Positions 1-64,000 of a stretch of 64,000 nucleotides of DNA are shown piece after piece. The notes under the pieces are model-generated. The model saw nothing but the letters and a program-made list of their open reading frames with translations. It had not been told where the DNA came from and searched no databases. Positions within the stretch are counted from its first letter, which is position 1. Each line of letters begins with the position of its first letter. Made by a program: the position numbers and the translations under genes. Where the stretch lies: the NCBI GenBank assembly GCA_964463045.1, contig CAYXAU010000018.1, positions 4,443-68,442 of the forward strand. Reading direction: 5' to 3'. Source of the DNA: an uncultured Candidatus Sumerlaeota bacterium. GTDB taxonomy: Bacteria > Sumerlaeota > Sumerlaeia > MVZB01 > JAJFLK01.

Positions 1-1
1 G

Positions 2-802
2 GTCATCCATAATCTGGCGCTGGCGTGCGAGATGGCCGGCCGTCCCGCCGATGCCCGACGCTACTGGGAGGCCACCGTCGGGCGGTGGCGCGCTCGACTG
101 GACGCCGCCCCGCAGGACCTTTATCTCAAGAGCATCGTCGTCGAAGGGCTGCGACATCAAGCCGAGCTGGGTTCGCTCGGCGAAGGGGCCCCCTCCCCCG
201 CCCGGGCGAGCGCTCCGGCCGGCGCCGCGACGGCGAGCCCCGGCCCGACGGCCGCCGCGGCGGGCAAGGCGAGCGGCGACGAAGGGGGTCAAATCCGGGA
301 AATCCTCAAGCTCCGACCGGACGATTTTGACGCCAATTTCCGGTTGGCGAACATCTTGATGGATCAGAAGAAGTGGGCCGAGGCCGCCGAGCATCTGGCC
401 GAGCTGACGAAGAAGTTCCCCCGGAACATCGAGGTCATCAACGCCCTCGGCTGGGCGCTGCTGAACAACCAGCAGGTGGATGATGCTTTCCGGGCCTGGC
501 GGCGGGGCCTCAAGCTCGACCCGAAAAACTTCACGCTGCGCGAGGCGCTCATCAAGGGGCACATGCTCATGGGACGCGCCCTCCGGGACAAAAACCTCTT
601 CATCAACGCCCTGGTCCACTTCAAGGAGCTCGCCAAGTACGCCCCCGACAGCGACGAGGTCCACTATGAGCTGGGCCGGACCTATCAGCTCAAGGGGGAC
701 CCCCAGTCGGCCTTCCAGGAGTTCCAGACCGTCGTCAAGCTGAACCCCAAGCACAAGCCCGCCCGCGTGGCGCTTTCCGAACTCAAGATGCGAAGGGCTT
801 GA
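2..802 (+). CDS. TPR-repeat protein, 5' end runs off the window start
   Basis: ORF 32..802 stays open in frame back to nt 2; TPR-like helical repeats (WAEAAEHLAEL, YELGRTYQLKGDPQSAFQEF); strong GC3 bias. Confidence 0.6.
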   Translation, partial: VIHNLALACEMAGRPADARRYWEATVGRWRARLDAAPQDLYLKSIVVEGLRHQAELGSLGEGAPSPARASAPAGAATASPGPTAAAAGKASGDEGGQIREILKLRPDDFDANFRLANILMDQKKWAEAAEHLAELTKKFPRNIEVINALGWALLNNQQVDDAFRAWRRGLKLDPKNFTLREALIKGHMLMGRALRDKNLFINALVHFKELAKYAPDSDEVHYELGRTYQLKGDPQSAFQEFQTVVKLNPKHKPARVALSELKMRRA

Positions 803-820
803 GGCGGCTCCAACCGGGCC

Positions 821-1765
821 TCAGGCCCCTTCGCGCTCGAAGACCAGAATCGGGCGGGCGGGGCAGCGGTCCTGCCAGAGGGTCTTGTCGGCGGCGAAGA
901 GAACGACGAGCTGCGTCAATCGGCCGGGCTGAAGGTTCACGATAAGGCGGTCGGCGAGGGAATGGCAGAGGAAGAGGCCGCGGCCGCGTTCATCGAGAAG
1001 CCCGTGCGCGTCGATGTGGCGCTCGATCTTTTCGAGCGCCCGATCCCGCCGGAGGCGTCCCTGATTATCGGCGACGTCGACGGCGAAGGTTCGAGCATCG
1101 CGACCGTAGTCGAGCGTGACCTCTTCGCCCGGCTCCAGCGTTTCGAAGTTGCGGATGGAGTATTTCTCGACGCCGTCGGCTGATTCGAAGGCGTGGTAGA
1201 CGGCGTTATTGAGCGCCTCTTCCAGGACGAGCCGCAGATCGAAGCCGCCGCGCGAATCGGGCCGGAACGTCTGGAAGTCGGCCACGACGCTGTCGAGGAC
1301 GGTAACCTTGGTCTCGCGGTCGCGGACTTCCAGCCGGCGAATCGGCGCCTCCGGGGCCAGATGCTCGGCCAGGCCGGGCTCCGGACCCCCGCGCTCGATC
1401 CACTGCGCCCAGGTCTCCAGCTCCTCGGGGTAATCCAGGGCCTCAGCGGGGAAGACCGCCGACAGGCCGAGCCGCCGGGCCGTCGTCAACGCCGGTCCCA
1501 TTCGCCCGACGGATTCCAGGGCGGCCAACACCGGCCGGGCGGGCAGATCCGCGAGCGCCTGAGCCAGTTCGATCGTTTCCTCGCTCAACGCCCCCCCCTG
1601 GATGAGCACGAGCGGTCGATCCTGATCGCGCACGGCCTCGATCAGCTCGATGACCGAGAGCGAACGCAGGAGGCGCCGCCCCAGAGCCCGGCCGGGAAGC
1701 GGATCGGCCTCCTCGGCCTGGAGCAGCAGCACGGCGCGTTGATCAAGTCGCGGCAGGCGGCTCAT
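821..1765 (-). CDS. Receiver-like domain fused to GHKL/HATPase_c anti-sigma-factor-type Ser kinase (RsbW-like)
   Basis: N-terminal degenerate CheY-like segment (RPLVLIQGG...ARPVLAAL); C-terminal LVLEEALNNAVYHA ... GRGLFL motifs typical of RsbW/SpoIIAB-type HATPase. Confidence 0.5.
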   Translation of the reverse strand: MSRLPRLDQRAVLLLQAEEADPLPGRALGRRLLRSLSVIELIEAVRDQDRPLVLIQGGALSEETIELAQALADLPARPVLAALESVGRMGPALTTARRLGLSAVFPAEALDYPEELETWAQWIERGGPEPGLAEHLAPEAPIRRLEVRDRETKVTVLDSVVADFQTFRPDSRGGFDLRLVLEEALNNAVYHAFESADGVEKYSIRNFETLEPGEEVTLDYGRDARTFAVDVADNQGRLRRDRALEKIERHIDAHGLLDERGRGLFLCHSLADRLIVNLQPGRLTQLVVLFAADKTLWQDRCPARPILVFEREGA

Positions 1766-1804
1766 GAGGCGCTTTCGGGGGAGACACCCGGGCGGTGAGG
1801 GACA

Positions 1805-2800
1805 TCAGGCCGTCCCGCCCGAGGAAGCCGCCGAGCCGGTCGTTTCGTCGTGGGCGCGCATGAGGGCCATCGGGCCGGCAACCCAGATCGAAATCTCGAA
1901 CAGACCGATGAGCGGCACCAAGGCCATCAGCATGGAAACGACGTCGGCCGGCGTCATCAGCATGGCCAGGACGGCCAGACCGACGTAGATATGGCGGCGG
2001 TAATGCCGCAGGAACGCGGGCGTGACGATCCCGACCCGCGCCAACACGGCCACGACCAACGGTAGCTCAAAGATCAGGCCGAAAACAATCATCATCGTCG
2101 TCATGAGCTTAAGGTAGATGCTCACGTTATAGAGGGTGTCGATGCCGCTGACGACGTAGCGGTTCATGACCGGAATGACGAGCCAGACCATGCCATAGGC
2201 GAACAACGCCCCCACGGGAAACAGAAACACCGCCCCGACGAGCATCGGCCTGACGACGCGCTTTTCCTTCGGCGTCAGACCCGGCGCCACGAAGAGCCAG
2301 GCCTGCCAGACCCAGACCACCAGCGAGACCAAAATCCCCAGGATGACGGCCACTTTGATCTGGATCATGAGCGGGTCGATCGGGCTGGCGTAAACGATCT
2401 TGCTCTCCCGGCCGGCGACGGAACCGCCCAGACTGAGCGTCGTCGCCGAGCCGTCGGCGGCCGTCAGGACCAGCAGCGCCTGATCGAACACGCCGCGCAG
2501 GTCCTCCGGCTCGCTCTGGACGAGTAGCCGCGGATTGGCCAGTCGCAGCGTCCCGTCGGGGGCCACCTCCAGGCGGAGGCGCTCCGGCTCGGGCGCCATC
2601 AGCCGGCCCGGATCGAAGATGTGCGTGACGGGTCGGATCATCAGCTCGACGGCTCGTCGGGCGAAGAAGAGCATCAGGAGCGTGGCGACGATCAGCGTCC
2701 CGAAGGAAATCAAGAGACGCAGGCGGAGCTCCCCCAGATGGCCGAGGAGCGGCATCTCCCTCTCAGGATTGAGATCAGGTCGTTTCTTGAATACGGCCAC
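1805..2800 (-). CDS. tatC: Sec-independent protein translocase TatC, with ~80 aa insertion after TM1
   Basis: N-terminal MPLLGHLGELRLRLL signature, 6 TM segments; 331 aa vs ~250 typical; adjacent tatA. Confidence 0.85.
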   Translation of the reverse strand: MAVFKKRPDLNPEREMPLLGHLGELRLRLLISFGTLIVATLLMLFFARRAVELMIRPVTHIFDPGRLMAPEPERLRLEVAPDGTLRLANPRLLVQSEPEDLRGVFDQALLVLTAADGSATTLSLGGSVAGRESKIVYASPIDPLMIQIKVAVILGILVSLVVWVWQAWLFVAPGLTPKEKRVVRPMLVGAVFLFPVGALFAYGMVWLVIPVMNRYVVSGIDTLYNVSIYLKLMTTMMIVFGLIFELPLVVAVLARVGIVTPAFLRHYRRHIYVGLAVLAMLMTPADVVSMLMALVPLIGLFEISIWVAGPMALMRAHDETTGSAASSGGTA

Positions 2801-2942
2801 GAGTCAGACGCCCCTCAAGCGTCAGCCCCCGGCAGGCGTTGGCGGCTTGGACGGGCCCTCAGGCTTCCGTCACGTTCGCTCGTTGACGCGCAACGTGAGA
2901 CCGCCCGCGGGCGCGGATCGGCCGCGCGCCTCGGCCGGGGAT

Positions 2943-3221
2943 TCAGTCGCTTTTGTCTTCAGCGGCGGGCTCGCGGGCCTGAGCCGCCGAAGTGACTTTG
3001 GAAGGGGGGTCGATCGAGGGGTGGGCTTTTTCGGGTTTTTCGGGCCGTTCGGCTTCGTCCATCGCACCGCGGATTTCATCGTCGACGCCGCTCAGACCGG
3101 ACTTGAAGTCTCGGATCGCCTTGCCCATCGAGCTGGCCAGCTTCGGCAGGTTCTTCGGGCCGAAGATAATCAGCACGATGACCATGACGACGAGGAGTTC
3201 CTGGTAACCGACGCCAAACAT
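2943..3221 (-). CDS. tatA: Sec-independent translocase TatA/E
   Basis: MFGVGYQELLVVMVIVLIIFGPKNLPKLASSMGKAIRDFK is a canonical TatA N-terminus; GGAGG RBS; internal ATG at 3221 preferred over ORF start 3293. Confidence 0.8.
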   Translation of the reverse strand: MFGVGYQELLVVMVIVLIIFGPKNLPKLASSMGKAIRDFKSGLSGVDDEIRGAMDEAERPEKPEKAHPSIDPPSKVTSAAQAREPAAEDKSD

Positions 3222-3495
3222 GGTCTTTTTTGACCTCCCGGCTTCCCGCGCGGTCCAGCCCCGCCGCGCCGTAATCGACCCCGCGGCCACCACCCCCGAC
3301 CCCGATGAACGCCCCCTTGGGGCGGTTCAGCCTGGGGCCGGGTCAAGCCGGGCCTTAGTCCAGGCCAGCATAGCGAGGCCTTCAACCCGGCGTCAATCAA
3401 TCGTTTGAGCGGCGACAGGGCTACTCCCGCAAGGGCGGGATCGGGGGAGCGCGGCCTCGGATGGACTCGCGGCGGATTCCCGCCGGGGGCCCCAG

Positions 3496-4065
3496 ATGCA
3501 AGTTGACAAGGCGGCCGCGGCGGGCCTAGATAGGGCGACTGCGCTCGAAGGGGCGATGCTTTCCACGACGGGCATGCGAAGTTCGACCCCGGCCATCGCC
3601 GCCCAGGGGCCGCTGGGCTGGTTGGGCCTTTTCATCGGATGGATGATCCCGGGGGCCGGCTTCCTGATCTGGGGGCGATGGGTCCGCGGTCTGACCTGTT
3701 TCTTTTTGATTCACTTGACCTTCGGCCTGGGGCTCGTCCTGCACAGCGGCGTGGCCTGGCCCTCCTGGTCGTTCCGGTCCGAAGAATTCAACCTGATCAA
3801 CAACTTCACCTTCATCGTCCAGATGGGCACCGGGCTGCCGGCCCTGGCCAGCTTTCTGGCCTCGCAGTGGGTGCAGGAGCCGGGGGCAGGCCTGGCGTGG
3901 CTGGCCGGGGCCCCCAAGCACCCTCACTATGAGCTCGGCAGCTACTTCCTGATCGTGGCCGGGGCGCTCAATTACTTCGTCGTCGGCAACTTTTATGACC
4001 GGCTCGTCCGGCCTCGCCCCCCCTTCACGGCGCAGGAACGGCCGGAGGGAGCCCCCTCGGCGTGA
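3496..4065 (+). CDS. hypothetical polytopic membrane protein
   Basis: 4-5 hydrophobic helices, GC3-biased; no recognisable family. Confidence 0.45.
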   Translation: MQVDKAAAAGLDRATALEGAMLSTTGMRSSTPAIAAQGPLGWLGLFIGWMIPGAGFLIWGRWVRGLTCFFLIHLTFGLGLVLHSGVAWPSWSFRSEEFNLINNFTFIVQMGTGLPALASFLASQWVQEPGAGLAWLAGAPKHPHYELGSYFLIVAGALNYFVVGNFYDRLVRPRPPFTAQERPEGAPSA

Positions 4066-4247
4066 CCTCCCTCGGTCTTCTTCATATCGGGTCCCTGGTC
4101 TACCTTTCCGGGGTCATCTGCCTGGTGATCAGCCTGAACGAGAATCGGGACCCCCTGATCATCCTGCGGGAGACCCTCCGCCGGTGGGTCAAGTTCCTGG
4201 GCCTGAGCCTCCTGATCGCCGTGGCGGTCCACCTTCTGAGCCGCTGA
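4062..4247 (+). CDS. small (61 aa) two-helix membrane protein, GTGA-overlap coupled to upstream gene
   Basis: GTG start overlapping stop of previous ORF; two TM helices; weak evidence. Confidence 0.3.
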   Translation: MTSLGLLHIGSLVYLSGVICLVISLNENRDPLIILRETLRRWVKFLGLSLLIAVAVHLLSR

Positions 4248-4288
4248 GCGGGGGGGCGGGGGGTCAAAAAAAAAGAATCCGAAGGGGC

Positions 4289-4317
4289 TTGACAGGGGCG
4301 GGGGGGTCTGATCTAGT
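4289..4317 (+). promoter_or_regulatory. sigma-70-like promoter: TTGACA, 17 nt spacer, TCTAGT; preceded by A9 tract (UP-like) at ~4266-4274
   Basis: perfect -35 hexamer at 4289-4294, -10-like at 4312-4317, ~60 nt upstream of the 4377 start codon. Confidence 0.3.
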
Positions 4318-4376
4318 AGCCATCAAGCTTTTCATCCAAGCTCCCCTATCCTTACCCGGAAAGGAGGGATTGGTAC

Positions 4377-5057
4377 ATGCGCGGCAAGGGTTTCACGCTC
4401 ATTGAGCTGCTGATCGTGGTGGCGATCATCGCGATCCTGGCGGCCATTGCGGTGCCGAACTTCCTGGAGGCGCAGGTCCGTTCGAAGGTCTCGCGGGTGA
4501 AGAACGACCAGCGAGCCTACGCCACGGCGTTGGAGTCGTATTACATCGACAACAACAACTATCCGGCCGTGGACAATTCGACGGCGGCCAACGAAGCGGC
4601 CCCCTTTGGCCATGGCGTCAATGCGCTGCCGAACGCCTCGACGTTCCTGCGGAACATGCCGACGTTCCGTCGCAAGCGGAACCAGGCTGACCCGCTCAGC
4701 ACGTTGACGACGCCGGTGTCCTACCTGAGCTCGATGCTCTCGGACACCTTCGCCAAGACGGCGGGCGCGATCTTCTCTTACTCGACAGCCGACGTCACCT
4801 TGGGGCGGGCGGCCGTCAAGGCCGGATGGATCATCTGGTCCTTCGGCCCGGACCTGGACGAGACGACGGCGCAATCGACCGGCGCCCAGTACGGCGGCAA
4901 CATCGGCGTCAGCAACGCCGGCGCCGAAGGGACGCGGGTTGAGACCGCCTACTACAACCCGCTCGGCCAGGTGCCGTCCCCGACGCTGATCGCGATCACC
5001 TATGACGCCACCAACGGCACGACGTCCCGCGGCGATATCTACCGCGTTAAGCAGTAG
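4377..5057 (+). CDS. prepilin-type N-terminal cleavage/methylation domain protein (GspG-like pseudopilin / type IV pilin-like)
   Basis: MRGKGFTLIELLIVVAIIAILAAIAVPNFLEAQ classic prepilin leader + hydrophobic helix; strong AGGAGG RBS. Confidence 0.8.
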   Translation: MRGKGFTLIELLIVVAIIAILAAIAVPNFLEAQVRSKVSRVKNDQRAYATALESYYIDNNNYPAVDNSTAANEAAPFGHGVNALPNASTFLRNMPTFRRKRNQADPLSTLTTPVSYLSSMLSDTFAKTAGAIFSYSTADVTLGRAAVKAGWIIWSFGPDLDETTAQSTGAQYGGNIGVSNAGAEGTRVETAYYNPLGQVPSPTLIAITYDATNGTTSRGDIYRVKQ

Positions 5058-5108
5058 CCTTCGTCCGCCGGACGCCTGAGGCTGACCCCCAAGCCGATTG
5101 ACAAGACT

Positions 5109-5141
5109 GGGCCTGCCCTTCCGGGCAGGCCCTTTTTCTTT
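5109..5141 (+). terminator. rho-independent terminator (10 bp GC stem gggcctgccc/gggcaggccc, loop ttcc, then tttttcttt)
   Basis: perfect hairpin followed by T5 run 52 nt after the pilin-like stop codon. Confidence 0.7.
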
Positions 5142-5256
5142 CGTCCCGCCTCGCGTTGACGCCGCCGGCCAACCTCCCTTAAGATCGGACGGCAGAGGCC
5201 TTCGGGTCGCCAACCGTCGCGCCCCGGCCTGACCGGGGCGACGGGCTTTCCCCCGC

Positions 5257-6705
5257 ATGAGCGTTCCCCGTTTCCGACGCGCCTTGCTCGTCAACCCCCC
5301 GACGGGGCTTTTCCGGCGGGACGATCGCTGCCAATGCAAGGTCGAGGACCAGACGGTTCAGATCACGTTTCCGCCGATCGAGCTGGCTTTACTGGCCGCC
5401 GTCCTGCGCCGGGCCGGGGCCGAGCCCTTCGTCCGGGACTATCCGGCCCGCGGGGAGGGGTGGGCCCGATACGTCGCCGATCTGAAGGCCCTTGAGCCCG
5501 ATTTCGTGCTGGTCAACGTGGTGACGGCGACAGCGGCCGGCGATTTCCAGGCCTGCGCCGCCGCCAAAGAGACGCTCGGCCCCAAGGCGATGACCGCCGC
5601 CAAGGGCGAATACATGGAGGCTCTGGGGGTGGAGGCGCTCCGAGATCACCCTGAGGTCGACGTGGGCTTTCACGGGGAAGTCGAACGCGTGATCGAGAAG
5701 TTCCATCGGGGGGAGGCCCTGGCGACGTTGCCGGGGGTGATCTATCGGGATGGAGCCGCCGCCGACGGGCCGGGGCGGATCCATCGCAACCCCGGCCATC
5801 CGGTCGTCGACAATCTGGACGAACTCCCCTACCCGGCGCGCGATCTGCTGGAGAACGAACTTTACCGCAGCCCGGAGAGCGGGCGGCCGTTGACGGTGAT
5901 CCACGGCAATCGGGGCTGCCCGGCCCATTGCATCTTCTGCCCGGCGGGGGTGATTTCGGGCTTCAGCGTGCGTTATCGCTCGCCGGCGAACGTTCTCGGC
6001 GAGATCGAGGAGTGCGTCGAGCGGTTCGGCATCGACGAATTCCTCTTCCACGGGGACACGTTCACGCTCAACAAATCCTGGACGATCGAGCTGTGCGAAC
6101 GGATCGTCGAGCGGGGCCTCAAGATTCGGTGGGGTTGCAACAGCCGGGTGGACACGTTGGACGACGAACGAGCCGCGGCCATGAAGCGCGCCGGTTGTTG
6201 GGTGGTCGCCTTCGGCGTCGAAACCGGCAATCAGGACCTCCTCGACCGAATGAAGAAGGCCGCCACGCTCGCCGACGCCGAGCGCGCCGTCGCCGTCTGC
6301 AAGCGCCACGGTCTCCGCACGCACGCCTTCTTCGTCATCGGGCTGCCGTGGGAGACCGAGGCCACGCTGGCGCAAACCCTCGATTTCGCCCGGAAGCTCG
6401 ACACCGACTTCTTCGACTTCAACATCGCCTACCCGCTGCCCGGCACGGAATTTTACGAGATGGCCGTGGCGGAGAACCTCTTCGAGGCCCCGCCCGAAAC
6501 CGGCGGTTACGCCCGCGCCGCCGTCGGCTCCTACGAACTCTCCGCCGAACGCCTCACCGAGTGGCGCCGCCAGGCGCTCCTGGCCATGTACCTCCGGCCC
6601 GGCTATATCGCCCGCACGCTCCTCAAAAGCCGTTCCCCCCGCGTGACCGCCAACTACGTGCGGGCAGGGGCGCGCCGGCTAAGGCAGCTCCTGACCGCCT
6701 CCTGA
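5257..6705 (+). CDS. B12-binding domain-containing radical SAM protein (class B)
   Basis: N-terminal cobalamin-binding-like region; CPAHCIFCP (CxxxCxxC) radical SAM cluster motif; ~480 aa typical of class B rSAM. Confidence 0.8.
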   Translation: MSVPRFRRALLVNPPTGLFRRDDRCQCKVEDQTVQITFPPIELALLAAVLRRAGAEPFVRDYPARGEGWARYVADLKALEPDFVLVNVVTATAAGDFQACAAAKETLGPKAMTAAKGEYMEALGVEALRDHPEVDVGFHGEVERVIEKFHRGEALATLPGVIYRDGAAADGPGRIHRNPGHPVVDNLDELPYPARDLLENELYRSPESGRPLTVIHGNRGCPAHCIFCPAGVISGFSVRYRSPANVLGEIEECVERFGIDEFLFHGDTFTLNKSWTIELCERIVERGLKIRWGCNSRVDTLDDERAAAMKRAGCWVVAFGVETGNQDLLDRMKKAATLADAERAVAVCKRHGLRTHAFFVIGLPWETEATLAQTLDFARKLDTDFFDFNIAYPLPGTEFYEMAVAENLFEAPPETGGYARAAVGSYELSAERLTEWRRQALLAMYLRPGYIARTLLKSRSPRVTANYVRAGARRLRQLLTAS

Positions 6706-6736
6706 GGACAACGGCGGCGGCCCCCCGCCGCGCGGG

Positions 6737-8383
6737 TCAATGGCGATACAGCCTCCACCGGGGGGTTGTTTCGTTCGGTGGCGGGAGGGTGAAGGGGAGG
6801 ATCATATCGTCGGCCAGTTCGCCGCCGACGCCGTTGCCGTTGGCGTCCAGATAGTTCTCGGCCGGATCACGGAGGCCGAAAAAGCCGCGCAACGTGAGCG
6901 TGTAGCCGCCCCCGGGAGCGTTGGCCAGACGAAGCCGGAGGATGCTCCCCTCGGTCACGATGGCCTCGGGTCGGAACCGGATCGGGGCCTGGTCCAGATT
7001 GGGGTCGCTCCAGCGCAGGTCGATGGCCGAGGGGAAGTGGGGCAGGGCGATCGGTTCGCTCAACTCGACGGCGATATCCGCTCCGCGGCCGGGCCGGGTG
7101 ATCTCCAGGCCGACGACTTGAGGGGGCGTCACGTCCGGCATCGAGGGTGGGCCCCCTTCGCTGTCCACCGTCCAGGCCCAACCGAGCGTCAGCATCTCCT
7201 GATCCGTGAAGAGTCCCCCCCGGACGTCGTGATTGAAGGGGTTGTCCCATGTTCCGACAACCCGGATGTTGGTTCCGGCGGGAAGCGCGACGGGACGATG
7301 GTAAACGTAGAACTCCTGCCAGTCGAAATCCCATCGATCGATCCGGATGAGCGGGATTTGACGACTGTCGGGCAGAATGGCCGTCGCCGAATACGTGCTC
7401 CCGATCGTGTGCATGTGCGGGAAAACGGCGATGACGTGTCGGCTCGTCGGTACGGAGACATTCATTGTCAACTGATAGCCCTGGGCGCCGGCCGGCACGG
7501 TGAAGTCGATCCGCGTGGGGATCGCCTGGTAAAGCCGCCGGACGCCGGGGTCCTGGCTCACGTTGAGCCCCAAGCGCGTTCGATCCGTCTCGGGGACCCC
7601 CGACGGGTGATAATGCATCTGGACGATGATGTTGCTCCCCGCCGGGAGCTCGAAGCCCAGTTCCGACGTGTAGGGCTGGAAACCGCCGCCCGGCGCCCAG
7701 CCGCCCATGACGACGCTCCCGGACAAGCCCGGCCCGCCGAAGCAATCCCAGCCGTCGTTCGGGCCCCCCTGTTGAGCGTCCCGCGCCGGGCCGAGGTTAT
7801 TGGGATCGCTGTAGAGGACGGCGTGGTGCGCGATGCGGAGATTGTCCGGCTGGAATTGCAACCCCACGATCTTCGTCGGCTCGGTGAAGCCGGTCGGGAG
7901 GACAAAGCAGCGGTAAACGTCGCCTCCCGTCGCCCACATCTGCCACGTCTCGGCCATCTCCAGTACGAGGTCCGGCTCGCCGAACCGCCAGCCGTCGGGA
8001 TGTTCGATCGGCGGCGGAGCGTCTTCGGGGTCCCCGGCCGGCCCTCCGGCGTCCACCCAGCCCAAAAGGACGTCGATCTGTTCCTGCGTCAGGGAACGGT
8101 CGGGCTTGAAGCCCTGGCCGGGTTCGAAGCCCTGCTCCAGCGCCGCGTTCCAGGGGGGCATCAGGCGATTGGCAACATTGAAACGAATGAGGGCGAGCCG
8201 GCTTTCGGCCACCGTCTCCTCGTAGGTCTCCATGCTGAATGGGGCCAGCCCCCCCTCGATGTGACAGAGCGTGCATTTGGCTTGCAGCAGCCGGCCGATC
8301 TGGCCGTAATAGGTTGGATCGCCCGGATCGGCCGCGACCCAGCCCGCCAACCCCATCCACGCAAGGCATAATCCACGGCGCAT
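6737..8383 (-). CDS. secreted PSCyt1-type c-type cytochrome domain fused to PHM/DBH-like type-2 copper monooxygenase, with ~150 aa C-terminal beta-rich extension
   Basis: signal peptide MRRGLCLAWMGLAGWVAA; CTLCH haem motif + MPP motif (PSCyt1); HH (AHHAVLY), MHYH, HMH, WDFDWQ, TDQEM copper-site motifs; GGGAGG RBS before ATG at 8383. Confidence 0.6.
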   Translation of the reverse strand: MRRGLCLAWMGLAGWVAADPGDPTYYGQIGRLLQAKCTLCHIEGGLAPFSMETYEETVAESRLALIRFNVANRLMPPWNAALEQGFEPGQGFKPDRSLTQEQIDVLLGWVDAGGPAGDPEDAPPPIEHPDGWRFGEPDLVLEMAETWQMWATGGDVYRCFVLPTGFTEPTKIVGLQFQPDNLRIAHHAVLYSDPNNLGPARDAQQGGPNDGWDCFGGPGLSGSVVMGGWAPGGGFQPYTSELGFELPAGSNIIVQMHYHPSGVPETDRTRLGLNVSQDPGVRRLYQAIPTRIDFTVPAGAQGYQLTMNVSVPTSRHVIAVFPHMHTIGSTYSATAILPDSRQIPLIRIDRWDFDWQEFYVYHRPVALPAGTNIRVVGTWDNPFNHDVRGGLFTDQEMLTLGWAWTVDSEGGPPSMPDVTPPQVVGLEITRPGRGADIAVELSEPIALPHFPSAIDLRWSDPNLDQAPIRFRPEAIVTEGSILRLRLANAPGGGYTLTLRGFFGLRDPAENYLDANGNGVGGELADDMILPFTLPPPNETTPRWRLYRH

Positions 8384-8539
8384 GATCAGCCTCCCATGAT
8401 CCGGCCCAATCTTAGCCCCGGCGGGCCGAGATTGCCAACCCTTCCGGCCCATGGCCGCCCGACCTCGGGGGGCTGATGCCGAGCCGGCGCTCCGGAGCTA
8501 TGATTCGGGCGCGGACGCCCGCGCCGGAGCCCGCCGGCC

Positions 8540-10654
8540 ATGAATGCCCGACCCCGATACCTCCTCTGCCCACCGGACTTTTTCCAGGTCCGCTACGTGA
8601 TCAACCCCTGGATGAGAGGCAACGTCGGGCGGGCCGACCCGGGCCGCGCGCGCCGGCAGTGGGAGGCCTGGCGGGCGGCCCTGGCCGAGTTCGCCGATCT
8701 TGAAGCCGTCCCGCCGGCCGAGGAACAGCCGGACATGCCCTTCGCGGCAAACGCCGGGCTGGTCCTTGGGGAAGTCTTCATCCCGGCCCGGATGCGCTTC
8801 CCCCAACGGCAGGGAGAAACGCCACGCTTCCGCGACTGGTTCAAGCGGCGCGGCTATCGGGTCGTCGAGCTGGAGGACGCCGGGTCCTTCGAGGGCGAAG
8901 GCGACGCGCTGTTCCAGCCGGGGGAGCCGCTCCTCTGGTGCGGCTATGGCGTGCGGAGCTCCCTCCAGGTCTATCGCCAACTGGCGGCGCTCCTTGACGT
9001 CGAGATCGCCCTCCTGAGGCTGGTGGACGAACGGTTCTACCATCTGGACACGTGCTTCTGCCCGCTCCCCGACGGCCGGGCGATGTATTACCCCGAGGCC
9101 TTCGACCAGGAATCAGTCGAAACGCTCAGGCGCCGGTTCGCGCCGGAGCGGCGGCTGGAGATCGGGGCCGAGGACGCGCTCCGCCTGGCTTGCAACGCCG
9201 TCGTCCTCGGCCGGGTGCTCCTCCTGCACGGCGCAGGGCCCGAGTTGCGCCAGAGGCTTTCGGCCTGGGGCTTGCAGACGCGGGTCTGTCCGCTCTCGGA
9301 ATTCCTCCTGGCCGGCGGTTCGGCCAAGTGTCTGGCGCTTTGTCTGTCCCATGCTCCGGCCCCTGGACGACGAACGCCGAGCGAGGCCGACTTCGGCGTT
9401 CGGGACCGCCTGGTCGAGCTGCAGGGGCCGTTGCTGGATTCCGGATTGATGAACGCGGCGCTCGATTGCGTCATCGAAGGAGGCGGCAGTTTCGAAGTCG
9501 AGCACTTCTCGGCGGGGCTCCGACGCGACCAGGATTCCTGGGCCCGGTTGCGGGTTTTTGCTCCGTCGGCGGCGCGATTGGAGACGGTCGTGGGCCGTCT
9601 TCTGCAACTAGGGGCGCGCGTCGCCGAAGAGGAACGCGACGCCCGGCTGGAGATCGTCACGCAGCCCGGAGTCGCCCCCGAGCACTTTTACTCGACGACG
9701 ATCTACCCGACGTTGGTCCGGATCGGCGGCCGCTGGGTCCGCGCGCGCCGGCAGCGGATGGACGCCCTTCTCGTGCTGGAGGAGGGCAGCGAGCCCGGGG
9801 TGAGGTGCGTCCTCCCGCGGCAGCTTCTGCCGGGCCAGAAGGTCGTCTGCGGCGTCGAAGGGATCCGGGTGCTTTCCGGGGGAACGGCGCCCCGGACGGA
9901 GGGCTTCGAGTTCATGGGGTCGGAGGTTTCGAGCGAGCGGCGCGTCGAGGCGGCCATCCGGCGGATCGCCTGGGAGATGCGACGCGTCCGGGCCCGGAAG
10001 GGAAGGATCGTGGTGGTCGCGGGGCCCGTCGTGATCCACACCGGGGGCGGGCCCTACCTGGCCCGGCTCGTTCAGCTCGGCTACGTCCAGGCCCTTCTCG
10101 GGGGGAACGCCATTGCGGCCCACGACATCGAGCAGGCGCTTTTCGGCACGTCGCTGGGGGTGGATCTGAAGCGCGGCGTCAACGTTCACGGGGGCCATCG
10201 GCACCATCTGGAGGCGATCAATCTGGTGCGCCGCTGTGGGGGGATCGTCGAAGCCGTACGGCAGGGCCATCTACGCCGAGGCGTCTTTTACGAATTGGTT
10301 CAGCGGGGCATCGCCTTCGCCCTGGCTGGTTCCATCCGAGACGACGGGCCGCTGCCGGAGACCTGGACCGACATGATCGCCGCCCAGGACGAATACGCCC
10401 GGCTCATCGAGGGGGCGGAGATGATTCTCCTGTTGGCCTCGATGCTCCACGCGATCGGCGTGGGCAACATGACGCCGGCCGGCGTCCGGCTCATCTGCGT
10501 GGACATCAACCCGGCGGTCGTGACCAAGCTGGCCGATCGGGGCTCAATGGAGACCGTCGGCGTCGTTACCGACGTGGGCCTGTTCCTCAACCTGCTGACG
10601 CGTGCCCTGGAGGGCGAAGCGGACGAAGAGGCGCCGTCGGAAGCCGAGCCCTGA
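8540..10654 (+). CDS. argZ: bifunctional arginine dihydrolase / ornithine-cyclodeaminase-like enzyme (ArgZ/AgrE family): amidinotransferase-fold N-domain + LOR/SDH-like C-domain
   Basis: 704 aa; N-domain YLLCPPDFFQVRYVINPWM, FYHLDTCFCPL, GGSAKC with Cys at residue 264; C-domain matches the LOR/SDH-like TIGR00300 region; length matches cyanobacterial ArgZ/AgrE. Confidence 0.55.
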   Translation: MNARPRYLLCPPDFFQVRYVINPWMRGNVGRADPGRARRQWEAWRAALAEFADLEAVPPAEEQPDMPFAANAGLVLGEVFIPARMRFPQRQGETPRFRDWFKRRGYRVVELEDAGSFEGEGDALFQPGEPLLWCGYGVRSSLQVYRQLAALLDVEIALLRLVDERFYHLDTCFCPLPDGRAMYYPEAFDQESVETLRRRFAPERRLEIGAEDALRLACNAVVLGRVLLLHGAGPELRQRLSAWGLQTRVCPLSEFLLAGGSAKCLALCLSHAPAPGRRTPSEADFGVRDRLVELQGPLLDSGLMNAALDCVIEGGGSFEVEHFSAGLRRDQDSWARLRVFAPSAARLETVVGRLLQLGARVAEEERDARLEIVTQPGVAPEHFYSTTIYPTLVRIGGRWVRARRQRMDALLVLEEGSEPGVRCVLPRQLLPGQKVVCGVEGIRVLSGGTAPRTEGFEFMGSEVSSERRVEAAIRRIAWEMRRVRARKGRIVVVAGPVVIHTGGGPYLARLVQLGYVQALLGGNAIAAHDIEQALFGTSLGVDLKRGVNVHGGHRHHLEAINLVRRCGGIVEAVRQGHLRRGVFYELVQRGIAFALAGSIRDDGPLPETWTDMIAAQDEYARLIEGAEMILLLASMLHAIGVGNMTPAGVRLICVDINPAVVTKLADRGSMETVGVVTDVGLFLNLLTRALEGEADEEAPSEAEP

Positions 10655-10693
10655 AGGGGGCGAGCCGGTTACTGCTGACACTACGGGGGGCTT

Positions 10694-11830
10694 TTGCCGT
10701 TTCGTTCGGCGCGGGGGCTTGATAGGATCGATCGGTCCGCCCTTCGGGGCGGCTTGAGGCCTGATTCGCCTCCGGTGAATCGCTTGAACCCATCAGCGCG
10801 AACGTCGGCGGAGGCGCCCGCCGGGGGGCGGGTGCTCTCCGGCAACCGCCCCACGGGTCCGCTGCACCTGGGGAACTACCTGGGGGCGCTTGAGAATTGG
10901 GTGCGGCTTCAGGACGCCCACGCCTGCTATTTCATGGTCGCCGACTGGCACGCGCTCACGTCCGATTACGCCGACACGAGCGGCCTGCCGCAATACACGC
11001 GCCAAATGGTGCTGGACTGGCTGGGGGCGGGGCTGGACCCGCGCCGGTCGGTTCTGTTCATCCAATCCCAGGTCAAGGAACACGCCGAACTGGCGCTCCT
11101 GCTGGGGATGTTCACGCCGGTCCCCTGGCTGGAGCGAACCCCGTCCTTCAAGGAAATCCAGCAGCAGCTCCACGAGCGGGACCTGAACACGCACGGCTTC
11201 CTCGGCTACCCCGTGCTCCAGGCCGCCGACATCCTGGCCTATAAGGCGACGATCGTCCCCGTGGGGGAGGATCAGGTGGCCCATCTGGAGCTGGCGCGCG
11301 AGATCGTGAGGCGGTTTCACCACCTCATCGGGCGGGAGGTTTTTCCAGAGCCTCAGCCCCTGCTCTCGCCGGTTCCCAAGCTCACGGGCACCGACGGGCG
11401 CAAGATGAGCAAGTCCTATAATAATTGCATTTACCTCTCGGACGGTTCGGCGCAGGTCTGGGACAAGGTCAAGGAGATGGTCACCGATCCGGCGCGCGTC
11501 CGGCGGTCCGACCCGGGGCATCCGGAGGTCTGCTCGGTTTACGCCTATCACGAGGTCTTCACGCGGCCCGAACGGGAGACGATCGCCGCCGATTGCCGCG
11601 CGGCCCGGATCGGCTGCGTGGACTGTAAGCGCAAGCTGCACGCCTCGCTGGAAGCCTTGCTGGAGCCCATCCGCGCGCGGCGCGCCCCGCTGGAAGCCCG
11701 CCCGGCCCAGGTCGATGAAATCATCGAGGAGGGCAACGCGCGGGCGCGGGCCGTGGCGGAGGAGACGCTCGGAGAAGTGCGCGCGGCCCTTCATCTCCCG
11801 TCGGCCGCTCCCCTTTCGGCGCGGGACTGA
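10694..11830 (+). CDS. trpS: tryptophan--tRNA ligase
   Basis: GPLHLGNYLGAL (HIGH-like) and KMSKS motifs; true start probably downstream (GTG ~10775 or later), N-terminal 30-40 aa of ORF likely not translated. Confidence 0.85.
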   Translation: MPFRSARGLDRIDRSALRGGLRPDSPPVNRLNPSARTSAEAPAGGRVLSGNRPTGPLHLGNYLGALENWVRLQDAHACYFMVADWHALTSDYADTSGLPQYTRQMVLDWLGAGLDPRRSVLFIQSQVKEHAELALLLGMFTPVPWLERTPSFKEIQQQLHERDLNTHGFLGYPVLQAADILAYKATIVPVGEDQVAHLELAREIVRRFHHLIGREVFPEPQPLLSPVPKLTGTDGRKMSKSYNNCIYLSDGSAQVWDKVKEMVTDPARVRRSDPGHPEVCSVYAYHEVFTRPERETIAADCRAARIGCVDCKRKLHASLEALLEPIRARRAPLEARPAQVDEIIEEGNARARAVAEETLGEVRAALHLPSAAPLSARD

Positions 11831-11841
11831 ACCTTTCGGCC

Positions 11842-12633
11842 ATGCCGGACTACAAGATCAAGCTCAACGTCTTCGAGGGGCCGCTGGATTTGTTGCTCCA
11901 CCTGGTCAAGATCAACGAGATGGACATCTCTGAAATCCCGATTGCCGAGATCACGCGGCAGTATCTGGATTACCTGCGGTTGATGGAGACGCTGGACCTT
12001 GAAGTGGCCGGGGATTTTCTTGTCATGGCCGCGACGCTCCTGAACATCAAGCTCCGGGCGCTCCTGCCGGATTCGACTGCGCCCGAGGAGGAAGCCGAGG
12101 AGGTGGAAGACATCCTCACGGCCCGGGCGCTGATGGAGAAGCTGATTCAGTATCGCCGATTCAAGGAAGCCGCCGCCGCCCTCCAGGAACGGGAAACCGT
12201 CCAGGCCCGCGTCTTCCTGCGCGAGGTCGCCCTGCCCCGGCTGGACCAGGCCGAGCGGGACGACGATATGCGGCTGGAGCTGGCGGCCTTGTTGCAGGCC
12301 TTCGGCCGCGTGGCCCGCTACGTCGCTGATCGGCCGGGCTACGTCGTCGCCGAAGAAGCTTACGCGGTCGAGGACCAGATGGCCCAGATTGCGCGGCGCA
12401 TCGAGGTCGAAAAACGGCTATCGGTCGAGGAGCTGTTCGGCCGTTGCGGCTCCAAACTCGAGATGATCGTCTGCTTGCTGGCCATCCTGGAGCTGTTCCA
12501 CGAGCGGCGGCTCCGGCTGGAACAGAGCGGCCCTTTCGCCCCGATTTACCTCTTTGAGGCCGACCCGGAGGGGGGAGCCGACCCTTCGGCCCCACCCGAG
12601 CCGGGGCCGACGGCCGCCGCGGGTGAGCCATGA
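11842..12633 (+). CDS. scpA: segregation and condensation protein A
   Basis: MPDYKIKLNVFEGPLDLLLHLVKINEMDISEIPIAEIT canonical ScpA N-terminus. Confidence 0.85.
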   Translation: MPDYKIKLNVFEGPLDLLLHLVKINEMDISEIPIAEITRQYLDYLRLMETLDLEVAGDFLVMAATLLNIKLRALLPDSTAPEEEAEEVEDILTARALMEKLIQYRRFKEAAAALQERETVQARVFLREVALPRLDQAERDDDMRLELAALLQAFGRVARYVADRPGYVVAEEAYAVEDQMAQIARRIEVEKRLSVEELFGRCGSKLEMIVCLLAILELFHERRLRLEQSGPFAPIYLFEADPEGGADPSAPPEPGPTAAAGEP

Positions 12634-13358
12634 AAGCTCAGCGAGGCTTTCTCGGCCGCGGTCGTCCTGGCCGGTCGGCGAGCCCTGGCGAGCCGATCGC
12701 CGAGGAGGAGCCCTGGCCGGAGACCGTGGCCGAGGATGAAGGGACCGAGGAAGAGGACCTGGAGCCGGCCGGTCAAGGGGCGTGGCTCACGCTTCTGGCG
12801 GTGACGCTCAGCCTGGGGATCATCGGGTGGGGGGTGTGGACGTTACGCGAGGTCGTTCGCCGCGGGTACCTGGATCAGTTGCGCTATGATTTCCGGGACG
12901 TGAGTCTGTTGCCCGAGGCGCGCCTCTCGGCGCTGGTGACGGCTCATTCGGTGAGGATTTTCTTTACGCACGACGGCCGAACGCTGACCCCCTCCGTCCG
13001 GCGCCTGCGCCGCGAGGTCTCCGGCCCGGAGAAGGCGCGCCTGATCCTGGAAGAACTTTTCGCCCCGCCCCGGTCGGCGGTTTTTCGTTCGGCGTTGCCG
13101 CCGGGGACGCGCTCGCGCGGCTTCTATCAGATCGGGCGGATCGCCTACCTCGACCTGAGCGAGGAGTTTCTCAGCCCGCCGGAGCCGACGCCGGAGGGGG
13201 AACGGCTGGCCGTCTATGCGCTCGTCAACAGCATCGTGCTGAACGATCCCGGCCTGGACGGTCTGCAACTGATGGTTAACGGCTATCCGATCGAGACGGC
13301 CTGGGGATGGTTGGATTGCTCCTCGCCGCTCGCTCCCAATCTCTCGATCGTTCAGTAG
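12630..13358 (+). CDS. GerMN domain-containing membrane-anchored protein
   Basis: ATGA overlap with scpA; N-terminal TM; VRIFF...ILEELFAPP...SALPPGTR...IAYLDLSEEF...VYALVNSIVLN fits GerMN; not ScpB-like. Confidence 0.55.
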   Translation: MKAQRGFLGRGRPGRSASPGEPIAEEEPWPETVAEDEGTEEEDLEPAGQGAWLTLLAVTLSLGIIGWGVWTLREVVRRGYLDQLRYDFRDVSLLPEARLSALVTAHSVRIFFTHDGRTLTPSVRRLRREVSGPEKARLILEELFAPPRSAVFRSALPPGTRSRGFYQIGRIAYLDLSEEFLSPPEPTPEGERLAVYALVNSIVLNDPGLDGLQLMVNGYPIETAWGWLDCSSPLAPNLSIVQ

Positions 13359-13447
13359 CGACGGGCCGGGCGGGGCCGACGCCTGGCGCTCGATGGACGC
13401 CTCGCGGGCGGGCGAGATACAATCCCGAGGTCAACGGTGAGCCGCCG

Positions 13448-13864
13448 ATGGAGATGGAGAGCCTGCCGGGCCGCCGAGAAGAGCTGCTGCGCGAACTGGA
13501 CGCGCGGATGCGGCTGCGGGACGTCCGCCTGTCCCAGCGCCTCAAGGAGAGCCTCGCCCCGCGATGGTGGGAAACCGGGGTGATTCTGCTCCTGTTCGCC
13601 TCGGCGCTCGGGCTCCTGGCCTCGCTCTTTCAGCACTATCAATGGCGGGCGGCCCCTCCGGATCGTTGGCTCCTCTTCTGGTTCGCATTGATGATCCTGA
13701 GCGCGGTGTTGAGCTTCGAGTTCCTGCTGGTCAAGGTCTATCACTTGCGTCGCTCCAACGATCTCTTGCTGCGGATGATGGAGGAGGCGCGCCGGCGCCA
13801 GGACCGCCTGGAGGAACGCCTTAAGAAGCTTTCAGCCGAGCCCCGCCCGCCGGAAACCGATTAA
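13448..13864 (+). CDS. hypothetical membrane protein with coiled-coil ends
   Basis: internal ATG start at 13448; two central TM helices flanked by charged helical segments. Confidence 0.4.
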   Translation: MEMESLPGRREELLRELDARMRLRDVRLSQRLKESLAPRWWETGVILLLFASALGLLASLFQHYQWRAAPPDRWLLFWFALMILSAVLSFEFLLVKVYHLRRSNDLLLRMMEEARRRQDRLEERLKKLSAEPRPPETD

Positions 13865-14493
13865 GCCTCGGCCGGGTGCGTGGCCGAGCCCCCCCCCAGC
13901 CTTCGGCGACCCTCCAAGGCCAACTTGAGCGTCCCCGGATCGGCGTAACCGAGGGCGGCTCCCAACGGGAGGCCGACGCCGATGCGGGTCACCTGCGTCC
14001 GGGAGCCCGCCAGCGCCTGAGCCAGGTAGAGGGCCGTGGCGTCGCCCTCGACGGTCGGCGGCGTGGCGATAATGATTTCGCGGATGTCTTCATCAGCCAC
14101 GCGGGCGACCACGGCCTCCAGCCGGAGGTCCTCCGGCCCGATCCCTTTCAGCGGGGCGAGCAACCCGCCGAGCACGTGGTAACGGCCGCGAAAAGCCCCC
14201 GCTTGCTCGAAGGCGTAAAGATCGGCGGGCGTCTCAACGACGCAGAGGAACCCGGGGTCCCGGCGTTCGTCCGCGCAGACCGCGCATAAGGCCCCCTCAG
14301 CCCAGAAACCGCACCGACGGCAGGGCTGGACGCGCTCGCGCAGGCGAGCGATGGCGTCGCCCAAGGCCGTGGCCCGTTCGGGCGGGACGATTAACAGATG
14401 CGTCAGGATGCGTTCGGCGCTGCGGCGGCCGATCCCCGGCAGCCGCGTCAGCTCCTCCATCAGGTCTTGGACGGGCGCGGGCAGGAGCGTCAT
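13861..14493 (-). CDS. recR: recombination protein RecR
   Basis: helix-hairpin-helix LTRLPGIGRRSAERI, C4 zinc finger CRRCGFWAEGALCAVC, Toprim domain. Confidence 0.9.
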   Translation of the reverse strand: MTLLPAPVQDLMEELTRLPGIGRRSAERILTHLLIVPPERATALGDAIARLRERVQPCRRCGFWAEGALCAVCADERRDPGFLCVVETPADLYAFEQAGAFRGRYHVLGGLLAPLKGIGPEDLRLEAVVARVADEDIREIIIATPPTVEGDATALYLAQALAGSRTQVTRIGVGLPLGAALGYADPGTLKLALEGRRRLGGGSATHPAEA

Positions 14494-14496
14494 GGA

Positions 14497-14811
14497 TCAG
14501 ATGAAGGGGAACTGGGGCAATTTATGGCCCGTGAGGCGGCTGAGGGTTTCCTGTTGGAGGGTCTTGGCCTTTTCGATCGCCTGATTGGCCGCGGCCTTGA
14601 ACAGGTCCTCGAGCATGGCGACGTCGTCCGGGTCGACCGCCTCCGGCGCGATTTTGACCCCGTCAATCCCCAGATTGCCGTTGGCGACGACCTTGAGGGC
14701 GCCGCCGCCGGCCACGCCCTCGACCTGCGCCTGGGCCAATTCTTCCTGCGCGCGGGCCATGCCGTCCTGGAGCTCACGGCTCAGACGTTGGTACTTTTTC
14801 ATGTCCAGCAT
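14497..14811 (-). CDS. ybaB: nucleoid-associated protein YbaB/EbfC
   Basis: ~105 aa, MKKYQRL...GGALKVVANGNLGIDGVKI typical YbaB; sits directly upstream of recR as in many bacteria. Confidence 0.85.
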   Translation of the reverse strand: MLDMKKYQRLSRELQDGMARAQEELAQAQVEGVAGGGALKVVANGNLGIDGVKIAPEAVDPDDVAMLEDLFKAAANQAIEKAKTLQQETLSRLTGHKLPQFPFI

Positions 14812-14962
14812 CGCCGGCCATCCTTTCCTGGGATCTCGCTGCGACCGACCCATCCTAGAAAAGAATCGAGATCAGAGAAAAGAGGTTTCCACGATCGGCC
14901 CGTCGCGGGCCTCGGACGAAGGGCGCACCGCCCGGCCCACACGTCGTCTCGCCTCGGCGGTC

Positions 14963-16543
14963 TCACGGGCCAAGCGAGAACAAGTGAATCGATCCGCCGA
15001 AGTCGAGGCCGGCAAGCGCCCGCCAGTTGGAGGGGGGCTGCCGCTCGCCGAAGTAAATTTCGCGCCAGCGGGGTTCGATCTCGCCGTCGGAGGCGGTGGC
15101 CGGCGTGAGCAGCAGGTGGGTGGCGCCGGCCCGTTCTCGAAGGGCTTCGACTTCATCAACGCGCAGCGGCAACCAAACGGCGGTTCGATCCCCGAACCAG
15201 GCCACGGCCCACGGAACATCGGCGAGGATGACGGCTTCGGCCGGCGTGGATTGCTCAAGCAGGCTCCCCAGCACGCGGCCAAAACTCGGCTCGCGGGGAC
15301 GCTCCAGTAACTGGGCCAGGCGGAAGACGCCCGGCAGGGTGAGCGCGAGCAGGACGAAGCCCAGGCCCAGGCGGGAGCCGCGCGCCCGCAGCCCGTCCGT
15401 CCCGCACATGTCGCAACAGGCGATCAACGTCAAGACAAGGGCGAGCGGAGCCAGCGGCGTGAAGAACCGCGGGCCCTCGAACTCCCCGACCGCGAACAGG
15501 CCGATCCAGACCGCGCCGGAAACCGTCAGCAGAATCCACAGAGCCCGGACGGGAGCGGGCATTGACGGCCACCGCGCCGCTCCGTAGAAGAGCGAGGCGC
15601 CGGCGGCCAGCGGCGAGGCTCCCATCGCGGCGGCGCTGAGATTCTTCTCCAGGCCGCGCCAAGCCTTCAGCAGGAACTCGTCGAGCCGGCCCTCGAACAC
15701 CCAGGCCCAAGTCGGCGGAGAGGCCGGCGGCAGAAACATCCGCCGTTCGATCCCGTGCGGCGGCAGGCCGCCCAGCTCATTGAAGACGATCGCGCCGTTG
15801 GGCCCCAGGAAACTCAAGTCGCCGACGGCGGAGTGATTCCGCAAGGCGAGCCATCCCAACGGGGGGGCCGCGCCGATCAGAACCGCCAGCAGCCGCCGCC
15901 AGCGCACCCCCTCCCCCGCGGGCCAAGCCGCCGCGAGGATCGAAGCGATCAACGTGAATCCGTTCAGACGGATGAGTTGGCTCGAGCCGGCAAGAAACCC
16001 CGCCAACATCCATCGGCCGGGGAAAGGGTCGGCCGTCAGCGCCAGCGCGATCACTAAAAGCGCCGCGGTGAAGAGCGGTTCCGAGAGCCCGGCCGTTCCG
16101 TAGAGCAAGAGGCCCGGATCAAACAACACGAGGAAGGAAGCGATGAAGGCGACTTGGGGAGCCGACGCCGCTCCGCCGGGAAGGGGAACCCCCGCCCGAC
16201 CCAGCCGAAGAACCAGAAGGAAGACGAGGCCGCCGCAAAGCCAGAAGAAGAACGCCCCGGCCGCGCGCGCGGCTCGATCCGATGGGCCGAACCCTTTGAA
16301 GACCAGCGCCTGGCCCCACGGGAAGCCGGGAGCGCGGCGCACCGCGGGAGCGGGCGCCTCGGCGGAGAACGAAAGCTGATACGGCCAGACCGCGCGGTCC
16401 AGCAGCCCGTCGCCGCGCGCCAGGCCCCGCGCCATGTCGGCATATTCCATCGCGTCGGGAAAGATCAGATCGCCCGGCCCCAAAACCACCGGAAGCCCGG
16501 CGACGAGCGCCCCCAGGACCGCCAAGGCGACGGCGGCTCGGAC
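14963..16543 (-). CDS. GT-C fold membrane glycosyltransferase (ArnT/PMT-like, GT39/GT83)
   Basis: ~11 TM helices; first-loop motif PDAMEYADMARGLA resembles ArnT DEtRYAEISREML; ORF 5' extension to 16987 is Arg-rich, overlaps next gene in-strand and is probably not translated. Confidence 0.45.
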   Translation of the reverse strand, partial: VRAAVALAVLGALVAGLPVVLGPGDLIFPDAMEYADMARGLARGDGLLDRAVWPYQLSFSAEAPAPAVRRAPGFPWGQALVFKGFGPSDRAARAAGAFFFWLCGGLVFLLVLRLGRAGVPLPGGAASAPQVAFIASFLVLFDPGLLLYGTAGLSEPLFTAALLVIALALTADPFPGRWMLAGFLAGSSQLIRLNGFTLIASILAAAWPAGEGVRWRRLLAVLIGAAPPLGWLALRNHSAVGDLSFLGPNGAIVFNELGGLPPHGIERRMFLPPASPPTWAWVFEGRLDEFLLKAWRGLEKNLSAAAMGASPLAAGASLFYGAARWPSMPAPVRALWILLTVSGAVWIGLFAVGEFEGPRFFTPLAPLALVLTLIACCDMCGTDGLRARGSRLGLGFVLLALTLPGVFRLAQLLERPREPSFGRVLGSLLEQSTPAEAVILADVPWAVAWFGDRTAVWLPLRVDEVEALRERAGATHLLLTPATASDGEIEPRWREIYFGERQPPSNWRALAGLDFGGSIHLFSLGP

Positions 16544-16593
16544 GGCCGAGGGGGGCCGGCGATCCGAACCCGGGGGCGGAGCCGTGGGGGCGT

Positions 16594-17445
16594 TCAATCC
16601 AGTTCGGCCTCGCGCGGATCCAGCGCCCGCCGCAATCCCTCGCCGGCGGCCTGGAAGACGAACATCGTCAGGCAAATGGCCGAGGCGGGGAAGGCCAGCA
16701 CGTGCGGATGAGAGCGCATGGCTTTGAGCCCCTCGGCCGCGAGCGTTCCCCAGGAGGCGTGCGGGAGCGTCACGCCGAGGCCGAGGAAACTGAGGAAGCT
16801 CTCGGCGAAGATGGCCTGCGGAACCATGAACGTGGCCGTGACGACGATCACGCCCATGGCGTTCGGCAGGACGTGGCGGAGGAAAACGCCGGCGGTCCCG
16901 ACGCCGAGGACGCGGGCGGCCGCCACGAACTCCTGCGACCGAAGCTCGGCCACGCGCGCCCGAACCACCCGGGCCATGTTCAGCCAATAGACCAGGCCGA
17001 GCGCGATGAAGACGTTGGCGAGCCCTTGGCCCAGAACAACCATGAGGGCAATGACGATCAGGAGCAGGGGGATGCCGTAGAGAAAGTCGATCAGGCGCAT
17101 GAGGACCGACTCGACGGCGCCCCCGACCAAGCCGGCGAGGCCGCCGACCGTCACGCCGAGGGCGAGGCTCAACAAGGCTCCCATGAGCCCGACGGCCAGC
17201 GAGATCCGTCCGCCGTGGAAGACGCGCGTCAAGAGGTCGCGCCCCAGCTCATCCAGCCCGAACCAGTGGCCGGCCGACGGACGCTCGAAACTGCGAACGA
17301 GCCGTTGCGAGGTCTCATCATAGGGGCTGAGCCAGGGCCCCATCACCACGATGAGGCCCAGCAGGGTCAGCCCGGCCAGCGCGGTCATGGCGCCGCGGTC
17401 CCGACGCAGGCGTTCCATCCATCGGGGGCGGGAGGACGCGGCCAC
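16594..17445 (-). CDS. ABC transporter permease, DppC/OppC family
   Basis: binding-protein-dependent permease EAA-like region, 6 TM, N-terminal LSPYD motif. Confidence 0.8.
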   Translation of the reverse strand: MAASSRPRWMERLRRDRGAMTALAGLTLLGLIVVMGPWLSPYDETSQRLVRSFERPSAGHWFGLDELGRDLLTRVFHGGRISLAVGLMGALLSLALGVTVGGLAGLVGGAVESVLMRLIDFLYGIPLLLIVIALMVVLGQGLANVFIALGLVYWLNMARVVRARVAELRSQEFVAAARVLGVGTAGVFLRHVLPNAMGVIVVTATFMVPQAIFAESFLSFLGLGVTLPHASWGTLAAEGLKAMRSHPHVLAFPASAICLTMFVFQAAGEGLRRALDPREAELD

Positions 17446-17448
17446 GCC

Positions 17449-18372
17449 TCAACCTCCCCGCAGGCGAGGATCGAGCGATCGCGCCGCCAGATCGCTCAGC
17501 AGATTGAAGACGACGAGGAGGACCACGTAAACAAGCGTCACCCCCATGATCAGCGGATAATCCCGGTTGCCGATGCTCTGGACGTACATCCGGCCCAGAC
17601 CCGGGATGTTGAAGATGCGCTCGACGACGAAGGAGCCGGTCATGATCGCGGCGGCCTGAGGCCCCAGGTAAGCCAGCACCGGGCCGAGCGTGTGTCGCAG
17701 CCCATGAACGACGACCGCCCGGAGTTCCGAAAGCCCCTTGGCGCGCGCCGTCAGCATGAACTCGCTGCGCATGACCTCAAGGAGACCGGCGCGCACCAGG
17801 CGAGCCAGATAGGCCGTCGGCAAGGCCGCCAGCGATATCGCGGGCAGCAGATAGTGCGAAGGCCGACCCCAGCCCCCCGCGGGCAGCCACGGGATTCGCC
17901 ACGAGAACCAATACAGCAACAACGCCCCCAGAATGAAGGAAGGGACCGAGACCCCCGAGGCCGCGACGACGGCGAGCACTCGATCCGGCCATCGGCCGCG
18001 GCCCACGGCGGCGGCCGCGCCGAGGGCGAAGGCGGCGCCGACGGAGAGGGCCAGGGCGGCCACGCCGAGCCGGGCCGAGATCGGCAAGCCCCGGGCGATG
18101 ATTTCGCCGACGGTCCGGCCGGGGTTGTCCATGGAAAGGCCGAAATCGAGCCGCGCTGCGTCGATCAGGTAATCGACGTACTGGCGCGGCAGCGGATCAT
18201 TGAGCCGGTATTTGGCCTCCATGGCTTCCCGAACGGCCTCCGGCAGAGCCCGCTCTCGACTGAACGGCCCGCCCGGAATGACGCGCATCAGACAGAAGGT
18301 GGCCGTCGCCACGGCCCAAGCCACCAGGGCGATCCCCAGCCCGGCGCGAACGGTCGCGGCCAGCAGTCTCAT
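17449..18372 (-). CDS. ABC transporter permease, DppB/OppB family
   Basis: typical DppB architecture and motifs (LGLSMDNPGRTVGEII, EAA loop); start moved to MRLL at 18372. Confidence 0.8.
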   Translation of the reverse strand: MRLLAATVRAGLGIALVAWAVATATFCLMRVIPGGPFSRERALPEAVREAMEAKYRLNDPLPRQYVDYLIDAARLDFGLSMDNPGRTVGEIIARGLPISARLGVAALALSVGAAFALGAAAAVGRGRWPDRVLAVVAASGVSVPSFILGALLLYWFSWRIPWLPAGGWGRPSHYLLPAISLAALPTAYLARLVRAGLLEVMRSEFMLTARAKGLSELRAVVVHGLRHTLGPVLAYLGPQAAAIMTGSFVVERIFNIPGLGRMYVQSIGNRDYPLIMGVTLVYVVLLVVFNLLSDLAARSLDPRLRGG

Positions 18373-18418
18373 CGACGGGAGGAGCCGGCTGGAACCCAAC
18401 GCCGGATCATGCCGCCCC

Positions 18419-18811
18419 TCAACGCAGGCGATCCGTGAACGGACGGGAGGCGGCCGCGCCGTCGGGCCGCGATTCCAGCCAGGCGCGCGGACGATCGGGG
18501 GCAACGCTCTGGGCGCGGTCACCGGGCGCGGAAGCGGGGCCTTCTCCCCAGAACTCCAGCGCGTTCAGAAAGGCCGTGTCGGCCACGATGACCGCCGGGT
18601 AGACGAAACACAGGGTGAGCACCCAGAAGGCGAGCGTCTGATGGAACTCGTTGGAACTCACGTCGCGGTTAACTTCATACACGTGACGCGTGAGGGCGAA
18701 CCGACCGTAACATCCCACGGCTGAAAAACCCACGAGCAAGAGGCTCAGCACCCGCGCGAGCCGCCGCGAGGCCGGGGACCAGAGGCGCGCAAGCCGGGGA
18801 GACGATGACAT
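18419..18811 (-). CDS. hypothetical lipoprotein
   Basis: signal peptide with lipobox-like SAVGC; no family recognised. Confidence 0.4.
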   Translation of the reverse strand: MSSSPRLARLWSPASRRLARVLSLLLVGFSAVGCYGRFALTRHVYEVNRDVSSNEFHQTLAFWVLTLCFVYPAVIVADTAFLNALEFWGEGPASAPGDRAQSVAPDRPRAWLESRPDGAAASRPFTDRLR

Positions 18812-18925
18812 CGCGGGCCTTTAGCTCCAAGCGAAACGGCGAATCGATCGGCCGGCGCCCGACGGCCGGGTCCACCTTGAGCCAAGCGAAACGTCGAATC
18901 AAGCACTTCCACCGTCGAGGCCGCT

Positions 18926-19708
18926 TCACGTGGGATTGGGATTGAAATTGACGTTGGCCAGGCACCGATCGAGCCGCCGCGCCGCAACGCCGAGCTCTCG
19001 CGCGCCGACAACGCCGATCGCCTCTCCCTCGCCGGCGATCCATTCGCGAACGGCGCGCCGGCCCGTGGCGAGGAACCGGATCGCTGAAGCGGCGAGACTG
19101 GCGTGATAGACCGCATGAAACGGCTCAATCCCTCCGGGGAGGCTCAGACAGACGCCCAGAGGGGAACGTCCTCGCCGGCGGCGCCGCTCCAGCCAGAGCC
19201 CCTGGCGGCCGAGCAGGTCCGCGTCGGGCCAGGGCATGTCCGCGGCGAGCAGAAAGCACCAACGTCCGGGATGGGCAAGTAGGGCGGCCGCAAGACCGCG
19301 CAGGCTGGAAGGGTCGCCCGGCAACTGCGATCCGACCGGGTCCGGAAGGCATTTGAGGCCCCAGGGCTCGAAGTCCCCGGGGCGATCGGTCATGACGGTT
19401 ATCCGATCGGCGAAGATCGGCCGCAGACGTTCAAGTTGATGCTCGATGAGGGGTCGGTCGGCCAGGACGATGAGGGACTTATTAAGGCCTCCGGCGCGCC
19501 GGGCCCGACCCCCGCACAAGATCACGGCCTGGAGCGACGGCGCCCCCACCGACGCTCCAGGGGGAGCCTGATTGAACGAACTCGCGGGGGGGTTCGGCGG
19601 AGACCCGGCGCCCTCGGGCGAGGAAAGGAATAGAGCTTGAGGGGTCCCTTGCCGGCGGTGCAAACTCGGCGGACTCGGGGAGCCCCGGACGTCCATGCGG
19701 CTGGTCAT
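18926..19708 (-). CDS. MobA-like NTP transferase (molybdenum cofactor guanylyltransferase-like)
   Basis: [16 protein letters not shown] matches MobA LAGGxSxRMGxDK motif; low-complexity N-terminal ~50 aa may be untranslated. Confidence 0.55.
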
Positions 19709-20582
19709 CCTGCCTAATTATGACGCAGTGAGCGACTGGGTGGCCGACTACGTGCGGCGGCGCGTTCTGGATTTCGCTCCTTCGGCGAAGCGCCCTTTCG
19801 TGCTCGGCCTGCCGACCGGCGGATCGCCGCTGGGGACGTATCGCCGCCTGGCCGAGTTTTACCGGCGCGGCGAGCTTTCCTTCAAGCACGTCGTCACCTT
19901 CAACATGGACGAATACGTGGGTTTGCCGCCGGATCATCCGGAGAGCTACCACAGCTACATGGAAAAGCACTTCTTCAGCCGGGTGGATATCGACCGCCGG
20001 CGGACGCACGTCCTCGACGGAAACGCCGCCGACCTGAACGAAGAGTGTCGCCGCTATGAGGAGCGGATCGCCGCCGTCGGCGGGATCGAGCTTTTCCTGG
20101 GAGGGATCGGCCCCGACGGGCACATCGCCTTCAACGAGCCGGGCTCGTCGCTCGCCTCGCGGACGCGCGTCAAGACGCTGGCCTACGACACGATCGTCGC
20201 CAATTCACGGTTTTTCGGCGGCGACGTCGATCAGGTGCCGAAACTGGCCCTCACGATCGGCGTGGGAACGTTCATGGACGCGCGAGAGGTTCTCATTATT
20301 ATTTCCGGTCTCGCCAAGGCCCACGCCCTCTATAACGCCATCGAATGCGGCGTCAATCACATGTGGACGGTCTCGATGGTGCAGATGCACCCGCACGCCA
20401 CGATCGTCTGCGACGAGGACGCCACGGCCGAGCTGCGCGTCCGGACGGTCAACTACTTCAAGGGGATCGAGAAAATGCTCGCCCGGCAGCCGACCTACCC
20501 CATGGCCCCCAAGAGCTTTCCCCTGGGCCCGGCTGCTCGGGCTGGCCGGATCAATACTCGCCGACGATCGCGATCTGAATGA
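19695..20582 (+). CDS. nagB: glucosamine-6-phosphate deaminase
   Basis: [39 protein letters not shown] motifs of NagB. Confidence 0.85.
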
Positions 20583-20958
20583 CGTTGATCCCTTTGGCCC
20601 GGTGGATCGTTCCCTGGGCCGTGACCTTCTTGCCCACGTAAGGCAGGAGGAGTTCGTTGGCCGTCTGCAGGCCGGAGGCGGGGGCCGGGTTGCGATAGAC
20701 GGCGACGTAAACCTCGCCCGATTCGTCGTCCAGGAGCCCGATCGGAAAGCCATTCTCGGCCCGGAACTGGCCCTGAGCCCTTCCGGTTTCGCCGCGGGCC
20801 CCATCGATCGCGTAGCTGGAAATATCGATGACCTCCCCCACGATCGTCTGACGGGCGGGCCTCCCCCCCTGGCCCAGCGCCACGGCCAGCAGTCCCCCGA
20901 CGAATGTCGGGAGCGCAAGCATGCCGATGATCCCCATCCTTGACCTGCGATGTTTCAC
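20551..20958 (-). CDS. hypothetical secreted protein
   Basis: signal peptide [22 protein letters not shown]; GC3 biased; no family recognised. Confidence 0.4.
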
Positions 20959-21420
20959 GGGACTCGCTCCTTCCTCAGCTCTGGTTCTGCTCGGTCCTCC
21001 AAGGCGACCGGTCGCCGCGCGCCGCGACTTGTTGCAACTAGGACCTCCCCCCCAAGGCCACCAGGATCAATGAAGCAGATGATGTGCCGCTCACGGGTTC
21101 GGGGGGAAAGGGCTCACGGTCGTCTTGACAAGAGGCGCGAGCCCGAGGTCTCGCCCTGGATACCTCTGTCGTCGTAGATGGCTGAAAAAAGATAACTTAA
21201 TTGCTCCGGCCAGGCCGAATCCGTCGATCGGCGGGGGCCGGTCGGGCCAACCCATCGTCCAACGGATTGCCTTCCACGATTAGGGCTGGAGCAGCAGGCG
21301 CGCTGAAGGGCCTGAAACAACGCAACCTGGCGCGCGACATCCGAAGGTATTGTAAACAGCCCAAGGCGCAACTGGACAGGCAGGATAGGGACCAGAACTT
21401 GAACCTGCGGAGGGAGTGTT

Positions 21421-21434
21421 GAGACGCGGGTCTC
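21421..21434. promoter_or_regulatory. perfect 5-4-5 palindrome GAGAC-GCGG-GTCTC, candidate enhancer (UAS) ~135 bp upstream of the sigma-54 promoter
   Basis: seen directly; position is typical for bEBP binding sites. Confidence 0.25.
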
Positions 21435-21561
21435 TCGCCGTTCAGGGCGAGCTAAGTTATTTCGTCTCAGTCGATCCCATACCGGAGCAGGTGCGAATGG
21501 CGACCACTCGTCGGTTGGATCGGGACGGCGTGAACTAAGACTATAACGCGTTTAAGTTTTG

Positions 21562-21576
21562 TGGAACGAAACCTGC
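21562..21576 (+). promoter_or_regulatory. sigma-54 (-24/-12) promoter TGGAACG-aaac-CTGC
   Basis: matches TGGCACG-N4-TTGC at 9/11 defined positions with exact GG-N10-GC spacing; ~66 nt upstream of the ATG at 21642. Confidence 0.45.
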
Positions 21577-21641
21577 GGAATATGCGCAAAGGAAGGGCAG
21601 AAATGCCGCACATGCCCGCGGATCGCAACAGGAGATCAACC

Positions 21642-22907
21642 ATGACCCGAATCCCTTCCCTGATCGTCGGCTTGGCGACTTTCCTCGGCCTGACCGTCCC
21701 GGCGGCAGCTCAGGAAGGCGCTCCGACGTTCTACCGGGACATCGTCCCCCTTCTGCAGCGGAATTGTCAGAGTTGTCATCGTCCGCAGGGGGCCAACCTG
21801 GGCGGGATGGTCGCCCCGATGGCGCTGGTGACCTACGCCGAAGTCCGGCCATGGGTTCGGTCGATCCTCCGACAGGTGGAGGATAATCAGATGCCCCCCT
21901 GGCACGCCTCGCCGGCCTTCAAGGGCGTCTTCGAGAACGAGCGTTCGCTCAGTGAGGAGGAAGTGGCCGTGATCGCCCGCTGGGCGCGGGCTGGAGCCCC
22001 CGCCGGACGGGAGGCCGAGGCGCCGCCGCCCATAGCCTTTCCCGAGGCCGGATGGGCCATCGGCGAGCCGGACCTCGTCCTGTCGTTTGACGAGCCCTAC
22101 GTCGTCGCCGATGAGGTCGAGGACCAGTACGTCAACTTTACGGTCGACGTTCCCGAAGACCTGCACGCCGAGGACCGTTGGATGCAGGCGTTGGAATTCA
22201 AGCCGGGCAGCGCCGTGGTTCACCACATCATCGGCTACGCCTATGCGCCTGGGACCGGGGCGATCGGCGCCGACCGGGGGATGGTGGGCGGGATCGCGCC
22301 GGGCAATGACCCGGAGAGTTGGCCTGAAGGTTACGGGATGATGCTTCGCAAAGGCTCCAAATTCACCTTCGCCATGCATTACCACAAGGAGAAAGGCCCC
22401 GGGACGGCGACGGCGGACCGCTCCAGCGTCGGCATCAAGTTCCATCCCAAGGGCTCGAAGGTTCGGCCCATGACGATCGAAGCGATCGGGAACATGGGTT
22501 TTGAGATTCCCCCGTTCCACAAGGAATGGCACGTCGGGGCCGCCAAGACGTTCGACCGTCCGATCGAAGTCCATTACTGGATGCCGCACATGCACCTGCG
22601 CGGGAAGTCAGCCACGTATACGGCCTTCTATCCCGACGGAGGGCGCGAGGTCCTGCTCGATGTCCCCCGCTACGACTTCAACTGGCAGACCTCTTATCAG
22701 TACCGCGAACCGAAGCTCTTGCCGGCCGGCACGCGCGTCGAGGTCCTGATGACCTATGACAACTCGGTGGAGAACGCCGCCGTCCCGAACCCGACGATCC
22801 CCGTCCGCTTCGGCGGCCCCACGACCGATGAAATGGCGCTCGGCTGGCTGGCCTATGCCTACGCCGACGAAACGCCGCAGGACGAGGCCGAGGCGGCGGG
22901 CGGATGA
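21642..22907 (+). CDS. secreted PSCyt1-type c-type cytochrome domain fused to PHM/DBH-like type-2 copper monooxygenase
   Basis: signal peptide; CQSCH haem motif, NQMPPW and ARWARAGAP (PSCyt1); VVHHIIGY, AMHYH, PHMHLRG, RYDFNWQ, GGPTTDEMALGW (DBH-like TRDEMC Met ligand region); AGGAG RBS. Confidence 0.65.
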   Translation: MTRIPSLIVGLATFLGLTVPAAAQEGAPTFYRDIVPLLQRNCQSCHRPQGANLGGMVAPMALVTYAEVRPWVRSILRQVEDNQMPPWHASPAFKGVFENERSLSEEEVAVIARWARAGAPAGREAEAPPPIAFPEAGWAIGEPDLVLSFDEPYVVADEVEDQYVNFTVDVPEDLHAEDRWMQALEFKPGSAVVHHIIGYAYAPGTGAIGADRGMVGGIAPGNDPESWPEGYGMMLRKGSKFTFAMHYHKEKGPGTATADRSSVGIKFHPKGSKVRPMTIEAIGNMGFEIPPFHKEWHVGAAKTFDRPIEVHYWMPHMHLRGKSATYTAFYPDGGREVLLDVPRYDFNWQTSYQYREPKLLPAGTRVEVLMTYDNSVENAAVPNPTIPVRFGGPTTDEMALGWLAYAYADETPQDEAEAAGG

Positions 22908-23006
22908 AAGCGCTCCCGGCCTGACGGGCCGAACGGCCGGATCGGGCTGGACTCGGCCCCCGGCCAACCCACTGAACTCATCTCCTTCCCTTCCCTTCTC
23001 GCCCAA

Positions 23007-23036
23007 CCGGGGCGGCGCCCGAAAGCGCCGCCCCGG
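23007..23036. terminator. GC-rich 12 bp perfect hairpin between convergent genes (possible bidirectional terminator, no U-tract)
   Basis: ccggggcggcgc-ccgaaa-gcgccgccccgg. Confidence 0.3.
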
Positions 23037-23148
23037 CTCGCCTGAAAGCCCGCCCCCGGCGGGAGGTTCGTCGGCGGCGGGGTCCCGGCTGGCCAGGCCG
23101 GGCGCGACGTCGGCCGCGCCGTCTCTCCTCAGCGGCGGCTGGAGGCGC

Positions 23149-25104
23149 TTAAGGCTGGCGGGAGGGAGGGCCGGCGTCGATGGTCTTCATCTTGCGCCAG
23201 AGCGTGGCCGGGTTGATGCCCAAGAGCCGAGCCGCGACCGAGCGCTTGCCGGCGGTGTATTCCAGGGTCCGGAGAATGTGAAGGCGTTCAAGCTCACGGA
23301 TGGTCAACGGTTCCCAACCGGTCGGTCGCAGGGCGTGAGCGGCCGCCGCCGACGGAGCGGAGGGGCCGCTTCGTGGACCGGAGGCTGCCGGGGGACTTTC
23401 GCGCTCGCGGGCGCGGCGGCGGTGAGCGATGCCCTGGAGGATCGAGACGACCTGGGTGCCGAGGACGGTCGCCCGTTCGATGACGTTTTCCAGTTCGCGG
23501 ATGTTGCCGGGCCACTCGTATTCCGTGAGGATCCGCATGTCGTCCTCGCCGACGATCGATTCACGCCGGACGGAGCCCTTGCCGTACTTCTCGACGAAGA
23601 AATCGACGAGCAGCGGGATGTCCTCGACGCGTTCGCGCAGGGGCGGGACGTGGATCGGCAGGACGTTCAATCGGAAAAACAGGTCCTGACGAAACAAACC
23701 TTCCTCGAGCAGCCTTTCCAGGTCGCGGTTGGTGGCGGCGATGAGGCGAACGTCGACCGAGAGTGTTTCGGTGCCGCCGACGCGCGAGAATTCGCGCTCC
23801 TGAATGAACCGCAGAAGCTTGACCTGCATGTTCAGGTCGAGCTCGCCGATCTCGTCCAGGAAGATCGTCCCCTTGTCAGCGGCCTCGAACCGGCCGATCT
23901 TGAGCGCCTCGGCCCCCGTGAACGCGCCCCGTTCGTGGCCGAACAGCTCGCTCTCGATGAGCGTCTCCGGAATGGCGGCGCAATTGACGGGCATGAAGAC
24001 CCGGTCCCGACGGGCTGAGTTATTGTGAATGGCCCGGGCGATGAGTTCCTTGCCCGTGCCGTTCTCGCCGGTGATCAGCACGTTGGCGTCGCTGGCGGCC
24101 GCCAGACGGGCCAGCCGAAGGACGCGCTGCATCGGAAGGGCCTTGCCAATGATCGGGCGGTCGCCGTGGACCTCCATCACGGCCCCGGCGTCCCGCTCGG
24201 CGGCTCCCCCCTTGGAAAGGGCCGAGAGAGCGGGGGGGTCCTCCGGCCCCTGCCGGCGCGCGGGCGAGAGGCCCTCCAGCGGGGCATAGCGGCCTTCCCG
24301 CTCGTAGATCAGATTCATATGGTAGATGGCCCCCGGGTGGCCGGGCCGATCGCGCAGGACGCGGTGGAACTGTTCGATGGCCTGGCTCACGTGACCCAAC
24401 TCGAGGCGGGCGATGCCGAGATTGCAGCGAACTTCGATCGTGGGCTCCAGCCGGGCGGGGTCATCCCCATGACGCTTCAAGTAGATTTCCAGGTGCTCGA
24501 CGGCCCGGGCGAAGTCACGCGCCTGAAAGTAGAGGTTAGCCAGGTGGCGGCGGGCGCCGTCGTGAGCCGGGTTGAGCCCCAGGGCGCGATGGAAGTAATG
24601 CTCGGCGGCTTCGGTCTCGCCATGGTTCCAGCAGGCGATGGCCAGGTAATAGGAACAGTCCGCCTGAAACTCGGCCCCATCGCCGAAGAACAGACCGAGA
24701 TAGAAACGATCGGGCGCGATGGCGACGGACGCCTCGGCCAGCCCGCCGAAGAGTTCGCGAGCCTGCTCGATGCGCCCTTGGTTGATCAGAATCTGGCCGA
24801 GATTGTATTGAGCCTCGACGTCGGTCCGGTCGTGGTCGAGGAGGGCGCGATAGTGCTTCTGGGCCTCGTCGGTCAGGCCGGCGTGATAGAGCCCGTGGGC
24901 GTAGCAACGGGCCACGTCGGGATCGTTCGGCGCGATCTGGCGGGCGCGCTTGAACTCCTTGAGGGCCGCGTCGTAGCGCATCTCGGAGAAGTGACGGATG
25001 CCTTCATGGAGCGCCAGAGCCGCCCCCACGACGGCCGCGCCGCAATGGGAGCACTGCCCGGCGCCGAGGGCCAGGCTCCGCCGACACTGGACACAACTCA
25101 ACAT
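23149..25104 (-). CDS. sigma-54-dependent transcriptional activator (bEBP) with N-terminal zinc-ribbon + TPR sensor region and C-terminal Fis-type HTH
   Basis: GENGTGKE Walker [16 protein letters not shown] (GAFTGA) motif, C-terminal [23 protein letters not shown]; N-terminus CxxC...CxxC then ~6 TPRs instead of a receiver domain. Confidence 0.8.
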
Positions 25105-25156
25105 CAGCGTTCAGTGTAGCCGCCCCAGGGCCGCTCAGGCAATTCTTCCGCTCAGC

Positions 25157-25609
25157 TCAGGAGGGCTTGAACCGGAGCACGAGCGCCGCACCAATGGCGA
25201 GAAGGGCGAAGCCGACGAAAAGCGCCGGGTGAGGGGTCTCTTTCGGCGGGTACTTGATCATGCTGAAGAGAACGTTGACCACCGGCGCGCCGCCGAACAC
25301 CAGCGGCGGCACGAGAAGGGGGGTTCCGCCCGTCCGGAGGGCGTAAATCACGCAGAGCGCCCCGGCGGCCCCGAGCGCCCCCGCCACGGTCGCGATCGCC
25401 ACGCCCTTGAACCCGAACGCCCCCGCCTCCTGGCCCGCCAGCAGGACACCTCCGGGAACGAGAACGGCCATGAGGAAATAGGCAAACCCGACGCAAAGGA
25501 AGGCCCGGATCGGGCTGCCCAGCTCGACCTGGCCCATGTGGATCGTCGGCACGTAGAGCCCCCAGGTCAGGATTGTCCCAAGCACGAAAATCAGCCACGT
25601 CATCGTCAA
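25157..25609 (-). CDS. small 4-TM membrane protein (DMT/EamA-like half)
   Basis: four hydrophobic helices; immediately upstream of the bEBP gene on the same strand. Confidence 0.45.
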   Translation of the reverse strand: MTMTWLIFVLGTILTWGLYVPTIHMGQVELGSPIRAFLCVGFAYFLMAVLVPGGVLLAGQEAGAFGFKGVAIATVAGALGAAGALCVIYALRTGGTPLLVPPLVFGGAPVVNVLFSMIKYPPKETPHPALFVGFALLAIGAALVLRFKPS

Positions 25610-25940
25610 GAGGCCCCTTTCCCAGAATGGCCGGCCAAGGGCCGGGGCCGGCCAGTCTAAGGCTTCCCGAAGGGGCCTTCAATGATCCGGGGCCCGCTTC
25701 GATGGGGGTTGAAAACATCGCTCCGGGGCCCTAAGCTCAACCGGGAGGACTGGAAGTCAAGGCTCCTCAGCGCACCCCGTCGGAGCCGCTCGAAAGGCGA
25801 TGGCCCCACCGGAGCGAAGGCCAGGGGCCGGCGCCGGAGCGAGAGGCTTGATTTTCGGGCGAGAGATTGTGAAAAATTTCTCGAAGTCGGGGCGCTCGGC
25901 CTAGACGGCGCTCATCCGCTCCGGACGGGAGCGTTCGACC

Positions 25941-26597
25941 ATGGGTCGCTACAATTTCCCTCCCGAAGAACTTCAGCGCCGCGCGGCGCTCTCCTCCGAG
26001 CTTAAGAAGAAGTTCAAGGCCAAGCGGGCCGCCGCGGCCGCCGCCGCCGGGAAAAAAGGACCCGCCAAGGACGAGAAGAAGAAGGCCGCCGAGGAAACGC
26101 CGAAAATTGACTACGCGGCTCTCAAGGCCAAAGCCCGCGACCGGCGGAATTTTCTGGCCGGAACGCTCAATTTCACCCTCGGGATGACGATCACCACCCT
26201 CGGCGTCCAGCGATTCATGTTTCCGCGGATGCTTTTCGAGCCCCAGAGCGCATTCGTTGCCGGGCGGCCCGACGAGTTCCTGCCGAACAACCCCATCTTC
26301 TTCAAGGACTTTCGCACGTGGATCATCCGCCTGGGGAACCGGATCATCGCCCTTTCGGGCCGCTGCACGCACCTGGGCTGCACGCCGGCCTGGCTGACCT
26401 CCGACGGCAAATTCAAGTGCCCATGCCACGGCAGCGGCTTCCGCATCACGGGGGTGAACTTCGAGGGCCCGGCCCCCCGCGCGCTGGAACGGTTCAAGAT
26501 TGAATTGGCCGACGGGAGGCTCCGCGTGGAGACGGCCAAGCTCTTTCTGTTCGAAAACGGCGGCTGGGAGAATCCGGAGTCCTATGTGACCGTCTGA
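25941..26597 (+). CDS. Rieske [2Fe-2S] subunit of a cytochrome bc-type complex, Tat signal preceded by Lys/Ala-rich N-terminal extension
   Basis: CTHLGC and CPCHGS Rieske boxes; RDRRNFLAG Tat motif; ~55 aa KA-rich N-terminal tail. Confidence 0.85.
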   Translation: MGRYNFPPEELQRRAALSSELKKKFKAKRAAAAAAAGKKGPAKDEKKKAAEETPKIDYAALKAKARDRRNFLAGTLNFTLGMTITTLGVQRFMFPRMLFEPQSAFVAGRPDEFLPNNPIFFKDFRTWIIRLGNRIIALSGRCTHLGCTPAWLTSDGKFKCPCHGSGFRITGVNFEGPAPRALERFKIELADGRLRVETAKLFLFENGGWENPESYVTV

Positions 26598-26651
26598 GAT
26601 CGCGGCGGCGGCGCTCGGCGCGCCGGCCCGCGATAATCGGCGAGGGCGTCG

Positions 26652-27434
26652 ATGCAAGCCTTCCTCAATAAAGTCTACGAAACTCAGCTCTGGAAATCCC
26701 TCTTTCGGCACGGCTTGCCGCGGGACCCGCGCAACCGTTCGCTGGCGATCCTGACCAACGTTTTCCTGCACCTTCACCCGGTGCGCGTCCGAAGCGGCGC
26801 TCTCCGCGTCCGCTTCACCTGGTGCATGGGCGGCCTCACGTTTTTCATCTTCCTCGTGCTCACGTTCACCGGCGTCCTGCTGATGTTTTATTATCATCCC
26901 AACGCGCGAGACGCCTATCCGGATATCCAGAAACTCGAATCGGGGGACGTCCCCTTCGGCATGCTGATGCGGAACATGCATCGCTGGGGGGCGCATCTGA
27001 TGGTGATCTCCATCTGGTTGCACATGTTCCGCGTCTTTCTGACGGGCAGTTACAAGCCGCCGAGGGAATTCAATTGGGTCGTGGGGGTCATCTTGCTGGT
27101 CTTGACGCTGTTGCTCAGCTTCACGGGTTATCTTTTGCCGTGGGATCAGTTGGCGATGTGGGCCGTTACCGTCGGGACGAACATGGCGCGGGCGACGCCC
27201 TTGGTCGGCCACGAGGGTCCGGGAGCCCAATTCCTGAAGATCGGCGATTTTCAGCTCGTGACGTCTCGCAGCGACGTGCGTTTCGCCCTCCTCGGCGGGC
27301 GAATCGTCGGCCCGGGCGCGCTGTTGAGGTTTTACGTCCTGCATTGCATCCTGTTCCCCCTGATCGCCGGCGTCTTCATGGCGATTCATTTCTGGAGAAT
27401 CCGGAAGGACGGCAATATCTCGGGCCCCGTCTAG
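26652..27434 (+). CDS. cytochrome b (N-terminal half, b6-like) of bc complex
   Basis: 4 TM helices with conserved haem-ligand histidines ([20 protein letters not shown]), typical split cytochrome b. Confidence 0.85.
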
Positions 27435-27480
27435 ACGGGCCCGCCCGCGGACCCAGCCCCCTCAACGGAGCCCAGCCTCG

Positions 27481-28611
27481 ATGATGGACCGCCTCCTGGA
27501 CCCCCATTGGTGGAACGAGTTCCTGTTCCCCATTCTCTTCCGTCCAATCAACTCCGTCTTCGCGCCCGATCCCCGCTATGTGTTAACGTTCCTCTTTGTC
27601 GGCTTCGTTCTGGCCTGCGTTTTCCTCAAGCAATTGACCCACCCGGTGGTGGTCGGCGCCCCGGCCGCGCTGTTCGCCGTCTTGTTCGTGATCGGCCTGG
27701 TCAACCCGGACTTTCAGTTGCTCATCTTCAAGGGGGACAACGTCCCGATCGTGATTCTCCTTGTCGTCGTCCCGTTTTATACGTGGTGGGGGCTCCGTCA
27801 GGCCGTGCTGAACGACGAGTATAAGCACAAGGCCGGCCGCGACCTGCTCCGCATGTCCAATACGCCCGACAACGATCCAGAGGACAAGGTTCACACTTTT
27901 CCTTTTCTTGTCCATCCGGAATTCATTTCGACCGTCGTCTGCTCCGTTCTGCTGATGGTCTGGTCGATCACGATCGACGCTCCCCTGGAGCAGCCCTCCG
28001 AGTCGGCCCGCACACCCAATCCCTCCAAGGCTCCCTGGTACTTTCTCGGTTTGCAGGAGATGCTCGTTTATTTTGATCCCTGGCTCGCGGGCGTCGTGAT
28101 GCCGAGCTACATCATCGTGGGGTTGATGGCCATCCCTTATTTCGACGCCAATCCGAAAGGGAACGGATACTTCACCTGGGAGGAACGAAAGTACGCCATC
28201 TCGTTCTTTCTTTTCGGCTTTGTTATCCTCTGGGTCATCCTGATCGTCAACGGGACGCTCCTGCGCGGTCCCGGTTGGAACTTCTTCGGTCCGTTCGAGT
28301 ACTGGGATCACAACAAGGTGGAAGCCCTGACCAACGTCAATTTCAGCGAGATGCTCGGCTTCGATCCGGCGACCCCCTGGTGGCTCCGTGAGGCCCCGGG
28401 ATTTCTGGCGTTGCTGATCTATTTTATCGGTCTTCCGATTGTGGGGTGGTTCGTCTTTCGGAAAATCGCCGCGCAGTACGGCGTGCTCCGGTACGGCGTG
28501 GCCTCCCACTTTATCCTGGCCATGATGCTCCTGCCGATCAAAATGTATCTCCGGTGGTTGTTCAACCTGAAGTATATCATCGCGATTCATGAGATCGGGG
28601 TGAACATCTGA
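27481..28611 (+). CDS. cytochrome b C-terminal half (subunit IV-like), extended
   Basis: PNPSKAPWYFLGLQE (PEWY-like) motif, multiple TM helices. Confidence 0.75.
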   Translation: MMDRLLDPHWWNEFLFPILFRPINSVFAPDPRYVLTFLFVGFVLACVFLKQLTHPVVVGAPAALFAVLFVIGLVNPDFQLLIFKGDNVPIVILLVVVPFYTWWGLRQAVLNDEYKHKAGRDLLRMSNTPDNDPEDKVHTFPFLVHPEFISTVVCSVLLMVWSITIDAPLEQPSESARTPNPSKAPWYFLGLQEMLVYFDPWLAGVVMPSYIIVGLMAIPYFDANPKGNGYFTWEERKYAISFFLFGFVILWVILIVNGTLLRGPGWNFFGPFEYWDHNKVEALTNVNFSEMLGFDPATPWWLREAPGFLALLIYFIGLPIVGWFVFRKIAAQYGVLRYGVASHFILAMMLLPIKMYLRWLFNLKYIIAIHEIGVNI

Positions 28612-28664
28612 ATCTCGGGCGGCGGCGCCGCCGGTAGCCACCGCCGAGGAACTGAGCCCGAACG

Positions 28665-31600
28665 ATGCGACGCAATGGTATCAGCCGACAGGGCATGTTC
28701 AACGTCTGGGCGATGCTGCTCACGCTGACGGGCCTGTGGGCCGTGCTCAAGGATTACAATCCGCATTGGTTCCAGCGGGGCAATTGGAAGAAGTTTCAGG
28801 TGGCCTTCCGCGAGTTAACCCTTGGGCGCGCGCAGGAGGCCATCGAGAAGGAGAACGCGAAGATCGAGGCGGTCTACCAGGAGCGCCTGGCGGAGCTGGA
28901 CCGGAAGATCCGGGAGGTCACCGACGCCGCGCGCAGCGTCAATCAGGAGGAGCTGATCCAGGCCAAGCGCCGCGAGATCGACGAGCTGACGCGCCTGGAA
29001 TACGAGAAGAATCAGGCCCTCTCCTTCGCCAAGAGCCTCATGGGCTCGGCCCGGTCGAAGTACGAATTTCTGAAGAACGATCCCTACAGTAAATCCGTGG
29101 AAACGGAGCGGGCTCGCCAGGAGTACGAGCGCTATTTCGAGGATGTTCAACGGCTGACGCCGGCCGCCGAGGCGGCTTACGCTGATCTCAATCGGGCGAA
29201 GGAGGAACTGAGCCTCCTGCAAGCGGGTCCGGCGCCGCTGATTCGCGAGAAGAGCGCCATCTTCGCCGAGCGGGACCGATGGCGCAACGAGGTCGAGGCG
29301 ATCCGGCCGAGCGACGCGGTGAGCTTCCTGGCCAGCGTCGCCCGTGACGTGCCCCTGGCCGACTGGATCGATCCCAAGTACAACCTTCGACAAACGGTGC
29401 TTGACGGCCTTCCCGACCTCACCGGCGCCCCGAAGGTGGACCGTTGCACGACCTGTCACGTCGGGATCGACGACCCCGGCTACGACGACCCGAGCCTACC
29501 AATGGTCTTCCGCGCCCATCCGAAGCTTGAGCTTTACGTTGGGCCGAAGTCCCCGCATCCACTGGAGCAGTTGGGCTGCACCTCCTGTCACCTGGGCCGC
29601 GGCTACGGGACGACGTTCAAACTGGCCGCCCACACGCCGGACACGGAGGAACAGGCCACGGAATGGCGCCGTCGCTATGGATGGAAAGACCTCCATTATT
29701 GGGACTACCCGATGCTTCCGAAACGCAACATGGAGGCCATGTGTTTCACCTGTCATAAAACCAATCTGGGATATGAGCTCAGCATGGCCCGCTCGGTGTT
29801 CGAGGGGCGGCGCATCTACGAATATCGGGGTTGTCACGGTTGTCATAAAATCGACGGCGTGAGCGACGACATGGCGAAGATCGGCCCGACGTTGGAACAC
29901 GTCGCCGTCAAACTGAATCCCGACTGGACGCCCCGTTGGATTTCCGGCCCCCGGAAATTCTACCCCACAGCCCGCATGCCCCACGCGTTCGGCCATCGCA
30001 TCCCGATTCGTGATACCTTCCCGGAATTCTTTGAAACGATGGAGCATGAAACGGAACCGGCCCTCTGGCAGGAGATCGAGCGCCAATTGGAGGAAGATCA
30101 CGCCCATATGGTCCGTGAAGAGGCGGCGATGATCGAGGGAATCACCGCGCTTCTCTACGCACGGTCTCGGGACCTCCCGCTGGAAGAGCCCCCAGCCGAG
30201 GCGGGCGATCCCGCCCTCGGGCGTCAGATCGTCAAAGTTCACAATTGTCTGGGGTGTCACGAGCTCCACGACGGCGAGATCCAATCCCCCGGCCAGGGGT
30301 ACGCGCCTGACTTGTCGAAAGTCGGCTCAAAAACCAATCGCCCATGGCTTTTCAACTGGCTGCGCGAGCCCAAGCGTTACTGGCCGGAGGCGCGCATGCC
30401 CGATCCCCGTCTGACTCCGGAAGAGACCAATCACGTCGTCGCCTATCTGCTGACGCTCCGCGATGACGCCTACATCGAGGCGCCACGCGACCAGAGCTCG
30501 GACGACGAAATGCTGGAACTGGCGGTGCGCTATCTACGCTCGCGCCTCAGCGAAGCCGAGGCCCGCCAAACGGCGACGGCGATGTCGCCCGAGGAACGCC
30601 GCCTGCTCGTGGGCGAGGAAACGATCTACCGCAACGGCTGCTTCGGATGCCATGACATTCCAGGCTTTGAGGACCGCGGCCGCATCGGGACGGAGCTGAC
30701 CGGCGAGGGATTTAAGGAAATCGAGCGCTTCGACTTCGGGATGCATCGTTTCGTGCACATTCCCCACTTCCGGCACGAATGGGTCCGATTAAAGGTCAAG
30801 CAACCGCAGATCTATTTCCTCGGCAAGGTGATCAGCCCTTATGAACAGACTTTGAGCATGCCCTGGTTCGGCTTCAGCGACGAGGACGCCGATAAGATTA
30901 CGACCTTCGTGCTCGGTCAGACGGGCAAGCAACCTCCCGAAAAGTATGTATACACGCCGGGAGGGGATCAGCAGGCCATTCTTGAAGGGCGGAAGCTGAT
31001 CGAGCGCAGAAATTGCATCGGGTGCCACAAAATCGGCATGGGCTGGCAGTGGGTGGACACCGATGAGCACGGCTTTGACGAGGATCTCGTCTGGGTGACG
31101 GAGCCGCTGGTGGCCCTGGGGGACGCGAATTTGCCCGAGGGTCGCTATTCGCGGATCGCCCAGGTCGGCGAAGCCAAAGCCCAGGACAAGGTCCTCATCC
31201 CCGCCGAAGGGTTCGTCGATACACGCCAACTGGCGCGATTCGGCGAGGATTACCTCTCGATCGGAGAGCTTCTCGGCGAGGCTCCGATCGAAGTCAACGT
31301 CGGTTCGCGAGAGGAAATCCGCGTGGCGATGGAGCGGCCGGCGACGCTCAAGGTCGAGGGCGTCCAGGAAGGTTATATCAAACGCTTTTACGAAGATTCG
31401 GCGTTGGCCCCGCCGATCCTCCGGCGGGAAGGCGCCAAGGTCCGGCCGCAGTGGTTCTTCAATTTCCTCAAGCACGTGACGGACATCCGCAACCACATCC
31501 AGGTGCGGATGCCCCAGTGGGAATGGAACGACGCCGAGGCCAACGCCGTGGTGCGTTTCTTCGCCGCCGCGGCGGGCGAGCCGTTCCCGTTCGAATCGGA

Positions 31601-32111
31601 GCCCATCTCACCGTTGAGCGAAGAGGTTCACGGAACGACGGCCCGGGAGCTGTTCGGCCTGCCGGGGACGCCCGAATACGAACAGAGCCTCAAATGTTTC
31701 AGTTGCCACCCAGCGGGCGAGCTGGTTCCGACCAATCCGCGCGAGAACTGGGGCCCGAACCTTTACCTGGCTCAGGAACGGCTGAAGTTCTCATTCATTC
31801 GATCCTGGTTGCGCAACCCCCAGGCGTGGTCGCCCGGCACGCGGATGCCGAACATATTCTACGACTATAGCGATCCGGACGGCGTCGTCGAACTGCGGCC
31901 CGATGGCGAGCGCCAGATCGTCGCCTTGGCCGAGATGTTGCATTACCTGCCCAACCTCGAGGAGGTTCGCCTGGCAGCCCAGGCGGAGGCCGAACGGCGC
32001 AAAACGGCCGTCGAGACCGGGCCGGGGGAAGTGTTTGAAGAAGATGACGGGGCCGAAGTCTTCGAGGAGGACGAAGAACCCGAGGTTTTCGAAGAAGACG
32101 GCGGAGTCTAA
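28665..32111 (+). CDS. large multihaem (8 CxxCH) c-type cytochrome subunit of the bc complex
   Basis: N-terminal TM anchor; CTTCH, CTSCH, CFTCH, CHGCH, CLGCH, CFGCH, CIGCH, CFSCH motifs; acidic C-terminal tail. Confidence 0.8.
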   Translation: MRRNGISRQGMFNVWAMLLTLTGLWAVLKDYNPHWFQRGNWKKFQVAFRELTLGRAQEAIEKENAKIEAVYQERLAELDRKIREVTDAARSVNQEELIQAKRREIDELTRLEYEKNQALSFAKSLMGSARSKYEFLKNDPYSKSVETERARQEYERYFEDVQRLTPAAEAAYADLNRAKEELSLLQAGPAPLIREKSAIFAERDRWRNEVEAIRPSDAVSFLASVARDVPLADWIDPKYNLRQTVLDGLPDLTGAPKVDRCTTCHVGIDDPGYDDPSLPMVFRAHPKLELYVGPKSPHPLEQLGCTSCHLGRGYGTTFKLAAHTPDTEEQATEWRRRYGWKDLHYWDYPMLPKRNMEAMCFTCHKTNLGYELSMARSVFEGRRIYEYRGCHGCHKIDGVSDDMAKIGPTLEHVAVKLNPDWTPRWISGPRKFYPTARMPHAFGHRIPIRDTFPEFFETMEHETEPALWQEIERQLEEDHAHMVREEAAMIEGITALLYARSRDLPLEEPPAEAGDPALGRQIVKVHNCLGCHELHDGEIQSPGQGYAPDLSKVGSKTNRPWLFNWLREPKRYWPEARMPDPRLTPEETNHVVAYLLTLRDDAYIEAPRDQSSDDEMLELAVRYLRSRLSEAEARQTATAMSPEERRLLVGEETIYRNGCFGCHDIPGFEDRGRIGTELTGEGFKEIERFDFGMHRFVHIPHFRHEWVRLKVKQPQIYFLGKVISPYEQTLSMPWFGFSDEDADKITTFVLGQTGKQPPEKYVYTPGGDQQAILEGRKLIERRNCIGCHKIGMGWQWVDTDEHGFDEDLVWVTEPLVALGDANLPEGRYSRIAQVGEAKAQDKVLIPAEGFVDTRQLARFGEDYLSIGELLGEAPIEVNVGSREEIRVAMERPATLKVEGVQEGYIKRFYEDSALAPPILRREGAKVRPQWFFNFLKHVTDIRNHIQVRMPQWEWNDAEANAVVRFFAAAAGEPFPFESEPISPLSEEVHGTTARELFGLPGTPEYEQSLKCFSCHPAGELVPTNPRENWGPNLYLAQERLKFSFIRSWLRNPQAWSPGTRMPNIFYDYSDPDGVVELRPDGERQIVALAEMLHYLPNLEEVRLAAQAEAERRKTAVETGPGEVFEEDDGAEVFEEDEEPEVFEEDGGV

Positions 32112-32170
32112 CTTCGGGGAAGGTCGGTCCCTCGCCGGGACGGTCGGCTGCGGCAATGCTCCGCTAAAAC

Positions 32171-32220
32171 GACGCCCGCGGGAGTCGCCCAGGTGGCTCG
32201 ACCCGCGGGCGTCATTTCAT
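32171..32220 (+). terminator. compound GC hairpin (gacgcccgcggg ... cccgcgggcgtc) followed by atttcat, candidate terminator of the bc operon
   Basis: 12 bp perfect stem with structured 20 nt loop, 60 nt after the stop codon; weak T-tract. Confidence 0.35.
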
Positions 32221-32406
32221 GAAATCGGTGGGCTGGGGGGATTAACGGAGAACCGCTCCGTTCGATCCCGAGCCACGTTCTCGGCGGAGCGGACTACGTT
32301 CCAGCCACCTCGCCGTCCACGGATTGATTCATAGCTGGACCACCTCCTTTCTCGGCGTTGGAAGCACGATGCGCGAGCGGAGCCGCAGCGTCAAGCGCTT
32401 TTCCGG

Positions 32407-32436
32407 TTGGGCCCCGCCGGCTGTTTTCCTTATAAT
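32407..32436 (+). promoter_or_regulatory. sigma-70-like promoter TTGGGC, 18 nt spacer, TATAAT (perfect -10) immediately before the sppA start codon
   Basis: perfect TATAAT at 32431-32436 in a high-GC context; ATG at 32444. Confidence 0.3.
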
Positions 32437-32443
32437 TCGGCCG

Positions 32444-33694
32444 ATGGACCGGGCCGAGGGGCCACGGCCCGTCGGGAGGAGACCCAGCAAGACGATGAAT
32501 CAGGAATTCGGCGATCCCGCGGCGGGGCATGGCCCAGGCGAGCGCCCGCCGCTCAGGCTTTCGCCCGGCATTCCCACCGGCGGCGGCGAGTTCTCCGACT
32601 CAGGGGCCTCGCGGGGGCGGCCTTCGGAGGCGGGTTGGACTCGATCGGGCGAGGGCGGACCCGGCTTTCCGCCGCCGCGCCGGCCTGAACGGCGGAGATC
32701 ACGGTTCTGGTCCGTCCTCGTGGGCCTGATGATCGTCATCGGCCTGGGGGGGCTCGCGCTGCTGATCCTCGTCGGGACGTTTCTGGCGCCCTTGTTCGGG
32801 GGCCGAGGGAGCGGTTTGCTTGGGGATTTCGGCTTGCACGGGAAGGAAATCGCGCTCCTCCGGATCGACGGCACGATCGTCCCCGGCCCGTACTATGACT
32901 TCTGGATCAAGACGCTCCGCGCCTTAAGGGAACAACGCAACCTCAGGGGCGTGTTGCTCCGCATCGACTCCCCGGGGGGAACCGTCGGCGCCTCGCAGGA
33001 GTTGCACGACGAGGTGCTCAAGCTGCGACGCGAGGCGGGCAAAACGGTTTACGTCTCGATGGGGGACGTGGCGGCGTCCGGCGCCTATTACATCGCGATC
33101 GCGGCGGACCGCATCTTCGCCAATCGGGGGACGCTGACGGGCTCGGTCGGCGTGATCTCGACGACGTATCACGTCGAAGGGCTGGCTGAGAAAGCCGGCG
33201 TGGGCTTCGAAGTGATCAAGAAAGGGCGATTCAAGGACGCCGGCTCTCTGTTTCGTCCGATGACGGAGGAGGAGCGCCGCGTTTTTGATCTTCTCATCAA
33301 CAACAGCTATGAGCAATTCGTGGAGGACGTCCTGACGCAGCGTCGGACCCGGCTCGAAGAATCGCTCCAGGACTTCGAGGCGCGAGCGTTATGGGAAGAA
33401 TTCCTTTTCGAGCGCCCGGAAGCGCCGGACGCCCGGAATTTTCTCCTCCAGATCGCCGACGGGCGGGCCTACACGGGCGAACAGGCCTTGCGGCTGGGGC
33501 TGATCGACGAGCTGGGGTCGCTGAGCCACGCCCTCGCCCGCATGACCGATGAACTCGGCATCGTGGGTCGCCCGGCCGTCTATGAGCCCCAGATGAGGGT
33601 GACGATCTTCGATCTCCTGACGGCCCGGATCGACAAGGTCCTTCCGCAATCGTTGAGCCATCCGAGCCTCCAATACCGCATGCTGCCTTTCTGA
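32444..33694 (+). CDS. sppA: signal peptide peptidase SppA (protease IV, 36K type)
   Basis: TM anchor then LLRIDSPGGTVGASQ and GDVAASGAYYIA serine/lysine dyad regions; upstream 40 codons of ORF have AT-rich third positions (non-coding). Confidence 0.75.
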   Translation: MDRAEGPRPVGRRPSKTMNQEFGDPAAGHGPGERPPLRLSPGIPTGGGEFSDSGASRGRPSEAGWTRSGEGGPGFPPPRRPERRRSRFWSVLVGLMIVIGLGGLALLILVGTFLAPLFGGRGSGLLGDFGLHGKEIALLRIDGTIVPGPYYDFWIKTLRALREQRNLRGVLLRIDSPGGTVGASQELHDEVLKLRREAGKTVYVSMGDVAASGAYYIAIAADRIFANRGTLTGSVGVISTTYHVEGLAEKAGVGFEVIKKGRFKDAGSLFRPMTEEERRVFDLLINNSYEQFVEDVLTQRRTRLEESLQDFEARALWEEFLFERPEAPDARNFLLQIADGRAYTGEQALRLGLIDELGSLSHALARMTDELGIVGRPAVYEPQMRVTIFDLLTARIDKVLPQSLSHPSLQYRMLPF

Positions 33695-33857
33695 AGGGGG
33701 TCGGCCTCCGGGAAAGGGGGGTCGGCTCGCCGACGGACCCCCGAGGGCGGCGGTTGGCGGGCGCGGGTCCGCCCTTGACGCGGCCGGGCGGGGCCGGGCA
33801 TCATGAGCGTGGGTTTCCAACGGAAACGGACAGACGCAGCGGGACGATTCCAGTCCG

Positions 33858-34337
33858 ATGCCGTCCATTCCATTAGCGCCTCTGCAGCCCGGTCAACAGC
33901 GACGTCAGGTGCTGCTGAACCTTAAGTCCCTCTTCTGGTGCCTTCGCCAACTTCGCCACGAATACAACATCAATCTCGTCGTCCACTCCCTGGAACGGCG
34001 TTACCTCCATCCCGATATCGCCGATTCGCACCTGGGGGACAACATCGCCTATCTGATGGAGACGCTGGACGAGGCCGATCTGGATCACATCATCGAGGCG
34101 CTCGGGCGGCTGGGGGCGAGCCAGCCGGCCGTGGACATGGGGGACAAGCATTTTGAGATCGGTCACTATATTCAGGCCATCGGGGAATTCGGCGCGATCG
34201 CCGAGGAGATCTATGGCATCATCACCTGCGTGACCCCCGAGTTGAGAGGCCTCTTCTATCTGGAGGGGCCGCACTTGATGGAGTCAGCCTTCGCGCCGTC
34301 CGACGTCCGGGTCATATTCGGCACTTACATCTCCTGA
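33858..34337 (+). CDS. hypothetical protein
   Basis: strong GC3 bias in this frame; His/Asp/Glu-rich, no family recognised; first ~40 codons low GC3 so start may be later. Confidence 0.4.
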   Translation: MPSIPLAPLQPGQQRRQVLLNLKSLFWCLRQLRHEYNINLVVHSLERRYLHPDIADSHLGDNIAYLMETLDEADLDHIIEALGRLGASQPAVDMGDKHFEIGHYIQAIGEFGAIAEEIYGIITCVTPELRGLFYLEGPHLMESAFAPSDVRVIFGTYIS

Positions 34338-34352
34338 GGCCCCCGCGCCGGC

Positions 34353-35255
34353 ATGGACCCTGCCCGGCAGGCCCTTCTCCGCTACGTCGAGTTTCTAGGC
34401 GAGTGCGGGAATCTCTACCTGGAGTCGAGGCCGATCCCAGAAGCCCCGGCGACCTCGACGTTCATCGGACAAACTCAAGCCGCCGCGTCGAAGGCGGAGC
34501 TGCCGGCGAAGAGCCCAGGCCGGCCGACGGCGCCGAACCCCGCGCCAAGGCCCTCAAGGACGCCCGCATCGGCGCCCGGGACGCAGACCGATTTTCTCCA
34601 GACGCCGGCGGAGGAGCCGGCCCTGGGCGGGAGGGAACTCGACGAGCCGGAACGACGACGGCGCGCCGAGGACGCGATGAAAGCCGTGGCCGATTGCCGG
34701 CGCTGCGTCCTCTGCCGCGAACGGACGCAAACGGTCTACGGAGACGGCAGCCTGATGGCGCGGATCGTCTTCGTCGGCGAGGCCCCGGGGGTGGAGGAAG
34801 ATCGGACGGGGGTGCCCTTCGTCGGGCGCGCCGGACAGCTCCTGACCAGGATGATCGAGGCGATCGGCTTCAAGCGGTCTCAAGTCTACATCTGCAACAC
34901 CATCAAGTGTCGCCCGCCGGGGAACCGGGACCCGCTGCCCGGGGAAAAGAAAGCCTGCGAGCCTTTTCTGATCGAACAGCTTGAGCTCATTCGTCCCCAG
35001 ATCATCGTGGCGCTCGGCTCGCACGCCGGCGCCTATCTGACCGGCCTGGAAACGTCGATCGGGAAGCTCCGCCGGCGATGGCATCGTTGGCGAGGCATCC
35101 CGGTGATGGTGACCTACCACCCGGCTTTCCTGCTGAGAAGCCCCGGCTTCAAGACGCAAGCCTGGGAGGATTTGCTGATGCTCTCGGCGAAGTACGCTGA
35201 ATTGAACCCGGATGACAAGCGTTCGGTCTGGGGGCGCGGAGGGCTGGGAAGCTGA
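34353..35255 (+). CDS. uracil-DNA glycosylase, family 4, with ~100 aa low-complexity N-terminal extension
   Basis: CRRCVLC Fe-S cysteines, GEAPGVEEDRTGVPFVGRAGQLL motif of UDG family 4. Confidence 0.8.
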   Translation: MDPARQALLRYVEFLGECGNLYLESRPIPEAPATSTFIGQTQAAASKAELPAKSPGRPTAPNPAPRPSRTPASAPGTQTDFLQTPAEEPALGGRELDEPERRRRAEDAMKAVADCRRCVLCRERTQTVYGDGSLMARIVFVGEAPGVEEDRTGVPFVGRAGQLLTRMIEAIGFKRSQVYICNTIKCRPPGNRDPLPGEKKACEPFLIEQLELIRPQIIVALGSHAGAYLTGLETSIGKLRRRWHRWRGIPVMVTYHPAFLLRSPGFKTQAWEDLLMLSAKYAELNPDDKRSVWGRGGLGS

Positions 35256-35276
35256 GCCGGTCCCGGCGCGGGGTGC

Positions 35277-36458
35277 TCAACCCTCGGCCAGACGCTTGAC
35301 CTCCGGCCCGGCGAGCCGCTGGTGAGTCTCGGCCAAAAGCGCCGGAATGCGGTCGGCGTGAGGGCTGGCCGCCAGGCAAGCTCGCAGGTCGAGATCGGCC
35401 ACCTTGTCGGCCTTCTCCCCAGGGAACCAGTGGCTTCCGTTGCCGAGCAGGTTATAGCGCGCCTTGGCGTAGTCCACCATGCCGTAGGCGAGGACGAGAT
35501 TGCGCAGCCAGAGGATAACGCCGATGTTGAGGCGGCCGGGGGTTTCGTCGGGCGAGGGCAGGCCCTGACTCCAGGTAGCGAGCCAATCGGCCCCGAGGGC
35601 GTCGACCATCGCCGCTTCAAGCCGTTCGATGATCGGGGGCAGGAGGTCGTCGGCGCCGGCCAGGAGATCGAGCGCCTTCAGGTGTTCGTCAAAATCCTCC
35701 GGGCGGGCCGCGCCGATGCTGAGCGTGTGAACGTCGGGGCGGCTGAGGCAGAACAGGTCGTTGAAGACGATGGGGCTCAGCGGGGCGCAGAGTTCCGCCA
35801 GCCGACGCGAAGGCTGGTAAAGGTGGCCGCCTTTGTCGGAAGGGCTGATGATGAAGACGCCCATGTCCCGACGCCGGGCGGCGTCGATCGCGGGGGCATT
35901 GCTCTGAAAAATGTAATACCAATGAAGATTCACGTACTCGAAGGCGTCGGAGGCGATGGCTTCGAGGATGATCTCGAGCGGGGCGTGCGTCGAGAAACCG
36001 ACGTGGCCGACGCGGCCATCGGCCTTGAGCCGGAGCGCCGCCTCCAGGCATCCGCCGGGCCGGAGCGTCCAGTCGAGCAGGGAACGGTTGTTGACGCCGT
36101 GGATCGCCAGCAGGTCCAGACGCTCCAGACCGAGGTAACCCATCGAGGTTTCGAAGGCCTTGAGGAACTGAGCGGCGTCCTCGAAGGGGGGGACTTTCGT
36201 CTGGACGATGATCGAGTTGCGCGGCACCGTGGGCAGGATGCGGCCGAGCTGCATTTCCGAGGTGCCGTAGCCGCGGGCGGTCTCGATGTGACGGATGCCG
36301 AGTTCGAGGGCGCGCCGGATCGTCGTCTCCAGATTGCGTTGGCTCTCCGGCGGGATCTCCTCCGGCGGCTTATCCTTCCAGGCGTGCTGATAGCGCATCC
36401 CACCGCAACTGAAGACGGGCATCGCCAACTCGGTCCTGCCGAAGCGTCGATACTGCAT
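35277..36458 (-). CDS. aldo/keto reductase
   Basis: MQYRRFGRTELAMPVFSCGGM canonical AKR N-terminus; ARGYGTSE catalytic region. Confidence 0.75.
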   Translation of the reverse strand: MQYRRFGRTELAMPVFSCGGMRYQHAWKDKPPEEIPPESQRNLETTIRRALELGIRHIETARGYGTSEMQLGRILPTVPRNSIIVQTKVPPFEDAAQFLKAFETSMGYLGLERLDLLAIHGVNNRSLLDWTLRPGGCLEAALRLKADGRVGHVGFSTHAPLEIILEAIASDAFEYVNLHWYYIFQSNAPAIDAARRRDMGVFIISPSDKGGHLYQPSRRLAELCAPLSPIVFNDLFCLSRPDVHTLSIGAARPEDFDEHLKALDLLAGADDLLPPIIERLEAAMVDALGADWLATWSQGLPSPDETPGRLNIGVILWLRNLVLAYGMVDYAKARYNLLGNGSHWFPGEKADKVADLDLRACLAASPHADRIPALLAETHQRLAGPEVKRLAEG

Positions 36459-36519
36459 CTTGTCGGCGTCGGCCAGGGGGGCGACGCGGGCCCGACGGAC
36501 TCTCCGCCGCACCTCCGCC

Positions 36520-37668
36520 TCAATGGTCGACAAATACGCGGTCCGGGATCGGCCGGGCGGGGGGCGTGAAGGGCTCGTAGAAGAAGTTGCGCTGGCGGAG
36601 TACGAAGCCGAGCTCGGCGGCCAGGCGGGCGAGGTGATCCTTCGAATACATGAAGTGCGTCCCGGCGGCGCGGACGACGTTCTCCTCCAACATGAGGGAT
36701 CCCAGATCGTTCACGCCGAAGAGGAGCGAAAGCTGGGCGATCTTATCCCCCTGCGTCACCCAACTGGCCTGGAGGTTGTCGATATTATCGAGAAAGAGGC
36801 GGGCGACGGCGACGGTTTTCAGATATTCGAAGGCGCCGCAGAAACGATCTTTGTAGGGGGTGTTCTTCGGCTGGAAGGTCCAGGCGATGAAGGCCGTGAA
36901 GCCGCCGGTTTCGTCCTGCAGATCGCGCAGGCGCCGCAGGTGCTCGACGCGTTCGGCGTAGGATTCGATGATGCCGAACATCATCGTGGCGCTCGTCCGG
37001 AGGCCAAGGCGGTGAGCGACGCGCATAACCTCGATCCAGTCGTCGGCCGAGGTCTTCTGGGGGGAGATGCGGCCCCGGACGCGATCGCTCAGAATCTCGG
37101 CCCCGCCGCCCGGGATCGAATGAAGCCCCGCCCGCATGAGCCGTCCGATGACCTCATCGAGGGCGAGGCCGAAATGATCGCGGAAGAAGGAAATCTCCGT
37201 CGGCGAGAAGCAGTGGAGGTGAATCTGCGGGTAGTTCCGCCGAAACCACCGGAGGAGGTCCTCGTAATACTCGAAGGGGAGCCCGGGGTGCAGGCCCCCC
37301 TGCATGAGGACCTGATTGCCGCCCGCCGCCAGCAGTTCGTCGACCTTCCGGCGCAGCTCGGTCTCGGTGATGACATAGGCGTCGGCGGCGCCTTCCTTGC
37401 GGTAAAAGGCGCAGAAGCTGCAATCGATCTGGCAGACGTTCGTGTAGTTCAGGTTCCGGTCGATGATGAACGTGACCACGGGCTCGCGGTGCTTGCGCAT
37501 CCGGACGGCGTGAGCGGCCCGGCCGAGCGCGATCAGGTCGGGAGTTTCAAACAGACGGACGGCCTCGGCGTCGGTCAGGCGTTCGCCCGCGACGGCGCGC
37601 TCGAGGATCGGTCGGATCGCCGCGTCCCGCGCCGATCCTGATCTGAGGGGTTCCGCCAGCTCGAGCAT
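36520..37668 (-). CDS. radical SAM enzyme, MqnC/MqnE (futalosine-pathway) family
   Basis: NYTNVCQIDCSFCAFYR cluster motif (CxxxCxFC), family-typical length and GGxE motifs. Confidence 0.7.
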   Translation of the reverse strand: MLELAEPLRSGSARDAAIRPILERAVAGERLTDAEAVRLFETPDLIALGRAAHAVRMRKHREPVVTFIIDRNLNYTNVCQIDCSFCAFYRKEGAADAYVITETELRRKVDELLAAGGNQVLMQGGLHPGLPFEYYEDLLRWFRRNYPQIHLHCFSPTEISFFRDHFGLALDEVIGRLMRAGLHSIPGGGAEILSDRVRGRISPQKTSADDWIEVMRVAHRLGLRTSATMMFGIIESYAERVEHLRRLRDLQDETGGFTAFIAWTFQPKNTPYKDRFCGAFEYLKTVAVARLFLDNIDNLQASWVTQGDKIAQLSLLFGVNDLGSLMLEENVVRAAGTHFMYSKDHLARLAAELGFVLRQRNFFYEPFTPPARPIPDRVFVDH

Positions 37669-37681
37669 CGTCGTCGGTGAG

Positions 37682-38815
37682 TCAAGCGGCCTCGGGGATT
37701 TCGCGGTAAAGCGTGTCGCGCCGGACGGGGATACGCCCGGCTTCGAGGATCAACTTGCGCAATTCCTTGACGGAGAGGCCCTGGGGCGTGGTCGCGCCGG
37801 CCATATGGTAGATCGTTTCTTCGACGACGGTGCCGTCGAGGTCGTTGGCGCCGAAATGCTGAGCGATCTGGGCGATCTTCGTGCCGACCATGATCCAGTA
37901 GGATTTGATATGGGCGAAGTTATCCAGCATGAGACGGCCAACGGCGATCATGCGCAGGTCGGTGGCGCCGCTCGGTTTCGGCAGCTCGCTCATGGCCGTG
38001 TTCTCCGGATGAAACGCCAGGGGGATAAAAACCTGAAATCCGCCGGTCTCGTCCTGAAGATCGCGGAGCTGGATCAGGTGATCCACCCGGTCCTCGATCG
38101 TCTCCTTGTGGCCATAAAGCAAGGTGGTATTGGACTTAAGGCCGAGCCGATGGGCGATGCGATGGATGTTGAGCCAGCCCTTGCCGGTGAGCTTCTCGCC
38201 GCAGACCTCGCGGCGGCTGCTCGGCGTCAGCACCTCGGCGCCGCCGCCGGGGAGCGAACCCAAGCCCGCCTCGATCAAATCCTCCAGCACGGCGCGGACG
38301 TGCTTGCCGGAGATCTTGGAGAGATAGGCGATCTCGACGGCGGTGAAGGCCTTGAGGTGCACGTGCGGCAGGCGCGCCTTCAAACCCCGCAGCATCTCCA
38401 GGTAATAGGCATACGGGAGGTCCGGATGCAGACCGCCGACGATGTGAAGCTCATCGCCGCCGGGGGGCATCTCCTCGACGGCCTTGTTGAAGATTTGTTC
38501 CAAGGAATAAGTCCAGGCGCCCGGGGAATCCGCCGTGGGACGATAGAAGGCGCAAAACCGGCAGGTGTTGACGCAAACGTTCGAATAATTGATGTGGCGA
38601 TTGATGTTGTAGTAGGTCTTGTTGCCGTGGCGCGCCTCGCGCACGCGGTTGGCCAGGGCCCCGAGACCCAGGAGGTCCGGCGTCCGGAAAAGCATGAGGC
38701 CGTCCTCGGCCGAGAGCCGCCGCCCTTCCTCCACCTTGGCGGCGATCGCCTCCAACTCGGGATCGGCAAATCCCTCCAGGCCGCAGGCGGCTGGCTCCGG
38801 GCACGGCTTATCCAT
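37682..38815 (-). CDS. radical SAM enzyme, MqnC/MqnE family paralog
   Basis: NYSNVCVNTCRFCAFYR; start set at internal ATG 38815 (upstream 290 codons of ORF are low-complexity). Confidence 0.7.
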   Translation of the reverse strand: MDKPCPEPAACGLEGFADPELEAIAAKVEEGRRLSAEDGLMLFRTPDLLGLGALANRVREARHGNKTYYNINRHINYSNVCVNTCRFCAFYRPTADSPGAWTYSLEQIFNKAVEEMPPGGDELHIVGGLHPDLPYAYYLEMLRGLKARLPHVHLKAFTAVEIAYLSKISGKHVRAVLEDLIEAGLGSLPGGGAEVLTPSSRREVCGEKLTGKGWLNIHRIAHRLGLKSNTTLLYGHKETIEDRVDHLIQLRDLQDETGGFQVFIPLAFHPENTAMSELPKPSGATDLRMIAVGRLMLDNFAHIKSYWIMVGTKIAQIAQHFGANDLDGTVVEETIYHMAGATTPQGLSVKELRKLILEAGRIPVRRDTLYREIPEAA

Positions 38816-39058
38816 GGCGCCTTTCAGCTTACCGGAGGCTTCCCGAACCGTCAAACCCCGGCGGCCGCGAAGGCCCTGTGGGTCAGCCCGGCTGAATTCG
38901 GCTGTCAAGGCTCCCACGCGAAACCAATTCAGATCGGCCCCCGCAGAGCCTATGATACAAAGGGGTGAGCTTGCTCCCTGATCCGGGCCGGCGCTCGAGG
39001 CGGGACGGGCCGGCGGCTCGACGCAAGGCAGCTCAAGACAAGACGACGAAGACCTCTT

Positions 39059-39913
39059 ATGGAAATTCGAACGATCGGCGTCGTCGGCCTGGGTCAGATG
39101 GGGCAAGGGATCGCTCAGGTGGCGGCCCAGAGCGGCTATCAGGTCCTCGCTCACGACGCCAACCCGGAGCTGACGCGGGCGGGCCTCAAGCGACTGGAAA
39201 GCTCGCTGGCGCGGCTCGTGCAGCGTGGGGTGCTGGACGAGCCGACGCAGGCGGGGATCGTCGAGCGGGTGCGCGGGGCCGAAAGGCTGGAGGCGCTGGC
39301 CGCAAGCGACGTGGTCATCGAAGCCGTCGTCGAGAGCGAGCCGCTCAAGCTCGGCCTTTTCCGTCAGCTTGACGGCGTTTGCCCGCGGGAGACGATCCTC
39401 GCCAGCAACACCTCCTCGATCTCGATCACCAAAATCTGCGCGGCCACGCGTCGGCCCGACCGGGTCATGGGGATGCACTTCATGAACCCGGTTCCCCGGA
39501 TGGAGCTTATCGAGTTGATCCGAGGGCTGCCGACCTCCGACGCCACGTTCGAGACGATCCGAGGCCTGGGGGAGAGTCTCGGGAAGAAAACCGTCACGGT
39601 GCGGGATTTCCCCGGCTTTATCGTCAACCGCATCCTCTTGCCGATGATCAACGAGGCGATCTATTGCGTTTATGAGGGGATCGGCTCGATCGAGCACATC
39701 GATCAGGCGATGAAGCTCGGGACGAACCAGCCGATGGGACCGCTGGCGCTGGCCGACCTGATCGGCCTCGACACGTGCCTGGCCATCATGGAAGTGCTCC
39801 AGCGCGAGACGGGCGACTCCAAATACCGCCCCTGCCCGCTGTTGCGTAAATACGTCGAAGCCGGTTATTTCGGCCGCAAGACCGGCAAGGGCTTTTACGA
39901 ATACACGGCTTGA
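39059..39913 (+). CDS. 3-hydroxybutyryl-CoA / 3-hydroxyacyl-CoA dehydrogenase
   Basis: [16 protein letters not shown] Rossmann motif and HFMNP(V)P region. Confidence 0.85.
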
Positions 39914-39942
39914 AGCGGCGAGGCCGGCGCAGCCATGAGCGG

Positions 39943-40365
39943 TCAGGCCGTGTCGGCTTCGTCGATGGCCTGGTTGGCGAGCCGATCGGCTTCGACGTTT
40001 CGGCTTCGTGGGATGTGTTTGAGCTGGAAGGTCAGGAACCGGTGGCGCAAGGCTTGAGCTTGCTCGGCCAGCCGGGCGAGCCGGCCGTTGCGGATACGGT
40101 AAATGCCGTTGAGCTGATTGGCCATCAGCAGGCTATCGGTGAAAAGGACGACGTGGTGGACGCGGCCGCGGACGCAATGATCGAGGGCCAGCAGGAGGGC
40201 TCGGTACTCGGCCTCGTTATTGGTGGCTCGGCCCAACGCAATGGAGGCTTCGAAGAGGACGCGGCCGTGGGCGTCCTTGAGGACAAAACCCGCACCGGCG
40301 GGGCCGGGGTTCCCCTTGGCGCATCCGTCGGTAAAAATCTGAACAGTGTCGGGATAGCCGGCCAT
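39943..40365 (-). CDS. rnhA: ribonuclease HI
   Basis: VQIFTDGCAKGNPGPAGAGFVL, TNNEAEYRALLLAL, FTDS motifs (DEDD catalytic residues). Confidence 0.85.
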   Translation of the reverse strand: MAGYPDTVQIFTDGCAKGNPGPAGAGFVLKDAHGRVLFEASIALGRATNNEAEYRALLLALDHCVRGRVHHVVLFTDSLLMANQLNGIYRIRNGRLARLAEQAQALRHRFLTFQLKHIPRSRNVEADRLANQAIDEADTA

Positions 40366-40418
40366 GTCGCCAACGCCCGAGGCCGCCCGCCGGACTGCTG
40401 GACCCCTTGGGTACCCGA

Positions 40419-41546
40419 TCATCCCGCCCGCCGCACCCCGACGCTTGCGGTGAGCCCGACAATCAAAAAGCAGGTCAGCATAAATGATCCTCCGGACGAA
40501 AGAAAGGGCAAAGGGAGGCCGGCGACCGGCAGGAGCCCCATCGCCATGCCGACGTTGAGAAAAAGGTGAACGCCGAGCACGGTCGCCAGGCCGGTGATCA
40601 GCAGCGCCCCATAGAGATCAACGCTCCGGGCGGCCAGTCGCACCATGCGCGCCAACAGGGCCAGATAGGCCAGAAACAACGCCAGACATCCGATCAGGCC
40701 GAACTGTTCGCCAAAGGCCGGCAGGATGAAATCGGTGCGATACTCCGGCAGGAAGCGCAGGCTCGTTTGCGTTCCCTGCCCCCATCCCTTGCCCAGAATC
40801 TGACCGGAACCGAGGGCGGTCCTGGCCTGGACGACGTTGTAATCGCGACCCTGGAAATCCTCGCCCAGCCGCAAATAGGACCGAATGCGCTCTTTCTGAT
40901 ACTCGGCCAGATGCGGATAGCTCAGGGCGGCGCCCGCGAGCGCGAGCGCGGCGTAGAGAGCGAACACGCGCTTGCGCAAGCCGGCGACCCAGAACATTGC
41001 GAAAACGGGGGGGAAATAGACGAGCGCCGTCCCCAGGTCCGGCTGGCGGATGATGAGCGCCGCCGGCAGCGCCGCCAGACCCAACGGCGCGAGCGTGTGG
41101 TGGAATCGCCGCAGCGTGAGAGCGCGCCGTTCGAGGTAAACGGCCAGCGCCAGCACGACGACGATCTTGCCAAACTCCGAAGGCTGGCCCTGGAACCGAA
41201 ACCCGCCGAGCTCAAGGACGTACCATGAGGCGGCCCCATGGATGCGTCGGCCCTGAATGAGGAGACCGAGCAGAGCCGCCATCAGAAGCGGATACAGAAG
41301 GACCGTCCACCGGCGCGTCGCCCGATAATCGAAGGCGATCGCCGTGGCCATCGCGGCGACGCCGAGGCCCATCCAGAGGAGCTGCCTTCGCACCTCGTGG
41401 CCGGGAGGCCCGATCCGCCCCTCGACGGCGGCCGTCCCCCACAGCGTAAAGATGCCGACGACGGCCAGGCCGATCGCCGTCAGCATGAGCGGGATATCCA
41501 GGTTGAGCCAGAAAGAGGGCGGCGGCCGGAAGCGTAGGTGGGGCAT
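40419..41546 (-). CDS. SEDS-family peptidoglycan glycosyltransferase (FtsW/RodA/SpoVE)
   Basis: 10 TM helices and conserved SEDS loops. Confidence 0.8.
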   Translation of the reverse strand: MPHLRFRPPPSFWLNLDIPLMLTAIGLAVVGIFTLWGTAAVEGRIGPPGHEVRRQLLWMGLGVAAMATAIAFDYRATRRWTVLLYPLLMAALLGLLIQGRRIHGAASWYVLELGGFRFQGQPSEFGKIVVVLALAVYLERRALTLRRFHHTLAPLGLAALPAALIIRQPDLGTALVYFPPVFAMFWVAGLRKRVFALYAALALAGAALSYPHLAEYQKERIRSYLRLGEDFQGRDYNVVQARTALGSGQILGKGWGQGTQTSLRFLPEYRTDFILPAFGEQFGLIGCLALFLAYLALLARMVRLAARSVDLYGALLITGLATVLGVHLFLNVGMAMGLLPVAGLPLPFLSSGGSFMLTCFLIVGLTASVGVRRAG

Positions 41547-41549
41547 GAC

Positions 41550-43931
41550 TCAAGCCGGCTGAAAGGCCCCGACGACGGCGGGAAAGTCGATTTCGGCATC
41601 CTCGGCCTGACGCACAAGGCGCTGATACAGGTCGGCCGCCGCCCGCGGCGCCGAGCGGGCCGCGCGCCACTCGGTGGATTGAAGCAGCAGGGGGACCAAT
41701 TCCGGATCGAAGGAAGCCCCGGCCTCGGCCGAGAGGATCTCCAGGGCGCGCTCCAGCGATCGGGCGGGCCGATAAGGCCGCGCCGAGAGGATCGCATCCA
41801 GGCTGTCAGCCAGCTTGAGCACGCGAGCTCCGAGCGGAATCGTCTGACCCAGCAATCCGTGCGGATAGCCGGGAAAGGGGCCGGTGGTCAGGCCGTCGTA
41901 GCGCTCGTGATGATGCCGGATGAGCGGTCGGACCTCCTCCAGGTGAGGAATGTCCTGGAGGAATTCCTCGCCGAGGATGGCGTGACGCTGCACGGCCTTG
42001 TACTCGGCCGGATTAAGCGGACCGGGCCGCTGCAGAAGCTCGGCGGGCAGGGAAGCTTTGCCGAGGTCGTGCAGAAGCGCGGCCAGAGCGATGGCTCGCC
42101 ATTCCGTCGGGCCCAAATTGAGGCTGGAGGCCAGGAACAGCGCCAGATAGGCCACGCGGCGGGCGTGGTCGGGATAAAAGGGCTCCCGCTTATCGAGGTT
42201 GGCCAGCAGGTTGGCGATCACGAAATCGACGGCGTCGGAGCGGCTGCCGGGCAGGCCGAGAAGCGCCTCCAGGACCTGGCGTTTGCGCCGTTCGGCTTTG
42301 TGACGGTACATGGAACGATCGGCGTCGGGGAGCAGCGTGGCGATCGTCGAGGCGTCAGCCGAGCGGAGCCCCATGCTGATGTCGATGATCATGCGTTCGT
42401 CGGTCTGGGCGCGGTTGCGCTCGCGGAAGGCCCGATCGATGCGGTCACGGACGGGACGTGCCTGATCGGAGCTGGTGTTGACCATCAGCACGACGAACTC
42501 ATCGCCCCCCCAGCGGACGACGATATCCGGCTCGCGGACATGAGAACGGATCAGGCCGGCGGCCTCGCGGAGGATGAGATCGCCGAAGAGATGACCATAG
42601 GCGTCGTTGGTCTTCTTGAAATCGCAGAGGTCGATCATGAGGAGGCTGATGGGGCTGTTATATCGCCGGACGCGGGGGATCTCGACTTCCAGGATACGGT
42701 CGAGAAAGGCCCGGTTGTAAAGGCCGGTCAGCGAATCGGTCTCGGCCCGCTGTTCGACCTCGGCGCGCTGGCGCAAGTTCTCGATGGCGGCGCCGGCCAG
42801 CCGGACGAAGATCTGAAAGGCCTCCGGAAAAACGAACGCGTCTTCCGCTCGCGGACGGTCGGCGTAAATCAACCCCAACGGCCTCAGGCCGACCTTGAGC
42901 GGGGCCAGGACCGCCCGCCGGGCCGTGGCTTGCCCTCCCCAGTGGCGCAGGCCGGGCAACGGCGCCGCCTCGCGGCCGGCGTAAAGGATTCGGCCGGCGT
43001 CGATCAGGCGATCCAGACCGTCGGAGGCGTCGCCCAAGGGGATTGAAAAGGGCACGAGCGCGCTCTCAAAACCCTGCCGGACTTCGGTCTTGAGAGCGTC
43101 CTCGCCCTCCTGCATCAGGCCGACGTAAATCCGACCGAAGCCGAAGATGGCCTCCAGCACCTCCGAGAGGTAATCCATCAGGCGCGGGCGAGAGGAGGCC
43201 AGAAGCGCCGGAAGCATCAGCTCATGGACGTACTCGACGAGTTCGTTGCGACGGCGGCCAAGTTCGCACTCCACGAGCGGGGCCGCCTTCCAAGCCAGGC
43301 TTTGGGTCAGGTCTTTTATACGGGAAAGCACGGCCTGACCGGGCGGGTGGCTCAACGTCGCCAGCCGAAGGTAAAACCCGAACTCCCCCGCTTCCGGAAC
43401 GCGGACGCAGGCGGCGATCGCCCCGGCCGAGGGTCCCGTCGGCGGCAACCCCCCCGAAGCTTCAAAATCCAAAAGATGGTGGAGGGGGACCTGAGTAGAG
43501 AGGGCCGCGGGGGCGACGTTCACCAGGCGGTCCCAGGCCGGCAGCGTTCCCATGGCCCGGAAGGGTCGTTCAAGGTTCTGCATCGAGCGGTTGTAGACGA
43601 GGACATAGCCCCCCTGACTCCCCGTGCCCAGGATCACGTCCAAGGAAGCGATGGGGGCGACGTCCGCCAGCAACCGCTGAAGCCCGTCGCGGGCCTCGGC
43701 TTCGAGGCCCGCGAAGGAGCGGGGTCGGCCCGGCGGGTTGAAGGCCGGGGAGGATTCAGGCCACGATTGAGGCGGCCACGAGACGGGCTGCGACGCGAAG
43801 CCCGGGGCGGCGGTCACGGTCAAACCCTCAAACCTCCCGGCGGGGCCGGGAGGCCGCGGCGAACCAAGGAAACGGCGAAGGACGAACGGCTTTCGATCGT
43901 CAAAAAAGACTTGCGCCCCCCGGATCGGCAA
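41550..43931 (-). CDS. tandem GAF-like sensor + GGDEF diguanylate cyclase + HD-GYP phosphodiesterase
   Basis: RWGGDEFVVLM (GGDEF), HDLGK and HHHERYDG (HD-GYP) motifs. Confidence 0.75.
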   Translation of the reverse strand: MPIRGAQVFFDDRKPFVLRRFLGSPRPPGPAGRFEGLTVTAAPGFASQPVSWPPQSWPESSPAFNPPGRPRSFAGLEAEARDGLQRLLADVAPIASLDVILGTGSQGGYVLVYNRSMQNLERPFRAMGTLPAWDRLVNVAPAALSTQVPLHHLLDFEASGGLPPTGPSAGAIAACVRVPEAGEFGFYLRLATLSHPPGQAVLSRIKDLTQSLAWKAAPLVECELGRRRNELVEYVHELMLPALLASSRPRLMDYLSEVLEAIFGFGRIYVGLMQEGEDALKTEVRQGFESALVPFSIPLGDASDGLDRLIDAGRILYAGREAAPLPGLRHWGGQATARRAVLAPLKVGLRPLGLIYADRPRAEDAFVFPEAFQIFVRLAGAAIENLRQRAEVEQRAETDSLTGLYNRAFLDRILEVEIPRVRRYNSPISLLMIDLCDFKKTNDAYGHLFGDLILREAAGLIRSHVREPDIVVRWGGDEFVVLMVNTSSDQARPVRDRIDRAFRERNRAQTDERMIIDISMGLRSADASTIATLLPDADRSMYRHKAERRKRQVLEALLGLPGSRSDAVDFVIANLLANLDKREPFYPDHARRVAYLALFLASSLNLGPTEWRAIALAALLHDLGKASLPAELLQRPGPLNPAEYKAVQRHAILGEEFLQDIPHLEEVRPLIRHHHERYDGLTTGPFPGYPHGLLGQTIPLGARVLKLADSLDAILSARPYRPARSLERALEILSAEAGASFDPELVPLLLQSTEWRAARSAPRAAADLYQRLVRQAEDAEIDFPAVVGAFQPA

Positions 43932-44022
43932 TCTATAGACATAAACACAGGGAGCTGAGAATCAAGCGTTTTCGACGTGGATGGAGTCCGCCCGGGAGGG
44001 TAGTCGGGGCCGCTGAGCGCCG

Positions 44023-44352
44023 ATGATCAAAATCGACATCGTCAAGCAGGTGGCTCAACACCTGAAGATCAAGGACGCCGACGCCTTGGCCGTCGTGGAC
44101 GCCGTCATCGAAAGCATGAAAGAGGCCATCTGCGAGCACGAGCGGCTGGAGATTCGCGACTTCGGCGTCTTCCAGACCAAGCTCCGCAAACCCCGCGTCG
44201 GGCGCAACCCCCGCAACCGGCGCGAGTATCCGATCCCACCTCGCCGCGTCGTCACGTTCAAGCTCGGCAAGGAACTGAAGGACTTCTCGGTTCGGCGCTC
44301 AGGACCGTCGAAGATCATCGATGAAGGGCCCGCCGACGCTTCCGAAGCCTGA
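44023..44352 (+). CDS. HU/IHF family DNA-binding protein
   Basis: MIKIDIVKQVAQHL...RDFGVFQTKLRKPRVGRNPRNRREY arm typical of HU/IHF. Confidence 0.85.
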   Translation: MIKIDIVKQVAQHLKIKDADALAVVDAVIESMKEAICEHERLEIRDFGVFQTKLRKPRVGRNPRNRREYPIPPRRVVTFKLGKELKDFSVRRSGPSKIIDEGPADASEA

Positions 44353-44400
44353 AAGCGCGGACGCGGCGCTCGGTCGCCTCACGTCGACGTTCCTCAAAAC

Positions 44401-45966
44401 TCACTCGTAATAAGGCGAGGGGATGCGGCGGAAGCTCATGCTGGAATCCAGGATGTAGTCGTCGGCCGTCCCTTCGACCGCGTCCGGACCGTCCGAAGTC
44501 AGCAGCCGCGCCGAGACCTGATAGCGATAAGGGCCTCCCCAAGGGTCCGTCAAGTCCTGGTCTCGAAGGAGGCCGGCTTCGACCAACTGAGCGGGATCGC
44601 CGACCCGACGGCCGCCGCCGGCTTCGAATTGGATGAGGGCGGCCATGACGTCGCGCATGCGGCTCAGGTTTTGCTGCTGCGTCTGTTCGGCGAGGACCTG
44701 CTTGTTTTTATTGGCCCCCGGGTTCAGGAAGGCGAAGACCTCGCGAAGACGGCTGCCGGTGCTGCCGGCCTCCGGTCCGAAAACGGCGTAAGCGAAATAC
44801 ATCCCCCCGGCGAGCACGATGAGCGTCAGCAGCATGAAGCCCAAGAGACGCCCGCTCCGACGCGCCTGGCGCTCGTCGGCCCCGACGTAGCCCCCCCTCA
44901 TGTGGATTTCGGCGGGCGTCGGGCGCGAGAGGGTCCCGCCGCTGGGCTGGCCGGTGATGCGGCGGAGGTCCTCGTCGTCCGGGGGAGCCGGCTCGCCCCC
45001 GGCGGCCCGCCCGCCGCCGTACGGCAGCGACGGGCCCTTGGCCATGAGCGCCAGGCGGGCCTCGCGGACGTCGGCGAGCAGGTCGGCGTAACTCTGATAG
45101 CGGGAGGCGGGGTCCTTGGCCATCATGTGCGTAATCATATCACAGATGTCCTCCGGGATGAGGGGATCGATCAGGCGCGGCCGCGGCAGGGGGGCTTGGG
45201 CATGCTTGAGCATGAGGGCCGCGGGGGTGCGCGCCTCGAAGGGGGCCTGACCGGCGAAAAGATGATAGAAGGTCGCTCCCAATGAGTAAATGTCGGCTCG
45301 GAAATCGGCCCCATGACCCAGAGCGATTTCAGGCGACATATAGCGGGGCGTCCCCAGCGAGGCTCGCTCCTGGGTGATATTCTCATCCTCATGGATCGCC
45401 TTTGCCAAGCCAAAATCGACGATCCGGAGATTCCCCTCAAGGTCGATGATGAGATTGCTCGGCTTCAGATCCCGATGAATGATGTGGTGTTTCCAGGCTT
45501 CGTCCAGCGCTTCGGCGGCCTGCCCCAGCCACTTCAGGCCCGCCGACCAATCTCGCCAGGGCCGCTCGGCCGCGATGACGGCCTGAAGCGTCCGCCCCGG
45601 AACGAGGTCGCATACGATGTAGGGGCGTTCGTCCGCTCCCACCCCGACGTCACGCAGCCGGGCCACGTAGGGGGATCGAATCCGTTCCAGGGCCGCGACC
45701 TCGCGACGTATCCGGGCCAGGGCGTCCGGATCGGTCCCGGGGTCGATCTCCAGGAGCTTGAGCGCCACAGGCTCCCCCGACGTGACATCGACCGCTTCAA
45801 AGACCACGGAGCAAGCCCCCCGCCCCAGCAGCCCCCCCAGTCGATAGCGACCGCCGACCATTGACCCCGCCATGCGAAGGAGGGCGGGTTCCCCGCTGGG
45901 AGGCCGGGTGGGCAGCTCCGGAGGGCTGGAGGCGCCGAGCGTAACATCAAGCCGCGATCCAACCAT
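44401..45966 (-). CDS. Ser/Thr protein kinase with TM helix and C-terminal extracytoplasmic GspG-like pseudopilin domain
   Basis: GRGACSVVFEAVD, HRDLKPSNLII, DFGLAK kinase motifs; C-terminal DPWGGPYRYQ...GTADDY matches GspG DPWGNxY...GADG tail. Confidence 0.8.
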   Translation of the reverse strand: MVGSRLDVTLGASSPPELPTRPPSGEPALLRMAGSMVGGRYRLGGLLGRGACSVVFEAVDVTSGEPVALKLLEIDPGTDPDALARIRREVAALERIRSPYVARLRDVGVGADERPYIVCDLVPGRTLQAVIAAERPWRDWSAGLKWLGQAAEALDEAWKHHIIHRDLKPSNLIIDLEGNLRIVDFGLAKAIHEDENITQERASLGTPRYMSPEIALGHGADFRADIYSLGATFYHLFAGQAPFEARTPAALMLKHAQAPLPRPRLIDPLIPEDICDMITHMMAKDPASRYQSYADLLADVREARLALMAKGPSLPYGGGRAAGGEPAPPDDEDLRRITGQPSGGTLSRPTPAEIHMRGGYVGADERQARRSGRLLGFMLLTLIVLAGGMYFAYAVFGPEAGSTGSRLREVFAFLNPGANKNKQVLAEQTQQQNLSRMRDVMAALIQFEAGGGRRVGDPAQLVEAGLLRDQDLTDPWGGPYRYQVSARLLTSDGPDAVEGTADDYILDSSMSFRRIPSPYYE

Positions 45967-46280
45967 GGGCGGAGGTCTTCCTTGCCGTCCCTCGACAGGG
46001 GGGCGAGGGAGGCTGCCAGCGCGTGATTCGGGTGCCGATCAAGGCCGGCCCCAGACCGGCGGCCGGTCGGCGCCGGCTCCGGACCGCGCTCCAACCTTGC
46101 TTCCGGAAAATGCTAACAGCCCCACGCGGGCCGGGGAAGCCCCTCGGACGGGGGGAACCGCCCAGGGGAGCGAACGCCGAGACCGCGGAGAATCAGGGAC
46201 GGAGGGGAAAAAAGAATCGGGGAAGCGGCCTTTGGGAGGTCCGCTTCCCCGATGGGGGTCCGGTTAGACCCGGGTCAGGA

Positions 46281-48293
46281 TTAGTGACCCGAGGGCAGGT
46301 TCAACCGATCCACGACCAGGTTCTCCACGATGGCGTCGTCGGCGCCGCTCGCTCCAACGCCCGGGATTCCATCCGGCCCGGTGGTCGCCGTGCCGATGAA
46401 GTCAGCGTTGAAGAAGTCAACCAGCACCCGCAAGGAGTTCGGGTTGGGGAACAACGTCGGATCGCCAACACCGTCGTTGTTCACGTCGCCGATCGAGGCC
46501 TTGTGCGTGAAGAAGATCCCGATGAATTCCTGCGTCACGCCGCCGGTGTCGTTGGGGTGACGTGGGGAACTCGCCCGGTCCAGGGCCGAGCCGACGGCCG
46601 CTCTCGACACGAAATGCTTGCCACCAACTTCAAACGTCGGATTGGTGATGTTGAAGATGATGACGTCGATCGGGTCGATCGTGCCGCCGGAAGCCGTGCC
46701 CGCGACCGAGTTGCGGATCCGCGTCCGGGCCAGATACAACCCGTCGTCCACGTGAACGATCGGGAAGAACTTGGCCGGGTTCGGAAGCGCGCCGCCCAGG
46801 ATCGTCGCCGGTTCGGAGGCCACGTTGTGCGCCAGCCGGAAGAACTGCACGTCGCCCACGCCCTGCGTCGTCCGCGGTCCCGGCGTGTTCGGCATGTTCA
46901 CGACGATCGTGCCGCCCTGGAAGGCGCCGCTCTGATTTGTTCCGAACAGAACGTCCGCCACCTCAAAGACGGCCGGATCGAAGACCGCCGTGTAAGCGTT
47001 CTCGGCCACGTTGTTCTTCAAGGCGCTCAGCCCGACGCTGTCCACGCGCACCGACGTGATGCACAACGTGCCGGAGTCGTTCCGCGAAACGATCGGGTCT
47101 TGCGACCCATTGGGAGCGACATCCAGGTTGGCCACGTCGATGATGCGGAACATCAGCGTGACGAGGTCAAGCCCCGCCGAGCCGGGCGCGAAGACGCTCA
47201 GCGCGTTGTCGGGATTGCCGCCCGGCAGATCACCGTTCCACTGAAGCGTCCCCGTGGACGGAGGCGCCAGATAGAGGTGATAGGCCGAGTTGCCGAACCG
47301 ACCGGGCGCCGAGGCCCCGCCGCCGACGTCGACGAAGAAGAACTCGCCGCCGTAGACGATGCCGAAGCCGCCTGGATCATTGTTGAACCAGTTCAGGAAC
47401 CAGACGGGGATCGCATTGACTCCGCTTTGATCACTGGTCACCGTGAAGCGCGCCCGATAGATCTGATCCTTCGTCAACTGGAAGAAATCACCCGGACTTC
47501 TCCATTCGACGAAGTTGTTGCCGCCGGCGTTCACCGTCAAGCACAGACCGTTGGCGCCGGCCGTAATCGTCGCGCCGCCGGTGAAGTTGGTCAGGATGCC
47601 GCCCAGGTTGAACGACGTCCAGCCCGTCACGTTGGCCGAGACCGTCAAATCGGTCAGGCCCTTGACTTCAACGAGCGAGGCCAAGCCGGTCAGCGAGTCC
47701 GTGGTGTTGGCGTCGGTGTAAACCGTCAGGCTCGTTTGCGTGAAGGACGTCCCGTCAGAGGCAAACAACAGCACGGTCGTCTGATCCAGCCGCTCACGGT
47801 TGACGCCGGGGAACGCTGGATCGATGTTGACCGCGTCCAGGTTCCGGAAAGTCACCGTGTACGCTAACGAGTCGACCGAGTCCACGTCGGTGTCGTTGCT
47901 CTGGATCTGCTTGGCGCTCGGGGGCACCGCCGCGCCCAGCGTCCCGCCGAAGGCCTCGGTGAAGGTCAACGGCGTGACCTGGTTGATCCGAATACGATGG
48001 CGCGGGCTGGCCGTTCCCGGCGTCAGCACGTTGTCCGTAATGCTGTGATAGTACGACCACTTGACGGTGTTGGAGGACGAATCGTCATCGCTGACGAAAA
48101 GCTCCCGCAGGCTGAAGGCGTCGGGGTAGACGAAGTTGTTCGTCGACGTCGCCCCCGCCGTCGCCCCTGCGTCACCGATGATCACGTCAGGCGGCTCCTT
48201 GATGACCGGAGCTTCCGCCCATGATTGCCAGACCTGAGTCAAGGCGATTGCAACTGCCCAGAGGGTTACAAGGAACCCTTTGCTCGTTCTCAA
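46281..48293 (-). CDS. large secreted Thr/Gly/Asn-rich beta-type protein (adhesin/S-layer-like), TTG start
   Basis: signal peptide LVTLWAVAIALTQVWQSWA; GGAGGG RBS; composition typical of secreted beta-solenoid proteins; opposite-strand ORF is Arg-rich artifact. Confidence 0.5.
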   Translation of the reverse strand: MRTSKGFLVTLWAVAIALTQVWQSWAEAPVIKEPPDVIIGDAGATAGATSTNNFVYPDAFSLRELFVSDDDSSSNTVKWSYYHSITDNVLTPGTASPRHRIRINQVTPLTFTEAFGGTLGAAVPPSAKQIQSNDTDVDSVDSLAYTVTFRNLDAVNIDPAFPGVNRERLDQTTVLLFASDGTSFTQTSLTVYTDANTTDSLTGLASLVEVKGLTDLTVSANVTGWTSFNLGGILTNFTGGATITAGANGLCLTVNAGGNNFVEWRSPGDFFQLTKDQIYRARFTVTSDQSGVNAIPVWFLNWFNNDPGGFGIVYGGEFFFVDVGGGASAPGRFGNSAYHLYLAPPSTGTLQWNGDLPGGNPDNALSVFAPGSAGLDLVTLMFRIIDVANLDVAPNGSQDPIVSRNDSGTLCITSVRVDSVGLSALKNNVAENAYTAVFDPAVFEVADVLFGTNQSGAFQGGTIVVNMPNTPGPRTTQGVGDVQFFRLAHNVASEPATILGGALPNPAKFFPIVHVDDGLYLARTRIRNSVAGTASGGTIDPIDVIIFNITNPTFEVGGKHFVSRAAVGSALDRASSPRHPNDTGGVTQEFIGIFFTHKASIGDVNNDGVGDPTLFPNPNSLRVLVDFFNADFIGTATTGPDGIPGVGASGADDAIVENLVVDRLNLPSGH

Positions 48294-48865
48294 GTTGTCT
48301 CTTCCCTCCCTTCCTTTTTGAATCGCCGCCCGGCCTTACGGCCCGGACTTACGGCAGTTCATCAAATGGCTCGCCTTGATGGCCTGGCTCGGTGGGTCCT
48401 CCTTCTACGGCGGGTCGACGGGGGCCTCCGGGGTGGATCGCGCGGGTCGGGGCTCGCGGCCTCGCTTACCGGACATCCCCCGTTTGAAACCTTCTCCTCT
48501 TGCCTTGTGCGCGCCTTTGCCTGGACGTTCCCCCGCCGCCCGAGGGCCGGTCGCGCCAGTGCTTGCGTGCCTCAAACCTATATAGCTCAAGCCTTACGAT
48601 GTCAACCCCAGAATTTTCCTGGGCGGGAGTTTTCGGGCGCCCCCCACCGGGCGACCGGAAGGGGGGAGGGGAAGACGCCCTCCGCCAAGCCACCGAGGGG
48701 GGGTAAAGGGACCAGAGACGCCAATCGGAGCGGGGCTTGCTTTCAAGCGCCGATCGGTCATGATGAGGCTCCACCCACCCGCAGGGTGCGCAGCCGATTC
48801 CCCTCCGGGCTGTGGCCTTCATAAGAGGGCCCGCTATTTCCCAGGATATTGATTCCAGAAGACTT

Positions 48866-49798
48866 ATGCACAAGACGCCGGAAAACCTGCCCTTGGTTTA
48901 CCATCCCGACTACGAGATGGATATTGGAAACCATGTCTTCTCCACGGCCAAATACCGACTCGCGCTGGACCTCCTCCGCCACGACGGCTACGCCCTCGCC
49001 GAATCGATCCGCCAACCCCAGCCGGCTTCCCGCGAAGAGTTGCTGACGGTCCTGACGGCCGGGATGCTGGCCGACCTGGACCATTTGCAGTGGACGGCCC
49101 GGACGATCTTCTCCGAGCTGCCGCTTTCGGAGGGGATCGTCCGGGGCTTCAAGCTGATGACCGGCGGGACGATTCTGGCCACGCGCCTGGCCCTGGAGCA
49201 GGGTTTGGCGGTTCACGTGGGCGGGGGTTTTCATCACGGCTTCGCCGACCACGCCGAGGGGTTCTGCTACATCAACGACATCGCCGTGGCTATCCGGGTG
49301 GCGCAACGGGAGGGGTTGATCCGGCGGGCGGCCGTCATCGACGTCGATCTGCACCAGGGAAACGGGACGGCTCACATTTTCCTCCACGACCCGGATGTCC
49401 TCACGTTTTCGATTCACCAGGAGATGCTCTACCCGGTCGAGAAACAGCGCAGCGACATTGACATCGGGCTTGAGCGCTTCATCGGCGACGAGGCCTATCT
49501 CCGGCAGTTGGGCTCCGTCGTTCCGCGCCGGATCGCCGAGCACCGCCCCGAGCTGGTCGTCTACGTCGCCGGGGCGGATCCGTTTGAGGAGGATCAGCTC
49601 GGCGATCTACGGCTGACGATGGAAGGGCTCAGACGACGGGACCGGCTGGTGGCCGAAGCCGCCCGCGCCGAGGGTTGGCCGCTCGTGGCGGTGCTGGCCG
49701 GCGGCTACGCGCGTAATCCGCGCGACACGGCCCGAATCCACGCCAACATGGCCATCGAGCTGGCTGGAGCGTTCGGGATCGAGCCCCGGCCATCTTGA
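48866..49798 (+). CDS. histone deacetylase-family (arginase/deacetylase fold) amidohydrolase
   Basis: LPLVYHPDY start, GGGFHHGFADHAEGFCYINDIAVA and IDVDLHQGNGT motifs; GTG start at 48812 rejected (ATA/AGA codons). Confidence 0.75.
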   Translation: MHKTPENLPLVYHPDYEMDIGNHVFSTAKYRLALDLLRHDGYALAESIRQPQPASREELLTVLTAGMLADLDHLQWTARTIFSELPLSEGIVRGFKLMTGGTILATRLALEQGLAVHVGGGFHHGFADHAEGFCYINDIAVAIRVAQREGLIRRAAVIDVDLHQGNGTAHIFLHDPDVLTFSIHQEMLYPVEKQRSDIDIGLERFIGDEAYLRQLGSVVPRRIAEHRPELVVYVAGADPFEEDQLGDLRLTMEGLRRRDRLVAEAARAEGWPLVAVLAGGYARNPRDTARIHANMAIELAGAFGIEPRPS

Positions 49799-49825
49799 GC
49801 GCGTCGGGGGGGCTCCCGAGCAGGC

Positions 49826-51157
49826 CTATCGGCCGACGCAGTAAAGATAATCCGACGTGCGGAGATAGATCCGAGGGCCCACGATCACCGGCGAGGAGAG
49901 GGTGTAGCCCCCCTCCAGCTCGTTCGTGGCCAGGACCTTGAAAGTGGGCCCAGCCTCCAGGACCGTCGTCGTGGCCGTCTCGTTGATGGCGTAGATTTTC
50001 CCGTCGGCCAGCACGGGTGAAGAGCTATAGGTCCCCGTGGCGAGCCGTTGCGGGGGATAGAGTTCCTTGCCCGTCTGGGCGTCCAGGCAGGAGAAAACCC
50101 CGCGGTCGTCCACGACCCAGACGTAACGGCCATCGGTGACGACGGACGGGACGTCGGCGGCGCGCTGAGAGGTCCAGAGCGTCTGGACCTTTGACGGGTC
50201 CCCCCCCACGCCGACCTTGACGGCCATCAGCAGATTGCCGCGATCGCCGGGGGCCAGAACCGTGTCCCCGAAGACGACCGAGGAGGCAATGGTCCGGTTG
50301 GTCGGGATGCGTTTGGGGTTAAAGCCGCCGACGCGCCAGAGTTCGCGTCCGGTGGCCATGTCGTGGCCCGTCAGATAATCCGCGCCGTTGATGACGACTT
50401 GCGTCATGCCGGCGGCCTGGAGCGGCTGGGGGGTCGTATAGGCGTCCGGGGATTCCATGACGGCGTCGGTCGGGCGTTCGACGCGCCAGAGGGGCTTGCC
50501 CGTCAATTTATCCAGCGCCGCCAGATACGAGGGATCGTCGGTTTTCATGCCGTGGAGGACCGGGATCACGAGCCGGTCCGCGTAAAGTAGCGCCGAGGAG
50601 GCGAAGCCGTGATTGAGGCCGAACCGGCCGAAATCGTCCTGAAGATTCCGCCTCCAGAGCTCCTTGCCGTCGAAGTCGAAGCAGCGGAGGTCGCCGTTGC
50701 CGGTGAGCGTCCAGACCCGCTCGCCGTCGGTGATCGGCGACGGGGAGGACATGTTCTGTTTCATCTGGAACCGATTGCCGCCGCCGGTGGGCCGACGCCA
50801 GAGCTCCCCGCCGTCGCTGAGCCGCAAGCAGAGCAGGAAAAGTTGATCCCCACCGGGGTCGCGATACTGACCCCGGCGCGGTCCGGCCGCTTGGGCCTGC
50901 TCGCCGGTCAACCCGGCGCTTTTTTCCGGCGTGTGGACGAACATCCGGTCGCCCCAGACCGCCGGTGTGGAGCCGCTCCAGGCCGGCATGGCCACTTTCC
51001 AGACGACGTTCTCGGTATCGCTCCATTGGACGGGGAGGCCGGCGGCCTCGGCCGTCCCGTCGAGATGGGGGCCGCGCCATTGAGGCCAACTCTCGTTGGC
51101 GGGCCCCGTCCGCCCCAACCCCCAAAGCAGGATGCCGATCGCTAACCCACGTCTCAT
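49826..51157 (-). CDS. secreted PQQ-like beta-propeller repeat protein (BamB-like fold)
   Basis: signal peptide MRRGLAIGILLWGLG; repeated G..LW/LWR propeller blades; start at internal ATG with AAGGGAG RBS. Confidence 0.6.
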   Translation of the reverse strand: MRRGLAIGILLWGLGRTGPANESWPQWRGPHLDGTAEAAGLPVQWSDTENVVWKVAMPAWSGSTPAVWGDRMFVHTPEKSAGLTGEQAQAAGPRRGQYRDPGGDQLFLLCLRLSDGGELWRRPTGGGNRFQMKQNMSSPSPITDGERVWTLTGNGDLRCFDFDGKELWRRNLQDDFGRFGLNHGFASSALLYADRLVIPVLHGMKTDDPSYLAALDKLTGKPLWRVERPTDAVMESPDAYTTPQPLQAAGMTQVVINGADYLTGHDMATGRELWRVGGFNPKRIPTNRTIASSVVFGDTVLAPGDRGNLLMAVKVGVGGDPSKVQTLWTSQRAADVPSVVTDGRYVWVVDDRGVFSCLDAQTGKELYPPQRLATGTYSSSPVLADGKIYAINETATTTVLEAGPTFKVLATNELEGGYTLSSPVIVGPRIYLRTSDYLYCVGR

Positions 51158-51295
51158 CGCCTCATCTCCCTTGCAAAATATGCGCTCCCCCCGGCGCAAG
51201 GGCCCGGAGCGGCGGTCGCGCCCTGGCCCGATGCCTTCCGGCGGGTCCCAGATTAGGCCAAAGGCGGGCGACTGGCGAGCCGAATCGGTCCCGGC

Positions 51296-53026
51296 TCAAT
51301 CGAGCGCGAGGGCTTCGGCGACGGCCTCGATGATGGGGCCGACGGTGGCCGAAGAGAAATCGAACCGGGCCCCGGCGGCCTCGAACAACTCCGGCAGCGG
51401 GCGGCTGCCGCCGAGGGCGAGGGCTCGGCGATAGTCAGCCACGGCCGCCGTCGGATCGTGACGCCGGCGCAGCCAGAGCTGGAGCGCCCCAAGTTGAGCG
51501 ATGCCGTACTCGATGTAGTAAAAGGGGACCTCGTAGAGATGGAGCTGACGCTGCCAGGAGGCGCGGTGAAAGTCTTCGAGCCCGCCCCAGTCCACGCCGG
51601 GGCTGAAACGCTCCTCCAAGCCGACCCAGGCGGTATCCCGCTCGGCGCGCGTGTGCTCAGGATGGAGATAAAGCCAATGCTGGAAGGCGTCGATCGAGGC
51701 GATCCAGGGGAACAATTCGATCAGTTGCTCCAGGTGATGGCGGCGGGAACGGCCGGCTTCCTCCGTCCCATAGAATTCGTCCAGATAGTCGTAGGCGAAA
51801 AGCTCCATCGTCATGGAGGCGACTTCGCAGAACTCCATCGGCGCGTGGCGATAGGCCAGGAGCGGCTCCGGGCGCGTGGCGAAGGCGTGAAAGGCGTGGC
51901 CGCCTTCGTGGAGGAGGGTGAAAACGTCCCGGTCGACGCCGGCGGCGTTCATGAAAATGAAGGGGTACCGGACCTCTTCGAGGGAGGATTGGTAGCCGCC
52001 GGGGGCCTTGCCGACCCGGCTTTCGAGGTCCAGAAGGCCCAGGCCGCGCATGCGCTCGAATTGGCGGCCGAGGTCGGGGTCGATCCGATAAAAAATACGC
52101 GAGCAGCCTTCGGCCAACGCTTCGGCGCGGCTGAAGGGCCTGAGCGGGGGGCGTCCGAGGGGATCAACCTTGAGGTCCCAGGGACGCAGGCGATCCAGAT
52201 TCAGATGACGCCGACGGTCCTCTCGAAGGCGCCTCAGCAGGGGAACGACGAACTCGGCCACGGCCTCGTGAAAGGCCAGGCAATCGCGCGGGGCGTAGTC
52301 GAAACGGCCGTAAGCCTGGTGCTGGTAATCCCGGAAGTTTTCGAAGCCGGCGTTGGCGGCGATCTGCGTTCTCAGTCTGATCATCGTGTCGAAGAGGTCG
52401 TTGAGGGCGTCCCGGTCGCGCTTCCGGCGGGCGGCCACGAGCTCCCAGGCTTCCTGCCGCGTGGCCCGCTCGGCGGCTTCCAGGAAGGGGTTCATCTGCG
52501 CCAGGGTCTTGACCTCCCCGCGGAACGTAACCGTCATGGCGCCGCAGACCTTCTGATATTGCTGGCGCAGCTTGGCGTCCTCGGTCTGGAGCGGAACGTT
52601 TTCGTCGCGGTAGAGCTTGACCTCGTTTTCGATGTCCCGGTCGAGGACGGCGTAGCGGGGCGGATCAAGCTCAGGTCGACAGGGGGAAGCCAGGAACTGG
52701 CGATGAAGCTTGTCCCAGTGCGGCTTGGCGCGGGGGGTGATGGTCTCGAGGAAATGCAGATAGGCGCCTTCGAGATCGGGATCGGCGGTGTCGCAGGTCA
52801 TGGCGATGTAGCGGCGCGTCCCTTCCTCGCTCAGAACCGACCCGAGTTCGCTCTGGTCCAGCAGCCAGGCCTCAAGCTCTGGAACGCTGCCGAGGGCCTC
52901 ACCCCGCCGTTCCAGCTCAAGGAAAAGGGGCTCGATTTCGGCCCACTGGCCGAAGTTCTTCACGCCGGCGGTAAACCGGCGAGGGAACTCTTCCCCCCGA
53001 ACGGGAGCAATCTGAGGAGCCGTCAT
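51296..53026 (-). CDS. pepF: M3-family oligoendopeptidase F
   Basis: HEGGHAFH zinc motif and M3B-typical length (576 aa). Confidence 0.8.
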   Translation of the reverse strand: MTAPQIAPVRGEEFPRRFTAGVKNFGQWAEIEPLFLELERRGEALGSVPELEAWLLDQSELGSVLSEEGTRRYIAMTCDTADPDLEGAYLHFLETITPRAKPHWDKLHRQFLASPCRPELDPPRYAVLDRDIENEVKLYRDENVPLQTEDAKLRQQYQKVCGAMTVTFRGEVKTLAQMNPFLEAAERATRQEAWELVAARRKRDRDALNDLFDTMIRLRTQIAANAGFENFRDYQHQAYGRFDYAPRDCLAFHEAVAEFVVPLLRRLREDRRRHLNLDRLRPWDLKVDPLGRPPLRPFSRAEALAEGCSRIFYRIDPDLGRQFERMRGLGLLDLESRVGKAPGGYQSSLEEVRYPFIFMNAAGVDRDVFTLLHEGGHAFHAFATRPEPLLAYRHAPMEFCEVASMTMELFAYDYLDEFYGTEEAGRSRRHHLEQLIELFPWIASIDAFQHWLYLHPEHTRAERDTAWVGLEERFSPGVDWGGLEDFHRASWQRQLHLYEVPFYYIEYGIAQLGALQLWLRRRHDPTAAVADYRRALALGGSRPLPELFEAAGARFDFSSATVGPIIEAVAEALALD

Positions 53027-53098
53027 CGCTTATCCGGCGGCGGGGGCACGTCGAGTCCGGACGGCGGTTGGCGAGCCGCCCGTCCGGCGGGAGCCCTC

Positions 53099-54076
53099 TT
53101 ACCAGTGGAGCACAATCTTGCCGACGGTCTGGCGCGAAGCCAGGCGCTCCATGGCCTCGCCCACGCGCTCCATGGGATATCGCCCGCCGATGACGGGCTT
53201 CAAGGGGGCGCGCCGGGCCAGCTCGATCAACTCCTGCCAGGCCTGGTCGATCCTGGCCGGATTCATCTGGCGATAGTAGCCCCAGTGCAGCCCCACCACG
53301 CTATAGTTCTTGATCAGGATATGATTGGAGACGAAGTTCGAGAACCGACCGCTCGTGAACCCGACGATGAGCAGCCGGCCCTCGAAGGCGATGCACTTGG
53401 TGGATCGCTCGGCAAGCTCGCCGCCGACGGGGTCATAGATGATGTCGGCGCCTCGGCCCTCGGTCTCGCGCTTGACGACTTGAACGAAGTCCTCGGTCTG
53501 ATAGTTCACGGCCACGTCGGCCCCCTGAGCCCGGACCAGATCGAGCTTGGAGTCCGAACCCACCGTGGCCAGAAGCTTGCCCGCCCCCAGCGCCCTGGCG
53601 ATCTGAAGGGCGGACAACCCGACGCCGCCGGCGGCTGAGTGAATCAGGACGGTCTCCCCCGGCTTCATCCCGGCGCGGTGAACCAGCCCGAAATACGACG
53701 TCTGATAGACGAGCGGGAAGGCTGAGGCTTCCTCGTCGCTCAGGCCGTCTGGGATCGGGCGGACGGCGCCGGCCGGGGCGACGGCGTACTCGGCGAACCC
53801 CCCCATAGGCAGGTGCGCCATCACCCGAACCCCCGGCCGGAGGCCGACAACCCCCTCGCCGAGGGCGTGGACCGTCCCGGCGACCTCAAACCCCGGGGAG
53901 AAGGGAAACGGCGGCCGGACCTGGTACTTGTGGCCGATAATCAGGAGGTCGGGGAAATTCAGCGCCGCCGCGGCGACCTTGATGAGCACCTCGCCCGGTC
54001 CCGGCGAAGGGGTCTCGATCTCCTCCAGCCTCAGATCGGCGGGTTCACAGGGGGCGTGAGCGCGAACGGCCTTCAT
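53099..54076 (-). CDS. NADPH:quinone oxidoreductase / MDR-family zinc-type alcohol dehydrogenase
   Basis: MKAVR...GEVLIKVAAAALNFPD and AAGGVG Rossmann motifs. Confidence 0.8.
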   Translation of the reverse strand: MKAVRAHAPCEPADLRLEEIETPSPGPGEVLIKVAAAALNFPDLLIIGHKYQVRPPFPFSPGFEVAGTVHALGEGVVGLRPGVRVMAHLPMGGFAEYAVAPAGAVRPIPDGLSDEEASAFPLVYQTSYFGLVHRAGMKPGETVLIHSAAGGVGLSALQIARALGAGKLLATVGSDSKLDLVRAQGADVAVNYQTEDFVQVVKRETEGRGADIIYDPVGGELAERSTKCIAFEGRLLIVGFTSGRFSNFVSNHILIKNYSVVGLHWGYYRQMNPARIDQAWQELIELARRAPLKPVIGGRYPMERVGEAMERLASRQTVGKIVLHW

Positions 54077-54250
54077 CGTTCCCGGCGGGCGCCTCGAGGG
54101 CAAACCGGGCCCATGGTAGGAGAGGGTCGCCAGGGGGTCAACGCGCATTGCCAGAACGCCCGCCGGCGGCTACGATGCGCGGGCTTTGAGTCCTTGAGAG
54201 CGGCCGGCGTCGGCCTCCCGGTCGGGAGCCCCCCGGGCGAGACTTCGGAG

Positions 54251-54463
54251 ATGGACGCTCCAGAGCTGGCCCCTGAGGAAATACGGGATTTGATCGACCG
54301 ATTTGAGCGCGAGGGTTACATCGTCTTTCGGATCGAGGCCGATCGGGCCCGCTTCTCCGCCCTGGCTGATTACGTCAGCCAGCGGATGGTGCCGATCTGG
54401 ACCGACGTGGACGCCGAAGCCGGGACGGTGACCTTCGCGCTTCGCCCGCGCGGTTCCATCTGA
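54251..54463 (+). CDS. possible small (70 aa) hypothetical protein
   Basis: GC3-biased frame in otherwise intergenic 54149..54536; no convincing RBS. Confidence 0.2.
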   Translation: MDAPELAPEEIRDLIDRFEREGYIVFRIEADRARFSALADYVSQRMVPIWTDVDAEAGTVTFALRPRGSI

Positions 54464-54536
54464 GCATTCGAGACCCGATGGCCGGCGGCCAGGATGGCCC
54501 GGCGCAGAACGAGCACGGGAAGCCCAGGAATCGAGC

Positions 54537-55343
54537 ATGACGTTGAATCCGGCCCGGCGTCGATTTGAAGGCAAGGTAGCGATCGTGACCGGGGCCGGCT
54601 ATGGCATCGGCCGGGCGATCGCGCTCTCGTTGGGGGAGGAAGGGGCGGCCCTCGCGCTGGCCGCCCGCAGCCGGGCCCGATTGGAAGAAGTCGCCGAGGC
54701 GATCCGAGCCGCCGGGGGCCGGGCCGAAGTCATCGTCACCGACGTGGCCGACGAATCGAGCGTCGAGCGGATGACCGCCGGCGTCCTCCAGCGTCTGGGC
54801 TGCCCGGACGTCCTGATCAATAACGCCGGGATCGCCGGGCCGACCAAGCTCGCCCGGGATATCACGCGGGAAGAATGGTCGAAGACGCTCGCGACGAACC
54901 TGACGGGGGCGTTCTTTTGCGCCAAGCACGTTGTGCGACCGATGATTGAACGGGGTCGCGGCGGCGCGATCGTCAACGTCGCCTCGGTCGCCGGGCGGAT
55001 CGGCTATCCGATGCGCACGCCCTACGCCGCTTCCAAGTGGGGGATGATCGGGCTCAATCATTCGCTGGCGGCGGAGTTGGGGCCCATGAGCATCCGCGTC
55101 AACTGCGTTTGCCCGGGGCCCGTCCAGGGCGAACGGATGGAGAACGTGGTCAGGGCGCGGGCCGAAGCCTCGGGCATCGCGCTGGAGAAGGCGCGACATC
55201 AAGCCACGAGCGGCATCCCGCTGGGCCGATGGGTGACGCCCGAAGAAGTCGCCCAGGCCGTCCTGTTTCTGGCCAGCGAGGCCGACGCCTCCGGGATTAC
55301 CGGTCAGGCCTTCACCGTCTGCGGCGGCCTCCGCATGCAGTAG
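54537..55343 (+). CDS. SDR-family oxidoreductase
   Basis: TGAGYGIGRAIA (TGxxxGxG), NNAG and YxxxK motifs. Confidence 0.85.
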   Translation: MTLNPARRRFEGKVAIVTGAGYGIGRAIALSLGEEGAALALAARSRARLEEVAEAIRAAGGRAEVIVTDVADESSVERMTAGVLQRLGCPDVLINNAGIAGPTKLARDITREEWSKTLATNLTGAFFCAKHVVRPMIERGRGGAIVNVASVAGRIGYPMRTPYAASKWGMIGLNHSLAAELGPMSIRVNCVCPGPVQGERMENVVRARAEASGIALEKARHQATSGIPLGRWVTPEEVAQAVLFLASEADASGITGQAFTVCGGLRMQ

Positions 55344-55475
55344 CGGACGGGTGGGCCTTGCTCTGGAACGGCGCCTGAGTCGGGCCGCTCCGGGGGAGGC
55401 GCCGAGGCGATCGGCAGGCCGGGCGGGAACCCTCCGGGGGCCAGGGCTTGAGATCGGTTTGGACTCATCGCTACA

Positions 55476-56768
55476 GTGGGCGGGGGAGAACGCCGGGCGC
55501 AAGTCCTCAGGCGGGCGTTGATGGCCGCCGAATCCAAAACTACCCCGTCCGTGGCCGCCGTCGATCCCCTTGATCTGGAGCCGGAAAGGGAGATGGGAGC
55601 CGGGGCACGGGACGATCGGCCGTTGGGGACCGAGGAGATCGAGCCGGAAACGGGACGGCGACGCCTGGAGGAGACGGCGGCGGCGCGTTTGCAGCACGGG
55701 CTCACGCTTCTGGCCTTGAGCCTGCTGGTCGTGGCGCTGATCTACGTCATGTTGCGGGAACTGGCGGGGATTCTGAAGCCGTTGGCCATCGCCGTCTTCA
55801 TGTGCTACCTGATCATACCGGCTCACCGATGGCTGGTGCGGCGGCGCATCCCTTCGCTGGTATCCTACCTCTGCATCGTCGCGATCTTTTCGGGCATCCT
55901 CTACGGCCTGGGGACGATGCTTTACTCGGCGCTGGCGGAGATGAACGACCGGATCCCCGATTACCAGGAGAAACTCGACGGGCAGATCGATCGCGTGGAA
56001 GGGCTCCTGGCGAGGCTGCCGTTGCCGCGCCTGCCGGGGACGGCCCCGGACCGCCCCTTTCGCCAGATGATCGAGGATTCGATCTCGGTCGAGCGCGTGA
56101 CGGGGCTGGTGACTTCGACGCTCGGGACGTTCATCGGGTTCTCGACGACGCTCATCATCGTGATGTTTTATCTGATTTTCATGCTGGCCGAGGCCACGCA
56201 CTTTGAGCAACGCCTGCGGCGGGCCTTCGGGCCTCGACGGGCCGAGCGGATGTTCCAGGTCTTCGTGACGATCAACGGCAGCATCGCCCAGTTCATCGCC
56301 GTCAAAACCTTCATCAGCTTCCTGAAGGCCGCTTTCACGATGGCGATCCTGAGCCTTTTCGCCGTCGATTTCTACGTCCTCTGGGGCATTCTCACGTTCT
56401 TCGCCAATTTCGTCCCTTACGTCGGCTCGATCGCCGCCGTCACGTTGCCGATCGGCCTGAGCTTCATCCAATATCAGAGCCCCTGGATCGGCCTGACGCT
56501 GGCCGTGCTGCTCATCGCGCTCCAAGAAGTGACGGGGAACCTGCTCGAGCCCTGGATGTTCGGCCGGCGGCTGGACCTGAGCCCGGTGATCATCCTGGTC
56601 GCGCTGGCCTTCTGGGGCTCGCTCTGGGGCGTCGTCGGGATGGTGCTCTCCGTGCCGTTGCTGGTCAGCCTGCGGATCGTCCTACAGAACATGGAGCAGA
56701 CGCGGCCGCTGGCCCGCATGATGGCCGACCCGTGGGGAGACCGCGTGGCCGATCCGAACGAGGACTAA
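55476..56768 (+). CDS. AI-2E family transporter (PerM/UPF0118)
   Basis: 8 TM architecture and conserved C-terminal GxxG region; start may be 55521. Confidence 0.7.
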   Translation: MGGGERRAQVLRRALMAAESKTTPSVAAVDPLDLEPEREMGAGARDDRPLGTEEIEPETGRRRLEETAAARLQHGLTLLALSLLVVALIYVMLRELAGILKPLAIAVFMCYLIIPAHRWLVRRRIPSLVSYLCIVAIFSGILYGLGTMLYSALAEMNDRIPDYQEKLDGQIDRVEGLLARLPLPRLPGTAPDRPFRQMIEDSISVERVTGLVTSTLGTFIGFSTTLIIVMFYLIFMLAEATHFEQRLRRAFGPRRAERMFQVFVTINGSIAQFIAVKTFISFLKAAFTMAILSLFAVDFYVLWGILTFFANFVPYVGSIAAVTLPIGLSFIQYQSPWIGLTLAVLLIALQEVTGNLLEPWMFGRRLDLSPVIILVALAFWGSLWGVVGMVLSVPLLVSLRIVLQNMEQTRPLARMMADPWGDRVADPNED

Positions 56769-56770
56769 CC

Positions 56771-57862
56771 GTGGACCTGGACCGACTGATTGAGGGGGCG
56801 GTCAAAGCGCGCGCGACGGATCTCCACCTGATGGAGGGCTTTCCGCCGTACGTCCGGATCGACGACGTGATCCTGCCCGTCGAAGCCGAGCCGGTGACCC
56901 ACGTCGAGCTGACGGAACTGCTCAAGCGGATCATGCCGGAGCGGCTGCGGGGAGGGCTCGAAACCCGACGAGGCGTCGATTTCGCCTACCAGCACAAGGA
57001 ATTGGTGAGGACGCGGACGGTGGCGTTTTACGAGCGCCGGCGGCTCGCCCTCGTCTTTCGGCTCATTCCGATGACGCCCCCGACGCTGGCCGAACTGGAG
57101 ATGCCGCCGGTCCTGGAACGCTTCGAGGAGTTCCATCGCGGGCTGGTGGTGTTGACCGGCCCGACCGGATGCGGCAAGTCGACGACGCTGGCCGCGCTCA
57201 TCCACGGGATCAATGCCCGCCGGCGCGTCTCCATCATCACGATCGAGGACCCGATCGAATACCTTCATCGGAACCAGCGGGCCGTCGTCGTCCAGCGCGA
57301 GGTCGGCGAGGACGTGGCCAGTTTTCAGGCGGGGCTCATCCAGGCGTTGCGTCAGGATCCGGACGTGATCCTCGTCGGCGAGATGCGCGAGCTCGAGACG
57401 ATGCGGACGGCGATCCAGGCCGCCGAAACCGGGCACCTGGTTCTTTCGACGCTCCACACGGCCAGCGCCATTCAGACGATCGAGCGCGTCCTGGGGACGT
57501 TTCCGGAAAACGAACACGGGGTCGTCCTGGAACAACTGGCCGCCAATCTCCGGGCGGTCGTCACGCAGGAGCTCGTTCGCCGCAAGGAGGGCAAGGGCCG
57601 GATCGCGGCGGCGGAGATTCTGGTGGCCGACGAGGAAGTCGCCAAATTGATCCGGGAACGACGCTTCGAGGACATTTACACGCTCATGAAGGCCGGACGC
57701 GGCGGCATGCAGACGCTCGATCTGGCGCTGGCGAAGCTGATCCAGGCCGGCAAGATCACCGAGGAGGAAGCCCGACGCTTCGCGCGCGACGTTCACACGC
57801 TGCACCGCTACGTGACGGGGAAGATGGCCTCCAGCGACGTGGGAGCCGTCCTTCAGGATTAA
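56771..57862 (+). CDS. pilT: type IV pilus twitching-motility ATPase PilT
   Basis: GPTGCGKSTT Walker A, IEDPIEY, DVILVGEMRE Asp box; GTG start with GAGGA RBS. Confidence 0.85.
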   Translation: MDLDRLIEGAVKARATDLHLMEGFPPYVRIDDVILPVEAEPVTHVELTELLKRIMPERLRGGLETRRGVDFAYQHKELVRTRTVAFYERRRLALVFRLIPMTPPTLAELEMPPVLERFEEFHRGLVVLTGPTGCGKSTTLAALIHGINARRRVSIITIEDPIEYLHRNQRAVVVQREVGEDVASFQAGLIQALRQDPDVILVGEMRELETMRTAIQAAETGHLVLSTLHTASAIQTIERVLGTFPENEHGVVLEQLAANLRAVVTQELVRRKEGKGRIAAAEILVADEEVAKLIRERRFEDIYTLMKAGRGGMQTLDLALAKLIQAGKITEEEARRFARDVHTLHRYVTGKMASSDVGAVLQD

Positions 57863-57959
57863 GCGGGGACGCCCCCCCGCCGCGGGGGACCTCTTTCCCC
57901 GGATCAAATTTGATTGACATTGGCCGGCTCCGGCACTAGCCTCGAAGGCGAACTTCGAG

Positions 57960-58496
57960 GTGAAAATGATTTCGGCGGTCAAGCGACGATTCCGTTCCAC
58001 GGTCGGGTCGCTGATTGTCCTTGCGGCGGTGGCCGCCGTCGGCTGCGGGAAGTCCGCAGAGGAAGCGGCCGAAGAGGCCGCCGAAGGGGCCATCGAGCGC
58101 CAGTCGGGCGGCGAGGTCCAGGCGGACATTTCCGGGGAACGGATGACGATCAAAACGCGCGAGGGGGAGCTGGCCATCGACCCCGACGGAGGGCTGGAGC
58201 TGCCGCAGATCGTCCCGCCGGACCTGCCGATTCTCCCCGGGGCGCGGGTGGTCATGTCCGCCCGCCAGGCCGGAAGTCTGATGCTGGAGCTGGAGACGGA
58301 CGACGCCAAGTCGAGGGTCGTCGAGGCCTATCAATCGGAGATGAAGGCCAAGGGTTGGAACGAAACGGCGAGCGTCCGCACGGCGGAGATCGACTCCCTC
58401 CAATATGAAAAGGGGGAAGGACGCGAGGCCTCGGTTTCCGTCCGAACCGAGGCGGGCCGGACGCGCGTCGTCCTTGTCGTCACAACCGAGCCTTGA
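57960..58496 (+). CDS. hypothetical lipoprotein
   Basis: lipoprotein signal [10 protein letters not shown]; Glu/Ala-rich. Confidence 0.45.
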
Positions 58497-58539
58497 ACCG
58501 AGCCGCGCGAGTCATCTCAAGCTGAAAGGAGGCGCCCCC

Positions 58540-60108
58540 ATGTGGGTCCCCAAGTATGAGCGCGACGAGCGCAAGGGGGTGGACACGCCGCTGCCGACGC
58601 AGGTGGTCTCCAACGAAGAAATTCTGCCCCGGCCGATCCGCCCGCAGCAGTTGGCGGTCGAGGCCCGGATCCAGGAGTTGGGCGAGGCCAACGCCCGGCG
58701 CGTCGGCATGGATCGGCGGCGGTTCATGCGGACGTCGATGGGGATGGCGACGGCGGCCATGGCGATGAACGAGGTCTATGGACCTTACTGGGAGGTCGAG
58801 GCCGCCGAGATGTTCGAGCCGGAGGCGACCGAGGAGAAGTATCCCAAGGGGGAGTACTTCATCATCGACGTCCAAGCGCACTTCACCAATTCGTGGGAAA
58901 TCGCCGCCGAGCGGGGCCTCATTTCGCCGGAGAATCCAGGCGGCGGACGACGCCGTCAGGGCGGCGGCTTCCGCTCCTACGAGTTCCTGCGGAACATGGG
59001 CTTCCAACTGAAGGACGATCTGGAGGCCTATAGCTTCTCCAATTTCATCAAGGAGATGTTCTTCGACAGCGAGACGAGCATGGTCGTCATCAGCGGCGTC
59101 CCCAACCGGGAGGAACAGCGCGACGACGAGGGTAACGTGCTCGAGGGCCTGCAGCGCAGCCAGGGCGGCCTGCCGAGCTGGCTCATGTCCGAACGCAAGA
59201 AGGACATCAACGACGTCGCGCGGTCCCAGCGGGCGCTCTGCCAGGGCAACTGCGCCCCGAATCATTACTGGGACAAGCTGCGCAATCGGCCGGATTACAA
59301 CGCCCTCTACGAGCAAATGGAGCGCGAGGTCAAGGTCTACGGCATCGATTCCTGGAAGTGGTATTGCCACACCGATCCGGGCCGCAGCGGCGGAGGCTTC
59401 CAGTTGGACGACGACATGACGGCGGCCTTCTACGACTACTCGCGCAAGCTCGGGTTGCGCATCTTCAGCGTGCATAAGGGCTTCTCCTACCAGTCTCGGA
59501 CGCTGGGGCATCTGGCCAACCCCAAGGACGTGGAGAAAGCCGCGCTCGACAACCCCGACCTGACGTTCGTCATCTATCACTCGGCGCTCAAGCACGGCCC
59601 GAACGAGCCCGACTACGAGAGCCTGAACAAGTTCGACCCGACGACGGGGGATTTCCTCTGGCACAATGTCCTGATCGACGTGAAGCGGCGGAACCCGCAA
59701 CTGAGTAACGTTTACTGCGAGATCGGCTCCTCGTTCGGGCTCCTGGCCGTCGAGCACCCGGCCATGTGCCAGCACCTGATGGGGAAGAACATCAAGTATT
59801 ACGGGATCGATCACGTCGTCTGGGGAACGGATTGCCTCTGGTGGGGCTCGCCGCAGTGGGCGATCGACCTCTGGAAGCGCTTCCAGTTCACCGACGAGAT
59901 GTGCGAGCGGTTCGGCTACCGCAAGCTTACCAAGGAAGACAAGCAGATGGTCTTCGGGACGAACGCGGCGCGCATCTACGGCGTTGACCTGAACGCCAAG
60001 CGGAACGCGCTGCCGGCCGAGGCGCTCTCGAGGTTCAAGGTCCAGTACGAGAAGGCCGGCGGCGAGCCCTCGAACAAATTCCCCGGATGGGTCCGCGCCG
60101 ACGCCTGA
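58540..60108 (+). CDS. Tat-exported metal-dependent amidohydrolase (amidohydrolase-2 family)
   Basis: AAGGAGG RBS; [21 protein letters not shown] Tat signal 56 aa in from the start (alternative start 58708); amidohydrolase TIM-barrel. Confidence 0.65.
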
Positions 60109-60242
60109 AGAGCCGCGCGAGAGCCCGCCGAAGCTTTCAACGCGCCCAAGGTTCGCGCCCCAAACCGGCCCACGACTGGACGGGACCCGGCCGGGCTGCA
60201 ACTTTAAAAACGAAGGGGGGACGGCGGAGTCGCTCAAGGGGA

Positions 60243-61343
60243 TCAGGATGAGAAGACCCGGGCCAGATCGGGCCAGAAGCGAAGCCCCGCGACGGCGAGC
60301 GCCAGGGCGGCCAGCGCGAGGGCTGCGATCTTGACCCGGCTCCATGGCCGCTCTCCCTGCACTTCGCCCGTCCGGCCGTTGACCAGGAACCGGTAAGACC
60401 GGTCGCGGAACCGGTAGGCGCTGATCCAGATGGGGAGAAGGATGTGCTTGAACGTGACGTCCTCGCGCTGAGTCCGGACGTTATGGATGCGCTGATGGTC
60501 GCCGCCGATGTCCCTCCGGACGGCGGCCTCGATGGCCCCGTCCATCTTGCGACAGGCCTCGGCGAATCCTTCGGCGAGGTCGATCTGATAACTCTCGCTC
60601 TCGAAGCCGCTCAGGTAAGCGTCTGAATACGGCTTCAGCGCCGCGAGGTCCCAAGGATCGAGCCGCTCGGCGCAACGCCGGGGCAACGTCTGGCTGGCCT
60701 GGGCGAGCACGTCGTCAAAGTCCAGCCGGACGACGCCGGCGGCGGGGCTCCAGCGCGTCCGGCGAACGCGACGGGTCCGCCGGACGGAACGGCCTCCCTG
60801 GCGGGTCCAAAAACTCTCGGTGACCCAATAGTCGTCCCCCCGCTCGCCTCGGTAAGCGCTGATCGTTCGGCAATCGAACGTCCAGTAAGGAATGTACACG
60901 CCACGGACCGGGTGATCATCGCGGGCGTAGCGTTTGAGCCCGCCCGGGGCGAGCCAGAGCCGCCGGGTCCAGTCGCGGAAGGCCTGGCGCGCCTGGGGCT
61001 CGTCGATCCTGAACGGCAGGAGGGCCGCCGGCCGGATCAGTCGCCGGCTCGCCCCCTGAATCACCAGCGGGGAGCCGCAGAAGGCGCAGGCGCCGGCCGT
61101 GACGTGACGGCCGAAAGTCGTCTCCGCGCCGCAGAATTGGCACTTGACCGCGAGGCGCTCCTCGGTCTCGGCCTCCGCGGCCAGACGCGCCAGATGGGCG
61201 GCGAAATCCTGCTCGAGGACCTCCCCCTCGATTTCCGGGACGGGATTCTCCCGGCCACAGTAAGGACACGTGAGGGTCGCCGTGGCCGGCGCAAAGACGA
61301 CGTCGGCCCCGCAGTCGCGGCAGGGAAACGTCCGGACGGTCAT
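60243..61343 (-). CDS. double zinc-ribbon protein with C-terminal TM anchor (YdjG-like)
   Basis: CRDCG...CPYCG and CQFCG...CAFCG ribbons; C-terminal IAALALAALALAVAGL helix. Confidence 0.5.
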   Translation of the reverse strand: MTVRTFPCRDCGADVVFAPATATLTCPYCGRENPVPEIEGEVLEQDFAAHLARLAAEAETEERLAVKCQFCGAETTFGRHVTAGACAFCGSPLVIQGASRRLIRPAALLPFRIDEPQARQAFRDWTRRLWLAPGGLKRYARDDHPVRGVYIPYWTFDCRTISAYRGERGDDYWVTESFWTRQGGRSVRRTRRVRRTRWSPAAGVVRLDFDDVLAQASQTLPRRCAERLDPWDLAALKPYSDAYLSGFESESYQIDLAEGFAEACRKMDGAIEAAVRRDIGGDHQRIHNVRTQREDVTFKHILLPIWISAYRFRDRSYRFLVNGRTGEVQGERPWSRVKIAALALAALALAVAGLRFWPDLARVFSS

Positions 61344-61355
61344 GACCGAGCCGCG

Positions 61356-62447
61356 CTAAGCGTTCGGCGGCAACGGGGGGGGGACGGCGGTCCAAAGCGC
61401 GGCCAGCTCGCCGACCTCGCCGGCGGCGGTCCATTGGGCCATCCCCTGGGCCCAGACCAGCGTCTGGCGCGTCAGCTCGCCTGCCCGGGCCATCTGGCTG
61501 AGCCGGGCAGTGTCGAAGGGTCCGGCCTGGCGGCCGCCCAGGGCGACGTAGTAGCCGGCGGCGGGCAGGGGCGGCGGCGCGGTCGGCGGCCCCGCGCTCA
61601 TGGATTGGGCCATCTGATGCCCCATGGCGAACCCCATTCCCATGCCCATGCCCCCGGCGGCCAGCCCGCCGGGATTCTCGGCCGCCTTCTCCATGGATTG
61701 AGCGGCCTGGAACTGGGTGTAGGCCTGGAGGTTTCCGACGATCCCCAGGCTGGCGCGCTTATCGAGGGCCTGCTCGACTTCCGGCGGGAGCGAGACGTTC
61801 TCGACCAGGAACTTCGTGATCTCCAGTCCGTATTCCTCGAACTCGGGGCCGAGTTTCTCCTGAACGTAACGGCCGAGCTCATCGTAATTCGAAGCCAGGT
61901 CCAGAATCGGAATCCGGCTTTCGGCGACGAGATCGGTGAAGCGGGTGACGATCAGATTACGGAGTTGCTCCTTGATCTCGCCGGTTGTAAAGCGTCCGTC
62001 CGTGCCGACGATCTGGAGGAGACAACGGGCCGGGTCCTTGATCCGCATGGCGTAGGTCCCGAAGGCGCGCAAGCGGACGCCGCCGAACTCCGTATCGCGC
62101 AGCATGACGGGGTTCTTCGTCCCCCACTTGAGGTCGGTAAACTGCCTCAAGTTGGCGAAATAGACCTCGGCCTTGAAGGGACTGCGGAAGCCGTATTTCC
62201 AGCCCTGGAGCGTGGAGAGAATCGGCAGATTCTCCGTCTCCAGCGTGTGCGTTCCCGGCCCGAAAACGTCGGCCAGTTGGCCCTCGTTGATAAAGACGGC
62301 GGCCTGCGCCTCGCGCACGACCAGCTTCGCCCCATACTTGATCTCGTTGCCGTAACGTTCGAACCGCCACACCAACGTGTCGCTGGTCGGGTCCAGCCAT
62401 TCAATGATGTCAATGAATTCGCCTTTGAGCTTGTCCCAGAGACCCAT
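61356..62447 (-). CDS. SPFH/Band-7 (Band_7_1, YdjI-like) protein with C-terminal DUF4339-like GYF domain
   Basis: MGLWDKLKGEFIDIIEWLD N-terminus typical of this SPFH subfamily; C-terminal YYVALGGRQAGPFDTARLSQM...WAQGMAQW. Confidence 0.7.
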   Translation of the reverse strand: MGLWDKLKGEFIDIIEWLDPTSDTLVWRFERYGNEIKYGAKLVVREAQAAVFINEGQLADVFGPGTHTLETENLPILSTLQGWKYGFRSPFKAEVYFANLRQFTDLKWGTKNPVMLRDTEFGGVRLRAFGTYAMRIKDPARCLLQIVGTDGRFTTGEIKEQLRNLIVTRFTDLVAESRIPILDLASNYDELGRYVQEKLGPEFEEYGLEITKFLVENVSLPPEVEQALDKRASLGIVGNLQAYTQFQAAQSMEKAAENPGGLAAGGMGMGMGFAMGHQMAQSMSAGPPTAPPPLPAAGYYVALGGRQAGPFDTARLSQMARAGELTRQTLVWAQGMAQWTAAGEVGELAALWTAVPPPLPPNA

Positions 62448-62737
62448 GAGCGGACTCCTATCGGGGCCTCAGCCCCCGGGCCGGCGTCGAGAAATCAGCC
62501 GCCGTCCTCCTCGGGAGGCCAACCAACGGACGCGACGGCGGAGCTGGACGCGGGCGACATCCTATCAGCGCCGCCCCCGCGAGTCCAAAGCCCTGAGCAC
62601 CCGCGCCACGCCGGCGCCGAGTCCCGCCGATCCGGATCGTTGAGCGATCGTCGCCTGGGCGATCGCCCGACTCACCTTTTGGCGACGGCCGCCCGGAACT
62701 CCCTCGAGATGCTCTCCAAACCCCCCTCCCTTGGATG

Positions 62738-63832
62738 TCAATCCAGCAACCGCCAGCGCCGGTGCGCCCGGTTCGGCGGGGGGAGCGTGATCGCCCGGGC
62801 CTTGGGGACGGCGAAGATGTCGGCCACGCCGAAGCCGTCGTCGCGGGCCACGCTGTAGAGCACCCGATACGTCCCCGACCGCGGGCGCCCCGCGCTGTCC
62901 TCAAACGTCGTCGCCGGCAGCGTGGCGCTATACCGCCGCGTCGTCCCCTCCCGGCTCAGCTCCACCCGCAGATGGTTCGTCACCGGCAGGCCCTCCACGT
63001 ACACCGTCCCCGACCACGCAACAAACGCCTCGGCCCGCTTGACCGTCACCCCCGGCCCCACCTCGCACCAGAGCTCCACCGCCGCCGGGGCCTCCAACGC
63101 CGCGTCGGCCCGCGCCGCCGTGATCTCCGGCGGGATGAACCCGAAGGCCGGCAGGTTCCCGAAAACCGCCCGGCTCGCCACCTCCCCGTCCCGCACAAGG
63201 TCCCACCGCCCGTCGCCGTCGTCGTCCAGCCACGGAGCCTGCGGCGCCGCCGACGGCACCCCGAGGGCCTGAACCGCCTCCCGCGCCACCTCAAAACTGT
63301 CGTAATGCGTGTTCCCCTGGAGCGCCGAGGCCAGAAAAAAGGCCGTAAACGAAAGGCTGCCGCTCGTCGTGCCGAAATTGGCCAGCCGGGCGTCGGTCGT
63401 CGAGGCGTAAACGGCCCGGCGCGTCCCCGGCGGGGCCGTCGATGCCACCTTGATGAAGCCCCCGGCGTAACACATGTCCACCAGGAGGTGGACCTCCGGC
63501 AGCGGGTCGGGGCCCGATTGGGCCGCGTCCAGAAGGGCGTCCAGATCGGCGGCCGAGAGAAGCTCCCGCGGGCTGCGCCTCCCGTCGAGCAGGAAGAACC
63601 ACTCCGTGGGCGTCGCCGGGGGCGAGGGATCGGCCAGGCCGTGGTCGATCAGGAGGAGGGTGAGGCGGGCGGCGTCGGCGGCCCAGTCGGCGATCGCCTC
63701 GGCGACGGCGGCCCCGGCGGCCGGCCCATCGACGTTGGGATTCTGCTCCGGCGTCTCGAAGGCCGAGAGATAGAGAATCCGCTCCGGCGTGAACCCCCGG
63801 ATCGTGGCCGTCACATGGGCCAGATGGGCCAA
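62738..63832 (-). CDS. caspase-fold cysteine peptidase, C13 (legumain)-like
   Basis: LLLIDHG (His) and HLLVDMCYAGGF (Cys) catalytic dyad; TTG start; no signal peptide. Confidence 0.4.
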   Translation of the reverse strand: MAHLAHVTATIRGFTPERILYLSAFETPEQNPNVDGPAAGAAVAEAIADWAADAARLTLLLIDHGLADPSPPATPTEWFFLLDGRRSPRELLSAADLDALLDAAQSGPDPLPEVHLLVDMCYAGGFIKVASTAPPGTRRAVYASTTDARLANFGTTSGSLSFTAFFLASALQGNTHYDSFEVAREAVQALGVPSAAPQAPWLDDDGDGRWDLVRDGEVASRAVFGNLPAFGFIPPEITAARADAALEAPAAVELWCEVGPGVTVKRAEAFVAWSGTVYVEGLPVTNHLRVELSREGTTRRYSATLPATTFEDSAGRPRSGTYRVLYSVARDDGFGVADIFAVPKARAITLPPPNRAHRRWRLLD

Positions 63833-64000
63833 CGCCCGCGTCTGAGCCGCAATCGGGTTCCCCAGATACGGCCCACCCCCGGCGACGAGAAGGAGTTTGT
63901 CCTCGGTCCTCGCCGGGCTGAGGCCGCTAGCCCACCTCAGTGTCAGGCCGTCCCAACCACTGGTGAGGACCGAGCGGCCGTCGGGTGAAAAGGCGACGGA

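Follow-up and report, generated by a model that had tools for sequence, protein, structure and literature searches.

The gene at 6737..8383 (-) of the window, by which we mean the whole 64-kb stretch of DNA analysed here, probably stands alone, is transcribed separately and encodes an exported redox enzyme of three domains with a haem-to-copper mechanism. The product is most likely a periplasmic or surface copper monooxygenase, in which a fused haem c stands in for ascorbate as the electron donor. The evidence below supports its earlier identification as a diverged paralogue of a fusion between a cytochrome c and a PHM-type copper monooxygenase.

Gene, start site and expression signals

6737..8383 (-), cytochrome c / PHM-type copper monooxygenase / Ig-like fusion gene, 548 aa, stop codon included
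8390..8395 (-), Shine-Dalgarno sequence GGGAGG, 6 nt upstream of the ATG at 8383, from sequence
8409..8438 (-), sigma-70-like promoter match TTGGCA-18-TAAGAT, 9/12 in a consensus scan, a consensus match only

The open reading frame given in the preliminary description is real: the frame is present in the window, public contigs have an identical 548-aa protein call (P0001), and homologues number 390+. The frame can be extended to 6737..8452 (-), but we judge 8383 to be the better start because it is preceded by the Shine-Dalgarno sequence. The promoter-like site, which reads 8438..8409 (-), falls within this longer frame. Going by the consensus match only, it may be the fusion gene's own promoter, placed in the divergent intergenic region that the gene has in common with an ArgZ-like gene. 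The AF2 model of the 548-aa protein has a pLDDT of 86 and a pTM of 0.81.

Predicted export signal and haem domain

8330..8383 (-), predicted Sec signal peptide MRRGLCLAWMGLAGWVAA, then DPGD, residues 1-18, judged by eye
8024..8320 (-), monohaem c-type cytochrome domain, residues ~22-120
8261..8275 (-), haem-attachment motif C37-T-L-C40-H41 (CxxCH)
8159..8161 (-), M75 of the invariant MPPW motif, inferred distal haem ligand

The N-termini of the homologues are similarly hydrophobic, and residues 1-20 of the fusion protein have low pLDDT in the AF2 model. The N-terminus (RGLC) was also considered as that of a lipoprotein, but this was rejected because the lipobox does not fit. In an alignment of 66 homologues (A1), among them the paralogue at 21561..22907 (+), the haem-attachment residues C37, C40 and H41 are kept in at least 90% of the sequences, and M75, P76 and W78 are invariant. 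We infer that M75 serves as the distal haem ligand; the CxxCH motif and this putative ligand are as expected for a class I-like monohaem c-type cytochrome.

The more specific label PSCyt1, which the domain had been given, is not supported. The PSCyt1 model (PF07635) finds no Pfam match at E<=10, with either the full protein or its N-terminal 151 aa as query; the only matches, to Cytochrome_CBB3 and Haem_bd, are sub-threshold, and no cytochrome family reaches its cut-off. There is a resemblance to this planctomycete cytochrome c domain in the short monohaem domain, the CxxCH, the later MPP motif and the helix 'L..ee...l..W...GA'. PSD1/PSCyt2 do not accompany the domain.

Copper monooxygenase core

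7169..7996 (-), PHM/DBH-type two-beta-sandwich copper monooxygenase core, residues ~130-405
7823..7828 (-), H186-H187, corresponding to the PHM CuH ligands H107/H108, invariant, aligned to PHM 'VHHMLLF'
7613..7615 (-), H257 in LQMHYH, corresponding to the PHM CuH ligand H172, invariant, aligned to PHM 'LQVHYG'
7409..7417 (-), H323-M-H325, corresponding to the PHM CuM ligands H242/H244, invariant, aligned to PHM 'VHTHHLG'
7316..7333 (-), W351-D-F-D-W-Q356, bacterial family signature, nearly invariant, not found in PHM
7193..7195 (-), M397 in DQEM, corresponding to the PHM CuM ligand M314, invariant, aligned to PHM 'SDEMCN'

The central domain has the two-beta-sandwich catalytic core fold of copper type II monooxygenases together with both of their metal sites, the three-histidine CuH site (H186, H187, H257) and the His-x-His plus Met CuM site (H323, H325, M397). 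The PHM ligand set and substrate residues were taken from PMC12164859. When the family profile is compared with the PHM sequence (E 4.6e-16), all six copper ligands are in register, as is Q170, the equivalent of which is Q255; the PHM residues opposite WDFDWQ are unrelated. Only the profile reached PHM; a sequence search of the PDB with the single 548-aa protein gave 0 matches. Pfam places the core below threshold for Cu2_monoox_C (PF03712; 20.0 bits versus a cut-off of 23) and gives no match to PF01082 on the fusion protein, while many homologues contain both domains.

The copper ligand columns are invariant in the 66 homologues, the window paralogue included. Thus the HH, HYH, HMH, DFDWQ and DQEM motifs listed in the preliminary description are all present and invariant or nearly so, and the loss of copper ligands, which would have spoken against it, is not seen: every ligand is retained in the fusion protein. 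A difference from PHM lies in the residues R240, N316 and Y318, which bind the C-terminal carboxylate of the peptide and are replaced by F321, T399 and G401. For this reason a peptide with a C-terminal glycine, bound as PHM binds it, is not the substrate.

Paralogue and wider family

21561..22907 (+), shorter paralogue, cytochrome c plus copper core without the Ig-like tail, 448-aa ORF, 31% identity

The paralogue probably starts at a later M, in 'MTRIPS' at nt 21642. Pairwise comparison with the 548-aa protein gives 31% identity over 416 aa (E 2e-46), and the spacing of about 15 kb described earlier corresponds to a gap of 13.2 kb, or about 14.7 kb centre to centre. The 64-kb window contains no third copy of the enzyme. 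That the two copies reflect a lineage-specific expansion, as had been proposed, is not supported by their ranking among 120 database homologues and both window copies: the 548-aa protein places the window paralogue last (122/122), and the paralogue places the 548-aa protein at rank 113. By sequence comparison the copies belong to two old subfamilies within one genome and are not the product of a recent expansion, because each is closer to relatives in other organisms and phyla (37-49% identity) than to the other (31%). A second family member within 10 kb was found in 4 of 82 loci, and multiple copies are common elsewhere.

The family comprises 11,586 clusters at 50% identity. The homologues of the fusion protein are uncharacterised bacterial proteins annotated as 'ascorbate-dependent monooxygenase' or 'peroxiredoxin-cytochrome c-Cu2_monoox', with 33-49% identity across the cytochrome c and copper core and the same invariant residues. 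They come from Planctomycetota, Acidobacteriota, Armatimonadota and other phyla, and the family includes the window gene. Most of them carry an N-terminal Redoxin/AhpC-TSA (peroxiredoxin or thioredoxin-like) domain, which is the commonest architecture of the family, or TPR, EF-hand or T9SS tails, whereas the window gene has a Big_5 tail. A literature search found no experimental study of any cytochrome-c-fused bacterial PHM-like family member, and the PAM/PHM reviews covered make no mention of bacterial homologues.

The frequent peroxiredoxin fusions could mean peroxide-linked chemistry, which weighs against a hydroxylase. We consider it unlikely that oxidase activity or peroxide-linked reactions are the main work of the copper core, in the service of periplasmic redox defence or signalling. 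In that case O2 would be reduced at CuM by electrons from the cytochrome c, giving H2O2 or water; alternatively, H2O2 would serve as a co-substrate. Besides the commonest family architecture, this is favoured by the lack of conserved substrate-pathway neighbours and by the release of H2O2 from uncoupled PHM (PMC12164859). On the other side, the full His3 / His2Met set with the Q170 equivalent matches that of the C-H hydroxylating enzymes exactly, the family-specific invariant WDF[DN]WQ suggests a defined binding site, and the 548-aa protein itself has no peroxiredoxin domain by Pfam.

C-terminal Ig-like tail

6791..7135 (-), Big_5-type bacterial Ig-like beta-sandwich, residues ~417-531

The monooxygenase assigned here ends in a tail that accounts for the C-terminal beta-rich extension of ~150 aa noted before; it spans residues ~406-548 (~140 aa), is all-beta and has the fold of an Ig-like beta-sandwich. 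The Big_5 Pfam model (PF13205) does not match the fusion protein itself. The domain was identified by fold searches and via P0244, in which the segment homologous to the tail (43% identity, E 4e-23) scores 32.9 bits against Big_5 at a cut-off of 23.6; the tail segment of P0003 matches the same model with an E of 0.008. The C-terminal 139 aa alone, used as a homologue query, returned nothing and missed even their own protein. Within the family only a few sequences carry the Big_5 tail, namely P0002-P0005, P0244, P0245 and P0247. The tail contains a conserved acidic loop, LDxNGNGxGGExxDD, which from its sequence may bind Ca2+. A CopC-like copper-chaperone tail was rejected; the similarity is one of fold only, and inspection of the alignment reveals no conserved CopC-type copper-binding pattern.

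The tail bears on a further alternative, namely that the Big_5 subclade modifies envelope proteins or peptides, for instance by hydroxylating their side chains or backbone, with a mode of recognition unlike that of PHM. The nearest solved fold is indeed that of PHM, a peptide-modifying enzyme. Ig-like domains of the Big_5 type are characteristic of proteins at the surface, the S-layer protein SbsC being one, and P0245, a member of the subclade at 47% identity, is a fusion with an M6 immune-inhibitor-A-type metalloprotease domain. This protease fusion is a single case, however, the carboxylate-binding residues R240/N316/Y318 are absent, and there is neither a precursor gene nor a conserved neighbour, so that we regard this alternative as improbable.

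Neighbouring genes

5257..6705 (+), radical SAM gene, putatively of the B12 type, neighbour only, convergent with the fusion gene across a 31-nt gap
4377-5057 (+), prepilin-type gene with an N_methyl motif

Both neighbours had been named before, and in each case part of the description stands. The radical SAM (rSAM) gene is convergent with the fusion gene and encodes the radical SAM core (PF04055, 90 bits; CxxxCxxC as CPAHCIFC). Its B12-binding match (PF02310) stays at 26.6 bits, below the cut-off of 32.1, and its best NCBIfam matches are all to B12-rSAM families at scores far under their cut-offs, with HpnJ at the top (203 versus 578). The prepilin-like gene is of the prepilin type and is followed by a strong intrinsic terminator (5109-5132), whereas its strong expression is nothing that a sequence can show.

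From the adjacency of the two enzyme genes it had been proposed that they belong to one pathway, in which a common small molecule or peptide is C-methylated and hydroxylated. Natural-product and RiPP tailoring includes both enzyme classes. As the genes are convergent they are not co-transcribed, and the rSAM gene has a promoter-like site of its own (5156-5185). The rSAM protein has no signal peptide and is presumably cytoplasmic, whereas the copper enzyme, being a c-type cytochrome, is predicted to be periplasmic. No precursor-peptide-like ORF lies nearby; a 61-aa ORF (4062-4247) was considered as a RiPP precursor and rejected, as it encodes a hydrophobic two-TM membrane protein.

Conserved synteny, by which the proposal was to be judged, is lacking as well. 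At E<1e-5, none of 82 loci of the copper enzyme family (1.3 Mb) has a homologue of the window rSAM within 10 kb, the lone marginal match having an E of 0.037. Nor does any of 39 loci with relatives of this rSAM (47-76% identity in about 30 cases) have a copper enzyme within 8 kb. Around these rSAM relatives no neighbour from the window is conserved, and the closest relatives of the copper enzyme adjoin PilM/secretin/PolA or multihaem cytochromes. The flanking block TrpRS-ScpA-GerM is kept in four relatives (TrpRS 71-74% identical), and the same four are without the whole ArgZ/copper enzyme/rSAM/prepilin stretch. The search for related loci used 11 closer sequences, since the 66-sequence alignment had no stretch conserved enough. 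The rSAM, prepilin-like and ArgZ-like genes are thus chance neighbours of the copper enzyme, and a joint pathway is very improbable.

Clustering the neighbours of the 82 family loci revealed no specific partner gene; the recurrent ones, TPR (16), histidine kinase (15), ABC ATPase (9) and ECF sigma (6), are all generic. The absence of a conserved partner that would hint at a substrate weighs against the best explanation, as do the Pfam scores below cut-off.

Proposed mechanism and significance

The possibility that only the fold is retained, in a protein that transfers electrons or handles copper without catalysis, can practically be dismissed, because six catalytic-type ligands strictly invariant across thousands of diverged sequences point to selection on catalysis and the aligned C-terminal domains show, by inspection, no evident conserved CopC-type pattern.

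For the haem-to-copper monooxygenase favoured here we envisage the following route. The protein would be exported by Sec and receive its haem in the periplasm, where the haem c domain would accept single electrons from carriers of the respiratory chain and pass them to CuH, a transfer suggested by the fusion. The domain would thereby take the role that ascorbate, with cytochrome b561, has for the animal enzymes. Electrons would then be relayed from CuH to CuM, O2 would be activated at CuM, and an aliphatic C-H of the bound substrate would be hydroxylated there. Through the Ig-like tail the enzyme may be tethered or oriented, either at the cell envelope or on a substrate that is a polymer or a protein.

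PHM, the catalytic core of PAM (PDB 1PHM/1SDW), shares only 14-17% identity with the fusion protein; PHM is a eukaryotic enzyme of the secretory pathway, has no haem domain, is reduced by ascorbate and has the R240/N316/Y318 triad but no WDF[DN]WQ, whereas the bacterial protein is predicted to be periplasmic, has a haem c domain and combines F321/T399/G401 with WDFDWQ. Dopamine beta-hydroxylase (DBH), tyramine beta-monooxygenase (TBM) and MOXD1 (PDB 4ZEL) have an N-terminal DOMON domain (PMC12164859 and general knowledge) in place of the c-type cytochrome; they are ascorbate-dependent and end in a dimerisation domain instead of the Ig-like Big_5 domain. The delivery of single electrons from a haem domain to a mononuclear copper oxygenase is familiar from the cytochrome domain of cellobiose dehydrogenase and the copper of LPMO. 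The analogy is functional only, as the folds are unrelated, the haem is b and not c, and the transfer is between proteins and not within a fusion.

The animal enzymes PHM, DBH and TBM, familiar from textbooks, require ascorbate. Tentatively, the family of ~11,600 clusters may represent their self-sufficient, ascorbate-independent bacterial kin, wired through haem c to the respiratory chain, with a Big_5 subclade that hydroxylates surface proteins, peptides or polymers. If true, uncultured phyla would have a new oxidative route to post-translational or cell-surface modification. A bacterial two-copper branch with a built-in cytochrome c would also offer a self-contained and tractable system in which to study the long-debated CuH-to-CuM electron transfer, and the family could supply new biocatalysts for C-H hydroxylation. 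The wider interest lies with the whole, already catalogued family and not with the 6737-8383 locus, which raises no fresh question by itself because both the rSAM coupling and the lineage-specific expansion fail. In favour of the proposed electron route, genes elsewhere in the 64-kb window (26652-32111) specify a periplasmic electron-transfer chain, consisting of a split cytochrome b and a 1148-aa multihaem cytochrome c.

Domain architecture of the copper enzyme

The minus-strand reading frame 6737..8452 exists, and the start at 8383, as in the preliminary description, is favoured over that at 8452 by a GGGAGG Shine-Dalgarno sequence 6 nt 5' of it, by a sigma-70-like match (TTGGCA-18-TAAGAT, 8438..8409) that falls within the longer version of the ORF, and by the exact identity of the 548-aa product to P0001, as annotated on the contig's public copies. 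By inspection, the N-terminus of the product appears to be of the export type. An AlphaFold2 model computed with 66 homologues as input (pLDDT 86, pTM 0.81) comprises three domains. The first, a helical domain of residues ~22-120, carries the haem motif C37-x-x-C40-H41 and, in the 66-sequence alignment, an invariant M75-P-P-W. Both motifs support a c-type cytochrome, as the preliminary description had it, while the more specific label PSCyt1 finds no match in Pfam, where Cytochrome_CBB3 and Haem_bd are matched below threshold.

Residues ~130-405 fold as the catalytic core of peptidylglycine alpha-hydroxylating monooxygenase (PHM) and dopamine beta-hydroxylase (DBH), with a Foldseek E of 1e-13. 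This core scores just under the Pfam thresholds and a search of the PDB with the single sequence returned zero matches; the family profile recovers the PHM sequence with E 4.6e-16. In the profile alignment H186/H187 and H257 correspond to PHM H107/H108 and H172 of the CuH site, H323/H325 and M397 to H242/H244 and M314 of the CuM site, and Q255 aligns with PHM Q170. All six copper ligands, whose loss had been named as evidence against the assignment, are kept in the enzyme and are invariant across the 66 sequences, including the shorter paralogue in the window. PHM lacks the WDF[DN]WQ motif, which is almost invariant in the bacterial family and peculiar to it. The identity of the product as a cytochrome c-fused copper monooxygenase of the PHM/DBH type is supported.

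The copper core shares fold and ligand class with PHM/DBH but is not PHM proper. In PHM, R240, N316 and Y318 bind the C-terminal carboxylate of the peptide (PMC12164859). These residues are replaced by F321, T399 and G401, and the enzyme is therefore not a PHM orthologue.

The beta-rich C-terminal extension noted earlier is an Ig-like beta-sandwich (residues ~417-531). It has no match of its own in a Pfam search; residues 452-559 of the homologue P0244 match it at 43% identity (E 4e-23), and that segment scores 32.9 bits against Big_5 (PF13205; cut-off 23.6). Modelled alone, the tail reaches a pLDDT of 72.5 and gives matches of the same kinds. Its sole low-confidence stretch is a conserved acidic loop, LDxNGNGxGGExxDD, a putative calcium site.

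Family size and relation of the two copies

The second copy in the window is indeed a diverged paralogue (31% identity over 416 residues, E 2e-46), and its distance of 15 kb was about right, the gap between the genes being 13.2 kb. No third copy is present within the 64-kb window. The suggested lineage-specific expansion is not supported. In a set of the best 120 database homologues and both window copies, the shorter paralogue ranks last by similarity to the longer enzyme (122nd of 122), which ranks 113th in the reverse comparison. Each copy has relatives in other organisms at 37-49% identity, against 31% between the copies, and the two thus represent old subfamilies rather than a recent duplication. 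A second family copy lies within 10 kb in 4 of 82 other loci.

The family is large, with 11,586 representative clusters at E<=1e-3, 6,481 at 1e-10 and 2,103 at 1e-30, and at least 596 matches among species-representative genomes. Its hosts include, among others, Planctomycetota, Acidobacteriota, Armatimonadota, Rokubacteria, Poribacteria and Latescibacterota; where relatives of the enzyme are named, they are Hydrogenedentota (38-45% identity). Databases catalogue its members as 'ascorbate-dependent monooxygenase', 'peroxiredoxin' or 'mono/diheme cytochrome c family protein', and an N-terminal AhpC-TSA/Redoxin domain is the most frequent architecture. Other tails are TPR, EF-hand and T9SS, the Big_5 tail being found only in the homologues P0002-P0005, P0244, P0245 and P0247. 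The literature searched, which covers a minority of subscription journals and includes PAM/PHM reviews, gives no experimental description of the cytochrome c-fused PHM-type variant. The enzyme is a further member of this family, set apart by its rare Big_5 tail; it is the whole family that merits biochemistry, and the locus adds little except one uncommon domain combination.

Genomic context and the radical SAM neighbour

The genes and signals around the enzyme are:

4377-5057, prepilin-type gene, ending in the intrinsic terminator 5109-5132
5109-5132, plus strand, strong intrinsic terminator (stem of 10 bp, 9 of them G-C, then a T-run)
5156-5185, promoter-like site of the radical SAM gene
5257-6705, plus strand, probable B12-type radical SAM (rSAM) gene
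6714-6720 / 6725-6731, stem of a 31-nt GC-rich hairpin between the stop codons of the copper enzyme and rSAM genes, read from the sequence
8540-10654, plus strand, ArgZ-like arginine dihydrolase, divergent from the copper enzyme gene
10832-11830, plus strand, TrpRS gene, best named matches in Candidatus Sumerlaeota (BRC1) at 61-71% identity

The copper enzyme gene is alone on the minus strand among its neighbours and convergent with the rSAM gene, as reported. The strand changes set it apart from both neighbours. The terminator directly behind the prepilin-type gene makes the latter monocistronic and, together with the promoter-like site, suggests that it is separate from the rSAM gene. By these signals the ArgZ-like, copper enzyme, rSAM and prepilin genes each seem to form a transcription unit of their own, four in all. 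The strong expression that the preliminary description gave the prepilin-like gene is beyond what sequence can show. The ArgZ-like protein is full-length, with the LOR/SDH N-terminal domain and both ArgZ-like C-terminal domains (319 bits), and occurs here in a non-cyanobacterial uncultured lineage. A hydrophobic 61-aa ORF with two TM segments (4062-4247, plus strand) has a 4-nt overlap with the stop of the DUF6677 gene (3496-4065) and probably encodes a small membrane partner of DUF6677.

The functional coupling proposed between the copper enzyme and the B12-rSAM is not supported: synteny, whose lack of conservation the preliminary description named as refuting it, is not conserved when examined from either side. 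On the copper enzyme side, 80 loci of species-representative genomes and those around the two nearest relatives (1.33 Mb together, flanks <=10 kb on each side) contain no homologue of the rSAM, prepilin, ArgZ-like or DUF6677 proteins of the window at E<1e-5 (0/82); easing the threshold to E<1 yields a single marginal rSAM match (E 0.037). The nearest relative, P0002 (49%), adjoins PilM, secretin and PolA, and the neighbours of P0005 are multihaem cytochromes, a cupredoxin and a second member of the family. On the rSAM side, none of 39 metagenome loci with rSAM relatives, about 30 of them at 47-76% identity, has a copper enzyme homologue within 8 kb, nor does any window neighbour recur in them. 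The compartments count further against coupling, since c-type cytochrome maturation is periplasmic and the rSAM lacks a signal peptide. Moreover, the TrpRS-ScpA-GerM block (10832-13358) is kept in the genomes of four close relatives (TrpRS 71-74% identical), in all of which the adjacent ArgZ-like/copper enzyme/rSAM/prepilin/DUF6677 stretch (3496-10654) is missing beside it, marking that stretch as a variable genome region. The rSAM may belong to another conserved context. A ~390-aa neighbour recurs in six loci of its relatives, and in some, such as L104 and L107 (3369-4928 and 8001-9371), a second B12-rSAM paralogue, 31% identical, lies 3 kb upstream.

Proposed function and electron supply

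The fused haem c would take electrons from periplasmic carriers and reduce CuH, thus standing in for the ascorbate of the animal enzymes; CuH would relay electrons to CuM, where O2 activation and C-H hydroxylation would occur. The Ig-like tail would fix the enzyme in place, or orient it, either at the envelope or on a substrate that is a polymer. Periplasmic electrons or carriers could be supplied by a bc-type complex encoded in the window (26652-32111, plus strand), which is made up of a split cytochrome b followed by a multihaem c-type cytochrome of 1148 aa that bears several CxxCH motifs:

26652-27434, plus strand, N-terminal part of cytochrome b (PF00033, 148 bits)
27481-28611, plus strand, C-terminal, subunit-IV-like part of cytochrome b

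This unusual complex lies ~4 kb from the shorter paralogue (21561-22907, plus strand). Directly downstream of and convergent with that paralogue is a TPR sigma-54 activator (bEBP, HTH_8; 23149-25104, minus strand).

Less probably, the family may have an oxidase or peroxide-linked role, peroxiredoxin fusions being frequent among its members. As to the substrate of a hydroxylating enzyme, family loci show no specific conserved neighbour; those that recur are of generic kinds (TPR, histidine kinase, ABC, ECF sigma), with TPR proteins, which are also fusion partners, the commonest (16/82 loci). A weak hint at protein or peptide substrates comes from the domain content of P0245, a 1095-aa metagenome protein of the Big_5 subclade (47% identical to the enzyme) that is fused at its N-terminus to a Peptidase_M6 (immune inhibitor A) domain. 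In a 12.6-kb contig of a Hydrogenedentota MAG (L002), two family members (1677-3590 and 11113-12624) enclose three multihaem cytochromes, whose domains are MtrC/MtrF-like, and a cupredoxin that carries a surface Ig-like domain, an arrangement that looks like an extracellular electron-transfer setting.

Follow-up and report, generated by a model that had tools for sequence, protein, structure and literature searches.

The gene for a secreted cytochrome c/PHM-like copper monooxygenase lies behind a sigma-54-like -24/-12 element, P(+), to which a probability of about 0.55 of being a functional sigma-54 promoter is assigned. The element stands in one half of a divergent control region; a second, weaker element, P(-), faces the opposite way in the other half, and each is preceded at nearly the same distance by one of the two copies of an octamer, TAAGTTAT, that were found in the window (the whole 64,000-nucleotide stretch of DNA analyzed here). 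The probability given to P(+) rests on this mirrored geometry, on the enrichment of sigma-54 motifs in front of related monooxygenase genes and on an estimate of coincidence. A site matching the consensus at 9/11 or better is expected by chance in ∼1.5%–2% of 200-nt upstream regions, and by our own estimate ∼1% of genes have an activator gene as immediate neighbor, so that the two would be found together with an estimated chance of ∼1% across the ∼55 genes of the window.

The Monooxygenase Gene and Its Divergent Partner

The control region separates two genes that are transcribed away from each other:

20551–20958, minus strand: divergent partner gene for a 135-aa secreted protein without a Pfam family; GTG start at 20958

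20959–21641: non-coding spacer between the divergent genes, 683 nt and unusually long

21642–22907, plus strand: target gene; encodes 421 aa that comprise a signal peptide, a c-type cytochrome domain with CxxCH, and a two-copper monooxygenase core of PHM/DBH fold

The start codon of the target gene at 21642 is secure, given a good ribosome-binding site (AGGAGA at 21630–21635) and the signal peptide encoded directly from it. The protein has more than 5600 homologs, the nearest non-identical one sharing 63% identity. Residues C42, C45, H46, H194, H195, H246, H316, H318, and M398 do not vary among 40 homologs; from their spacing, we take the last six to be the equivalents of H107, H108, H172, H242, H244, and M314 of PHM. 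An AlphaFold model of the protein (pLDDT 85.4) has the two-domain β-sandwich of PHM and DBH, and the top 31 matches of a Foldseek search of the PDB are all human DBH or rat PHM, with E values from 6e-11 to 6e-8. Profile searches with the same protein gave 14.2 bits for PF03712 (Cu2_monoox_C; E = 0.031), which is under the 23-bit cut-off, and no match to PF01082 (Cu2_monooxygen). The invariant copper ligands and the structural matches to DBH and PHM make the label of copper monooxygenase, which the gene had received in the initial annotation, a sound one, and the cytochrome domain is an addition to it.

The likeness to PHM and DBH (PDB 1phm and 4zel) thus lies in the fold (Foldseek E ∼6e-11, probability 1.00) and in the set of six copper ligands, HH, H, HxH, and M, which are similarly spaced and invariant in the family. 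Unlike these enzymes, to which its identity is only 15%–18%, the monooxygenase is a secreted bacterial protein with a fused N-terminal c-type cytochrome domain, which presumably donates electrons in place of ascorbate. A literature search returned no characterization of cytochrome c-PHM fusions.

The partner gene has a GC3 of 0.82, which indicates that it is coding, and its product matches the small gene of a Nitrospirales locus (L006) with a tblastn E value of 1e-26. In 12 of 80 related loci, the monooxygenase gene has a homolog of the small gene (37%–53% identity) directly 5′ of it and in the same orientation. Because of this recurrent adjacency, the two genes of the window are regarded as a conserved pair that is here turned back-to-back. 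The small open reading frames in the spacer between them show no GC3 signal and are classed as non-coding. A search of Rfam returned no match in the spacer or elsewhere in the window, which excludes a riboswitch or small RNA of known family from the spacer.

Score and Frequency of the P(+) Motif

The element in front of the target gene is as follows:

21562–21576, plus strand: P(+), sigma-54-like -24/-12 element TGGAACGAAACCTGC, matching TGGCACG-N4-TTGC at 9/11 positions

The initial annotation had described this site as a textbook sigma-54 promoter with exact GG-N10-GC spacing and 9/11 consensus matches, 66 nt before the ATG. Its position and form are confirmed in the sequence. The invariant bases G21563, G21564, G21575, and C21576 are all present with the exact spacing, and the element starts 80 nt and ends 66 nt 5′ of the ATG at 21642, in non-coding DNA and on the strand of the target gene. 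Transcription from it is predicted to start near 21588, which would give a 5′ UTR of 54 nt.

The word textbook, however, overstates the case. A weight matrix was built from 43 curated sigma-54 promoters, 22 from E. coli and 21 from Desulfomicrobium (PMC12316311, table S2). The score of P(+) under this matrix is 11.7 bits; the curated promoters have a median of 17.7 bits, and P(+) ranks in their lowest 5%. Four sites in the window score as high as P(+) or higher, compared with 2.0 expected. Three bases depart from the consensus: not one of the 43 curated promoters has the G at -11, whereas 9% have the A at -23 and 30% the C at -15. By a simple count of matches to the consensus YTGGCACGrNNNTTGCW, the 43 promoters range from 7 to 11, so that the 9/11 of P(+) falls within their span and is ordinary. 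Curated promoters with A at -23 or C at -15 exist, for example, TGGAACGCTCTTTGC and that of astC, TGGCACGAACCCTGC, and these two deviations of P(+) are tolerated among known promoters.

The frequency of such matches is at the level of chance as well. The window contains nine GG-N10-GC sites of at least 9/11, compared with 10.7 ± 3.2 in first-order and 7.9 ± 2.6 in third-order Markov shuffles, and the eight other than P(+) are mostly intragenic. The GC content of the window is ∼66%, and the composition of a GC-rich genome overlaps the GC-rich consensus of sigma-54 promoters (PMC12316311); false-positive matches are therefore to be expected in a genome like this one. A 9/11 match to the sigma-54 consensus has, by itself, no evidential weight at 66% GC, and a palindrome with 5-bp arms adds none.

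Such a palindrome had been put forward as the binding site of the activator:

21421–21434: palindrome GAGAC-GCGG-GTCTC, present at the level expected by chance

The repeat exists, but its role as an enhancer does not hold, since inverted repeats of this kind arise at chance frequency. Those with 5-bp arms and a spacer of 0–10 nt number ∼21 per kb in the window (∼2 per kb when the spacer is exactly 4 nt), and three of them lie in the 160-nt zone, 21360–21520, in which an enhancer would be sought. No second copy of the palindrome was found in the window or in four loci with orthologs of the neighboring activator (L087–L090). On the grounds of frequency, it was ruled out as the activator site. 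The best reading is still that a sigma-54 promoter precedes the monooxygenase gene, but the motif, the palindrome, and the adjacency of an activator gene, which had been cited for it, are not the grounds on which it stands.

Mirrored Elements in the Spacer

The other half of the spacer contains a second sigma-54-like element, and a shared 18-nt pattern lies between the two:

21075–21089, minus strand: P(-), sigma-54-like element CGGCACATCATCTGC, 8/11, ending 117 nt 5′ of the GTG at 20958

21182–21199, minus strand: mirrored copy of the 18-mer, TAAGTTATCTTTTTTCAG in the minus-strand reading, starting 111 nt 5′ of the GG of P(-)

21453–21470, plus strand: candidate upstream activating site of P(+), TAAGTTATTTCGTCTCAG, starting 110 nt 5′ of the GG of P(+)

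No minus-strand site in the intergenic region other than P(-) reaches 8/11. The matrix score of P(-), 9.4 bits, is below that of P(+), and the element carries a C at -26 in place of a T that is 95% conserved; its transcription start is predicted near 21063. The octamer TAAGTTAT occurs twice in the 64 kb with both strands counted, compared with 0.02 copies expected, and the two copies are in opposite orientations. The longer pattern, TAAGTTAT-N6-TCAG, is likewise limited to these two occurrences in the window. When the GG-N10-GC anchors were held fixed, an in-register match of at least 14/18 at equal offset (±2) was found in 0.2% of 1000 shuffles (P ∼0.002), a value tempered by the fact that P(-) and the pairing of the octamers were noticed post hoc.

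Of the local arguments for functional GG-N10-GC elements, the mirrored geometry is the strongest, and it points to TAAGTTAT-N6-TCAG, in place of the GAGAC palindrome, as the actual upstream site. A recent inverted duplication of the promoter halves was considered as the origin of the symmetry and rejected; outside the shared pattern the two halves fail to align, and their global alignment is non-significant (p = 0.07). By eye, the match to an IHF site near TAAGTTAT and TATAACGCGTTTA is poor.

Sigma-54 Motifs at Related Loci

Sigma-54 motifs recur in front of the same genes in other genomes. Four of these sites are as follows:

L006, Nitrospirales: TGGCACGTAGGTTGC, 11/11, 64–70 nt 5′ of the small gene

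L012, Rhodothermaeota: TGGCACGCACCATGC, 10/11, 53–65 nt 5′ of the small gene

L004, Hydrogenedentota: TGGCATACTTCATGC, 8/11, 66 nt 5′ of the small gene

L019, Nitrospirales: TGGCACTCATCTTGC, 10/11, 81 nt 5′ of a monooxygenase gene without the small partner

The distance from motif to gene at L019 is that of P(+) in the window. Within 200 nt 5′ of the operon start, 78 loci contain three sites of at least 10/11, compared with 0.13 expected (P = 3e-4), and five of at least 9/11, compared with 1.5 expected (P = 0.02); on the opposite strand, the two thresholds gave one site and none, respectively. An activator gene lies within 6 kb at L004 and L006 only, both of which bear sigma-54 motifs. Both activators belong to the receiver-PAS-AAA+-HTH type; L006 has a histidine kinase gene in addition. 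The enrichment of upstream motifs together with the activators at L004 and L006 points to sigma-54 control of the module outside the window, and such control would seem to be real in a minority of lineages: only ∼5 of the 78 loci have the motif.

The nearest relatives are not part of that minority. Upstream of the four closest monooxygenase homologs (L083–L086; 60%–63% identity) there is no sigma-54 motif, and sigma-70-like promoters of the form TTGnnn-N17-18-TAGnnT are found there. The closest homologs of the small protein (L094 and L095, the latter being the closest of all) have no monooxygenase gene, activator gene or sigma-54 motif near them. Footprinting among orthologs is impossible because the only near-identical contigs (L081 and L082) are >99.9% identical, and the next relatives, at 63% protein identity or less, lie in other gene contexts.

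Could a Housekeeping Sigma Factor Transcribe the Gene?

The observations on frequency, score, and close relatives leave appreciable, if minority, weight for the reading in which the GG-N10-GC match of P(+) is due to chance and the target gene is transcribed by a housekeeping sigma factor. Transcription would then begin from one of two sigma-70-like candidates, of which the first is as follows:

21515–21544, plus strand: weak sigma-70-like candidate TTGGAT-N18-GACTAT (or TTGGAT-N16-AAGACT), below the threshold of the consensus scan

The plus strand of the spacer contains no other match to TTGnnn-N15-19-nAnnnT. The second candidate is a -10-like hexamer, TAAGTT at 21453–21458, whose mirrored copy at 21199–21194 would serve the small gene; another regulator might take the place of the missing -35 element. 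Besides the chance-level frequency and the low matrix score of P(+), this reading is favored by the form of the hexamer. Both copies fit the recurrent -10 form TA[AG]nnT, and the promoter form of the lineage, TTGnnn-N17-18-TA[AG]nnT, is found upstream of at least five genes of the window and upstream of the activator orthologs. The total count of this form is only eight, compared with 4.7 expected. The sigma-70-like promoters of the closest monooxygenase homologs and the unconserved adjacency of the activator gene, described below, fit it also.

Against it, both copies of TAAGTT lack a TTG -35 box as well as a TGn extension at the correct distance, and the full form TTGnnn-N17-18-TA[AG]nnT is absent 5′ of the target gene. 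The consensus scan of 20500–23500 returned no sigma-70 promoter. Starts directed by the two hexamers would result in long 5′ UTRs of 176 and 229 nt. A chance match also leaves unexplained why the octamers stand at equal distances, 110 and 111 nt, from the two sigma-54-like motifs (P ∼0.002). Initiation from P(+) by the sigma-54 holoenzyme is the preferred reading.

The Neighboring Activator Gene

A gene for a sigma-54 activator lies beyond the 3′ end of the target gene:

23007–23036: perfect 12-bp GC hairpin, 100% complementary with a 6-nt loop, between convergent genes

23149–25104, minus strand: sigma-54 enhancer-binding protein with a zinc ribbon, TPR repeats, an AAA+ domain with GAFTGA, and HTH_8

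25157–25603, minus strand: 148-aa gene directly upstream of the activator gene, with no Pfam match

The initial annotation had placed the activator gene ∼250 bp past the end of the target gene, and the measured distance between its 3′ end and the stop codon of the target gene is 241 nt; the two genes are convergent. Its domains are well defined (PF00158, E = 7.5e-71; HTH_8, E = 1.4e-11), and the GAFTGA motif is encoded at 23928. The hairpin between the genes is likely a bidirectional terminator. No RpoN box was found in the window, on a contig of 69 kb. The presence of rpoN is deduced indirectly: as an intact GAFTGA enhancer-binding protein is encoded, the organism must presumably use sigma-54. 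No other activator gene was found in the 64-kb window.

These features suggest a model in which the 683-nt spacer would be the divergent control region of a two-gene periplasmic module, made up of the small secreted protein (leftward) and the cytochrome c/PHM-like copper monooxygenase (rightward), each gene behind its own weak-consensus sigma-54 promoter, P(+) at 21562–21576 and P(-) at 21089–21075. Each promoter would have its TAAGTTAT-N6-TCAG element ∼110 nt 5′ of the -24 GG, or roughly -135 from the predicted start; about -135 from the start is the usual position of an enhancer-binding protein. The sigma-54 holoenzyme would wait as a closed complex at each promoter and fire only once remodeled by an activated AAA+ enhancer-binding protein that contacts it by looping from its upstream site, so that the module would be off without a signal. 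The simplest activator would be the adjacent zinc-ribbon/TPR protein encoded at 23149–25104.

The motifs, their mirrored geometry, the pairing of the genes, and the use of sigma-54 elsewhere in the family are all directly visible in the sequences compared, and from them we infer the function of P(+) and P(-), the role of TAAGTTAT as activator site, and the identity of the activator. The parts of the model differ in strength. Signal-dependent expression of the monooxygenase is plausible. The assignment of the adjacent activator as regulator of P(+) is tentative. Equally tentative is the model as a whole, in which two mirror-image units of enhancer and sigma-54 promoter would co-induce the module under an orphan zinc-ribbon/TPR activator without a receiver domain.

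The surroundings of the activator in other genomes bear on its assignment. At six loci with orthologs (43%–62% identity), the monooxygenase module is never beside the activator gene. Five of the six loci have a small gene of unknown family (136–147 aa), grouped by position and length, just 5′ of the activator gene, the place taken in the window by the 148-aa gene, and it is the only recurring neighbor across them; a MacB-type ABC transporter adjoins the ortholog at three loci. Neither an intergenic sigma-54 motif of at least 9/11 nor the octamer TAAGTTAT was found near the orthologs (L087–L093). A metagenome scan with the N-terminal domain of the activator yielded a single truncated locus (L091).

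This pattern would be expected if P(+) were genuine and were activated by an enhancer-binding protein encoded elsewhere, while the neighboring activator controlled distant genes together with its 148-aa partner. The activators that do adjoin the module at L004 and L006 are of the different receiver-PAS-AAA+ type, with a histidine kinase at L006, and in the window the neighbor is convergent and set apart by terminator-like hairpins. On the other side, an activator gene and a sigma-54-like motif are unlikely to be immediate neighbors by accident (roughly 1% times 2% per gene, by our own estimate), and the window offers no second activator gene that could take over the role. Activation by an unlinked protein is given a low but appreciable probability; the adjacent protein is the simplest candidate for the regulator of P(+).

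It is very improbable that the arms formed by TAAGTTAT...TCAG are imperfect terminal inverted repeats of a non-autonomous mobile element (21182–21470) with no regulatory role: such an element would account for the unusually long 683-nt spacer, and the 18-nt arms are 78% complementary, bound a 289-nt segment and have the outer ends CTGA...TCAG, but neither the window nor any fetched locus contains a further copy, the flanks show no evident target-site duplication, conservation within the arms is best at their inner and not their outer ends, and the equal distance to GG-N10-GC motifs outside the segment would remain unexplained.

Comparison with Known Sigma-54 Systems

As a regulatory element, a sigma-54 promoter at P(+) would be of an ordinary and well-known kind. 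Enhancer-dependent -24/-12 promoters include those of nifH, glnAp2, pspA, and Pu, in which the activating site lies ∼100–150 bp upstream. P(+) resembles known sigma-54 promoters in its GG and GC 10 nt apart, its intergenic location, and its short predicted 5′ UTR, as well as in the GAFTGA activator encoded next door and the candidate upstream element at about -135. Its -24 sequence TGGnACG and its -12 sequence CTGC are those of K. pneumoniae nifH and of E. coli astC and norV. It differs in being weak, with departures at -23 (A), -15 (C), and -11 (G). The candidate upstream element also differs from the usual activating sites, which are dyads or tandem sites, in that it is a single AT-rich 18-mer.

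Divergent sigma-54 promoter pairs that share a control region are represented by the Klebsiella nifLA/nifF type and the Pseudomonas dmpR/Po type. The spacer resembles these in having back-to-back -24/-12 elements ∼470 bp apart with candidate activator sites between them. In contrast to pairs with a shared site, each promoter here has its own equidistant element, and the two halves are otherwise unrelated.

The closest parallels in gene content are the operons at L006 and L004, in which a homologous small protein and monooxygenase (42%–57% identity) are found with a sigma-54 motif, 64–70 nt 5′ of the first gene, and an adjacent activator. In those two loci, however, both genes run in one direction within an operon that continues into DUF2911, whereas in the window they are divergent and no DUF2911 follows. 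The activators differ likewise, being of the receiver-PAS two-component type at L006 and L004 (with a kinase in L006) and of the zinc-ribbon/TPR type in the window.

If the promoter is real, the monooxygenase would be silent until its enhancer-binding protein is activated, and the inducing signal would offer a direct route to the function of a large monooxygenase family, with a handle on both inducer and substrate. This route gains strength from the sigma-54 motifs that recur at the gene pair across several phyla, and in two of those loci a two-component sensor and activator adjoin the pair. This widespread copper monooxygenase family would then be a recurrent target of signal-induced sigma-54 transcription in Nitrospirales, Rhodothermaeota, and Hydrogenedentota. 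Of more interest than P(+) itself is a by-product of the analysis, the conserved pair of small secreted protein and cytochrome c/PHM-like monooxygenase, which appears to come under sigma-54 control recurrently.

Organization of the monooxygenase module

The copper monooxygenase belongs to a conserved two-gene module, in which a gene for a secreted protein of ~130 aa with no Pfam family is followed by that for the cytochrome c-PHM-like monooxygenase. The module genes in the window are:

20551-20958 (-), small secreted protein
21642-22907 (+), cytochrome c-PHM-like monooxygenase

The divergent arrangement was observed in the window only, whereas 12 of 80 genomic loci (L004, L006, L007, L009-L014 and L016-L018) have both genes in the same orientation. 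A DUF2911 gene directly follows it in L004 (Hydrogenedentota) and L006 (Nitrospirales).

Several unlinked copies of the monooxygenase are present in many genomes; the Hydrogenedentota isolate NORP43, for example, is the source of four loci. On a single metagenomic contig, L083 (2409-6768) carries three paralogues in tandem, of 430, 427 and 410 aa, each preceded by a sigma-70-like promoter.

Close to the two sigma-54-like motifs of the window, P(+) facing the monooxygenase gene and P(-) facing the small gene, there are three occurrences of CGTGA[AG]C. A GC-rich palindrome, GGCGACCGGTCGCCG (21003-21017), falls within the small gene's predicted leader, and a direct copy with 80% identity, GGCGACCACTCGTCG (21499-21513), lies 50-64 nt upstream of P(+).

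Surroundings of the activator gene

The gene for the zinc-ribbon/TPR enhancer-binding protein is usually preceded by a small gene without a known family (window, L087-L089 and L092). Of the six orthologue loci, five have a gene of 136-147 aa in this position, which is taken in the window by the 148-aa gene. In three relatives the pair follows a MacB/FtsX-type ABC transporter (~1150 aa), whereas in the window it forms an operon divergent from, and adjoining, a Rieske/cytochrome b cluster. The features flanking the activator gene (23149-25104, minus strand) are:

23007-23036, perfect 12-bp GC hairpin, CCGGGGCGGCGC / GCGCCGCCCCGG, 6-nt loop
23049-23081, second hairpin, 13-bp, imperfect
25157-25603 (-), small gene, 148 aa
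25941-32111 (+), co-directional cluster: Rieske protein, cytochrome b (N-terminal part), 376-aa membrane protein, 1152-aa ORF

Both hairpins are located in the interval that separates the monooxygenase gene from the convergent activator gene, and are likely to be bidirectional terminators of the type lacking a T-tract.

Other promoter-like sequences

A sigma-70-type form, TTGnnn-N17-18-TA[AG]nnT (with TAGACT, TAGGCT or TAAGCT, for example), recurs upstream of several genes. It is also present in L083 and L087-L089, and the conserved GTAGGCTTG preceding the activator orthologues is an instance of it. Its occurrences in the window are:

5156-5185 (+)
25709-25737 (+)
25654-25682 (-)
48575-48605 (-)
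62559-62588 (-)

Outside our ORF calls, the sole further sigma-54-like site of the window with at least 9/11 consensus matches is:

37872-37886 (-), CGGCACGAAGATCGC

It is located ~120 nt upstream of a minus-strand ORF (36520-37749). In L006, a near-palindromic sigma-54-like site, TGGCACGATTCGTGCCA (4738-4754; 10/11 on the plus and 9/11 on the minus strand), has the activator gene on one side and the gene for a receiver-only response regulator on the other; the perfect promoter at 5406-5420 lies downstream of this site.

Follow-up and report, generated by a model that had tools for sequence, protein, structure and literature searches.

The window analysed here, a 64,000-nucleotide stretch of bacterial DNA, contains at positions 21642..22907 (+ strand, stop codon within) a gene for a fusion protein of 421 amino acids, which appears both in the list of open reading frames and in gene calls on the source contigs. 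The same frame is open from a GTG at 21561 (21561..22907, +, 448 amino acids). The ATG at 21642 is the better start because a Shine-Dalgarno-like AGGAG (21630..21634, +) is located 7 nt upstream of it, the independent calls on the source contigs agree, and homologs align from the ATG; the preliminary description, which began the gene there, was correct in this respect. A Sec signal peptide can be read at the N-terminus, MTRIPSLIVGLATFLGLTVPAAAQ|EG; it occupies residues 1-24 (21642..21713, +) and ends in VPAAAQ just before EG. Residues 1-22 have pLDDT values below 50 in the predicted model, and all aligned homologs (36 at 49-61% identity) share a hydrophobic N-terminus, in agreement with the earlier proposal that the protein is secreted. 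A divergent gene on the opposite strand (20551..20937, -) encodes a second secreted protein of 128 amino acids and is separated from the fusion gene by a spacer of 704 nt. Known RNA elements were looked for in this spacer and none was found, and it is without convincing sigma-70 promoters or terminators. A sigma-54-promoter-like sequence, TGGAACgaaacCTGC, is present at 21562-21576, 66 nt 5' of the ATG, and a sigma-54 activator gene adjoins. Its identity as a promoter was rejected, as matches with two or fewer mismatches are not enriched (33 observed versus about 49 expected) and homologs do not share the element in their upstream regions, where it occurs at 4 of 57 loci versus 18 of 57 on the control strand.

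Residues ~27-118 (21720..21995, +) form a mono-haem c-type cytochrome domain with a CXXCH haem-attachment motif (C42, C45 and H46; 21765..21779, +) and a later MPP motif (M84-P86; 21891..21899, +). The residues C42, C45 and H46 are invariant in the 36 homologs and in all 141 representative sequences that cover them. M84 is retained in 147 of 147 representatives whereas M60 varies between M and F, so that the sixth (axial) ligand of the haem is probably M84. The domain combines the two hallmarks of a class-I-like mono-haem cytochrome, an all-alpha cytochrome c fold and a candidate Met for the distal axial position. Searched in isolation against Pfam, the domain scored 24.5 bits with Cytochrome_CBB3 (cut-off 27) and 18.6 bits with Cytochrom_C (cut-off 21.3), and the haem domains of relatives reach 34-37 bits with cytochrome c profiles. 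The preliminary description had called this domain planctomycete-type PSCyt1, a label that had to be abandoned. The PSCyt1 profile (PF07635) gave 12.7 bits on the isolated domain against a cut-off of 22 (E=0.2), covered only positions 37-57 of its 59 (21/59), corresponding to the MPP segment, and returned zero matches when searched on the full-length protein; none of the 79 best species-representative loci belongs to Planctomycetota. What the two share is a CXXCH that follows a hydrophobic helix (F..D..P.L...C..CH) and the later MPP. PSCyt1 is usually accompanied by PSD1/DUF1549/DUF1553-type partners, whereas the Pfam search of the fusion protein found no domain of this type, and the taxa with the fusion protein lie mostly outside Planctomycetota. 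In a search of the PDB with a profile of homologs, the N-terminal pattern of the haem domain resembled the haem domain of hydrazine synthase alpha (5c2v_A), a weak match (E=0.04).

A Pro/Ala-rich linker (residues ~119-137; 21996..22052, +), delimited from the alignment and the model, follows the haem domain. Its pLDDT of 73-93 and the whole-model pTM of 0.82 suggest a defined domain arrangement. The rest of the protein folds as the two tandem beta-sandwich (jelly-roll) domains of the core shared by peptidylglycine alpha-hydroxylating monooxygenase (PHM) and dopamine beta-hydroxylase (DBH). The first, the CuH domain (residues ~138-285; 22053..22496, +), has model strands within residues 145-283 and was aligned to PHM domain I. 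The second, the CuM domain (residues ~286-410; 22497..22871, +), has model strands within residues 293-407 and was delimited also by the Cu2_monoox_C profile and by fold matches. The predicted model matched PHM and DBH (PDB 1sdw, 1phm and 4zel), with an identity to PHM of only 15-18%. Alignment by hhalign to a verified rat PHM chain (E=0.0018, probability only 15%) paired all six copper ligands. H194-H195 (22221..22226, +) correspond to H107-H108 and H246 (22377..22379, +) to H172 of the CuH site, while H316 and H318 of H316-M-H318 (22587..22595, +) correspond to H242 and H244 and M398 in GGPTTDEM (22833..22835, +) to M314 of the CuM site; the roles of the PHM ligands are as assigned in PMC9064607. 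This correspondence had been set beforehand as a refuting test of the copper monooxygenase assignment, and it held at every position. PDB sequence searches with the single sequence and with a profile of the 36 homologs reached neither PHM nor DBH, so the six-ligand register rests on hhalign and the fold match, and the kinship with PHM is visible only through structure, hhalign and the Pfam matches of relatives. Cofactors are not placed in the AlphaFold model. On the fusion protein itself, Cu2_monoox_C (PF03712) gave a sub-threshold 14.2 bits against a cut-off of 23 over residues 306-406, and the Pfam search yielded no match to Cu2_monooxygen (PF01082). Among relatives, Cu2_monoox_C was matched by 13 of 36 and 15 of 42 sequences in two sets, with P0220 (27.7 bits) and P0168 (25.0 bits) passing the cut-off, and the N-terminal domain Cu2_monooxygen was matched by 3 of 42, with E-values down to 2.7e-7. 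These scores mark the family as a remote branch, most of which escapes present profile models, and the profile check favours the earlier placement of the C-terminal region in a copper family.

The motifs quoted in the preliminary description (NCQSCH, MPP, VVHHIIGY, MHYH, PHMHLRG, DFNWQ at residues 345-349, and TTDEMALGW) were all found in place, and they are invariant in the 36 homologs, far beyond chance. One of them was read too broadly. MHYH contributes H246 to the CuH site, but H248 is not a ligand, this position being T in 67 and H in 60 of 150 representatives. All nine cofactor residues are invariant in the 36 homologs of 49-61% identity. Across 150 representatives of 50%-identity clusters, 133 sequences cover all sites and 132 of these keep the complete C-C-H / H-H-H / H-H-M set. 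Counted site by site, H194 and H195 are each retained in 148/150, H246 in 148/149, H316 and H318 each in 142/144, and M398 in 141/141. Second-shell positions are conserved as well, with the NWQ motif present in 143-144 of 144 representatives and E397 of DEM in 141 of 141. The cofactor residues recur in a 31%-identical paralog inside the window and also in a subfamily that carries an additional redoxin domain. These patterns bear on whether the protein is an enzyme at all. A non-catalytic protein for copper binding, trafficking or sensing, in which the His/Met sites merely hold periplasmic Cu, would be in keeping with how common His/Met-rich periplasmic copper binders are, and with there being no known substrate or product. 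We regard this explanation as highly improbable, because the two distinct sites match the catalytic geometry of PHM together with the second-shell motifs NWQ and DEM, simple binding would leave a fused haem without a function, and no cop, cus or sco genes were found in the neighbourhoods examined.

The family comprises 3,979 clusters at 50% identity (E<=1e-30) and more than 5,600 full-length homologs of the fusion protein. It extends across many phyla and is very rich in paralogs, some of them in tandem arrays of up to three. Most members bear the annotation 'hypothetical' or 'cytochrome c family protein'. The earlier statement that no characterised example is known is in line with a full-text literature search, in which no publication on bacterial enzymes of the PHM/DBH type, or on a cytochrome c-PHM fusion, came up. 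Compared with PHM, the catalytic core of PAM (1sdw, 1phm), the fusion protein is bacterial and Sec-exported, carries an N-terminal c-type cytochrome domain, and would presumably use this haem rather than ascorbate as its reductant. DBH, tyramine beta-monooxygenase and MOXD1 (4zel) likewise share the core, but where the fusion protein has a CXXCH cytochrome c, DBH has as its extra domain a DOMON domain for which no role with a cofactor is established, and the fusion protein has no dimerisation domain.

A true bacterial PHM that amidates peptides is a reading to which we give almost no credence. The fusion protein has M314, L400 and W402 where PHM binds the glycine carboxylate and peptide backbone through R240, N316 and Y318, and these positions vary across the family (R240 to M/F/T/L, N316 to I/V/L, Y318 to F/Y/W), making a glycine-extended peptide an unlikely substrate as judged from sequence. 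The PHM disulfides are all missing, the only cysteines being C42 and C45 of CXXCH. A PAL-like lyase is absent from the window, and with a verified PAL query an NHL/PAL-like open reading frame was found near only 2 of 85 related loci. With the peptidylglycine-binding residues, the disulfides and a nearby PAL-like lyase all missing, the protein is taken to be non-amidating.

The gene surroundings are redox-rich. In the window, a cluster of Rieske, cytochrome b and multihaem genes begins 3 kb downstream of the fusion gene, and 12 of 79 loci encode PQQ dehydrogenases no more than 4.5 kb away; both are consistent with a periplasmic redox role. COX1/COX2 adjoin related genes at three loci (L088, L089 and L091). 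A conserved operon was sought around the closest orthologs and none was found, their neighbourhood not being conserved. DUF2911 neighbours family members in 31 of 79 loci and is fused to one of them (natural fusion P0142). We favour, with a fair degree of confidence for the explanation as a whole, a periplasmic copper monooxygenase with three metal centres that brings its own haem donor in place of ascorbate. In this scheme a Sec-exported, periplasmic (or secreted) redox enzyme would carry one c-type haem, bound covalently through C42/C45 and ligated axially by H46 and probably by M84. The occupancy we infer for the other sites is two mononuclear coppers, CuH at H194, H195 and H246 and CuM at H316, H318 and M398. 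The haem domain would accept single electrons from carriers in the periplasm, for instance soluble cytochromes c or a bc-type complex, and PQQ dehydrogenases in relatives, and would pass them to the adjacent CuH, the step for which the animal enzymes use ascorbate; the haem-to-CuH relay and this direction of electron flow are thus proposed rather than observed. CuM would then be reduced by CuH across the interdomain cleft, and O2 activated at Cu(I)M would hydroxylate a C-H bond of the bound substrate.

There are precedents for such a design in proteins of other folds. A mono-haem cytochrome c is tethered to a periplasmic copper enzyme in the copper nitrite reductase of Ralstonia pickettii, RpNiR (PMC7201279, PMC13324648, PMC6278305), where the cognate donor is held beside the electron-entry copper. 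The likeness is an analogy only, as RpNiR is a cupredoxin trimer of unrelated fold with type 1 and type 2 Cu, has its cytochrome at the C-terminus and reduces nitrite; the type 1/type 2 cupredoxin core is not found in the fusion protein, whose core is the PHM/DBH fold. Copper LPMOs are reduced by a c-type cytochrome (PMC8981238), and in that CjX183-LPMO pair a mononuclear copper oxygenase working outside the cytoplasm draws its electrons from a c-type haem instead of from small-molecule reductants. Here, however, donor and oxygenase are separate proteins, and the LPMO, which acts on a polysaccharide, has a histidine-brace fold with no relation to that of PHM.

The same haem could also serve as an exit. 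Fused c-type cytochromes are often the exit module of periplasmic dehydrogenases, and a substrate might be oxidised at copper with electrons leaving through the haem to the respiratory chain, which would make the protein a copper dehydrogenase/oxidoreductase. The respiratory genes nearby, both those in the window and the three COX1/COX2 loci, would suit this reversed flow. To our knowledge no enzyme of the PHM/DBH fold runs as a dehydrogenase with electrons leaving via haem. Moreover, CuH of PHM is purely an electron-transfer site that feeds CuM (PMC9064607), and the CuM site, with its Met, favours the Cu(I) state that binds O2; we therefore judge reversed flow very unlikely. Electrons from the cytochrome could alternatively reduce O2 or H2O2 at the coppers, making the protein a peroxide- or oxygen-handling enzyme, that is, a periplasmic oxidase or peroxidase-like sink, which in longer relatives would act together with a fused peroxiredoxin-like domain. 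An AhpC/TSA-redoxin domain precedes the cytochrome in 39 of 42 N-terminally extended representatives, a frequency that could be a sign of chemistry on peroxides or thiols rather than of hydroxylation. One close homolog carries the NCBI name 'alkyl hydroperoxide reductase', COX1/COX2 adjoin the three related loci, and PHM itself reacts with H2O2 in a peroxide shunt (PMC9064607). We nevertheless consider a sink unlikely. In all characterised enzymes, His3 and His2Met sites separated by a cleft couple O2 activation to C-H abstraction; the high paralogy and the tandem arrays are more easily reconciled with diversified substrates than with detoxification as the one role; the fusion protein in the window has no redoxin domain; and conserved non-redox partners, namely the 128-aa protein and DUF2911, are hard to account for.

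The 128-aa protein is a conserved neighbour of family members, in 12 of 12 loci. It is 44% identical (E=3e-33) to an open reading frame directly upstream of a family homolog in L004, its counterparts are also directly upstream of family homologs in L010-L013, and reciprocally all six loci of the 128-aa protein's homologs have a family member immediately downstream. It has no match in Pfam or the PDB, and its C-terminal Glu-Tyr is invariant. In the subclade of the window's fusion protein, the reaction probably involves the co-encoded protein, as substrate, carrier or subunit. A more specific idea, to which we assign a low probability, is that the enzyme oxidises this partner, for example at the invariant Glu-Tyr, rather than a free metabolite, giving a modified protein or a protein-derived cofactor. 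If this were so, the pair would be the first of its kind, a PHM-type system, driven by cytochrome c, that modifies a protein.

Animals use the two-copper oxygenase core of the PHM/DBH type to make noradrenaline and amidated peptide hormones. The PHM/DBH enzymes are ascorbate-dependent, and debate continues over the route by which electrons arrive at their two copper sites and cross them (PMC9064607). A tethered haem donor, if correct, would mean that this oxygen-activating core works without ascorbate, and would yield a self-sufficient system whose electron uptake could be set off and monitored by optical means. The thousands of bacterial proteins of the (redoxin-)cytochrome c-PHM-like type could constitute an unrecognised class of copper monooxygenases powered by the respiratory chain, from which the animal PHM/DBH enzymes may descend. 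At ~4,000 clusters at 50% identity, the family would be a large unexplored reservoir of C-H-oxidising enzymes, and new partner proteins would come with it (the 128-aa protein, DUF2911 and the fused redoxin domains). Its members come from marine, sediment and sponge-associated bacteria, with several copies per genome.

The fusion protein is best supported as a predicted periplasmic PHM/DBH-type monooxygenase with its own haem as electron donor. The open reading frame of its gene runs from a GTG (21561..22907, forward strand). The ATG at 21642 is the preferable start, giving a product of 421 residues, because an AGGAG precedes it by 7 nt, gene calling on the public contigs with the identical protein chose it, and homolog alignments begin there; the start chosen in the preliminary description was thereby confirmed. 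From its sequence, the N-terminus (MTRIPSLIVGLATFLGLTVPAAAQ, followed by EG) reads as a Sec signal peptide, marking the protein for export. Every motif quoted in that description was located: CQSCH (residues 42-46), MPP (84-86), VVHHIIGY (192-199), MHYH (245-248), PHMHLRG (315-321), DFNWQ (345-349) and TTDEMALGW (394-402). The only cysteines are the two of the haem-attachment CXXCH. Pfam matches of the haem domain (residues ~27-118) were all sub-threshold: Haem_bd, Cytochrom_C and PccH fell short, as did Cytochrome_CBB3, which reached 24.5 of the required 27 bits on the isolated domain. The PSCyt1 label initially given to this domain was rejected as unsupported, since the PSCyt1 match spanned the MPP segment only and, at 12.7 bits, stayed below the cut-off of 22.

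An AlphaFold model of the fusion protein, made from an alignment of 36 close homologs (49-61% identity), was good (pLDDT 84.8, pTM 0.82). Foldseek searches of this model against the PDB returned DBH at 4e-11 and about 30 PHM entries at 5e-11 to 3e-8, with matches spanning 280-320 columns; unrelated jelly rolls appeared only from 3e-5 or weaker. In domain order the haem domain comes next to the CuH domain, to which it is joined by a short linker that was modelled with confidence. Ligands were compared by hhalign alignment of the family profile with rat PHM, whose chain sequence had been checked against PDB entry 4e4z; this alignment (227 columns, E=0.0018, probability 15%) is modest support taken alone. 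It paired all six ligands as had been proposed, H194/H195 with PHM H107/H108 and H246 with H172 at CuH, and H316/H318 with H242/H244 and M398 with M314 at CuM. The 70 residues from H246 to H316 equal the H172-to-H242 spacing in PHM. The ligand roles in PHM, and the 11 A between its two copper sites, have been described (PMC9064607). Among 150 representatives of 50%-identity clusters, 132 of the 133 that span all nine cofactor positions kept every one of them. Passive copper binding as the sole role of such sites is very improbable. The second histidine of MHYH, H248, is replaced by T in 67 and kept in 60 of the 150, and is therefore no ligand. Matches to the Pfam model Cu2_monoox_C came from 13 of the 36 close homologs, the best with E=1.7e-6, and from 15 of the 42 redoxin-fused relatives. 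Scores above the Pfam cut-off occurred in some relatives, and a few matched the N-terminal Cu2_monooxygen model. The assignment of a PHM/DBH copper domain thus stood by fold, ligands and relatives' profile matches, though not by the protein's own Cu2_monoox_C score (14.2 bits, under the cut-off), and the copper core belongs to the PHM/DBH superfamily as a remote member.

Besides falling under Pfam's cut-offs, the fusion protein differs from PHM/DBH enzymes in lacking PHM-specific substrate features and disulfides. In PHM the glycine carboxylate and backbone are held by R240, N316 and Y318; here these are swapped for M314, L400 and W402, respectively. The equivalent positions are variable across the family, and none of the disulfides of the eukaryotic enzymes is present. 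A PAL-like NHL-repeat ORF was sought in the window and none was found; one lies nearby in only 2 of 85 loci. True amidation is so improbable as to be scarcely credible: the swapped residues, the absent disulfides and the lack of a PAL-like ORF in the window speak against it, and the fusion protein is not an amidating enzyme.

In the predicted monooxygenase cycle, a periplasmic carrier would pass electrons to haem c (His46/Met84), the haem would reduce CuH (H194, H195, H246), CuH would reduce CuM (H316, H318, M398), and CuM, both sites presumably being occupied by metal, would activate O2 and oxidize a substrate. Electron flow in the reverse direction along this chain is improbable. A tethered cytochrome is likewise part of caa3 oxidases and of N2O reductases fused to cytochrome c. 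Among copper enzymes of unrelated kind, the design has characterised precedents in the three-domain haem-c copper nitrite reductases (PMC7201279, PMC13324648, PMC6278305) and in LPMOs reduced by a c-type cytochrome (PMC8981238). The copper core is of a known type; what would be new is that its electron supply differs and is built in, that its substrate site differs as well, and that it has new partners. A search of full-text literature, with most subscription journals outside its coverage, turned up neither a study of a PHM/DBH-type enzyme from bacteria nor one of this fusion, in agreement with the earlier remark that no characterised example was known, and found no characterised member of what is a very large family.

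Among 8,000 candidates scored in a word-indexed search, 5,604 proteins had E≤0.001, the best 120 of which are 363-489 aa long with query coverage of 84-100%. An exhaustive profile search gave 19,258 representative clusters at E≤1e-3, 12,426 at E≤1e-10 and 3,979 at E≤1e-30. Carriers among species-representative genomes include Sumerlaeota, Nitrospirales, Hydrogenedentota, Rhodothermaeota, Longimicrobiales, Gammaproteobacteria and Acidobacteriota (Thermoanaerobaculia, Holophagales, Vicinamibacteria, 'Multivorans'). Planctomycetota supplied none of the best 79 loci from such genomes, and the description of the haem domain as planctomycete-type was not upheld. Multiple copies per genome are common and tandems frequent. 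At one related locus (L092, 1874..6233, forward strand) three paralogs of 430, 427 and 410 aa, including the closest homolog of the window's fusion protein (63% identity), stand in direct tandem, which fits rapid duplication and diversification. The window itself holds a second, divergent copy, a 571-aa ORF at 6737..8452 on the reverse strand (31% identical over 416 aa), with the motifs CTLCH, MPPW, AHH, MHYH, PHMH and DQEM and a Cu2_monoox_C match at E=5e-4. Its true start is probably an internal Met ahead of the signal-like MRRGLCLAWMGLAGWVAA, and its C-terminal extension of ~150 aa had no family match.

Roughly one in three of the top 150 representatives carries an N-terminal extension of ~200 aa, which was an AhpC/TSA-Redoxin domain in 39 of 42 tested; such fusions account for 'alkyl hydroperoxide reductase', a stray name given by NCBI to a two-domain homolog. 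They also suggest a peroxide or oxygen reductase, a reading that we consider unlikely. Speculatively, the dithiol domain of these relatives may donate electrons from further upstream or scavenge peroxide. Aligned redoxin-fused representatives (e.g. P0169) lack a classical CxxC and instead have two nearly invariant Cys, C74 in a C-P motif and, ~125 residues on, C201 in a G-C motif; the two could be an atypical resolving pair. Other relatives have gained EF-hands, alpha/beta-hydrolases or a BlaR1-type M56 domain with CBM48, and one representative (P0142) has DUF2911 fused at its C-terminus.

Clustering of ORFs from 82 loci yielded three recurrent neighbours: DUF2911, a PQQ-dependent dehydrogenase and a small secreted protein. 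In counts that are uncorrected for phylogeny and include related genomes, 31 of the 79 species-representative loci, belonging to several phyla, have a gene for DUF2911, the same domain as in P0142, directly downstream of a family member. In 12 loci a gene for the PQQ-dependent dehydrogenase (PF01011, E=3e-185) is no more than 4.5 kb away. DUF2911 is absent from the window. The dehydrogenase hints that quinoproteins may feed electrons to the haem domain, a link that is suggestive only, since the genomes concerned may be rich in PQQ enzymes. Dehydrogenase genes adjoin family copies and DUF2911 in L039, L041, L015, L038 and L042, and in the first two the order on one strand is copy, copy, DUF2911, dehydrogenase.

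In the window the fusion gene is surrounded by NagB, by a Rieske/cytochrome b/multihaem cluster and, on the opposite strand, by a sigma-54 activator, none of them conserved beside the homologs examined. This bc-type respiratory cluster (25941..32111, forward strand, 3 kb downstream) comprises a Rieske protein (25941-26597), cytochrome b (~26652-27434), a 376-aa protein without family and a multihaem c-type cytochrome of ~1,140 aa, and is a conceivable electron source for the fusion protein. The activator, with an N-terminal Cys-rich/TPR region, is convergent to the fusion gene (23149..25104, reverse strand). At L004 and L087 a sigma-54 response regulator lies two or three genes upstream of the family copy. 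A -24/-12-like element, TGGAACgaaacCTGC (21562..21576, forward strand, 66 nt upstream of the ATG), was discarded as neither above chance nor conserved.

The small partner gene (20551..20937, reverse strand) is divergent from the fusion gene and encodes a secreted protein of ~128 aa. In L004 the ORF immediately preceding the homolog is its counterpart, at 44% identity (E=3e-33), and its relatives also directly precede family members in L010-L013. The small-protein family comprises 237 proteins, all of 117-150 aa and nearly all unnamed or 'hypothetical', with an invariant C-terminal Glu-Tyr, no conserved Cys, His or Met, and no relatives found in Pfam or the PDB. In a reciprocal test, each of the six loci fetched via small-protein homologs had, as the next gene downstream, a family member with the complete ligand set that matched the query at E≤1e-200 and 51-53% identity. 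The pairing was thus seen at 12 of 12 loci in total. At four of the six, DUF2911 came next in line. The gene is absent from the loci of the closest orthologs (L008, L092, L093), and the pairing therefore marks the window's gene and a sister clade in a rough NJ tree, not the whole family. The spacer between the divergent genes (20938..21641) is unusually long at 704 nt; no Rfam match, consensus promoter or terminator was found in it, and an 85-aa ORF within it (21114..21371, reverse strand) looks spurious. At L088, L089 and L091 convergent COX2/COX1 genes flank a module made up of the small protein, the fusion and DUF2911. The module is preceded by a protein of ~1,110-1,125 aa without Pfam family, part of which itself matches the family profile, with E from about 1e-47 to 1e-50.
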